Of a DNA stretch of 36,450 nucleotides, positions 1 through 36,450 are shown piece after piece (positions within the stretch are counted from its first letter, which is position 1; each line of letters opens with the position of its first letter). The notes beneath the pieces are model-generated. The model ran no database searches. It had not been told where the DNA came from and saw only the letters and a program-made list of their open reading frames with translations. The stretch lies in contig JAUCBJ010004981.1 in assembly GCA_032718475.1 (NCBI GenBank), positions 1 through 36,450 on the forward strand. Direction: 5' to 3'. This stretch comes from Nemertoderma westbladi. Taxonomy: Eukaryota > Animalia > Xenacoelomorpha. The position numbers and the translations under genes were made by a program.

Positions 1-195
1 AAAGTTAGGGAATATGACTGTAGGGTGTGAGATCAAGTTGTTTTAGCATAATAATATTTTAAGATTTCAAAAAGTGACAACTTATATGATCAATCACTAA
101 AAATTTATTTTTTTATTATTAGTGCATTAATTCTAGAATATCGTTTATTTGAAAAAGATAGAGAGAGCTATCGAAAGCTAATAATAAAAAATAAG

Positions 196-590
196 TGTCC
201 CAAACCTATCATCTGATACTGGTTAACTGATTTCTGCAGCTGTTGTTGATGCTTTAGAAGATTGGGGAGTTTCAGATCAGGTTCAGGCAATGTCTTTTAA
301 TACCACTGCTGTTAATACTGGGGGAAACGGTGGAGCATGTGTAATGATTCAGGAGAAGCTTGGCCGTAATCTTCATAATTTAGCTTGCCAACACCATATC
401 CTAGAAATTTTGGTAGAGAAGGTATTTATCGAATGCCTTGGCCCATCTACAGGTCCCAACATACTCCGTTCAAATGGTTTAAGCAACACTGGAGTTATAT
501 TGCTACTGATGAGTTTAATGCAATGGATAATGAGTTTATTCAAAAGGAAATGCCTGTTGATTGGCACACTGATGTTATCAAGTATTTAAC
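196..590 (+). pseudogene. Fragment of a DDE transposase with a CxxH motif (hAT-like, possibly hATm), disrupted
   Basis: Reads VPNLSSDTG*LISAAVVDALEDWGVSDQVQAMSFNTTAVNTG..GAC..IQEKLGRNLHNLACQHHILE, then a frameshift to FKWFKQHW. This resembles the FDTTxxNTG...LACRHH signature; the catalytic D appears changed to N. Cut off on the right by an RTE tail. Confidence 0.7.
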
Positions 591-981
591 TACTACTAGG
601 ATCGGCATGCTGCATTACAGCTGCATTTTTAAGAATGCTGTGCCGGCTTGTCGACAACATTGCGCAGCCACAACTCCCTATCACCCATGACATTTGCTAG
701 ATCATCCGCATTTTCAAGGCCAGTGTCGTTTAAATGCGTCTGAAGAAAGTCATGGGCTGTCCACCATTATTATTCACTCAATGAGGCTGCCAAAGCACAA
801 GATTATGTACTGGCTGGTCCTCACGGTAAAAGCAATGTCCTGCAAAGCGGAGGCGATTTTGTTCTAGTGTCAAGCTTGGGGGAACCAATGAGACTCCTCC
901 AATGTTATATAGTGTCTGGTTGGAGATGTGTGCATTGTACTTGACACAATGAACCCGGCGTAGCATTCTTGTGAATGTGCC
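590..981 (-). mobile_element. 3' end of an RTE-clade LINE (same family as 5255-6293)
   Basis: Reverse complement of about 5907-6293. Encodes MLRRVHCVKYNAHISNQTLY...RLRFAGHC and ends in a short (TAG)n tail at about 590-598. No TSD seen. Confidence 0.9.
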
Positions 982-1088
982 TTGTAAAATTATGCATTAT
1001 ATGCATTCTGTTCTATCTAACTATAACAGCTATTTTTTTCATGTTGCGAATAATAATAATGATAATTATATATGATAATATATTTTAG

Positions 1089-1250
1089 GTGATGGCATAT
1101 GGGGCGAATGGGGAAAATGGGACAACGATGTACAAAGTGAGTGCACCGACAATCAAAACGTAATCGCGAAAAGAACATGTGATACACCACAAAGGCCCAT
1201 GGGAGTGACTTCTTGTATTGGCAGTAACAAACGTTGCGAGGTGGATCCAG
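1089..1250 (+). CDS. Internal exon encoding a thrombospondin type-1 (TSP1/TSR) repeat; upstream exon of the F-type lectin gene
   Basis: ttttag|GT GAT...CCA G|gttag, 162 nt, phase 1-1, open. Translates DGIWGEWGKWDNDVQSECTDNQNVIAKRTCDTPQRPMGVTSCIGSNKRCEVDP, with the WxxWxxW and RxC..P..G..C.G pattern of TSP1. Too short for the ORF track. Confidence 0.85.
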
Positions 1251-2198
1251 GTTAGATTCAATACAGACCTTATTAAATGACCTTCAGTAATACTAATAAT
1301 AAATAAACTGGATTGAAAGTTATGAAGAAGACTGTTACAAACTATGTCAATATAAAACCGAAAATACATCAAATTACAGCTAACACTGTTCTTCAAATAA
1401 CCCCATACCTCATATTATTATAGATAAAATTATTTAATCATTGTGTAGAAACAATCACTAGTACTGTACTCACTGTACTAAGGTCGATGAGAACCACACT
1501 ATTTGGAATAACATATTATTATGCCAAATATTTTGATAACAATTAAACATTTGAATTTATTATGTGCCACACAATGCTAGCACTGTCTATTACTACGAGT
1601 ATTACTATGGCATTTGGTAATCTAAACTTACCAACGGTTGTTCATATCAGATATAGTTCTATTAATAGTTTATTTAAAATAATTGACTCATCTGATAATT
1701 CTATAGTTAGGACTATTCGTAATATGTAAGTAAGAAATACTTACTGCTGCTGAATAGAGTTGCCTCTTAGTGTCTTCAGGTCCTTCTAGGACTGTATATA
1801 TACTGTATTTATATGTAACAAAACATATACAAAAACAATTAAATTTCTGTAACTAAATGTATTAGTTCTAGAACAAAATTTATTTGTAAATATAATACTA
1901 ACATGGACACTCACAAAATAGCTAGCTTCTACCTTTTATGATAGAGCTACTACCTCATAATCATCCATTACGGCCACGAATTTGAACAATTCTTTGGCCA
2001 TTTTTGCGAAATTTTGCAAACTTTATTAATATTATTTATTAATACTTATTATAGGTAGAACTACGGAAACATCAAAATTTCTGGAAGGCCTAAACAAATA
2101 CATGATGGACGTCTAGAATATTATTTTATACCATCCGGACCATGAACATATATATATACACCATACGGACCCCCACCTCCCCCCCCCCCCCCCACCCC

Positions 2199-3000
2199 CC
2201 CAAATTTTTCTACAAATCTTTATCATATTGTTTGAAATTTGAAACACAACTAGTTCAACTCACCGTGGTTGTTACAATGAAGCCGGAATTTTCTATTTCG
2301 CCTTTAAATTTTATTGATAAGCGTTTTAAAAAAGTGTCTTTTGCGAAATCCCACCCTCTGTATCATTGCCATTCTTCACTTTAGTCGTAATTTTTTCACA
2401 TCAATAATAGAAAGCTTGCGTTGAAAGGATTCCAAATATGTAGCAATATCTGAATTTCGTTGAGAAACAGCTGAGAAATAGGCATTCAAAGATTGCAAGA
2501 ATTATTGTTCACTGCAGGCCATTTATTCCTTTTAATAAATACACAATATTCTAGAACGTGTTATTTATTTTATGAGTTGGTATACAACAGCGGTATGCCT
2601 ATACAATATCTATATTGCCTTGCTAATCATACATAAACAAATTGTTCCAGAATATTGTGTATTTATTAAATAGAATAAATGGCCTGCAGTGAACAATAAT
2701 TCTTGCAATCTTTGAATGCCTATTTCTCAGCTGTTTCTCAACGAAATTCAGACATTGTTACATATTTGGAATCCTTGCAACGCAAGCGTTCTATTGATGT
2801 GAAGAAATTACGACTAAAGTGAAGAATGGCAATGATACAGAGGGTGCGATTTCGCAAAAGACACTTTTTTAAAACGCTTATAAATAAAATTTAAAGGTAA
2901 AATCGAAAATTCCGGCTTCATGGTAACAACCACGGTGAGTTGAACTAATTGTGTTTCAAATTTCAAACAATATGATAAAGATTTGTAGAAAAATTTTGGG
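2199..3000. repeat. Long inverted repeat (foldback): arms about 2199-2557 and 2644-3000, 86-bp spacer
   Basis: The arms are reverse complements, >90% identical by eye. This is why ORFs 2142..2384(+) and 2814..3062(-) translate almost identically. Probably derived from a non-autonomous DNA transposon. Confidence 0.9.
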
Positions 3001-3185
3001 TTGGGGTCCGTGTCATCAGAAAATGACACTATATTACGGGTCATGGTGTATATAAATAGCATTCAATAATTCTGCGAAAAATATTAATACTAATAATGTC
3101 ATAGTGATATATACTATAGAACATGTTAGCTATTTTAATACTACTTCAAATAATATTATAATATTCAAATAATAATTTTAATGCT

Positions 3186-5254
3186 ACTTCAAATAGTTCT
3201 GTGTCACCTTCAACAGTAGGCACAAATGTTGTCGAACCATTGCATACTGATCTGATTGCTGCAATAATTTCATCAGGAATCCCGTATAATGAAAGTATGC
3301 TGAACATATGTGAGCGAGAGACTGAATCAAAGGCCTTGAAGAAGTCAACAAAGATAACAGCCAGATTTCTGTCTTTCTTTTTTGAGAACTCTTCAATTAT
3401 CCTTCTAAGTGCCAAAATGGGCTCCATGGTGCCACGACCTTTACGGAACCCATTCTGATTTCCATGGGACAGTCTCTCATAAAATTCTATTGTATAGCTT
3501 TGCAGCAATCGAGATCAATGAAATTCGCCGAAAAGAACCATAGAGTGTTAGGTTGCCCTTCTTGGGAACTGGCACCAACTTATTTGTTTTCATTTCTTGT
3601 GGGACTCTTGTTGTTCGGTACATGTCTACTATGATGGGATAGATGAGCTTTAAACACTCAGGTATTTTAAAGACCTCAGGGGGAACACCATCTACTCCAC
3701 TGGCACGATTGGTCTTAATGCTCTTTGCAGCAGCCTTCACTTCTGCAAAGGAGATATCGCCAATGGGAATGTCTGGGAGTACAGACTCAGACACTTTTAC
3801 TTCTATAAAGTTATCAGGCAATACCCTGTCATTATTGAGGAGTTTTTCAAAGTGGGCTTTCCAACCATTGAGGCGATCGGCTGGTGAATCAGCCTTAACC
3901 TTGGTGGTTGGTTGGCTTTTCCGCCCAGTAAGCAGATTGATCGATTTCCATGCCTGGGATGATTGCCTGCTGTCGTCAGCATCATTGATGGCATCAACCT
4001 GTTGGTTTATTAGCTCCTGTAGATTAGCAGAGTACTGCCTGTTCAGGGACCTAGATGCAGCCTTAACTGCATTCTTGGCCGCTGTAGTCTGTTTGAGTCG
4101 GGACTCTTTCTGCGCCTTATGGAGGTCATTTCGGCACTTCTGAATTTTGTTGTCAGTCCAGGGGGCCCTTTTCCTCTTTCGAGGGTATACAGGAACTGTT
4201 TCTGCAGCTGCTAACTTAACTGCTTCTGTGAAGGCAGTATAGCCCTCACAGTGATCTGCCGCCTCAGAGGCAAGAGCATCATACCTGTTGCTCAGCTGTA
4301 GTGTGAAACTGGATCTCACACTTGGCTGTTGCAACAGAGAGGACCAGTCATGCCGCGGCAAGGCAGATTTCGTTGTTCTGCTAGCACGCAGACTAAGTCT
4401 TACCTTAGCCACAATAAATACGGTGGTGATCACTGGAGAAGGGTCGAAGTGCATTCCAGTCTTGTATAGAGCTCCTGTATTTCTGGTAAAACAGAATATG
4501 GTCTATCTGGGACTTGTGACCACTGGGTCCACTATGAGTCCATAGCTTTCCAGTTCGCTTCTTGAACTGGATTCCACCCGAAAACAATCCATTTCCAGAG
4601 ATGAAATCCTGAAGATGGACGGAATTTCGGTTAACACTATTGCTATAGACCCAGGGTGATATAGGTGATTGATGCAGACTTGCATTAAAGTCTCCCAGGA
4701 ATGCTAAGAATGCATGCTGATCCACTCCATCAGTGGCTGCTTGTAGATTGTGGTAGAAATGTTCCACCTTCTCTACAGGGGCAACACTAGTTGGAGAGTA
4801 GCACACAATCAGAACCACCTTAGGAAACTTCTTAGCCAGTCTTCCAGAACATGAGAGGTGGCAACGGATGATGCAGTTAGAGATTTGGTCTATTTTGTCC
4901 AATGCTGCATGTGCAGTTGGATTCATCAATAGACCAATTACACCATTGCCACAATCATCTGCTGATGGGAGGGCGAGTCCCCAACCACCCCCCATGTCCT
5001 TAATCAGAACCTCATCAATCTGTCCAGTCTGCATTCGATGTTCCTGAATACTCACTGTGCTAAGAGAAAGCTTAGGGTCTATAGGTCATGGCCTACAACT
5101 ATAATCGGCCTGCAGCATTGAAACTGCGCTTGAGATGCTACGTATTTGTGGGTCCTCACCTGGGTTGTAGCCAAGGAGCCACCCAAGCATATCGACTGGA
5201 ATCTGGGCTAGCAGAGGCAGAGAACAGATCCTTAGGGTTGTAGTGTTTCTCTCC
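3186..5254 (-). mobile_element. RTE-clade LINE, 5' half (APE endonuclease plus N-terminal RT), frameshifted, 3' part missing
   Basis: SIQEHR, CYSPT, LGDFNA, SQIDHIL and SDH (APE). Then GVDGVPPE, VPVPKKGNL..RRISLIS, QNGFRKGRGT and FVDFFKAFDSV (RT). Homology stops at ..GDTELFEV (3186). 5056-5254 is inferred to be its 5' region. Confidence 0.88.
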
Positions 5255-6293
5255 AGTACGATGGTTCGACAACATTTGTGTCTACTGTTGACGGTGACAC
5301 AGAACCATTTGAAGTGTTATGGGGCGTCCTCCAAGGAGACACACTTGCACCATTCTTGTTCATTATTGTGGTTGACTATGTTCTACGCATGTCCTTAGAT
5401 CATCATAATGATGATGGGGTGATGATAACTCCACCTACTGGCTCCAGAAGTTGATGAAATCTTGCCAAGTACCTAACTGATCTAGACTTTGCTGATGACT
5501 TAGGAGTACTCTCAGAATCATTAGAGGGAGCCCAACGGCTCCTCGGCTCATTATAACATGCTGCTTCTAGTGTTGGTCTTTTTATTAACTCCAGAAAGAC
5601 CAAAATTTTGACAGTTAACTTTGAAAGTCCTCAGCAAGTCTCTGATCGGATGAGCATAAGCTCAAAGGATGGTATGCTTGAGCATGTGGACGACTTCTGT
5701 TACCTGGGATCATGGATCCAGAAGTCAGGTGAGTAATATGTAAGGGAAAGGCATGGGCAGCCTTAAAGAGGCTTTCCAGGATTTGGAAGTCACCGAGAAT
5801 TAATCGGAAACTTAAGGTCCGATTATTTAGAGCAGCAGTAGTTCCAGTACTCCTCTACGGGAGTCCATGCTGGGCTCTAACTGCTGAGGACACCAAATCT
5901 CTGGATGGCACATTCACAAGAATGCTACGCCGGGTTCATTGTGTCAAGTACAATGCACACATCTCCAACCAGACACTATATAACATTGGAGGTGTCTCAT
6001 TGGTTCCCTCAAGCTTGACACTAGAACAAAATCGCCTCCGCTTTGTAGGACATTGCTTTCACCATGAGGACCAGCCAGTGCATAATCTTGTACTTTGGCA
6101 GCCTCATGGTGTGAATAAGCATGGTGGACAGCCCATGACTTTCTTGAGACGCATCTTTAAGGACACTGGCCTTGAAGATGTGGATGATCTAGCAAATGTT
6201 ATGGGTGATAGGGAGTTGTGGCGGTGCAATTTTGTTGACCGGCACAGCATTCTTAAAAATGCAGCTGCAATGCAGCATGCCGATCCTAGTAGT
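5255..6293 (+). mobile_element. 5'-truncated RTE-clade LINE (C-terminal RT to 3' tail) with target-site duplication
   Basis: GVLQGDTLAPFLF, DLDFADD, GLFINSRKTK, DFCYLGS and RLRFVGHC, with stops and frameshifts. Ends in a TAGTAGTA tail. Flanked by the direct repeat TTTCTCTCC at 5246-5254 and 6296-6304. Confidence 0.9.
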
Positions 6294-6680
6294 AATTTCT
6301 CTCCCTGGAACATTGGAATTATGTGGAAGATCTGAGTATCTGCTGTATCAGTGTCAGTTGGTATTGTTTATTGTTTTGGTTAAAAAAAACCGATACTGTA
6401 ATCTGCTCCTTTCCCTTAAGTTAAATTAAATGAAGTTTTTAAAGCCACAAAACACATATTTGGTGAATTGCGCCATTAACTTCTCGAGGTACATCACAGG
6501 TTAGTTTTTGAAGCCTGTGTTTCGCTAATTACTACAGTATGATAACCTCTGAACAATTATTATCATAAAACAAGTTAGATGACTATATCACAATCAATAA
6601 ATTAATTGAATTATTATTAAATTATTGTTTCTTATGATTAATTTCATATGATAATATAATTATTTATTTTAAATATTCAG

Positions 6681-6922
6681 GAAACATAGCCAGAGGAAAA
6701 CCAACAGGTCAAAGTAGTATATATACCCAATCGATACAGGTAAACCCATCAATGGCAGTCGATGGTAATACTAATGGTGATTGGGCGGCTGGCTCCTGTA
6801 CCGGTACAAACATCAATGCAGCAGAATGGTGGTGGGTTGATCTACAGGCGAATGTTGCTGTGGGACAGGTTCATTTCTACAATAGAGTTGATTGCTGCTG
6901 GGCGCGATCAGCTGGAGCCAGG
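6681..6922 (+). CDS. Exon encoding the N-terminal half of an F-type lectin (fucolectin/tachylectin-4-like) domain
   Basis: ttcag|GA AAC...AGG|gtatga, 242 nt, phase 1-0; joins the 1089-1250 exon in frame. Translates GNIARGKPTGQSSIY..SMAVDGNTNGDWAAGSCTGTNINAAEWWWVDLQ..VHFYNRVDCCWARSAGAR, with the NxAxGK, AVDGN, WWxVDL and NRxDCC motifs. Confidence 0.93.
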
Positions 6923-8399
6923 GTATGATACTGAACCAGGGTATTCTAAACAACAGCCCTGGCAACCTACTAGAACAGTAGTGTTTACCGTAATGCAGTA
7001 CTATGCATTTTTAATGTTCATTCTTAAATAATAATAATGATAGTTTGATAAAATGTAGGTTAGATAGTTGCTGCTTAATTATCCGACACTTCCCTGGAAG
7101 TATCACCAAACAGGCATAAATAATTTAATCCCACCTGTTGTTGATTGGCTGACTGGCAGCTCATGCTCAGCCATGTATCATTTACTAGGCTGTTCATGGC
7201 GGTCTTCTTAATCATGTACGGTATAATTATTGTTTATGGTTGTCTGGTCTAATCACTGAAACATTGGCATACTTATTAGCCATTTGTGGTGGTCCCTAAC
7301 GTGCTACGTGAAGACCACTGCTTCAGTTTTTACTGTATGCTGTTAAAATTCTATATACTGTGTACAAATACTGCTATATTGTAAAAGGCGGGAAATTCAA
7401 ACAACAGCTGTACCGTTACTTTTGTTCATTGTGTCTTACTTATCTGTATATATAGAATAAAGGTTTTTGCATTCAGATTATTTCAGTTCAGCATTCACAC
7501 TGTCGTATCCTAACCCTCAGGTACTGATCCATTACACATTACACTAATTAATTAGCCTAATATTGTATTTACCCAGTAGAGTATATTAAGACCAAGGTGC
7601 ACATAGCTGGAAAGCTATAAACAATATTATAATAATGTACATTGTTTACTGCAGTTGAAAATACACCTGTCATTCTAGGCTTCCAGTTTTCTCTAGCACT
7701 CCTGCGAACATTAAGTTTTCTAGGCCTACATGTGTAAAATATTTTTGTAATTAATTTCATATGTTATTTGTAGATATTTATTTTACTACTACAGTTACTA
7801 CTACTTGGCATCTCACTGCTAATTAAGGTTCACCCAGGCAGAGTTGGATAGTTCTGAAAGAGGACAATTATCGAAAGCTAACAAAAGCTACTGAAAGTAA
7901 TGCGAAAATTATCGAAAAGGTTAAAGCAGGGGCGAAAGCTATCCATCTACTGATAGGGGTCACATTTTGCACTTTCAAACTTCAGACATTCATAAACAAA
8001 TAAGATATGGGCTCTAATTCAAATATTTGCCGTTTAATTTGAAATAAACCTTTGCGAAACATACTACATTCACCGATGCAGTACACCAGTAAGGATTGTT
8101 GTAATACAATGCTAGACTAGGCTACTGCAGTAGCAGTACTGGGGCCCTCCCTACTCATGTACTCTGCTACCATCAGATTCAGTCCGGTTACTGTCTGACC
8201 GCATGGCGGCGCATTACTGCATTACAGCATTAAGGACTGAAGGATGGCTTACAGTACAAACTGAGTACTGGTAAATTTTCCACCAATACTTAGTTATTGC
8301 CATGGTGGAAATTCCAGACGAGGTAGGACTGCAATATATGTGAGCGATTCTTTGAAAGTATCTGAATGTCCTGAGTTCCAGATTGTGGGACTCAAGAAC

Positions 8400-10940
8400 T
8401 CAAAATGGGTTAAAATTTCCAGATCGGGATCCAAGTCCATTATTATTGGCTCAATTTACCGCACAGATGCTGTATCTCCAACCGATTACTTAACCCTATA
8501 TAACGCTACGCTCAACAGACTTACTGAAATAAACACAATAATTACTGGTGATATAAATATACAGAAGTATACCGAAGGAAAATAGATACTATAGCAAATA
8601 CAGAAGGATTATACTAATTTACTGAACTCCTTTGGATATATAAAAATTCTAAACCATCCAACTCGCGTTGATCCTAAGTTGATTTCTGCAACTCTTCTAG
8701 ACCACATAATTACAAACATTACTACTGCAGTTTCGAATGCTTTCAATTGCAAAATAGGTAACTGCGATCACCACTCGACTTTCATCATCCTTCAAAAATT
8801 TATTGTGTTTATAACAATCCAAAACCTCGAACATCTTATGACTTTTCAAAATTCGATGCTAAACGCTTTCTTCGGAATATTAATTCAACGTCCAATTGGA
8901 CTTACATGGACGAATCAATTCCTTTGCATTTAAAATTTGACCACTTTTACAAAGACTTTACGAAAATATGTACTGACAATTTACCTACTAAAATTTATAA
9001 CCACAAAAATCGACCGATTAAACCTTGGATTAGTGACAGCTTACTCAAATCCATTCACACAAAGGACAAACAAACTGTTCCTTCTAAAAAATAAAACCGA
9101 AACCAATCACTAATTGTTCACCTTTTACCGTAACTGACTAACATCAACTCTGAGAGCAGCTGAAAAAAATATTTTTTTTCAACAATTTGACAATAACTCA
9201 AACAATATTCGCAAAACATGGTTTATCATCAATTCTGTTTTACAAAAATGTTCATCGAGATCATCTCCAAAAAAACTAGTCATTAAAACTGATTCGGACA
9301 CAAAAATTATATCTGATCCTCGGGAGATCACTGATGCCTTTAATTCATATTTTGCAACAGTAGGTTCTAAACTGCAGAATACTTTACCTACCAGAAAGGA
9401 AACTTCACTGGTTGAACTACAGTATAGAATTCTTCACCTTAAATTAAATTCCAGTTCCAATGATCCTTTTCCTCCTAAACTCACTACAATAGCAGCTGAA
9501 CAGCTTTCTCCCCATTTATGTTACTTATTTAATATTTCAATCTCTGCTGGCTTCTTTCCCAACTCCTTAAAAATTACCAAAGTTATTCCTCGTTTCAAAT
9601 CGGATGACCCTTCTGACGCCAACAATTACCGTCCCATATCTCTCCTTCCCATTTTCAGCAAAATTCTAGAACAAATTTTAGACGAACAATTACAGTCTTA
9701 CCTTTACAAATACAACCTAATCACTAGCTCTCAATACGGCTTCCATCCCAAAACTTCCACTTCGCATGCGATAAAATTTCAATATGATTTCAATTGATTT
9801 CAATATGCGAAAAAATTTACACTATGCTCGACTCCTATCAGACAACTTGTGCAGCTTATATTGACCTTAAGAAGGCCTTCGACACTGTAGACCACAAGAT
9901 CCTTATAAAGAAACTTGATCCCTATGGTGTTAGAGGTATTCCTCTTAAACTAATTTCGAATTTTCTATCCAATCGGAACCAATTTGTTTCAATTGACGGC
10001 ATTAACTCTACTTTATTACCGATATCATGTGGTGTACCACAAGGATCTTGTCTCGCCCAAACACTCTTCCCCATATTTCCCCACCTTACTTAGCACACTT
10101 TTTGTCGACGACACAACTCCACTCAACTCCCATTCAAACATTGACCTCCTAGTCTCTACCACAAACAACGAACTTTCAAAACTCAATGACTGGCTAACTG
10201 ATAACAGACTACTCCTTAATTAAAAAAAACACGAATACACCATTTTTTCCAATATTACCACTACAAACAAAATCAACCATCCAATTAAAATCAATGATAC
10301 CGAAATTAAACAAACCGCACAAAATTATAACATACATAATATATAATAGACACAAAATAATACAAAATTACTGGGTATTTGGTTAGATGATAATATGCAA
10401 TGAAAACACATACTAAATACGTACTTAAGAAAATTATAAATCTACCAGTATCTTTTATAAACTTCAGCATATCTTTCCTTTTAACATCCTCCGAACTCTA
10501 CATTTTACACTAATTCATCTTTACAACAAGTACGGTATAATACTATGGGGTAGTTCCAACTCTTCTTTACTTAAACCACTGCGCACTTAAGTTAACAAAC
10601 TAATTCCTTGTATTACCTTTTGCTTTTCACACTACCGGGCTTCCTCATTACCCATATACAAACAACTTAAAATTCTACCACTCAATAAACTCTACGAACT
10701 TTCCATTGCTACTTTTATTCACAATATTCACTCAAAATTTATAAGTACCACTTCATTACTTAGTAAACTTTTCCAGAAATGATCCACAATTGACAACTAT
10801 TACACTCGCTCCTCCGCCCGTAGTGATTTTACCATTCCACTTTTTCACCTCGCTTCTTCTCAACGTTCCGTGAATTTTCGAGGGCCAAATAATCTGGAAC
10901 TCGGTGCCCCTCGAGATACGAACCAAAAAAAGTCATCCTT
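8400..10940 (+). mobile_element. Degenerate, 5'-truncated CR1/L2-group LINE ORF2 (APE plus RT)
   Basis: Motifs across frames: IIIGSIYR, ITGDINI, PTRV..SATLLDHIITN, KPWISDSLLKSI, NYRPISLLPIFSKILE, QYGF, IDLKKAFDTVDH, YGVRG, GVPQGS and LFVDDT. Many frameshifts; boundaries approximate. Confidence 0.88.
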
Positions 10941-11085
10941 CATTCATAGCAGCATTTAATTTGAATTTAAATTTTGAATTGAATTTTAAGACTATGACTT
11001 TTCAACAAATTTATAGAAAAATGATCATCCTCAACATCATTAACCAACAATCAAAATAGTATTCGTGAAGCAATCCACCAGCACC

Positions 11086-12303
11086 TGTAAAAGCTTTTGT
11101 GGGATAACTGATTCGTTTGCCTTGTTGGCCAGTTCCCCCCCGGTCGCTAGAATACTCTAAAGGGGATCTATAGTTAAAATAGTGCAAGCTACCAGCTTAT
11201 TGGCTGATTTGCTGTACGCAGGTATCTGGGCTCTGTTTAATCGGCCAACCAGCCTAAGAAGGTTGCGTCATAGCCTTGTTTTGTATCTCCCAATAGAATT
11301 TGAGTTAGCCTTGATTTTGACCTATCACAGAGCTACTGAACTGAAATTTTCCTATCTCACTGCTCTTTCTCTGTGTTGAACGGGAGCTTCGTGGAATAAG
11401 GGTAGTTGGTATCCTCGTATAGAGCAGTAGTCACGAGTTTTTCAAAGCCACGAAAGAACGGCTTTGTAGTGTTTTGTGCTTTCTGCTTTTTAGCTCAACA
11501 CTAGTAGGTTTAATTATAAGGACATATATCCTTTAACTCATGGAAACTCATGGAATCACTGATCTGTGAATACTGCTGACACACGGCTTTTAATAACTGC
11601 TGAAACTGCTAAAAATTACCTGCTCAATCAATACTGTATACTGCTATTTGTTGTCGGTTATTCATTATATTTGTTGATGAATTATTATATTGGAATAACG
11701 AGAAATAACCCCGACACCCAATATTCTTGATATACCGAAGGTAAGAGAGAAAGGTTACCAATAACGATTGTGACTTATGTTAAAGTGGTTTGAAGTGAAT
11801 CTAATGTTATTTGATAGACCCTACATGAGTCAGTCTGTGTTCCTTTTATATGTGACTAAAATCAGTGAAGATTGGCAGATTAGTGTGCAGTATTGTGCAG
11901 CATTGTGTATGAGTGAGTCTGTTAAAGAAGCATTTCCTAAAGAATGCGCTATATATGTGAATTATAATTAAGCCATATCGTTGTGAGTAGTTTAAGTCAT
12001 AACTCTGTTTATATAGATAAAGCGCCACGTCCTAAAGGAACTGTTAATATTCCCGAAGGTGAATAATATTGTCAGAGATTATATAATACTGTCAGTCGAA
12101 TAATACATTAGGCTTACATAGCAATAAAATTAAACCGTCGAACCCAATCTCCCGGGAATATCCAGCGGGTGAATGATCGCGCACAGATTGGTTTCGACTA
12201 GTGTAGTGAATCAAATACTTCTCATAGGCTAAAAAGCGATTTAATATCTAGAAGACATCTTAATTTGGCGGGTTAAACTGCCAAAGGTCTGAAAGCGCGA
12301 ACA
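11086..12303 (+). repeat. 5' LTR
   Basis: TGTAAAAGC...GCGCGAACA; direct repeat of 21537-22754. I found only two substitutions by eye (about 11243 G/A and 12221 C/G). AATAAA at 12123-12128. Confidence 0.97.
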
Positions 12304-12315
12304 TTAAAGGATATA
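12304..12315 (+). promoter_or_regulatory. Primer-binding-site position; non-tRNA sequence complementary to the element's own LTR
   Basis: TTAAAGGATATA directly follows the LTR-terminal CA and has no TGG. It is the exact reverse complement of TATATCCTTTAA at 11525-11536 and 21976-21987. Confidence 0.6.
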
Positions 12316-12382
12316 GCTTCTTTATTGCAGTAAGCAATAAAGTTGAAAGTACCGGTCAACCGGTAAACCTGAAAGGTACATC

Positions 12383-12497
12383 TGTAGGTCAGTAGGCCCA
12401 ACTGCCAGAACCGGTACTGCCGTAGGTCCGTAGGTCCAACTGCCAGAACCGGTAATTCTGTAGGTCCGTAGGCCTAACTGTCCTAACCGGTACTTCC
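12383..12497. repeat. 38-bp tandem repeat, 3 copies, in the LTR-element leader
   Basis: Unit approximately YGTAGGTCCGTAGGYCCAACTGCCAGAACCGGTA(N5), starting at 12383, 12421 and 12459. Confidence 0.9.
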
Positions 12498-12676
12498 CGT
12501 ATAAGTACATTAGTATTATTCGATTTTGATAGTTATATACCGGTAGGCCTTAATAATTAATCAGGGACTGCAGCCCTGGTTTTTTATTGAGATTTTTACT
12601 TATTTCTGTCAAGTTTTATTTGTTTGTAGGCCAGTATTGAACAGAAGGCGTGTAAGCCTGATCAGATTGTACAGAC

Positions 12677-13240
12677 AATTTGTAGGCTGAGCTGTTGTCT
12701 GATTGCTGTTAAGTCTGAACGGATTGCAGTGTGTGTAGATCATCTGTCCGATTAAGTACGGTTAGGAAGTAGGGGCAGCGAATGCTGTAAGGTAAACCCC
12801 CAACTAAAGAATAAGTCGTACTACTGGGTTAGAACGCATACTCCCTAATCATTTCGGAGTCTGCATGTCCTGTAGTTTATTTAGGCTTGAGAGTAGTCTG
12901 CCATCGTTTAGTCTGTACTTTGTTTGTGTAAGTCTGTACGGGTAGCGTATAATTTTATTTAGATAATTTGTAGGCTGGATAGTTGTCTGGCTGTTATTAG
13001 GCCTGAGCGGATTGCAGCGTGTGTAGATCACTTGTCCGATAAAGAACGGTTAGGAAGTAGGGGCAGCGAATGCTGTAAGGTAAACCCCCAATTAAAGAAT
13101 AAGTCGTACTACTGGGTTAGAACGCATACTACCTAATTATTTCGGAGTCTGCATATACCGTAGTTTGTTTAGGCTTGATAGTAGTCTGTCAGTGTTCGGT
13201 CTGCATTTTGTTTGAGTAGTTTGTACGCGTAGCGTAATAT
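12677..13240 (+). ncRNA. Tandem pair (period about 288 nt) of a structured cis-RNA module: long G.U-rich stem topped by a near-invariant core
   Basis: Units start at 12677 and 12965. Stems of 12, 29, 10, 5 and 12 bp can be drawn, and substitutions between the copies preserve pairing (see findings). Family unknown. Confidence 0.65.
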
Positions 13241-14180
13241 TTATTATTCAGAGTTTATGCGATTATTCGCAACATTCATTCCCCAAGTTTGTTCCTACAG
13301 TAATTGTGTTTGTTATACATACCGCTATAGTTAAATTAACCCCGGTACTACACGGGCTGCTTGGCGTAGGTAAAGACTGGTGATTTTGTGCATCGGTCAC
13401 TCCAGCAGATGCCGTGGTTCTTTTAGCTGTTCAAGTATATTTAACTACTGATTATCTGTTGTACAAGTACTCGTACCTAATTTAGGGTTTAGTGTACAGT
13501 GCTTTCCGAGAGTAATTAGTGTAGGCATTATATTTGTGTTGTAAAGTGGTTGATAGGCACGTTCGATTAGCTCTATTAACTTCTAGGTAGGAACACTCCG
13601 TGATACATAACGTAGAACCTATAGCGATACGGCTATAGGTCGTCAGGCGGTGGTATTTTCCTATCTAGACAACGCAGTGTATTTACTACTACTTATTATT
13701 TCAAATACCGCATTACCCTGTCCGTTGTAATAACCAGAATTCTAACCCTTTGTTAGGCTGGTTTGTAGACTTCTTGTAAAATTACCCTAAAAATTCGTAT
13801 TTTGTGTTTTGTAAATTTTTATGTTTATTTAGAGATTGTAATCTCACCCGAATTGTATGTAATTTGTAGTATTAAGTAACTTAGGTAAATTATAATTATT
13901 TGTTTTAGTGTCCTATAAGTAACACCTCACTGAAAGCGCACCGCTTTGTGTAGTGATTACTCCCCAGAAATAATAACATTTATTTCAAACATTGACTAAA
14001 CCCATTAAAACGGGTATATATATATTATAAATCAAATCTAACGATTTATAAACAGTAGGCCTACCATATAACCATTAGGTCTCAATATCAGTTGGACTAC
14101 TGCTCAAATAACGGTAATAAAGTAAGTAGAGTAACCAAGTAACCCTAAAGTTCAGAAATTCAATTATTTAAAATAATTGA

Positions 14181-14395
14181 TATACCGGTATTTATGATAG
14201 GCCTATTATCTTTATTTCTATAAATTTAGGCTGAAATTATACCGGTACTTGTAATTAATTCTAGTCCAGAATTATATATACTACAAACTGTAAGCTGTAT
14301 ACCGGTATTCCCGATAGGCCTATTATATATTTATATATATTTGTGCTAAAATTATACCGGTATTCTGTGATAAACCTAGTCTGTAATAATACTTA
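14181..14395. repeat. Degenerate tandem duplication of about 117 bp in the LTR-element leader
   Basis: TATACCGGTATT..GATAGGCCTATTAT...AAATTATACCGGTA..CTAGTC recurs at 14181 and 14298. Confidence 0.75.
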
Positions 14396-14602
14396 TCAAG
14401 CATCTTTATCATTATCATTATCTCTTTATCATCCTTATCATTAGCAATTATCTTAAGCATACCGGTATTTAATATATTATATATATCACGCTACACTGAG
14501 TAGCAGTATCGGTAATTAATTACTAGGCTAGCAGTTAATACTGAATTACTAGACTTGCTCAGACTGTAATATAGCAGTAGGCATTCAACTGTACTCACAA
14601 AT

Positions 14603-17600
14603 ATGTCTGATACTAAGCAGAACCTGTCAGACAGTCTATTAGATGTAACTATCTGCGACTCAGATAGAGGTGTAGAACCCTCTAGTCGTAAGTTCAGTTC
14701 ACCTCCCACTGTGAGGAAGGTCATCCCTCCAGTAGTAATAACAGAACCTAGGCTAGTCCAACATCGTAGGTCTATCATAGGCACCCGAGCTCAGGTCAAG
14801 CGGGACCAAGAAGCAGCGGAACAGCAACAACCCGCGAGTCAGGAGCTTGTTACTCAGCGGCCCAGCAGCTCCAGTAGTGAGGATACTGTAGAGCTGACAC
14901 CCGAGCGCGGAGCAGAGATGACGGATGCGGTTTATACGGATCCCCTTCTCATCCTTCCTGCAGCCGTACTCACTAGGTTATTGATCGCGGTGGAAGAACA
15001 CCAGATCGATTGGGCGAGAAGTCAACGACCAACTAGAGATAGTTATGCGGGATACACGAGGGAAGAATTGAAGTCTATTGTCGAGTCGCAATGGAACTTC
15101 CCCGGACCCGGACTCCCGTTTGATTTATCAGAAGCTGCCTGGGAAGACATACACCGGATGGGAGTAGCCAAGGAAACCATCGATCCAGCTGTGTGGAAGA
15201 GGTCCGCAGCCGGATACGCACAGGGATTCTTCAGCTCTATGGAGCGAGTAGAAAAACAACTGTTTAAACAACCTCAAGGACCTCAAGAGCAGGGACAGCT
15301 GCTTTATCAAGTTAGAGAAAGAGTTCTGCGGATTAGGCTAATCTTATCCGCCTTTGAGGAGGCTTCTAAAAGAAAACAAGACACGTCGTTGCAAGTTGCC
15401 GTAAAGACTTGGTTTCAACGGGTGAGTCGCCAGGTTCAAGGAGCAGCTCAGTGGAAAGCTCAGTTGGAGGAGCGCTCAACCCATGGAGAATCAACAGACG
15501 CTACTTTTTCCCAAGTGGAAAGTGAAGCGACGGCAGAGAAACCGCATAAGAAGGATGCCATTGACATCTATCTGTCAGACTATCAGCGTTTTTTAGGAGA
15601 TGACGAGTTGAGGAGAAGGCTGGAGGGACTTAGCCCTAACAGCGAAGGAGCCAAACTTGTGTTAGATGCAATTGATGTGGATAGGTTAGCGGCGAACCAA
15701 GCTAAATTCGATGAACAACTCCGCATCGCCAAGGTTCAAGAAGAACAAGTAAAGAAAAAACGTATAGAAGATAGAAAGACAGCAGCAGCGGCAGTGGCAG
15801 CGGCAGAAGCGGAAAGAAAGGCAGCAGAGGCAGCGGCAGAGGCAAAAGCGGCAGCTGCAGCAATGAAAGCGGCAGCGGCAGAAGCGGAAAGAAAGATAGC
15901 AGTGGCAGAAGCAGAACGGAGGGCATCTGAAGAGACAACCCAACTAGAGTTGGAAAATCTTCAAGAGAGGCAAGATAACTTTAATAAACAGTTAACAGCT
16001 AGTAATATGCAGATGATGAATCGATCTACTCCCAAACGACAAGGTTATACATCATCTGAGGAAGGCGATACCACCGACACTGAAGGCGGAGGAAATCGAT
16101 CCCGCCTAAGCAGACGTAAAAGAACATTCCACCGTCAGAAATTGCCTGATTTGCCTCCAGCTGTTAGAAGGCAACTAAATAACACCAACTTAGAGAGTAC
16201 AGAACCCACAGACCAAATAATTACAATAGAAAGACTCCCTACTATATTAGATGAGCCTGAAATAAGTAGGCCTGTTCTTGAAATCACCCCTTCGGTAATA
16301 GATACACCTGTGCTCCCTGAAGCTACCTATAAATTCCCTCTGCATAGCACTAAGCTACCTGTGCCCCGTAGAACTGCCCAGGAGACAGTTCAGGTCCTGG
16401 ACCCCGAGCGAAATATTCCAAATTTGTCGCCCGTTGTCCCTCGTCTGCCCGCTACGACGTTGGCGGATCCCGTTTCGGCGGTTGATTGGGTAGACGAGAG
16501 ACGGCGGGGGATGGATATTCTCCTCGGAGAGATGAAGGAGAATCGGATACGCTCCTCCCAACAGGTCCGAGAGTTGGAAGGGACTGTCCAACATTTAAAG
16601 GGAACAGTGAGAGAAAGTAAGTTAGAGTTGCAAGAAGTGCAGCAAAATATCGCGCTAGAGCGCGATAAATTAGTAAATTTACAAAAGGGTATACCACCAC
16701 CCCCTGTAACAATGTGTCAACCCGTTAGGTCTGAAGTATCTCATGCGCAAGGTGTGGAGCCTACACGCATTTATACTGCTAGCGAAGTAGAAACTCCTAT
16801 AGTGAACCCTATTAAGGGTAATTATAGACCTGTTGATAATGATATTCCATATAGAACTGATCATAATCCGAGAAATTTATATACCGATAACTCGATATTA
16901 AATAACACGATGGCCCAAGAAAGTTTTACGCGTCAAATGGCTAGAACCGAAGCCCGGCAAGCGGTGAAGGTGGGAGAGATCGTCAAGTTCAATGGAGATG
17001 AGATGAAATGGTTACCTTTTAATGAATTTTACAAAGATAACATACAGAACTCTGTACTATCTAATGGAGAGAAACTAAGATTCCTCATCGAATGTTTGGA
17101 AGGACCTCCCAAGTCAATGGCGTTAAAATTTATTGGACATCCAGATGGATTAAGACAAGTTTGGGATACACTAAACATCAGGTATGGTAATAGGACTAAC
17201 ATAGCTAGGTATTTATATGCGAAATTAATGGCGCCCTGAAAGTTTCTTAGCAGCGGGATTATAGAGTTTTCCGATGAGATTCAGGAGATCTGTAGACAAC
17301 TAGATTGGTTAGGTAAGTCTCATGAATACCAGAATTCTATGGTTGTAGGAGCCTTAGCATCTACTTTGCCCAAGGGTGGAGTAGGTACACGCTGGGACAA
17401 GAAGGTGTTATATATGATGGAACAACAACAACGAGACCCTACCATGGCTGATCTCATGTCATTCTTAGATGGAGAAGTGAAATTACAGCTCCTAAGACAG
17501 TCCAGAGAGAAGACACTGGAAAACAAGGTAAGTGAGAAACCCGTCTCCAGAAGAAAGGTAACACCAGTGTGTTATACCGACGATGGCGAAAGCCAAGCTT

Positions 17601-18559
17601 CCCAAGGGGAGGATAGCGGGAAAGACACTGAAAGATCTTATTATGTCAATAAAATGCCTAAAGATCAGGTAAGTAAATCCAAGTCTCGACCCAATGACAG
17701 AAGGGAACCGGTACAAAAAACCCTTCCTACGTCTCCTAAAAGAATTCAGGTGAGAAAGCCCGAGGAAAGAACAAGTGTGCACCACATAGCACAGGTTAAA
17801 GTAAGTAACATCAAGCCGAAATGTGTGTTGTGCGACGGGCCCCACCGTTTAAATGCGTGTGATAAATTCCTGAGGAAATCACTCGAGGATAGACGTGAAG
17901 TCATGTGGGATAAGCGGTTGTGTTATAATTGCCTCAGACGAGGACACCAACGGCGAACCTGTAACTCCGACGCAAGGTGTGCAAAGTGCGGCGCAAAACA
18001 TCATATCTTGTTGCACACGGAATTCGAACGAAACAGCCCGAGTCAGGTAAGTGAGTCCGAACTACATGTCCAATTCAGTGATGTGAACGACACTGATCAA
18101 TCTGAGATGGAAGGATTCTATACGGACGAGTTCTCCGACCAAAACGAATCCTGTTACCTAATAAACACCACCGCAGTGTATCGAGTACTCGTGCATGAGA
18201 AAGACACAGACAGCGACCTTACCTTAACTACTTCCGATCAACAACCATCTTGGAAAGCGCCAACTTCCAATATAGGAATCCGAGAATTTCCTGTAGTCCA
18301 GTTACGGGTCCACGGACCTCAGAAGAGCTATATAGTGAACGCCCTCCTGGACTCCGGTAGCACAGGAACATTCATCGATAAAGAACTAGCCGAAGTCATC
18401 TTTGCTGGACAACCCAAGTTCCGAACCAAGCTAAACATGTCAGGGATCATATTCGTGTTTATTGCGTACGTAATTACGTATATATTATATTTAGTGCGAC
18501 GGCAAGAAATAATTCTTTTCCTTCTTCCTTACTGTCCGTATTACATTACAAATACGTAA
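14603..18559 (+). CDS. gag: BEL/Pao Gag-protease reading frame with one in-frame TGA (17237-17239); protease truncated near 18447
   Basis: ORFs 14603..17239 and 17339..18559 share a frame with no other stop between them. DUF1759-like KFNGDEMKWLPF...EKLRFLIECLEG...LNIRYGN. Knuckles CVLCDGPHRLNAC, CYNCLRRGHQRRTC and CAKCGAKHHILLH. Protease VNALLDSGSTGTFI, after which the frame runs into AT-rich sequence. Confidence 0.9.
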
Positions 18560-18844
18560 CTACAGTAAGATGAAATGTCCGTACTTATTAAAGTACAATA
18601 AAGCCACTACTATATTTAAGTATTATTGGTAGGCAGAGTATTAGGAATGCAAAGTTCAGATCCTCGTGTCTCGGCTAAACCAAGCTCTGGGTAGACCTTG
18701 GAAACGACTTGCCTCTTCACACTGACATTGCTTCGTGCGATATTGCTCTCATACCGTATATTAAATAATACATATAGTAGCGTGATGTCCCTTTAACAGT
18801 AGCGTATCACGCAAAATAAATCTGTTAAACCCTTTGACCATCTG

Positions 18845-19122
18845 TAATTCTAGTCGATTAAGATATCGCGGCACCCACCGATATACTTGAAAGACAAATT
18901 CTAGAATCAGTGGTTAACGTCCCCAGACAAGTTCTGGAATAAATCGGTGCCCATCTCAAATATTAATTATTTAATATTTGCAAATCTAATAAATCAAAAT
19001 CTGTAAAATTCAGATCCTTCAGCAATTCTAGTCAATTAAGATATCGTAGCATTTACCGATATTCTTAAAAAGACAATTGTCATAGAATTAAGGATCTTGT
19101 GTCCCCAGACATATTCTAGAAT
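18845..19122 (+). repeat. Two diverged copies (about 18845-18940 and 19023-19122) of a hairpin-forming ~95-nt unit
   Basis: Both copies keep the ATTCTA/TAGAAT, GTC/GAC, TTAAG/CTTRA and ATATCG/CGATAT pairings, followed by GTCCCCAGACA. Confidence 0.7.
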
Positions 19123-19757
19123 CAAAATATGTCAACTTAATTATCAAATAATAAAATTTCAGGGAATAAATTTAAATTCATGCCTTTTAATGAATTTAAT
19201 AAATTGCCATTTTTACGCAATTTATAACATTCCCAAAATTCCATTAATTAATAGATCAAGGGAGCGGAGATTTATCTTATTATGTGTATGAGTGTGCGAA
19301 AGTCTCCCAAACATAGTCAATAGCCGATAAAATTCATAAAGTCATGTATAAAACAGAACATTGACTATTAAAGAATACTATTAAATAACATCCCAGATCT
19401 GTATGCATTGGAATTACCCTAATTCTACCGCTAGCTTTGCATAATGTCACCATAGCAACAACCACGCTAGAATTAGAATTGAGTTAAAAGAACAATAGAA
19501 AGCTTGTCCCATTGAATAGCATAGGGAATAAATAGCGCACTACTAGTATCCAAGGATACATAATAATACAGTGACATTCTGGAAGGCATTGACTAACGGA
19601 CAAATGGCCCGAATGTGTGTAGTTGTGACCAGTTGTGTGGTATTTGTGAGTTTATAGGTGAATGTTACTGCTAAAGTGTGTTTACAGTAGCTAGTCGCAA
19701 TCGTAAAAGTAACCTAACTCTCCAAGGAAAACCTGAAGTACATCTAAGCCTTTGGGA

Positions 19758-19903
19758 CGGACAGTTGAGTGACTTGTGCCGGTTGTCGTTGTCGTTGTGC
19801 GGCTACGTCGTTGGCGAAAGTACAGCGGCGACGACAAATCGGCGCTGAGGATCTCGTACTGTCCGGGGGTTGATTGGGGTAGGCAGCGACGCCCGCTCGC
19901 CTA
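19758..19903 (+). ncRNA. Long G.U-rich RNA hairpin (19758-19865) plus a small hairpin (19880-19903), upstream of the extra ORF
   Basis: CGGACAGT/ACTGTCCG outer stem. GTGCCGGTTGTCGTTGTCGTTGTGC pairs with GTACAGCGGCGACGACAAATCGGCGC using several G.U pairs, which work only on the + strand RNA. Confidence 0.6.
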
Positions 19904-19922
19904 AATATAAACTCATTATAAT

Positions 19923-21458
19923 ATGGATAAACTCATATATAGCAGATATGACGGAGTTGATAGAAGATGGTCTTGGTATCGGGGAACGATATACTCTACT
20001 TTCAAACGTTTGTTTATAGCTTGATACGCGGTGATACTAGTCCAACTACTACGAAGGATGATGGTCGTTATATCGAACCGCCAATGTCCCAAGAGCAGCT
20101 CACGCGTGAGTTGGACTATAAGAAATTCACCGCTCGCTATACGCATCGTAATGGTACGTATGTGGGCTTCTTAACTACTGGTCATCCTATCGATTTACAC
20201 GATACGGACAATGTCGACACCAAAAGGGAAATGGTACGATTGAAATATCCTTCCCAGCGGAGGCGGAACGATAAACCGAGAATGGAACACGAGAATTCTA
20301 TTCGAAACAGACTCGAAAGAGAAGACGTTGAGGAGCCGGATAAACGCAGCGACTTCAACGATTATCTGGAATTCCTGATAGAAACATATCTCAATATTGC
20401 CAGTCAACAAAATCTAGAAACTCGATATCCTCAAGGTATCACATCCCATGGTAGAACTCAAACGGCTCGATTCCCCTATGATGTATCTTACCGCCGATCG
20501 ACCGCTACCTGTTGTACCGAATAGCTTCGAACGGATGGAGGAATATTGTAAGCTGGAGAAAGATCACTCGCGTTTCCCCTACAAGACGTACGTTTTTGGG
20601 TATTATTACGGTAAATGCCCTAGACCCAGCCAATAAACGGAAAGACATAAACATCCACGGAAACGTTGTGTTAAACACAGTTGTGTTCGTTATATTTACT
20701 GGAGTTTCGAGCGAAACTTGTTTGACGTATCACCTATGCTCACTCGGCTCTAACGATCCTAGAGTAAACCTACGATCAGAGTCCCGGAATACTCGGTCAA
20801 ACCTCCTCATTCCTTAGTTGGACCTCAGACCTGCGATCCTGGTGGTGTCGCGGATCCTCGCGGACGGTATTCACTGTTCAAGATCTAGTGCTACCCTAAC
20901 AATTAATCGGTAACACTCCGACAGTGATTTCTAGCTAGCCGCCCATCTTACCTAGCCGGATTATGACGCAGACACCTAATATCACTATCCAACCGTATGG
21001 TCGTCCCGTTTAACGCAATACAACCCTTCATCAAGGTGAAGGAGAGCGTTGTACGAAACGAGTTAAACGCTATTCTATAAAGATCAAAAAAGAAACCTGC
21101 GTTTGTTCAGACAAACGTAAGTTATAACAGTAAGTCCAATCGATAAACGAATTGGCCTTATCTCAGTTCGATTGGGAAACCTCGAATCTCAAAGAAGATA
21201 TCAAGCTTAGAAAACCCTATTCTCTGCGAGAGTTTTGGACGAACGTATCCCATGACAAGCGGAGGAAAATCAGCTCGAGGAGAAGCATATCGAAATGGAC
21301 GAGACACCGACCGTAAACCCAAACCTTTTAATGCAATCATATTGCACCCTTCACCCAGGAGTTATGGCCCTCCTAGTAAAGTGGCTTCCCCCAAAGAGAA
21401 AATGACTCTTGCTAGCTTTAAAAAACTGCGTAAACGCCGTCCGCGCAAGAAAGACTAA
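19923..21458 (+). pseudogene. Probable decayed extra ORF of the LTR element (env position), product unrecognised
   Basis: Balanced base composition with overlapping + strand ORF pieces (19967..20524, 20448..20636, 20512..20817, 21252..21458). Ends KKLRKRRPRKKD* just before the PPT. No domain recognised. Confidence 0.45.
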
Positions 21459-21528
21459 CTGTTTAGAGTATTTTTATATTTTAGAAACTGTGATTTGGTA
21501 TATTTTATAGACTTAAATCCCATTTTCT

Positions 21529-21536
21529 GGGAGCGG
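21529..21536 (+). promoter_or_regulatory. Short polypurine tract (plus-strand primer)
   Basis: GGGAGCGG immediately 5' of the 3' LTR's TG. Confidence 0.6.
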
Positions 21537-22754
21537 TGTAAAAGCTTTTGTGGGATAACTGATTCGTTTGCCTTGTTGGCCAGTTCCCCCCCGGTCGCTA
21601 GAATACTCTAAAGGGGATCTATAGTTAAAATAGTGCAAGCTACCAGCTTATTGGCTGATTTGCTGTACGCAGGTATCTGGGCTCTGTTTAATCAGCCAAC
21701 CAGCCTAAGAAGGTTGCGTCATAGCCTTGTTTTGTATCTCCCAATAGAATTTGAGTTAGCCTTGATTTTGACCTATCACAGAGCTACTGAACTGAAATTT
21801 TCCTATCTCACTGCTCTTTCTCTGTGTTGAACGGGAGCTTCGTGGAATAAGGGTAGTTGGTATCCTCGTATAGAGCAGTAGTCACGAGTTTTTCAAAGCC
21901 ACGAAAGAACGGCTTTGTAGTGTTTTGTGCTTTCTGCTTTTTAGCTCAACACTAGTAGGTTTAATTATAAGGACATATATCCTTTAACTCATGGAAACTC
22001 ATGGAATCACTGATCTGTGAATACTGCTGACACACGGCTTTTAATAACTGCTGAAACTGCTAAAAATTACCTGCTCAATCAATACTGTATACTGCTATTT
22101 GTTGTCGGTTATTCATTATATTTGTTGATGAATTATTATATTGGAATAACGAGAAATAACCCCGACACCCAATATTCTTGATATACCGAAGGTAAGAGAG
22201 AAAGGTTACCAATAACGATTGTGACTTATGTTAAAGTGGTTTGAAGTGAATCTAATGTTATTTGATAGACCCTACATGAGTCAGTCTGTGTTCCTTTTAT
22301 ATGTGACTAAAATCAGTGAAGATTGGCAGATTAGTGTGCAGTATTGTGCAGCATTGTGTATGAGTGAGTCTGTTAAAGAAGCATTTCCTAAAGAATGCGC
22401 TATATATGTGAATTATAATTAAGCCATATCGTTGTGAGTAGTTTAAGTCATAACTCTGTTTATATAGATAAAGCGCCACGTCCTAAAGGAACTGTTAATA
22501 TTCCCGAAGGTGAATAATATTGTCAGAGATTATATAATACTGTCAGTCGAATAATACATTAGGCTTACATAGCAATAAAATTAAACCGTCGAACCCAATC
22601 TCCCGGGAATATCCAGCGGGTGAATGATCGCGCACAGATTGGTTTCGACTAGTGTAGTGAATCAAATACTTGTCATAGGCTAAAAAGCGATTTAATATCT
22701 AGAAGACATCTTAATTTGGCGGGTTAAACTGCCAAAGGTCTGAAAGCGCGAACA
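21537..22754 (+). repeat. 3' LTR
   Basis: 1218-bp copy of 11086-12303, followed by the TSD GCACC. Confidence 0.97.
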
Positions 22755-22940
22755 GCACCCCCCCCCCCCCCCCCCCCCCACCCCATTCCCCCCATTCCTG
22801 TCCCTCTCCGAAAATCCTTCCCACCCCTAATCCTGCTGTCTATTGTGGCTCACCCCAATAGCACTAGCTGCGCTATTTGTTGCGGTGAGTTGCTGAACCA
22901 ATTAAATTTTTTATTATTTTTTTATATACATTGTGCATGT

Positions 22941-24473
22941 TATAATATATTGCTGTATGTGCAGCAGAATGAAATAAATACAAATATATTGGTATTCAAG
23001 GGATAGTGCAGTGGTGAGGCCTACAGGTTTTACTATCGCCGTGTTATCAGTACTAGAATCGAATATTGCTTTAAAAATATTATAAGAGTTTTTAATGAAT
23101 AGACCATCATCAATGCTGTAATGCGCCCCCACATGGTCAAGGGGGTAGCTGGTCTGATGGTGTAGCAGGGTAGGGACTGTAGTACTAGTAGCCTACTGGT
23201 AATCAAGTAATGGAATGCAGGTCAGACCTAATGAACAAGCCTAGCACTCTTGTAGTTTAGAGAGAGCTTACTCTTCGTGAATTAATATTTCGCGATGGAA
23301 TATTTGAATGTAAAAGGGAATTATTTGAATTAAAGCCCATATCACTTTTGTTTATGAATGCCATCGAACAAAGAAAGTGAGAAATGTGCACCCTATCAGT
23401 GAATGGATATCTTTCACCCCGACTTTAACCTTTTCGAATTCTTTCAGTAACTTTTGTTAGCTTACGGTAATTGTCATCTTTCAGAACTATCCAGCAGAGT
23501 TTCTCCCTCCCAAAAAAACATTTTTTAGGAGAGTTTAAAAATGGCTCTGCAAAATAAGGAAAATTGTTAATGTAACGCAGACCAGTATATGAATTGCGTT
23601 AATTTATATATTTATTTCTAGTTGATTAATAGTTACCAAAATATATACATGTAAAATTACTACATTGACCAACATCTAAATAATTATTTATTAAAATATT
23701 CAAGCAGCCACTTTACAAAATCATTTTAAATACAACAATTTAACAACGTCAACAACGCATCTTTCAACAACGTAATCTTCAACAATGTATTTTTGCAGAT
23801 TTATCTGACAAACAACACTGACCCAGCACTCCTCAACGGTCTTGGTGGAAGTGTTACAACTCCTTGTGGGACACTAACTGGCAACAATGTGGATTTAATT
23901 AATTGCAAAGGTGATGTTGGACGATATGTTGTTTTCTTCAATGATAACGGCCAGATCCAAAACTTTTGCGAAGTAAAAGTGTTTAATACATTCCATCCAT
24001 AAAAAGCATACGATTACGATTATAGCATATTTATATATAAGCCAAACTTATCTAACTATCTAACTATTTATTACAATTAATTGTTTGACTACAGTATTAC
24101 ATCAAACGTCAAAGAAATTAAATTCATTTATGGAAAAACTTGAGATTTATTATACAACCTTATGAAAAACTTTCCTCAACGATATAGCATAATCGTAGTG
24201 CAGAACTACTTCTATTTATTTGTTGGTGCCTATGAGAAGTGCGGAATAGCGAATAATATCGAGTAACATCCACTCTAAGTCCGTAATCTACGAATCAATA
24301 TGACCACAAGATTGGGTATCGTCAGTTTGTATCAGTCTTGTTTAAACGCTTAGTAACCAAAGAGTAAACAACAAAAATAAAAATTATAACTAAAATAATA
24401 AATACAGAGGATAATCTATTTATGTGTCACATTTCATGCGATCTTATTAATATTAAACTAAATAAAACAGTAA
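22941..24473. repeat. Segmental duplication, copy 1 (about 1.5 kb; copy 2 is 30121-31640)
   Basis: Collinear, with a few SNPs and small indels. Contains the MULE right TIR, the lectin terminal exon and the 3' UTR. Confidence 0.95.
23799..24002 (+). CDS. Terminal exon, C-terminal half of the F-type lectin domain (copy 1)
   Basis: ttttgcag|ATT, phase 0, matching the donor at 6922. Translates IYLTNNTDPALLNGLGGSVTTPCGTLTGNNVDLINCKGDVGRYVVFFNDNGQIQNFCEVKVFNTFHP*, with the C..GRYV and CEVxVF motifs. Confidence 0.92.
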   Translation: MYLTNNTDPALLNGLGGSVTTPCGTLTGNNVDLINCKGDVGRYVVFFNDNGQIQNFCEVKVFNTFHP

Positions 24474-24477
24474 AATA

Positions 24478-25246
24478 AGACCGGCCCCATCCCCAAAACC
24501 AACGTCCCTCCCACCGAGACCGGCCCCATCCCCAAAACCAATGTCCCTCCCACCGACACCGACTCCATCCCCAAAACCAATGTCCCTCCCACCGAGACCG
24601 GCACCATCCCCAAAATCAATGTCCCATTCTCTGAGACCGGTTCCATCCCCAAAACCAACGTCCCTCCCACCGAGACCAGCCTCATCACCAAAACCAATGT
24701 CCTTCCCACCGAGACCGACTCCATCCCCAAAACCAATGTCCCTCCCACCGACACCGACTCCATCTCCAAAACCAATGTCCCTCCCACCGAGACCAGCACC
24801 ATCCCCAAAACCAATGTCCCTCCCACCGAGACCGTCCCCATCCCCAAAAACAATGTCCCTCCCACCGAGACCAGCCCCATCCCCAAAACCAACGTCCCAT
24901 TCTCTGAGACCGGTTCCATCCCCAAAATCAATGTCCCATTCTCTGAGACCGGCCCCATCCCCAAAATCAATGGCCCATTCTCTGAGACCGGTTTCATCCC
25001 AAAATCAATGTCCCATTCTCTGAGACCGGTTCCATTCCTAAAATCAATGTCCCATTCTCTGAGACCGGTTCCATCCCCAAAATCAATGTCCCATTCTCTG
25101 AGACTGGTTCCATCCCCAAAATCAATGTCCCATTCTCTGAGACCGGCCCCATCCCCAAAATCAATGTCCCATTCTCTGAGACCGGTTCCATTCCCTAAAT
25201 CAATGTCCCATTCCCTGAAACCGGTTCCATTCCCTAAATGAATGTT
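24478..25246. repeat. 39-bp minisatellite, about 20 units, two unit variants
   Basis: GAGACCGGYYCCATCCCCAAAAYCAATGTCCC followed by TCCCACC (mostly left half) or ATTCTCT (right half). Produces spurious 13-aa-repeat ORFs. Confidence 0.95.
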
Positions 25247-26358
25247 TCGAATGAATTGGGAATTCGTTTTGGGTTAGCCCATATTTTTGTATACATTGAC
25301 TAAACTAAGAATAAATAATAATAATATAACAGGTACATTGGATGAACGAATAGTTACCTTAGTTAATTCAAAAACTGTTAATGTTCTAGAATATTCTACC
25401 AAATGTGTAAAAATAACCAAATAATTTTGTTTTCGGAACATTTTAAACAAATTATATAAATAAAAAGTACATAAACATAGCTGCCGGAAAAATACCTAGA
25501 ATAATTTCCTAGAAAGGATCATCAGGCACAATGATTTGTCTTTTTCTGACAATTGTGGGATTTTTATTAAATAATTAAATACACAATTTAAAATAAATAC
25601 TAAAATTCCAAACGCTTTTCGGCATTCAAACAATCTGTCTGCTTCGGGATAGGCTGTTATAAGTTGTCAAGGTAACTTAATGTGATTATTAATATAATTG
25701 CAGTTAATGGGCCGCTATGGTTTAGTTGCAGATTTTCCTGTTGGTTTGAACATAAAATCAATAAAAAATACACTGAAAATTTTTACATTTTTTAACAAAA
25801 AAATTAGATTCGGCATATAGATAGCAGAAAATATTTGTTCTAGAACATTCATTTATTTTTTGAACATCGGGATTTCTGTAGCCCTACTATTCTTTTCCAA
25901 CAATTATTCTCTATACCAAATATTTGTTGTTTATACTTTTTGACAAAATTGTTAATCGTATTTATTAATGATTAATTAAATCTACCTGAAATAATTACCG
26001 AGTCATAATAACAAAAATGGCAGGAGGTGTTGTCAGAGCGAAGTAGTACCAAAATAAGAGTCGATTTCGGAACTCTAGCCATTTATCATAATTTATCAAC
26101 AAATTATTATGATACTTGAAGTTATTTATGTTAAATAAAATTCATAAAAAAAAACTAAATTAAAAAATTTTCTAATTATAGAACAGTAGCTATCGGTACC
26201 ATGAAAAAATATTAGCTAATGTCTCTGAGAAGGTAGAATTAATGTTCTAGAACAAAAATACCTCATAGCTATTAGCATTTTCAATAATATTTGGTCAGAA
26301 AAATTTGATACAGAACTTCTAATTGAGACTTTTGAACGGATATTCAACTAAATCAAAT

Positions 26359-27792
26359 ATGTTATCAAAAACATATTCGGCATCAATTATGTTATCGAAA
26401 ACGTCTTCGGCGTCATATTATTCAGCCAAGGAAAGTTTACCTCCGAATGAAGAAGAGATTATACCGGCCCCGGAGGAACCACAGCCAGTCCCGTCTGTCC
26501 CGCGCAGAAGGAGAAAACGGACATCGGTGTTGAAGCGATTGTGGCGATACATAACAAGCCATGGACCCTGTTTCTGGTTCTGTAGGGCCTTCATTGCTCT
26601 CTGTGTTCTTAGTGTTCTTTACGTGCTGGTGAAATTAGCGATGGGGGATGATTTAAGGAAAGAGAAGGTAGTTGGGATCCAGACGGTTGGCACAGACAGG
26701 GATCGATACCATACGACTCAGTGGATTGGAGAGACCGAGGGTTATAGTACAGATATATCAGCCACTGACAGTACCACTGGTACAGGGATACCAGCCACCG
26801 ACAGTACCACTGGTACAGAGATATCAACCAACGACAGTACCACTGGTACAGATATATCAACCAACGACAGTACCACTGGTACAGATATATCAACCAACGA
26901 CAGTACCACTGGTACAGATATATCAACCACCGACAGTACCACTGGTACAGAGATATCAACCACCGACAGTACCACTGGTACAGATATATCAACCACCGAC
27001 AGTACCACTGGTACAGGGATATCAACCACCGACAGTACCACTGGTACAGAGATATCAACCACCGACAGTACCACTGGTACAGGGATTACAGCCACCGACA
27101 GTACCACTGGTACAGGGATTACAGCCACCGACAGTACCACTGGTACAGGGATATCAACCACCGACAGTACCAGTACTACTGAGGTTTCAGCCACAACAAC
27201 GATAATCTCCGAGAAGGATGACTTTTATCGGTCGTTTATCGACTGCGATAGAAGTAAAAGAGAATGCGATCCCTATGATCCTGAAATATGCGATAAGCCG
27301 ACAGAATCCGATCAATATACCGTCGATATCGTACACCCACTCGAATATGCAAGAACTAACGACAAGAAACTAAGATGCGATCGCGATTGGATCATATTTT
27401 ATAGACGTATCCCCAACTCCAGCAGCAATAGTAACCAGTACCAGGTGGGGTTCGGAGATTCCAAAGGAAGTTACTTCCTGGGCCTATTGAATATGCGTTA
27501 TCTGACAGAGGATAGGGTATGTTTTATGAAGATTGAATGTGGTACAGCCACGGTTTTATACGGAAGCTTTACTGTGGGGGGTGCCGGTTATCCTCTAAAG
27601 ATTACAAGTTATTACAATGAGTCCAATACCGGTGTATCTGCTAATGAAAGAAACTGCGATCTCACTGTTTACAACAACGAGGGGTTTGATTTAAATAAAG
27701 GATGGTGGAATGGCGGACCTCCCCCAAGTGAATGGGAAACAAAAACTGAAACTATTGAGATGAAGGTGAAATGCAAGAAACCAGTCGTGTGA
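26359..27792 (+). CDS. Intronless type II membrane protein: cytoplasmic tail, TM helix, Thr/Ser mucin-like stalk, divergent fibrinogen-related domain (FReD); 477 aa
   Basis: First ATG at 26359. Basic RRRRKR..KRLWR precedes hydrophobic FWFCRAFIALCVLSVLYVLVKL. Thirteen 11-aa repeats follow. FReD motifs: CDRDWIIFYRR, YQVGFGDSKGSYFLGLLNMRYLT, YGSFTVG..YPLKI, GWW and EMKVK. Confidence 0.85.
   Translation: MLSKTYSASIMLSKTSSASYYSAKESLPPNEEEIIPAPEEPQPVPSVPRRRRKRTSVLKRLWRYITSHGPCFWFCRAFIALCVLSVLYVLVKLAMGDDLRKEKVVGIQTVGTDRDRYHTTQWIGETEGYSTDISATDSTTGTGIPATDSTTGTEISTNDSTTGTDISTNDSTTGTDISTNDSTTGTDISTTDSTTGTEISTTDSTTGTDISTTDSTTGTGISTTDSTTGTEISTTDSTTGTGITATDSTTGTGITATDSTTGTGISTTDSTSTTEVSATTTIISEKDDFYRSFIDCDRSKRECDPYDPEICDKPTESDQYTVDIVHPLEYARTNDKKLRCDRDWIIFYRRIPNSSSNSNQYQVGFGDSKGSYFLGLLNMRYLTEDRVCFMKIECGTATVLYGSFTVGGAGYPLKITSYYNESNTGVSANERNCDLTVYNNEGFDLNKGWWNGGPPPSEWETKTETIEMKVKCKKPVV
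26749..27177 (+). repeat. Coding 33-bp tandem repeat, 13 copies (TxIS/TxxDSTTG)
   Basis: Unit ACAGRKATATCAACCACCGACAGTACCACTGGT, in frame. Three units carry N-D-S glycosylation sequons. Confidence 0.95.
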
Positions 27793-28004
27793 AACATTCG
27801 AGATGAAACTGAAACACAAAGTAACAAACTGTACAGTAGCGCAGTAGGTAACGTAACTAACATTATAATTATAATATACAACAAATTAATAATATCCTCT
27901 GAGTTACAATAAACAAATGAACGGCACTGCCGTAGGTCGTGTGGCCTCCGTTGGGAACGTCGGTTCCAGGAACCGCGGTTGGAATCCCATAAAGGATAGA
28001 TGGA

Positions 28005-28253
28005 ACCCGTAGACCCAACGGTTAACCCGTGGGTTACATCCAACCCGTAGACCCAACGGGTCACCCATGGATTACATCCAACCCATAGACCCAACGGGTA
28101 ACCCATGGGTTACATCCAACCAGTAGACCCAACGGGTAACCCATGGGTGACATCCAACCCGTAGACCCAACGGGTCACCCATGGATTACATCCAACACGT
28201 CGACCCAACGGGTAATCCATGGGTTACATCCAGCCCGTAGACCCAACGGGTAA
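28005..28253. repeat. 38-bp minisatellite, about 6.5 units, internally palindromic
   Basis: ACCCGTAGACCCAACGGGTAACCCATGGGTTACATCCA at 28005, 28043, 28081, 28119, 28157, 28195 and 28233 (partial). Confidence 0.95.
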
Positions 28254-28360
28254 TGACACATTTTGCCATGACACATTTTTTTAATATGAATTTAATGAAC
28301 ATTATAGTATAAAAACTCGAGGTTCATTTAAACATATGTGAGGTTTGATAAAGAAACCGT

Positions 28361-28620
28361 TTTCGCGCTTTTAGACCTTTAACAGTTTTAACCTGTTAAT
28401 TTATTTGTCTTATGATGTCTGAGGTCTCCTTTGTCTTATGAAGTCTCCCGCACAAAATATGACCACAGTAGAAGACAGTCTAGCGCGGCGTATGACCCAC
28501 CGTGTGTGGGAGACTGAATTCTATGACAGTGAATGGGTGGGTAGGCTACTTTGTATTATTCGATTGATCTCTACTATATAATCTCCAAAAACTATGTTTA
28601 CTTTCAGGGAAATATCAATG
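28361..28620 (-). repeat. Diverged inverted homolog of the last ~260 bp of the LTR
   Basis: The reverse complement gives GAGATTATATAGTAG..TCGAATAATACA...TCTCCC..CGCGC...GGTTAAAACTGTTAAAGGTCTAAAAGCGCGAA, collinear with LTR 12043-12301. Confidence 0.65.
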
Positions 28621-28788
28621 CAATACTGTATTTATGCATACTGTACACACACTAGCATTAAATAATAAATAATGCCTGTGACGATATAATAAACCTGGAA
28701 TAATTGTAATGTACTTGTAATGTAATTGAATCTAAGAGTTAGATTGATTAGACACTAGAAGTTTAATGCTATTATTGTACCGGTATCT

Positions 28789-30120
28789 ATTTGTAAATAT
28801 CTATGTGGCCACCTCCTATTTACTGCACTTTTTCTAGTCTACTCATCATTTCTGCAAAGGATCTCTGAAGATGGGCTTTCGGTACTCCGTTGAAGGCTTC
28901 AGTAATAGCAGGACGAAGTTGGGTCAAGGATTCAATCGGTTGGCTATAAACTAAGTTCTTAATGTGTCCCCATAAATAGAAATCGCAAGGTTTCAGGTCC
29001 GGGAAGCGTGGTGGCCACAGCACTGGTCCATCTCTGCCAATCCAATGTCCGTTAAAATGACAGTCCAAATAATTCCTAACGATAAGCCCCCAGTGTTGCG
29101 GTGCACCATGTTGCTGGAACACAATATCGCTGTGATGGATTCCTAACCGAGGAACAAAAAATGAAGATATCAAATCTAAATAACTGGCACTTGTAACAGT
29201 TGGTGTATCAAAAAAGTATGGACCAATTAATCGTGTGCGAGACATAGCGGCCATACAGTGACCTTTGGTGAGTCGCGAGATTTTTCAGTGATGGAGTGTG
29301 GGTTTTCCTTTCCCAAAATCCGAGAATTCCATCTATTTACTTGTGCATTGACATGAAAGGTAGACTCATCACTAAAGAATACCTTGGATAAGTCCTTAGA
29401 TTCTAGAAAATTCAATATCTGGGCCGCATTATTGACACGTCTGGTGTAGTCGTTTTGTTAAATTGCATGTAGGAGCTGAATTTTGTAAGATTTAAATTTA
29501 AGTTTCTTAATAACTCTTTGAATACTGCTTCGACTGTAGCTTAATGATAGTGATGCCCGCCTCAGTGATGTCTTGGGATTCTGGATAAAATGGGCCTCAA
29601 TGATTTCTCTTGAAACACGAATGCGTCTTCCTGACCCCTTTTTTCTGGTGAAACCGAATTCGGTTGAAAGTTTTTTTCACGAATCTTAAAATTTCAGCGT
29701 TTTTAGGAAGACGCTGATTTGGAAATTTGTGTCCAAATGTACTAGCTGTCAGTTTGGGCGACTTAGTTTCAAAATACGTTTTTACAATAAAAACTTTCTC
29801 TTCACCAGAGAACATGGTTCCAATTTAAAACACAAGAATGAACCAAAATGGTAGCTAGTCTTATTTCCATAGCAACACTAACTTTCTCATAAAATAAATA
29901 CCCGGAAAAGCCTAGAACATGCACCTACGAATGTATAAAATCTGGCTTTTGAATTTAGTTGGCTGTATTTTGTTTCCATGACAACGTTTAGATTCCAAAC
30001 ACAGACCAAAATCTAAGTTAGAATATTGGCTTTAAATTGATATAAAAAACTTATATTTTATCCAACATACGTGGGAGTTATATAAATTCAAAGTAGTAAC
30101 AAATTTTAAGGGACACCCTG
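28789..30120 (-). mobile_element. Tc1/mariner DD41D (rosa/VS-type) transposon, frameshifted, one TIR remaining
   Basis: MFSGEEKVFIV..F..KFP (DUF4817-like), FFSDESTF, SPKVTVW, IGPYFFD, FQQ[H]GAPQH...WIGRDG..WPPRFPDLKPCDFYLWG. There are 41 residues between the second (D changed to H) and third catalytic positions. The TIR CAGGGTGTCCC ends at 30120, followed by TA; no partner TIR found. Confidence 0.9.
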
Positions 30121-31640
30121 TATAGTGTATATTGCTGTATGTGCAGCAGAATGAAATAAATACATGGTATTCAAGGGATAGTGCAGTGGTGAGGCCTACA
30201 GGTTTTACTATCGCCGTGTTATCAGTACCAGAATCGAATATTGCTTTAAAAATATAAGAGTTTTTAATGAATAGACCATCATCAATGCTGTAATGCGCCC
30301 CCACATGGTCAAGAGGGTAGCTGGTCTGATGGTGTAGCAGGGTAGGGACTGTAGTACTAGTAGCCTACTGGTAATCAAGTAATGGAATGCAGGTCAGACC
30401 TAATGAACAAGCCTAGCACTCTTGTAGTTTAGAGAGAGCTTACTCTTCGTGAATTAATATTTCGCGATGGAATATTTGAATGTAAAAGGGAATTATTTGA
30501 ATTAAAGCCCATATCACTTTTGTTTATGAATGCCATCGAACAAAGAAATGAGCACCCTATCAGTGAATGGATATCTTTCACCCCGACTTTAACCTTTTCG
30601 ATTACTTTCAGTAACTTTTGTTAGCTTACGGTAATTGTCATCTTTCAGAACTATCCGGCAGAGTTTCTCCCTCCCAAAAAAACATTTTTTAGGAGAGTTT
30701 AAAAATGGCTCTGCAAAATAAGGAAAATTGTTAATGTAACGCAGACCAGTATATGAATTGCGTTAATTTATATATTTATTTCTAGTTGATTAATAGTTAC
30801 CAAAATATATACATGTAAAATTACTACATTGACAAACATCTAAATAATTATTTATTAGAATATTCAAGCAGCCACTTTACAAAATCATTTTAAATACAAC
30901 AATTTAACAACGTCAACAACGCATCTTTCAACAACGTAATCTTCAACAATGTATTTTTGCAGATTTATCTGACAAACAACACTGACCCAGCACTCCTCAA
31001 CGGTCTTGGTGGAAGTGTTACAACTCCTTGTGGGACACTAACTGGCAACAATGTGGATTTAATTAATTGCAAAGGTGATGTTGGACGATATGTTGTTTTC
31101 TTCAATGATAACGGCCAGATCCAAAACTTTTGCGAAGTAAAAGTGTTTAATACATTCCATCCATAAAAAACATACGATTACGATTACTTACAGGATATTT
31201 ATATATGACTATCTAACTCTTTATTACAATTAATTGTTTGACTACAGTATTACATCAAACGTCAAAGAAATTAAATTCATTTATGGAAAAACTTGAGATT
31301 TATTATACAACCTTATGAAAAACTTTCCTTAACGATATAGCATAATCGTAGTGGAGAACTACTTCTATTTATTTGTTGGTGCCTATGAGAAGTGCGGAAT
31401 AGCGAAGAATATCGAGTAACATCCACTCTAAGTCCGTAATCTACGAATCAATATGACCACAAGATTAGGTATCGTCAGGTTGTATCAGTCTTGTTTAAAC
31501 GCTTAGTAACCAAAGAGTAAACAACGAAAATAAAAATTATAACTAAAATAGATTATCCTAAATAATAAATCCAGAGGATAATCTATTTATGTGTCACATT
31601 TCATGCGATCTTATTAATATTAAACTAAATAAAACAGTAA
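30121..31640. repeat. Segmental duplication, copy 2
   Basis: Direct repeat of 22941-24473, starting at the TA that follows the mariner TIR. Confidence 0.95.
30963..31166 (+). CDS. Terminal exon, C-terminal half of the F-type lectin domain (copy 2)
   Basis: Nucleotide-identical to 23799-24002 by eye, with the same acceptor ttttgcag. Confidence 0.85.
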   Translation: MYLTNNTDPALLNGLGGSVTTPCGTLTGNNVDLINCKGDVGRYVVFFNDNGQIQNFCEVKVFNTFHP

Positions 31641-32401
31641 TTAATAGCTAAAACAAATAATTAATAAATGAATAAAATCAAAATAGCTAAATTGTATCCG
31701 TTATTACCGTGTTTGCATCTGCCACAGTACCGCTCAGTCAGTCTAAAGCAGTGGAAACATATTCGAATTAACTGCAAACGAGCAACATAAAAATGGTGAT
31801 GGTAAGGGAATGGTCTAGGGGCTGAGCTGTGGGCTTGCAGTTAAATCGAAAACGGGGCTTTACCATAAAAATCACATAAAAAAATATGACGAATAATGGA
31901 AAAACCCCAATAGTTGATAGTTTTTTGACATAACCAATGAATATACACTTAGGTCGGTGGCTGTCTACATAAGAGGGTATATGCAGTAATACCAGGTCTC
32001 CCAGGTTTTAGCTGATCCGAAGTAATAGTCGGTGTCACAGTATCCTATTATACCGTCCAGTGGTCCACATGATTCTCTTCCATCACAGGTATTTCTAGCT
32101 CCTTGGGTGCAAATGTTTCTAAAAGAGCAAAATTAACAAAATTACAAAACCTTGTAAAACCAGCCGAGGAATAATGTGAGAGATAGAGAGAGAAACAAGT
32201 CAACATTTTTTCTTGTATAATTATAGTTTATTTGTCCTACCTACTCGCTACTCATCTGATCATGGATTATCTGTATTCAGTACTGTGGCCTACCGCCTAC
32301 TGGCCTACTACTGACTGACTGAATGCTTATCTGGAAATTTATTTTAATTAATCTAATATACGTTTTAATTATATTTAATTGACAATATTCTGGGTTCTTC
32401 T

Positions 32402-35400
32402 ATGGAAGCATCTGCAGATACCTTCATTAATCTACAAAGCGATGTTATATCGCTTATTCGAACGATTAAGCAGAAGAATTATACAACAGTCGATCAGGAG
32501 AAGTCTTTAGTCGACTCCCTTAACAAAATGAACTCACTCTTTATCTTGGTCTTGGGGCGCCTGGCAGAGGCCCGGCAAGACACTGTAGAAGCGAAACAGG
32601 AAGTAATCAGTTGTAAGAACGAGCTACAGAAATCACAGCACCCACAGGCGACTCAAAAGGAAACTGCGGACCATCCGTCGGTGGAGAAATCGACTTCCCC
32701 AGCAACCGGGGCTGATAGGGCCTTAGTCGTGCCAGCGACTAAAGATAATGGGTGGTCTAAAGTAAGCCGCCAGCAACGAAACAGGCAATCACCCAGCCCC
32801 TCCACAACCCCGAAAAGTGCTCATTCAAACAGAGACGCTTCGTCTTCAGTGCCAACTCCAGGAGCCAACACCAAAAACGCGTCTGCTCCCTCAAGGTGGT
32901 CAGGAAATCCGCATGTTGTCATAGCAACTGGCTGCCCTGTTCCATGATCTGGGGACAACAACAATGGTCTACAAGCAGTCACAAAAGCCGCACCATGCTA
33001 TCATATAAGGGTCGGGTGACTAAAACCAGAAACCACCACTGATATGGTGAAAACCCATCTGAGAGACAAAGAGATCCAGTTTGACCATGTTTTTAAGCTG
33101 GATCAGCCCACAAGCGACGATATCGAAGCACAGCCCTCATTTAACGTCTTCCACATCGTTTGCCCTAATGAGGAATCATATAATAAAGTGTTCCATCCCA
33201 CCACCTGGCCGCAGGGAGCAACCATGAGGCGACATTTTCTGGGTGCCTCTGACATAGTGAATCTCAAACTTCAGCCGAAGCCTTCATGAAATAACCAGCA
33301 GCCCGGTATGGGCCATGGTGCGTCAGGCCCAATCTCTCAAGCCTGACAATTACCAGTCACACTGTCAGCCGCCCTCTCGGCGGCCTCCGGCGTGACATCC
33401 GACCTCTCGTCGGACTCCAGCGCGAAATCCGCCCTCTCGGCTGACTCCGGCACGACACCTGCCCTCTTGACGGACTCCGGCGCAATACCTACCCTCCCCA
33501 CAGACCCCGGCGCGACACCGGCCCTCTCGGCGGTCCCCGGCGCAACATCGGCCCAATCGGCGGACTACGGTGCGACATCCACCCCATCGGCGGACTACGG
33601 CGCGACATCTGTCCCCGCGGCAGACTTCGGCGCGAAATCGGCCCTCTCGGCGGACTCCGGTGTGATATCCGTCCTCTCGGTGGTCTATGGCGCGACATCC
33701 GCCCCCTTGGCGGACTTCGGCGCCACATCGGCCCTCTCAGCGGACTCCTGGGCGACACCCGCCCCATCGGCAGACTAAGGCGCGACACTTGCCCTCTCGG
33801 CGGAATTCAGCGCGACAACCGCCCTCTCGGCGGACTCCGGCGCAGGAGGGAGCATGGATAGTAACCAGGGCAACCCAAAGGGAAAAGTCTCAACAACTAC
33901 ACTATGCAGAGGCTGTAAGAAGCCTTATCAGTATCTAGTAAGTTTAATTAAACATGAGAAACTCTGCCAACGAGCTCAAATGGTGCACAATAATATATGC
34001 TTTGAAGAATTGCCTTTCAACGTAAACATTTCGGCCAAAGCTTCTAACAATAACTGTGAAAGAACTATAATAATCCTGTGGAATTTTGAGGGAGCCACGA
34101 GCACTATCGAAACAACAATCGATGATACTTTCTTATATATGGATATCCTGTTGCTCACAGAAACTCTGGTTTGTGATCTCGACATCCCCAAATTTAATTC
34201 CTTCAACATCCCCTGCGAGAAGGGCAACACTGGGAGACCGAAAGGGAGAATAATGATTGCGAATGATATGCGCAATGGTTGGTCAGCCAAATGCCACTAC
34301 AAAAGCGAGAACATCATGGCTGTATCGCTGCCTGGTCTTGAGGTAATATCCGCCTACTACAGACCTGATGCAGATGTGGACGTCATCCTACTAGACCTCA
34401 TCTCCGTTATCAATGCGGTTCGTGCTCACACCACAGCTCCACTTATACTGGTGGGAGATTTCAACTGCCGCCTCGATGGGGATGGAGTTCGGGCTGACCA
34501 CCTATGCGATGGCCTATTGGTCACTTCGCTTGTCTGCACAACTGACCCGTCCATACCAACGTACTTGTGCTGGAATGGCCAGAGTGTGATTGACTTGGTA
34601 TTTATTGATCCGGACAGCAAACACCAGCGAATTAAGATCACACTCGAGCAGTCCACACCCTCTCTTCCTCGCAACAAATGGACACAAAGAATAAACGATA
34701 TTAACATCGAAACTCTGACTAATAAATTAGCCGAGAATGTAGAGGAATTTAACAATACCCTAGAGCAGGATATCAATGGTGCCTGCAACTTCATCGCGGA
34801 TGCCCTACACGCTGCTGCAACCACTCACAGCAAAAAACGCTCAAAGCCATGGTTCGATAAGGAATGCCACAACCTGCAACAGGCTACAAAGGCAAGCCAC
34901 CGATTGGTGTGCGCCCAGCCAAATGACGCAAATCGCCATGAATACACGGAGCTGAAACGGGAATACAAAATACCCCTTCAATCAAAGAAGAGAATATATA
35001 GCGATATGCAAGAACTTAAATTAATAAGCTGATGTGAATCTGATCTGACTGAGTTCTGGAACATTATGAAGGGCAAACGCCAGCACCCGGCCCCTCAACA
35101 GGTACCCGCAAAAGATTGGTCCACACACTTTGTTAAGTTGCTAACTCAGGACGTCGACACCCAGCTCCCTGTCTTACCGGAGCAACCCGATCCGGAATTA
35201 GATCACCCAATAGAAGCGTCTGAGGTGATGTCAGCTGTTTATAATCAGAAGAACCACAAAGCGGCAGGCCCCGACGGCATATCCGGTGCTCTTTAAAACT
35301 CGGGTTTGGCGCTCTACTCCCATTTCTACTAGCACTATTTTTGGTGAGCCTCTCAGCCGCCTCGTGTCCTGTGATCTGGCTTAGTTCATATTTACTTCCG

Positions 35401-36450
35401 CTTTACAAGGGTAAGGGCCCAAAGTATTCTCCAGATTCATATAGGGGTATCGCTTTACTATCTTGTATGCTAAAGACATACACTGCAATCCTATACAATA
35501 GGTTATCAGTTGGGCCGAATCTCATAGAAAACTCCCAGATTTGCCAATACGGATTCCGCAAAGGCCCTACAGGCCACGAAGTGCCTCGTCACAGTCATCC
35601 GCCGGGACCTGAGTAAAGACCATGGCAGTGTTTATTGCGTTTTTGTGGACTTCTACAAGGCCTTTGACTTGGTCAATCGCAGAAAATTGTGCCTCAAGTT
35701 ATCGCTTCTTGGTGTGAGTCGCTACTTTATTGCTGCATTATGGGCATTAATGGCAACGCACTTTGTATGTATTTGTTTGGGAGCCTATGTTATGGAATCA
35801 ATTATGCAGACAATTGGGGTGATCCAGGGAGACAAACTCTCACCGCTTCTCTTCTCCCTCTTTCTCGCCGATCTCCCTGCTGTAATACTAGCAGCCTGTT
35901 GTTTTCTCTTCATGTACGATGACGACGTCGCAATTACCGGGAAATCAATCACAGATATTCAAACAGCCCTTGATAATTTGTCCGACTACTGTACAGTAAA
36001 CGACCTCATTGTAAATATCGGGAAAACAAAAGCAATTAAATTTCGTCGGGCCAGTCGCCTCTGCAGGTCAGACGTTCTCAGATACCGGGGTGTCCCACTA
36101 GAGTTTGTCAACTCTTTTCAATACCTCGGCGTAGTTCTCACTACAAAGGGTAGTACAGCCATCTACATAAACGCGGCATTTCCGCATGTATGAGGTTGGC
36201 AACCAAATTAAACTTTAGTTTCATCTCCATGGCAACAGCGGCCCGTCTGTGGAAGCTAGTCATCCTCCCCGCAACAACCTACGACTGCTGCGTCTACGGG
36301 CTGCGTCACCCACATTGAAACGGTAAGGGCGTTCTATTGGAAACTGTGGTGGGGCGTGAGCAAATACGCGTCCACCACAGCTGTATTAAACGCCATTGAC
36401 AAGGCACAGACAGCGAGCGACTCATCTCTCTCGCTCGGATCACTGGTGGG
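32402..36450 (+). mobile_element. Degenerate RTEX-like non-LTR retrotransposon (ORF1 plus APE/RT), runs off the window end
   Basis: ORF1 has a coiled coil, then IRVG*LKPETTTDMVKTHL...VFHPTTWPQGATMRRHF (RRM-like). APE: WNFEG, LLLTET, SAYYRP, LVGDFNCR, GQSVIDL. Then KPWFDKEC. RT: YRGIALLS, QYGFRKG, VDFYKAFD, GVIQGDKLSP, YDDD (for YADD), FQYLG. The clade call is by eye. Confidence 0.85.
33369..33844 (+). repeat. GC-rich 30-bp tandem repeat, about 16 copies, inside the LINE and in frame with ORF2
   Basis: Unit approximately CCGCCCTCTCGGCGGACTCCGGCGCGACAT; encodes SALSADSGAT-type 10-mers. Confidence 0.92.

Follow-up and report, generated by a model that had tools for sequence, protein, structure and literature searches.

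We identified a young, non-autonomous BEL/Pao retrotransposon in Nemertoderma westbladi that probably primes its minus-strand DNA with a 5′-LTR piece of its own RNA and not with a tRNA, a reading that we hold with moderate confidence. That the element primes itself in one form or another we consider distinctly likely. The case is built on a 12-nt match between the primer-binding position and the LTR, and on self-matching primer sites in distant BEL/Pao families.

A young BEL/Pao element without pol

The DNA analysed, here called the window, is the 36,450-nt stretch from position 1 to 36,450 of contig JAUCBJ010004981.1 (N. westbladi assembly GCA_032718475.1), and the features of the element all lie on its forward strand. 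The element (11086–22754, ~11.7 kb) is bounded by a 5′ LTR (11086–12303) and a 3′ LTR (21537–22754), each of 1218 nt with TG..CA ends, which are unlike at 2 of 1218 positions (11243 and 12221). Both flanks carry the 5-bp target-site duplication GCACC (11081–11085 and 22755–22759). Given the near-identity of the LTRs and the intact duplication, the insertion is therefore recent. The polypurine-tract position (GGGAGCGG, 21529–21536) abuts the 3′ LTR, whereas the purine tract of relatives is mostly GGGGCCGG. Public DNA contigs, which come from three studies under one organism label, contain the element's family in many variants. A long poly-C run (22758–22782) directly adjoins the insertion point.

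A non-coding leader of ~2.3 kb (12316–14569), with a 38-nt repeat in three copies and a 288-nt repeat in two, precedes gag. The latter is a single frame from 14570 to ~18448 that is interrupted once, by a stop codon (17237–17239) within DUF1759. Its first part (14570–17239) spans 889 codons stop to stop, whilst the second (17240–18448), in the same frame, encodes three zinc knuckles that are visible in the translation and the start of a protease (LDSGS), after which the likeness to pol stops. The DUF1759 match has a Pfam E-value of 3.9e-8. A search of 1.84 billion proteins returned closest Gag relatives that are mostly ~30% identical; these are Pao-peptidase polyproteins, with DUF1759 in all 14 that were scanned and Peptidase_A17 or DUF5641 in 11 of the 14. 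The assignment to BEL/Pao made in a first-pass annotation of this DNA is upheld by these domains and relatives.

Approximately 3 kb of sequence (18449–21528) replaces pol and contains short ORFs of no known family, and neither a Pfam scan nor tblastn with two BEL polyproteins found remnants of RT, RNase H or integrase in the element. Because pol is absent from this copy, the element is filed as a non-autonomous BEL/Pao derivative by its Gag. The pol-replacing stretch includes two ORFs, of 186 and 111 codons, that overlap (19964–20817) and belong to no known family, and the ORF at 19964–20524 has no match in Pfam or the Atlas. Rfam models gave no score near the gathering threshold over 11000–14600, and no tRNA genes were found within the 36,450 nt of the window.

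The primer site and its match in the LTR

The primer-binding position directly after the 5′ LTR (12304–12315, TTAAAGGATATA) contains no TGG. Its 12 nt are the exact reverse complement of 11525–11536 within the LTR, the candidate self-primer, and of the second copy of this 12-mer in the 3′ LTR (21976–21987); the perfect pairing covers exactly 12 nt. Both points had been made in the first-pass annotation and both are confirmed. Moreover, the match is unique, as no further match to the 12-mer was found in the window beyond the two LTR copies, even with one mismatch allowed. The polarity fits a primer, with the 3′ end of the 12-mer facing the LTR border.

A chance origin had also been called unlikely, and the controls agree. 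The expectation for such an LTR match is 3.2–3.7e-4 under Markov models of order 0–2, and among 9,196 internal positions 12304 alone reaches a match of at least 12 nt. Across the window as a whole, 7 of 33,893 non-LTR positions have a match of at least 12 nt to the LTR. Under a laxer rule, which accepts offsets of 0–4, one G-U pair and either contiguous or spliced matches, 2 of 400 control sites inside the element score as high as the primer site. A spliced primer for the N. westbladi element was rejected (best score 3), and a primer at the poly(A) site was set aside, there being no canonical poly(A) signal before 11536.

The earlier observation that the pairing ends exactly at the terminal CA of the LTR stands for the perfect match and is softened by the predicted fold, in which the A-U pair next to the LTR border reaches a probability of just 0.26; the exact end at CA may therefore be partly coincidence. 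Related public contigs diverge from the element right after 11535–11538 in 3 of the 15 joints listed (of 35), which is a weak hint that a block ending in the primer may have been kept. The weak last pair and this divergence together mean that the true primer end may be 11534–11535, which may leave a spacer of 1–2 nt and so resemble the relatives described below. The 40 letter differences listed from the public contigs, out of 698, include none in either 12-mer and are too few to inform. These contigs also show a 7-fold step in depth near 11720, which is not a copy number.

The MFE and centroid folds of 11523–12360 both contain the primer helix. For an RNA that starts at 11515–11525 the helix forms with P 1.0 when the RNA ends at 12345 and 0.17–0.89 with other ends; it has P 0.01 or less in unspliced RNA starting at or before 11505, and 0.01 if the RNA is extended to 12600. 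A strong splice-donor-like sequence, AG/GTAAGA (11740–11748), identified by motif only, would start an intron at 11742, ~200 nt after the primer, and if 11742–12228 is removed in silico from an RNA that begins at 11495, the helix rises to P 0.74. As long-range folds are unreliable, this evidence is weak either way. Position 12228 is variable in many public contigs, and a strong acceptor-like tract (11470–11494) lies 30 nt before the primer.

Two further predicted structures flank the primer site. A U5 stem (12174–12303, pairing 12174–12189 with 12286–12303; most pairs 0.86–0.99, end pairs 0.56–0.79) adjoins it, and a 9-bp hairpin (12320–12342) directly follows it. In addition, 11923–11931 is a 9-nt complement of the leader at 12316–12324 and a possible arm of a Tf1-like pretzel. 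This arm was noticed post hoc, 7 of 500 control sites are as good, and in 11 relatives it is weak or absent (best 14/500).

Distant BEL/Pao families

We surveyed 78 BEL/Pao loci from metagenome contigs, fetched with a BEL polyprotein alignment. In 13 loci, representing 12 families, comparison of the two LTR copies fixed the LTR 3′ end, and these form the counted set; the other 65 of the 78, in which this end was not fixable, were left out, and one further locus was a duplicate. Self-matches were scored by a fixed rule that allowed offsets of 0–4, no more than one G-U pair, and pairing that is either contiguous or interrupted by a consensus intron; the splice part of this rule was set after a first look at locus L044. 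For L055 and L076 the LTR end was adjusted on visual inspection (scores without this correction 7 and 9), and the 12-family set is without any TGG-bearing BEL control.

None of the 12 families has a primer site that starts with TGG and all 12 start with T, as does the N. westbladi element. In 11 of the 12 the site pairs with its own LTR over 10–15 nt, contiguously in three families and only across a predicted LTR intron in eight. For each of these 11 self-matches, no more than 1 of 400 control sites does as well, and primer sites swapped between elements reach a score of at least 10 in 1/180 contiguous and 1/180 spliced comparisons. An unconstrained scan of 68 loci was indistinguishable from its null (at least 11 in 26 of 135 swaps) and was rejected as proof. 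The primer-site sequences differ among families, except for those of L028 and L052, which are near-identical and therefore not independent. Site and LTR have thus changed together across families.

The intron-split families (L028, L042, L044, L052, L055, L062/L063, L067 and L083) have LTR introns of 76–164 nt with strong GTAAG donors and T-rich acceptors, and their primer sites match the exon-exon joint only. Contiguous primers occur in L013, L037 and L076, with L017, L035, L074 and L081 as leads. In the Gag tree the contiguous primers lie amid the intron-split ones, which suggests repeated loss or gain of an intron at the primer. Under the fixed rule L075 has no self-match; by eye it shows a 10-nt match across a non-consensus donor. 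Locus L032 has three identical LTRs in a row, ~6.1 kb apart, which may be an LTR-sharing tandem or an assembly artefact.

A consensus TATA is present in 3 of 11 relatives (3′ LTR copy), where it lies 132–166 nt upstream of the primer with none downstream. Therefore, the primer would lie ~100 nt or more inside the RNA and not at its cap. A primer away from the cap, followed by a spacer of 2–4 nt, is what these motifs suggest for the relatives, in contrast to Tf1. A looser TATA pattern hits both sides of the primer in L052 and L076. Nine of the 11 matching families have an A(A/T)TAAA signal, and in all nine, as in the N. westbladi element, the primer is located 5′ of it.

The element is distant from these families. 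A Gag-protease tree (61 rows, 386 columns, quick IQ-TREE) that included 26 of the surveyed loci placed it on a long branch, outside a 99%-supported clade holding all 26. Because its Gag falls outside their clade, the covariation seen in the relatives is no direct evidence for the element's own family. The geometry differs too, with offset 0 and a loop of 767 nt in the element versus offsets of 2–4 and loops of 62–278 nt in the relatives. Searching with the element's own Gag returned no close relatives from the metagenome contigs. No BEL proteins were found in viral contigs, and a search of those contigs for the LTR-end pattern gave 10 matches of 17 nt that are due to chance and have no likeness beyond them.

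Candidate priming mechanism and its alternatives

In the mechanism that we favour, transcription would start at or somewhat upstream of 11525, and 11525–11536 would fold back over the 767-nt loop onto 12304–12315, next to the U5 stem. A cut at ~11534–11536 by the RT-RNase H of an autonomous partner may then give a 3′ OH, from which RT would extend through U5 and R as far as the cut. This DNA would jump to the 3′ R, with which it would share ~600 nt if polyadenylation follows 12123, and the 3′ LTR would then provide the template for copying the primer region anew. A longer 5′ fragment may also serve as primer, paired through its last 10–12 nt only. Start, cut and enzyme are modelled on Tf1 and would hold by analogy; what is established comprises the element and its loss of pol, the pairing with its geometry, and a self-match of this kind in distant families. 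The first-pass annotation had proposed self-priming from a start near 11523–11524. Self-priming itself gains from the geometry, the missing TGG and the 11 of 12 self-matching families, whereas the TATA motif scans do not favour a start at 11525; self-priming would not need a start exactly at 11523–11524.

Where transcription starts separates this reading from one in which the 3′-LTR copy acts. Three consensus TATA matches (11950, 12010 and 12080; 11950–12087) all lie downstream of the 12-mer and before the sole AATAAA of the LTR (12123–12128), its likely poly(A) signal. This is the textbook U3-R-U5 order and would put the 12-mer in U3. With a start near 12040, 21976–21987 could pair with the primer site and either circularise the RNA or prime a second packaged RNA. 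The 767-nt loop of the 5′ model, which far exceeds the loops of the relatives, also speaks for this route. Against it, shuffled versions of the AT-rich LTR have a mean of 1.0 TATA matches and three or more in 46 of 500 cases, and a cut at 21987 would presumably remove the 3′ R needed for strand transfer, so that a second RNA would be required. Moreover, TATA is upstream of the primer in the three relatives with a consensus TATA, and the intron-spanning primers fit a 5′ exon. We therefore regard priming from the 3′ LTR as unlikely. Looser TATA matches in the LTR occur at 11169, 11418 and 11515, the last of which (TATAA) would start the RNA just 3′ of the 12-mer.

Priming by a fragment of a host RNA (a half-tRNA, another tRNA fragment or an snRNA), with the LTR match a chance event or a relic, would agree with the ICTV 2021 profile, which describes the Belpaoviridae as having an 18-nt site complementary to host tRNA-Arg or tRNA-Gly (PMC8742986). 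Half-tRNA priming is known in Ty1/copia lineages (available part of PMC6317226), and a single AT-rich 12-mer selected from a large scan can be chance. The site has no TGG, however, and so does not correspond to a mature tRNA 3′ end, and the differing sites of 11 families match their own LTRs, which makes a true self-match in a BEL/Pao element without TGG more probable a priori. We give a host primer a similarly small probability. Less probable still is a pairing that is real but structural or regulatory, serving in packaging, as a dimer contact or as a switch that hides the site, with priming by something else. The primer site does have competing partners in the predicted folds, as a switch would; nevertheless such a role supplies no primer, and a helix with the right polarity stands at the primer position in 12 elements. 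The fold-back of the 5′-LTR segment hence remains our preferred reading.

Self-priming has precedents in other elements. In Tf1 the first 11 bases pair with the primer site and RNase H cuts between bases 11 and 12 (PMC7175516, in part), within what has been described as a three-duplex pretzel (bioRxiv 2022.12.06.519325, in part). A further system is that of Tj1 (PMC4600332, in part), and the available part of PMC6317226 predicts self-priming for the plant Tcn1 and the copia TAR lineage, which belong to other superfamilies and other hosts than the BEL/Pao element. Like Tf1, Tf2, Tj1 and Tf1/sushi, the element is without a tRNA site and has a short LTR segment complementary to its primer site, and its predicted U5 stem and possible leader arm recall the Tf1 pretzel. 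Its Gag is of BEL/Pao type and it is therefore not a member of Tf1/sushi (Ty3/gypsy chromoviruses). Unlike Tf1, it has a loop of 767 nt and encodes neither RT nor RNase H, whilst the primers of the relatives are probably at least 100 nt inside the RNA, often intron-split and followed by a 2–4 nt spacer. The rule for self-priming given in the available part of PMC6317226, at least 10 nt of complementarity starting 0–5 nt after the LTR, picks out the element and three relatives and would miss the eight intron-split cases.

Within the Belpaoviridae, the element is typical in its DUF1759 capsid, three zinc knuckles, protease, TG..CA LTRs, 5-bp duplication and purine tract. It is unlike the ICTV description in having no 18-nt tRNA-complementary site, TGG being absent here and in 12/12 families, in its missing pol, and in its 1218-nt LTR and 11.7-kb length, which reach or exceed the upper sizes given there. 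We found no report of self-priming in BEL/Pao in the literature, where an earlier mention in subscription journals, Repbase Reports, GyDB or supplements is possible. The BEL-like family Cer7 of C. elegans is said to encode its own tRNA-like primer, which our literature search did not confirm. Term searches of the Sinbad paper (PMC554778) and of a BEL/Pao survey (PMC3118150) returned neither 'PBS' nor 'tRNA', and the available parts of PMC6934838 and PMC3601003 add nothing on BEL.

We put at about even the chance of a broader scenario, in which self-priming, independent of tRNA, is common in large parts of BEL/Pao, in at least two deep lineages. The primer would be cut from within the 5′ part of the RNA; in many families host splicing would first have to assemble it, and in the non-autonomous family described here the cut would be made in trans by the RNase H of a partner across the ~770-nt loop. 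If true, self-priming would reach a third LTR superfamily, tRNA priming as the ICTV defines it for Belpaoviridae would not hold for many members, and BEL/Pao elements without a recognisable primer site would be explained. Annotation tools would gain a further structural criterion, and host splicing would be coupled to the initiation of reverse transcription in the intron-split families.

Lastly, the window holds other repeats. A direct repeat of 1.5 kb (22946–24473 and 30128–31640; 95% alike, 7.2 kb apart) encloses arrays of 39-, 33- and 38-nt units, with no TG..CA ends seen, and part of it recurs inverted at 7845–8062. Inverted repeats of 395 nt (588–981 and 5907–6297; 93% alike) enclose a fold-back (2198–3000) and an endonuclease-bearing LINE fragment on the minus strand (3477–5085), and this unit looks like the shell of a DNA transposon. 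A LINE-type endonuclease and reverse transcriptase lie in pieces at 33779–36193.

Follow-up and report, generated by a model that had tools for sequence, protein, structure and literature searches.

A probably recently inserted BEL/Pao element without pol from Nemertoderma westbladi and its probably self-priming family

The window analyzed here, a 36,450-nt stretch of Nemertoderma westbladi DNA (contig JAUCBJ010004981.1, positions 1-36,450, assembly GCA_032718475.1), contains an LTR element of 11,669 bp (11086..22754; Table 1). The original prediction described LTRs of ~99.8% identity bounded by an exact 5-bp target-site duplication (TSD), and the termini bear this out. Specifically, the LTR pair differs by two substitutions (11243/21694 and 12221/22672) and no indels over 1218 bp, identity ends exactly at both LTR boundaries, and the same five bases flank the element on either side. 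LTR identity and the TSD support the recent insertion that had been proposed. The terminal dinucleotides, the short TSD and a polypurine tract (PPT) with purines at seven of eight positions agree with BEL/Pao elements, whose PPT is ~10 nt long. As a general caveat on LTR age, gene conversion or assembly polishing can inflate LTR identity.

Table 1. Features of the element and its insertion site.
Feature	Coordinates	Strand	Basis or remark
Left TSD, GCACC	11081..11085	.	sequence comparison of termini
5′ LTR, 1218 bp, TG...CA	11086..12303	+
Putative self-primer, reverse-complementary to 12304-12315 at every base	11525..11536	+	3′ LTR copy 21976-21987
Sole AATAAA of LTR, candidate poly(A) signal	12123..12128	+	3′ LTR copy 22574-22579
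Leader, 2.3 kb	12304..14602	+	repeats and frame scan
Putative primer-binding position directly after 5′ LTR	12304..12315	+	pairs with 11525-11536
Gag, first 878 codons: ~790-aa N-terminal extension, then start of DUF1759	14603..17236	+
In-frame stop (TGA) inside DUF1759, residue 879	17237..17239	+	minority state in family
Remaining Gag and N-terminal part of aspartic protease	17240..18448	+
Three BEL-type Cys/His (zinc) knuckles	17822-18016	+	downstream of stop
Deletion joint, 2 bases common to both sides	18449..18450	+	contig loose ends
36-codon hydrophobic tail created by joint	18449..18559	+	Kyte-Doolittle
3′ region of family, 3.1 kb, without pol remnant	18451..21536	+
186-codon frame without detected homologues	19964..20524	+	within 3′ region
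PPT GGGAGCGG, short, adjoins 3′ LTR	21529..21536	+
3′ LTR, 1218 bp, 99.84% identity to 5′ LTR	21537..22754	+
Right TSD, GCACC, continuing into poly-C tract	22755..22759	.

The leader contains a 38-bp unit repeated 2.9 times (12384-12494) and a 288-bp unit repeated twice (12672-13252), and its longest stop-to-stop frame ahead of the gag frame spans 75 aa. Gag itself matches a hidden Markov model (HMM) from full-length BEL polyproteins with an E value of 4e-49 and, with the stop read through as X, contains DUF1759 at residues 796–924 (E 5e-13). A triple Cys/His knuckle is a hallmark of BEL-type Gag. DUF1759 and the three knuckles identify the protein as such, though a stop interrupts it; 17 of the 19 long best matches scanned carry Peptidase_A17 or DUF5641. 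No relatives of the N-terminal extension were detected: a weak search with the first 878 Gag residues yielded no long relative among 7976 candidates of 1538–4390 aa, and the best Atlas score of the Gag N-terminus, 0.77, is a lead at most.

The expectation that the element keeps a capsid gene is not borne out: the TGA falls within DUF1759 and ahead of all three knuckles. In public sequencing runs, the base at 17237 differs from the stop allele in 95.4% (run X3), 92.3% (X4), 100% (X5) and 100% (X7) of family contig depth. With a stop in gag that is missing from most family contigs, this copy lends no support to the reading as a Gag-keeping parasite, and its gag is likely a leftover rather than a kept function. 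Programmed read-through, as in Tj1, was rejected, given that the stop sits in a capsid-like domain and most family contigs are without it. At selected gag sites, the differences specific to this copy, of which 10 are synonymous and 12 non-synonymous, are not clearly neutral (P 0.07 for a neutral share of 0.286), and their ratio does not differ from the 17/11 of the subfamily differences (P 0.39); the latter are biased toward synonymous changes (17 of 28, P 0.0004).

Gag continues in frame into an aspartic protease whose LLDSGS motif lies at residue 1248 (18344-18361) and whose homology ends 36 residues further on. The break had been placed near 18447, and contig loose ends refine this to 18449/18450. 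RT, RNase H and integrase are absent, as predicted, also from 18450-21500. No Pfam match to RT, RNase H/Peptidase_A17, integrase or DUF5641 was obtained for the five scanned plus-strand element ORFs of at least 100 aa, and a tblastn search with two BEL polyproteins (E 10) found none of these domains anywhere in the element. HMMs for RT, RNase H, integrase and DUF5641, built from 12 full-length BEL polyproteins, gave best domain scores below 0 bits for all four on 24 frames; among 37 degraded control pieces they recovered RT in 10, RNase H in 8, integrase in 8 and DUF5641 in none, so the last has no positive control. Because pol is absent, the copy cannot move by itself. The 36 residues from the protease motif onward are all that remains of the Pol order PR-RT-RH-IN, and the element, as a defective offshoot of a BEL/Pao family, is an incomplete member for which placement by RT is impossible. 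A membrane anchor formed by the tail at the joint was considered and rejected: its 19-residue Kyte-Doolittle maximum of 1.52 falls within the span of −0.68 to 1.98 for the 20 frames of at least 30 aa in 18451-19600 (tail included), and the tail is no more hydrophobic than chance frames in the same AT-rich DNA.

Beyond the joint, the 186-codon frame belongs to no Pfam family, has no homologue among 19 candidates of 102–326 aa and gave no usable Atlas match, with low recognition; we do not claim an env-like gene here. A single long second ORF split by frameshifts was dropped in view of the stop positions in the three plus frames. Large structured non-coding regions had also been proposed, and these are weakly borne out. 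In 200-nt windows with 20 shuffles each, folding z scores of −2.5 or lower occurred in 5 of 34 non-coding, 1 of 4 gag and 0 of 5 flank windows, and the three Rfam matches (E 0.26–0.84), all far under their gathering scores, are attributed to chance.

The family to which the element belongs is very abundant. Single contigs in X3 reach depths of 9,679 and 9,251, versus 19–34 for flank contigs, a rough 270–500-fold ratio of depth that does not equal copy number. Subfamilies are ~12–14% apart, and the family is present in runs of three organisms (A, B and C); no related locus was found in metagenome or viral contigs. X5 may be an RNA run, and no claim on expression is drawn from it. Contigs that go on beyond the protease break into sequence foreign to the window occur in X3, X4 and X5 (organisms A and B), with loose ends behind 18444/18450 in 2 contigs of X3, 3 + 2 of X4 and 2 + 1 of X5. 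From the opposite side, contigs arrive at 18449 out of non-window sequence in X4 (3), X5 (2) and X7 (1, with 110 letters), representing organisms A, B and C. Other copies differ from the window on both sides of the joint, so the element likely derives by deletion from a longer member of the family. Judging from eight full-length relatives, the missing stretch would amount to ~1,225 codons, consistent with a single deletion of ~3.7 kb from a parent of ~15.4 kb. This stretch, known only from contig ends of at most 110 letters, would have encoded RT, RNase H and integrase along with the remainder of the protease. Equal depth on either side of the joint does not prove the short form to be dominant, as the long form contains both sides too, and we make nothing of a drop in depth at 18450-18501, which has counterparts elsewhere.

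The sequence that follows the 5′ LTR lacks a tRNA-type primer-binding site (PBS): no TGG, the complement of the tRNA CCA, occurs within the first 27 bases, and the 18-nt PBS to tRNA-Arg or tRNA-Gly of BEL/Pao elements is missing. Instead, the longest LTR match to this sequence is a stretch complementary at 12 of 12 nt and at offset 0, a length reached by 4 of 5000 dinucleotide shuffles and unique among 9196 mock start positions. A published screen for self-priming asks for at least 10 bp located 0–5 bp from the LTR (PMC6317226), which the 12 bp at offset 0 exceed. The putative primer is located upstream of the only LTR AATAAA and near a rise in LTR contig cover; it would sit at or near the 5′ end of the transcript. 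Two X3 contigs of divergent LTRs agree with the window to 11535 and then diverge. On this sequence signature, minus-strand synthesis is probably self-primed, Tf1-style, by the ~12 first bases of the element RNA. A tRNA fragment (tRNA half) may serve as primer instead. For an RNA starting at 11510 or earlier, the predicted fold pairs the primer stretch with 11921-11974 instead, and folding was set aside as support for the primer helix, since 12 of 12 controls with shuffled loops form this helix as well. A primer made by splicing is unneeded, the match being contiguous. The ICTV profile gives a tRNA primer for BEL/Pao and describes replication as poorly understood (PMC8742986); our literature searches found no published case of a self-priming signature in BEL/Pao, and two further papers (PMC554778, PMC3118150) gave no PBS information.

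Our preferred reading, at a probability of roughly 0.55, is that the copy is a BEL/Pao deletion derivative of this abundant longer family, inserted recently by means of the proteins of full-length relatives, with gag as a leftover. Its visible parts are the intact LTRs, TSD and PPT and one joint with a 2-base overlap. Template switching during reverse transcription, or end-joining in an earlier copy, would have removed the ~3.7 kb, and an RNA that retained all cis signals would have been packaged and copied by the Gag-Pol of a full-length relative. The first bases of that RNA would pair with 12304-12315 and prime the minus strand, the helper RNase H would cut the self-primer off, and integration of the copied DNA would then have generated the 5-bp TSD. 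If the stop predates the last jump, the parent was already non-autonomous. The helper-dependent parasite of the original prediction stands as to BEL/Pao identity, young insertion and absent pol, and the stop in gag leaves the dedicated, Gag-keeping part unsupported.

The timing of the deletion separates this reading from one in which an autonomous full-length copy inserted recently and acquired both the deletion and the gag stop later, at this locus, leaving a unique joint and a dead copy. The LTR clock predicts 7.6 (0.9–27) substitutions for the internal region. The best run contains 81% of the sampled words, which leaves ~0.7% of the internal region (some 60 sites) unmatched, a figure from contigs that drop rare variants and derive from other individuals; set against 7.6, most peculiarities of the copy seem to predate insertion. 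Of the 40 sites listed, 15 are near-private, a number that lies inside the clock interval and, taken alone, allows a post-insertion origin. Decay in place also agrees with the 2-base overlap, which suits end-joining repair, with the longer forms on both sides of the joint in X4 and X5 (5 and 3 contigs, respectively, depart from it there, among ~7–10 that cover nearby sites), and with the failure of any piece to bridge the joint with 31 letters on each side among 28 listed of 4254. It requires, however, that besides the large deletion a nonsense mutation and several small indels arose while the LTRs gained two changes in 1218 bp. In X3, moreover, just 2 contigs depart from the window at 18450, versus 20–56 that support typical variant sites, a weak hint, given the short contigs of this run, that many X3 contigs cross the joint. 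We regard decay after insertion as unlikely.

The same scarcity of loose ends in X3 would suit an amplified pol-less subfamily with Gag under selection, in the manner of TR-GAG or BHIKHARI, from which this locus has since lost Gag. Precedents are known (TR-GAG, BHIKHARI, IAP 1-delta-1), at 17237 gag is open in most of the family, and the subfamily differences favor synonymous changes; full-length copies, however, explain that bias equally well. The Gag of this copy stops within DUF1759, a useless protease stub is retained, as expected of a raw deletion, and longer relatives exist on both sides of the joint, unlike for TR-GAG1 and Bik-1, for which no autonomous partner is reported. This version is improbable. 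A mis-join, or a collapse of two LTRs, might arise in so high-copy a repeat: family depth is very high, none of the contigs listed runs across the joint or the insertion site, and the right TSD runs on into poly-C. Against an artefact of this kind stand the matching TSDs and two LTR differences, the clean single joint with its overlap and the left flank, covered by low-depth X3 contigs with 0–7 differences; we consider it very improbable.

BEL/Pao elements (Belpaoviridae, Semotivirus) measure 4.2–10 kb, with an 18-nt tRNA-Arg/Gly PBS and the Pol order PR-RT-RH-IN (PMC8742986). The present element shares with them the LTRs, a DUF1759 Gag with Cys/His knuckles, gag in frame into protease, the short PPT and the 5-bp TSD; unlike them, it lacks RT, RNase H, integrase and the tRNA-type PBS, has a ~790-aa Gag extension and measures 11.7 kb even without pol, or ~15.4 kb in its inferred parent. 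Plant TR-GAG elements are shorter than 4 kb, have a single gag ORF with similarity to Copia/Gypsy Gag and exist by definition in at least two copies, TR-GAG1 having no autonomous partner reported (PMC4350172). Gag without pol, the 5-bp TSD and the need for Pol in trans are common to both; the size of 11,669 bp, the stop at 17237-17239, the protease stub and the longer relatives set ours apart. As an animal BEL/Pao analogue of TR-GAG, it keeps its BEL/Pao identity and loses some novelty to BHIKHARI and IAP 1-delta-1. Zebrafish BHIKHARI-1/-2, of the Lokiretrovirus lineage, are likewise recently active animal LTR elements with gag and no pol, with several intact-Gag copies and no pol-bearing copy in the reference (PMC12067270), unlike the broken Gag and longer relatives here. 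Mouse IAP 1-delta-1 is proven to have amplified as a subtype, and its fusion protein works in cis (PMC6466679). Like it and ETn, our element likely arose by internal deletion within an active family and would move with proteins supplied in trans, the deletion fusing its frame to new residues; the tail fused here looks no different from chance frames. With the self-primed elements Tf1/Tf2/Tj1, Tf1/sushi and Tcn1 (Ty3/gypsy) and TAR (Ty1/copia), described in PMC4600332 and PMC6317226, it shares post-LTR sequence complementary to an LTR-internal stretch and the lack of a tRNA-type PBS; it differs in superfamily and in the ~770-nt loop from putative primer to site.

A young pol-deleted LTR copy is in itself ordinary, gag-only or pol-deleted LTR elements having been described in animals with BHIKHARI and IAP 1-delta-1. 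The added value lies in the family, with a clean self-priming signature in place of the tRNA primer given for BEL/Pao, a signature so far described for Tf1/sushi, Tcn1 and TAR. Because it is abundant, falls into divergent subfamilies and occurs in the runs of three organisms, the family is good material for studying self-priming by covariation and RNA 5′ ends. Quite improbably, a ~15-kb, very high-copy, self-priming BEL/Pao family with a 770-nt loop might carry an amplified, joint-bearing pol-less subfamily with mostly open Gag riding on it, the BEL/Pao counterpart of IAP 1-delta-1 or BHIKHARI. If the joint were multi-copy, a helper-parasite pair would be added to the BEL/Pao superfamily.

Both LTRs of the BEL/Pao LTR element are 1218 bp long, start with TG, end with CA and differ at two positions with no indels. 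Their identity ends exactly at either LTR boundary and GCACC lies on each side of the element, bearing out the near-identical LTRs and 5-bp TSD of the original prediction. The read-through gag-protease frame carries DUF1759 at residues 796–924 (E 5e-13), three Cys/His knuckles at residues 1074–1138 and the protease motif LLDSGS at residue 1248. A search of 1.84 billion representatives returned 11,366 homologues at E ≤0.001; because 17 of the 19 long top matches scanned contain Peptidase_A17 or DUF5641, the element is BEL/Pao-derived, and its host is likely an animal.

Features of the window
Feature	Position	Strand	Remarks
Whole element	11086-22754		11,669 bp
Purine run GGGAGCGG			directly adjoins 3' LTR
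Long gag-protease frame	from 14603	+	1318 residues, single internal stop read as X
1.5-kb direct repeats	22946-24473 and 30128-31640		95% identical, without TG...CA ends
489-codon intronless frame	26323-27792	+	fibrinogen C-like match
394-bp inverted repeats	588-981 and 5907-6297		within 588-6335, around LINE pieces
LINE endonuclease and RT	3146-5085	-	
800-bp foldback	2198-3000		
Two further decayed LINEs	8265-10093 and 32369-36193		endonuclease and RT matches
30-bp minisatellite	33369-33843		
154-codon frame	28820-29284	-	

Outside the element, the 1.5-kb direct repeats enclose 39-bp and 38-bp minisatellites and the 489-codon frame, which may reflect either duplication in tandem or a non-autonomous element with a host gene inside. 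In this frame a hydrophobic segment comes first, followed by an 11-aa Thr-rich repeat present 13 times and a divergent fibrinogen C-like domain (tenascin match, E 4e-5). Neither it nor the 154-codon frame, which we take to resemble a Tc1/mariner transposase C-terminus, gave a Pfam match. Within 588–6335, the LINE 3' part lies on the plus strand.

The predicted absence of RT, RNase H and integrase held in every search. In the five element ORFs scanned against Pfam, the sole trace of pol was a sub-threshold protease match, and a full-length BEL polyprotein used as tblastn query aligned to nothing beyond gag and the beginning of the protease. We also derived HMMs for RT, RNase H, integrase and DUF5641 from 12 full-length relatives. 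None of these reached 0 bits in any of the 24 frames (LTR, leader, gag and 3' region); on degraded 60-residue pieces used as a positive control they detected 10/37, 8/37, 8/37 and 0/37, respectively. In eight of nine relatives with the motif located, 1254–1291 residues follow the protease motif, compared with 36 in this copy; therefore ~1,225 codons (3.7 kb) are probably missing, and the parent element would be ~15.4 kb long.

Part of the internal region is present in seven public sequencing runs from four studies under three organism labels. Summed depth in runs X1 and X3 is 1e5–1e6 over the element versus 58–78 in the left flank, and individual X3 contigs have depths of 9,679 and 9,251 versus 19–34 for flank contigs; contig depth is not copy number, but it suggests a family numbering in the hundreds. 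Family contigs split into a near group (95–99% identity) and a far group (86–88%). Some copies skip 0.5–0.9 kb of the ~790-aa N-terminal extension of Gag (14603–16987), which contains an Ala/Glu/Lys-rich repeat (15782–15916) and for which searches gave no relatives. The region 19600–21458 (GC 45%; CpG observed/expected 1.2–1.3 versus 0.7 in flanks) also varies between copies, with small indels near 20441 and 20879 and several skips.

Contigs leave the window sequence at 18444 or 18450 in X3 (2), X4 (3 + 2) and X5 (2 + 1), and others enter it at 18449 from DNA absent in the window (three in X4, two in X5, one in X7). These departures, with the 36 residues left after the motif, uphold the protease cut predicted near 18447. 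Bases 18449–18450 are common to both sides of the joint, which is best read as a single deletion from a longer, still existing element; contigs show only the edges of the lost stretch, and we infer its pol content. Just 3' of the joint, non-coding 18550–18956 is better kept across runs than gag (1/151 differences in X7, 4/336 in X4, 2/339 in X5) and is a candidate cis-acting signal; the folding z is −3.1 for the window at 18850 and −3.8 for that at 19050.

The original prediction also held that a capsid gene is retained. This claim fails for this copy, in which an in-frame TGA (17237–17239) lies inside DUF1759, upstream of all knuckles; as its frame reads, this copy could not encode a whole capsid-nucleocapsid protein. 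Across 17150–18700, compared in four runs, another base at 17237 accounts for 95.4% (X3), 92.3% (X4) and 100% (X5 and X7) of depth. The stop is thus a minority state in the family, and programmed read-through of the kind described for Tj1 (PMC4600332) is rejected. We classed 50 gag-protease sites, taken from lists cut to their best-supported rows and without the stop: subfamily-shared sites are 17 synonymous and 11 non-synonymous (P 0.0004 against neutral), and sites distinguishing this copy 10 and 12 (P 0.07; difference in synonymous share, P 0.39). Selection on Gag therefore appears purifying for the family, with nothing firm for this copy's lineage.

The element derives by deletion from a BEL/Pao family that is abundant and unusually large, and it likely moved in pol-deleted form. 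We favor, at a probability of about 0.55, a derivative already non-autonomous before its last jump and needing help in trans. Most of its peculiarities would predate that jump; if so, the stop probably does as well, and a parent whose frame ended before the protease would have needed proteins in trans. Loss of pol after insertion at this locus is unlikely, and the LTR clock bears on it both ways: two LTR differences predict 7.6 (0.9–27) substitutions since insertion, an interval that includes the 15 near-private sites versus X3 among 40 listed but is exceeded by the ~0.7%, or 60 sites, obtained because the best run contains only 81% of sampled words.

An amplified subfamily keeping Gag is more doubtful still. 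That only two contigs depart in X3 could mean that the short form is common or that the contigs of this run are short, and in X4 and X5 departing contigs make up a large share of the cover at the joint, which fits a dominant long form; no joint-bridging contig was found among the matches listed (28 of 4254, and another 32), nor any related locus in metagenome or viral contigs. An artefact is very improbable. As far as the accessible texts go, a TR-GAG measures <4 kb, contains one gag ORF and occurs in two or more copies (PMC4350172), whereas this element is longer and its gag frame is interrupted; animal precedents include gag-only BHIKHARI of zebrafish (PMC12067270), mouse IAP 1-delta-1, ETn and MaLR (PMC6466679), defective BEL-Pao with LTRs in mosquitoes (PMC7642597), non-coding LTR elements in Culex (PMC3286476) and non-autonomous Troyka in sea urchins (PMC12440569). 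Main texts, with few subscription journals covered, yielded no amplified gag-only BEL/Pao family.

BEL/Pao primer sites are 18 nt, for tRNA-Arg or tRNA-Gly (ICTV profile, PMC8742986); no TGG was found after the 5' LTR. The 12 bases immediately after it, 12304–12315, form the exact reverse complement to LTR 11525–11536, a pairing that passes the self-primer screen for plant elements as given in the accessible part of PMC6317226. When the LTR was dinucleotide-shuffled 5000 times, only 4 shuffles gave a match of at least 12 bases. Among 9196 internal positions, the true one alone has a 12-base match, and in the LTR plus 60 bases no other of the three perfect inverted repeats of at least 10 is as long. 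The sole AATAAA of the LTR follows the putative primer stretch at a distance of 600 bases, LTR cover increases with the bin that begins at 11540, and two X3 contigs agree with the window to 11535 and then diverge, all of which fits a conserved block where U3 meets R. Since the match is unbroken and that AATAAA lies well downstream, a primer formed across a splice joint or at the poly(A) site need not be invoked.

With the RNA start position assumed, self-priming is probable: as in Tf1/Tj1, the first bases of the RNA would pair with 12304–12315 and, once released by RNase H cleavage, serve as the minus-strand primer. Counting against this, an RNA starting at or before 11510 is predicted to pair its primer stretch inside the LTR instead. 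An imperfect inverted repeat within the LTR (11507–11537 with 11921–11974) offers the putative primer stretch another pairing partner; in longer RNAs this repeat would be a rival to the primer site, and it might also hide the copy of the stretch in the 3' LTR. Folding was rejected as support because the predicted helix also forms in 12 of 12 loop-shuffled controls. A tRNA-half primer is a candidate alternative.

We found no published report of BEL/Pao self-priming in a search covering few subscription journals, nor in the accessible passages of PMC6317226, PMC4600332, PMC5443660 and PMC10886601; Repbase or GyDB may note it. As a defective copy the element is ordinary; its moderate interest lies in giving BEL/Pao a clean self-priming signature that can be tested.

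Follow-up and report, generated by a model that had tools for sequence, protein, structure and literature searches.

The leader of a BEL/Pao LTR retrotransposon found in the analyzed window (36,450 nucleotides of contig JAUCBJ010004981.1 of Nemertoderma westbladi) contains two tandem units, located between the primer site and gag, with a period of 288 nt and 87% identity, each of which is predicted to fold into a long, G.U-rich hairpin (further called a rod) as plus-strand RNA. Very probably, this plus-strand fold is under selection. The best explanation of the rods, to which we assign a probability of about 45%, is that they are a packaging signal, in which branched heads placed on a meltable scaffold are likely to be bound by the Gag protein of the element itself.

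The host element of the rods

The element carrying the rods spans positions 11086-22754. Its LTRs (11086-12303 and 21537-22754, both on the plus strand) are 1218 bp long, have TG...CA ends and differ at only two positions, and the target-site duplication GCACC flanks the element on both sides; these few differences and the 5-bp duplication indicate a recent insertion. The 5′ LTR is followed by an AUG-poor leader (12304-14602, plus strand) with 8 AUGs observed and 36 expected, which is 2299 nt long, as compared with crude leader lengths of 39-1342 nt in 14 control BEL/Pao loci. The next frame (14603-18559, plus strand) encodes a long unique N-terminus, a DUF1759 domain (E 5e-13), three zinc knuckles, whose C/H columns are invariant in the alignment, and the start of an aspartic protease. 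An in-frame stop codon (17237-17239), falling in the DUF1759 region, precedes the zinc knuckles, and the similarity of the frame to BEL/Pao polyproteins stops before position 18450. The Gag homologs (16 matches at 22-45% identity, and the best 150 of 12462 representatives at 25-47%) were all BEL/Pao polyproteins, none of them close (22-47% identity overall), and 15 of the 16 carry PF03564.

Neither RT, RNase H nor integrase was detected in the element, since tblastn with 47 proteins longer than 1400 aa gave matches only within 16500-18450. The element is a non-autonomous BEL/Pao derivative, which kept gag and has no pol, in agreement with the first-pass annotation, which had thought of a non-autonomous element. 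Of the features characteristic for BEL/Pao elements, it has the TG...CA LTRs with a target-site duplication and a Gag with DUF1759 and three zinc knuckles followed by protease; it has neither a Pol with RT, RNase H and integrase nor a primer site for tRNA-Arg or tRNA-Gly. Short variant contigs matching the leader were numerous in two DNA sequencing runs (13,882 and 2,646 records), which points to a highly repeated family.

The N-terminal part of Gag (14603-16940) is unusually long (about 780 aa), contains an Ala/Glu/Lys-rich repeat (15782-15916) and gave no Pfam match. Three short plus-strand frames in the 3′ region (19964-20524, 20482-20817, and 21147-21458), also without a Pfam match, are possibly remains of an extra gene; for the first of them no homolog was found among longer proteins and no Atlas match at ≥0.9, and the last one ends with a Lys/Arg-rich tail. 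Other short duplications occur in the non-coding parts of the element, at 12375-12494, 14181-14391, and 18838-19070 (38 bp present three times; about 116 and 178 bp present twice).

Two tandem rods in the leader

The duplication, described in the first-pass annotation as a unit of about 270 nt, proved to be real, but its period is 288 nt and the feature begins near position 12656. Rod 1 (12656-12945) and rod 2 (12944-13233), both on the plus strand, have predicted energies of -105.8 and -112.6 kcal/mol, respectively, and the fold of rod 2 is that of rod 1 shifted by 288 nt. The left arm of rod 1 (12667-12740, plus strand) pairs with 12859-12931 in three registers of 12, 12, and 45 opposed positions. 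The previously noticed 12-bp stem (12681-12692/12906-12917) is indeed paired at 12 of 12 positions here and in its copy, and the 29-bp stem (12701-12729/12870-12898) has two mismatches in unit 1 and one in unit 2, including the reported changes of G.G to A-U and of C.A to C-G. A basal stem of 12 bp (12667-12678/12920-12931) had been missed; it is fully paired in both units despite six changes and holds the sole double change from one Watson-Crick pair to another found between the units (A-U to U-A). For this stem on its own, the pair-keeping has p 0.10 in one direction and 0.015 in the other. Uninterrupted Watson-Crick runs in the arms never exceed 4-5 pairs.

The whole rods fold far better on the plus strand than their shuffled counterparts (z -6.3 and -7.7; 0 of 60 shuffles as good), whereas on the minus strand they are ordinary (z -0.35 and -0.25). 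The same was obtained when the claim that the fold works only as plus-strand RNA was checked with dinucleotide shuffles: none of 200 was as good on the plus strand (z -4.3 and -6.6), as against 108 and 115 of 200 on the minus strand. When both units were folded jointly, two rods side by side were predicted. The best helix in the whole element crosses the units: 45 of 48 positions are paired when the left arm of the first is set against the right arm of the second, though the likeness of arms across units follows from the duplication alone.

Three further strong plus-strand hairpins were found within the element, at 13536-13690, 16404-16527, and 19755-19875 (z -4.3, -5.4, and -6.9, respectively). 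The region of the gag hairpin and the 3′ region have two 15-nt words in common (14 of 15 letters alike, E of about 0.5).

Evidence for selection on pairing

At 69 opposed arm positions, G.U pairs outnumber A.C oppositions 22:1 in one unit and 25:2 in the other (p of about 3e-6 each), a ratio somewhat inflated by the choice of arm registers for their pairing. A decayed DNA inverted repeat would give G.U and A.C in equal numbers, and hence the excess of G.U speaks against such an origin. Among the differences found within the family, A>G and C>T are not in excess over G>A and T>C.

The 30 differences between the arms of the two units break fewer pairs than expected, i.e., 3 of 64 instead of 7.95 (p 0.004) and 4 of 66 instead of 9.63 (p 0.002), where the pairs were taken from the minimum-energy fold of one unit and tested on the other, with the differences randomized among like letters. 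With two registers chosen jointly, an earlier version of this test had yielded p 0.007 and 0.044, while a version including the head stems gave p ≤3e-5, a value inflated by the conservation of the head. Comparison of the 94 modelled pairs between units showed 17 varying on one side, one varying on both sides and three mismatched in one of the units; the changes are mostly one-sided swaps between Watson-Crick and G.U pairs. The stems had been described as covarying; pairing is in fact kept, but the term is overstated for two copies with only one true compensatory pair. The shuffle control of this two-row comparison (263 of 500) is uninformative with two rows.

The control set comprised the best 80 of 510 confirmed BEL/Pao loci, all of them distant, which were found from an alignment of 11 BEL/Pao polyproteins; 54 of the 80 had at least 600 nt upstream. 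A plus-strand helix scoring at least 50 was present in 4 of these 54 loci, in each case strand-symmetric and with at most 4 G.U pairs, unlike the units described here, whose helices score 56-72 with 15-17 G.U pairs. Within the family, two differences in the arms (12966 and 12989) and one in stem P1 of the head (13132) would each break a pair if alone, and the corresponding partner changes were absent among the differences listed (40 of 158 entries). It should be stressed that the between-unit evidence comes from only two whole copies. The earlier proposal of a selected cis-RNA module is supported, on the grounds of fold energy and pair-keeping changes, for the plus-strand structure. A footprint of ADAR alone was rejected as the source of the changes, since U/C changes are as many as A/G ones (9 and 9 of 20).

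In relatives diverged by about 16-19%, too, the right arm of a unit runs on into the left arm of a following one. Retroviral reverse transcriptases delete direct repeats readily: as reported in PMC3187697, a 110-bp repeat was lost in 41% of single vector cycles, and deletion was about 4-fold lower at 90% identity and below 1% when identity was under 82%. The retention of the tandem layout is a modest argument for its importance, because the units are only 87% identical. Joints indicating one unit (depth 9-62) or three units (depth 903) were rare in comparison with bin depths of 1e5-1e6, to which little weight should be given, as contigs collapse repeats and depth is not copy number.

The head and its three-way junction model

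The head of rod 1 (12747-12858, plus strand; the corresponding head of rod 2 lies at 13035-13146) is closed by a neck (12747-12751/12854-12858). Pair probabilities, energies and a linked double change were used to model it. The predicted elements are stem P1 (12760-12771/12839-12850), stem P2 (12772-12775/12798-12801; GGGG/CCCC), hairpin P3 (12776-12779/12784-12787; CAGC/GCUG), an A-rich linker of 15 nt, nine of which are A (12802-12816), and a second hairpin, P4 (12817-12823/12830-12836), all on the plus strand. P3 is the CAGC-GAAU-GCUG hairpin recognized previously, and its pair probability is about 0.9; for P4 this value is 0.24-0.29. Combined, they give a predicted three-way junction, running from P1 through P2 stacked on P3, the linker and P4 back to P1, the energy of which is 1.1-1.2 kcal/mol above the predicted minimum.

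Between the two units, the apex differs at three sites, as had been counted earlier (3 of 93 positions in 12758-12850 vs. 28 of 153 elsewhere; Fisher p 0.0003, or 0.005 after correction for the choice of the window compared). The description of this core as near-invariant holds for these two units but not for the family, in which several head positions vary; where the head begins, a diverged relative has different letters at about 7 of 26 positions (compared by eye, one contig). The likeness of the two heads may partly result from homogenization by template switching. The head alone does not fold better than its shuffles (z -0.65 and -0.4).

Within the units, 20 family differences were found among those listed (40 of 158 entries), 9 of which are the letter of the other unit and 11 are new. 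Nine of these 11 fall in the head: three in the P3 loop, three in the P4 loop, two within the P4 stem and one (13132) in P1. The two in the P4 stem form a linked double change, U-A to C-G at 12819/12834, both letters of which lie on a single contig in run X4 (depth 22 at each position) and necessarily also in X5; it supports the small hairpin and the three-way junction, though it may be one event in one subfamily. For the P1 change at 13132, the only matching partner letter came from loose ends of single contigs, which are unphased. The competition between GGGG/CCCC and AACCC/GGGUU proposed in the first-pass annotation is only partly borne out, since AACCC/GGGUU is the weaker pairing (probability 0.12-0.22) and the family variation favors P4, which was not named there. 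As a nested helix, AACCC/GGGUU is incompatible with P4. Its formation as a loop-to-bulge pseudoknot is possible, though one diverged contig alters those loop letters.

Searches for relatives

Rfam gave no match over the units and eight weak ones across 11000-23000 at E up to 5. Comparison of the units with the 80 BEL/Pao loci by blastn revealed no likeness (best E 0.5). A covariance model built for the head from two rows and 138 positions, run against 688,864 bases of BEL/Pao loci, found the two units only, and within the element it revealed no further copy. Neither the JGI metagenomes nor IMG/VR contained a match to an apex pattern in which 20 bases were fixed. A tRNA-like or Pol III RNA was rejected, as A and B boxes are absent from the leader, no tRNA was found and there was no Rfam match. 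A resemblance to telomerase CR4/5 or to a group I intron was likewise rejected for want of an Rfam match.

No description of a cis-acting RNA structure in BEL/Pao elements, of a leader structure among them or of their self-priming was found in the literature searched, a weak negative result, as most subscription journals lie outside this coverage. The rod form appears to be undescribed, although structured leaders of LTR elements as such are already known.

The primer site and scanning of the leader

The primer-site position (12304-12315, plus strand) has no TGG of a tRNA site, and TGG is absent from the 60 bases following the LTR. The first 12 bases after the LTR are instead exactly complementary to a 12-mer within the LTR (11525-11536, plus strand; second copy at 21976-21987). 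A 12-nt LTR complement at offset 0 was reached by 18 of 20000 shuffles. Among the control BEL/Pao loci, TGG was present within 14 nt in 15 of the 18 with a whole LTR end, and a self-complement longer than 7 nt occurred in 0 of 27. According to the ICTV profile, BEL/Pao elements are primed by tRNA-Arg or tRNA-Gly (PMC8742986). Self-priming, as defined in PMC6317226, is indicated by at least 10 nt, starting 0-5 nt after the LTR, which are complementary to the LTR, with no tRNA site, and this is what the 12-mer at offset 0 represents. Such sequences are described there for Tf1/sushi, Tcn1, and TAR, i.e., for Ty3/gypsy and Ty1/copia elements, whereas the element analyzed here is of the BEL/Pao type. 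Judging from its sequence, the 12-mer is a candidate Tf1-type self-primer in a BEL/Pao element.

As the 12-mer is contiguous, no splice junction would be needed to make it. TATA-like words (11950, 12010, and 12080) and AATAAA (12123) lie downstream of it, so that it would fall in U3. Fixing of LTR layouts needs RNA data (PMC3601003). The first 454 bases of the LTR (11086-11539) contain no ATG (none of the 23 AT dinucleotides there precedes a G, p 0.003), and acceptor-like words are present in the LTR at 11150, 11296, and 11493; the start of the transcript or its splicing may thus differ from the textbook LTR layout.

AUG is the most depleted of the 64 trinucleotides in the leader, where the probability of G after AT is 0.038 vs. 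0.169 (p 2e-7, in a test allowing for the excess of CTG). Host flanks lack this depletion, and the 3′ region (p 0.003) and some stretches of the LTR have a weaker one. The depletion suggests that the leader is likely scanned. The palindrome ACCGGT occurs in the leader 11 times (0.4 expected), in two clusters (12351-12544 and 14184-14466), and TAGGC 18 times (2.6 expected), these counts resulting partly from short duplications. The clusters could be transcription-factor sites (those of ACCGGT being presumably Grainyhead-like) or RNA kissing sites.

Possible functions of the rods

The packaging interpretation relies on the position of the rods between the primer site and gag, on arms selected for pairing and a head selected more for its sequence, on an element which has kept a zinc-knuckle Gag but depends on the Pol of a helper, and on the caulimovirus precedent. 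The arms would be a scaffold selected for pairing and not for sequence, in which the G.U pairs allow formation as RNA but not as DNA, and which scanning ribosomes may melt. The head would be a three-way junction recognized by a protein, presumably by the zinc-knuckle domain of Gag. Binding of Gag would then clamp the rods, halt scanning and send the RNA into the particle, within which the helper element would supply Pol. Two heads would raise avidity, and pairing of the arms may also extend from one unit to the other or between two RNAs, possibly stabilizing a dimer. Each of these steps beyond the folding is what we infer. Alternatively, one of the other strong plus-strand hairpins (13536-13690, 16404-16527, and 19755-19875) could be the packaging signal.

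In caulimoviruses, as presented in PMC5902531, the packaging signal tops a long leader stem with unconserved arm sequences; in CaMV this top binds the coat protein and has been proposed to redirect the RNA away from translation and into packaging. The leader hairpins of caulimoviruses (CaMV and RTBV) and foamy viruses resemble the rods in a long stem selected for pairing over sequence and in a purine-rich top (PMC5902531), and differ from them in that here there are two tandem 290-nt rods and not one, few AUGs inside, and an animal BEL/Pao element as the host. Like retroviral and Ty1 psi, the rods belong to an element with a zinc-knuckle Gag and lie behind the primer site and ahead of gag; a structured RNA was found at this site, and a self-complementary dimer-initiation loop was not. 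In retroviral psi regions, short hairpins are clustered and bear kissing loops or palindromes. That of Ty1, too, consists of short-hairpin clusters with such loops or palindromes (PMC5767303), whereas the rods are long, G.U-rich and have a palindrome-free head. For the dimerization signal suggested earlier, the head offers no palindrome that could serve as a kissing loop; palindromes of at least 6 nt in the units are confined to the base and to an arm or stem strand, with none in the head loop. Some non-autonomous LTR elements of plants (LARD and TRIM) have reported conserved RNA structures (PMC7215508); they encode nothing, while the element described here, a BEL/Pao one, keeps gag.

From the list of functions in the first-pass annotation, packaging and export fit the position and shape of the rods, and an IRES part is unlikely; a known ribozyme is not supported either. 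The main alternative, plausible but considerably less likely than packaging, is that the rods serve nuclear export or localization. The stem would then offer the junction either to a transport factor of the host or to a small basic protein encoded by the element, allowing the long unspliced transcript to exit the nucleus or to arrive in the germ line. HIV RRE is likewise a long basal stem bearing a multi-way junction, and musD has a structured cis-acting transport element, MTE (both in PMC5767303); such a stem and junction are predicted here, with one covarying pair in P4. Donor-like words (11741, 12059, and 14122), acceptor-like words (14229 and 14444) and the Lys/Arg-rich tail of the frame 21147-21458 are consistent with export, but this short basic frame and the other 3′ frames match nothing in Pfam and may not be genes. 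Transport elements are known mostly from pol, env or near the 3′ end, and the rods, which have no Rfam match, lie in the 5′ leader. We find it improbable that the head loads the reverse transcriptase of the helper or organizes tRNA-free priming, even though the rods begin about 340 nt behind a primer site with no TGG and a 12-nt LTR complement, because complements of the head to the rest of the element do not exceed 9 nt, the best 12 include none to the primer site or LTR, and Tf1-type priming is not known to require such a module. A broader version, rather unlikely as well, is that a BEL/Pao lineage which has lost tRNA priming possesses a structured RNA of a new class, in which the three-way head on a duplicated G.U rod either loads the Pol of the helper or itself matures the primer of the element, as a retrotransposon counterpart of the hepadnavirus epsilon signal. 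Equally improbable is the control of gag translation by the rods as a ribosome shunt, an IRES part or a scanning brake, although hairpins of -106 and -113 kcal/mol do sit in a leader under selection against AUG. Shunting in foamy viruses and caulimoviruses needs a short uORF ending ahead of the stem (PMC5902531); here, no short uORF ends just before the stable basal stem of either rod, the nearest upstream one ending at 12232. The IRES part named in the first-pass annotation is unlikely, as the rods are located 1.4 kb from the gag start and AUGs are few throughout the leader, the rods being no exception, which favors scanning over internal entry; the scarcity also extends over parts of the LTR and, mildly, the 3′ region, and so it is not leader-specific.

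The remaining alternatives are less probable still. About 70 nearly continuous pairs per rod, formed on one strand, would suit a Dicer substrate or decoy, serving as a source or sink of small RNAs for host RNA silencing, and the caulimovirus leader produces decoy small RNAs (PMC5902531); this is quite improbable, as the arms, from which small RNAs would come, change six times faster between units than the head (28/153 vs. 3/93). That the head is an unrecognized ribozyme seems highly improbable: its conserved, weakly paired core on a scaffold, with one covarying hairpin, resembles small ribozymes, but the units match nothing in Rfam at E up to 5, the hammerhead core word is absent from the leader, leaving the option of a known ribozyme unsupported, and self-cleavage here would sever the primer site from the genome. 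Just as hard to believe is a neutral relic, i.e., an ancient inverted repeat which template switching has duplicated and whose heads recombination has made alike. The other short duplications of the element (38 bp ×3; about 116 and 178 bp ×2) and a G+T-rich composition, which alone favors folding on one strand, would agree with it; against it are the composition-keeping shuffles, all of which were beaten, the G.U to A.C ratio with the pair-keeping changes, and the inverted repeats of the control loci, which are strand-symmetric with at most 4 G.U pairs on the plus strand.

The rods most probably serve an already familiar function, and so far their motif has been found in a single family. The existence of a structured leader is not surprising, because LTR elements are expected to have one; the novelty lies in its form, i.e., tandem RNA-only rods with a junction head and a tRNA-free primer site alongside. 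As the replication of BEL/Pao elements is "poorly understood" (PMC8742986), a 290-nt module with a defined scaffold and a testable head model, in a highly repeated and recently active family, offers a handle on how the RNA of a pol-less element comes to be selected for particles.

Other features of the window

Outside the element, a repeat of about 1.5 kb occurs twice at 97-100% identity (22946-24473 and 30128-31640); part of it is present once more, inverted, near 7845-8062. Long inverted repeats are formed by 588-981 with 5907-6297 and by 2198-2568 with 2633-3000 (89-97% complementary), and the outer of the two encloses LINE-like endonuclease fragments. Furthermore, LINE endonuclease and RT fragments are present at 33779-36193 and an RT fragment at 9138-9797, and minisatellites were identified at 24478-25245 (period 39), 26747-27172 (33), 28004-28253 (38), and 33369-33843 (30).
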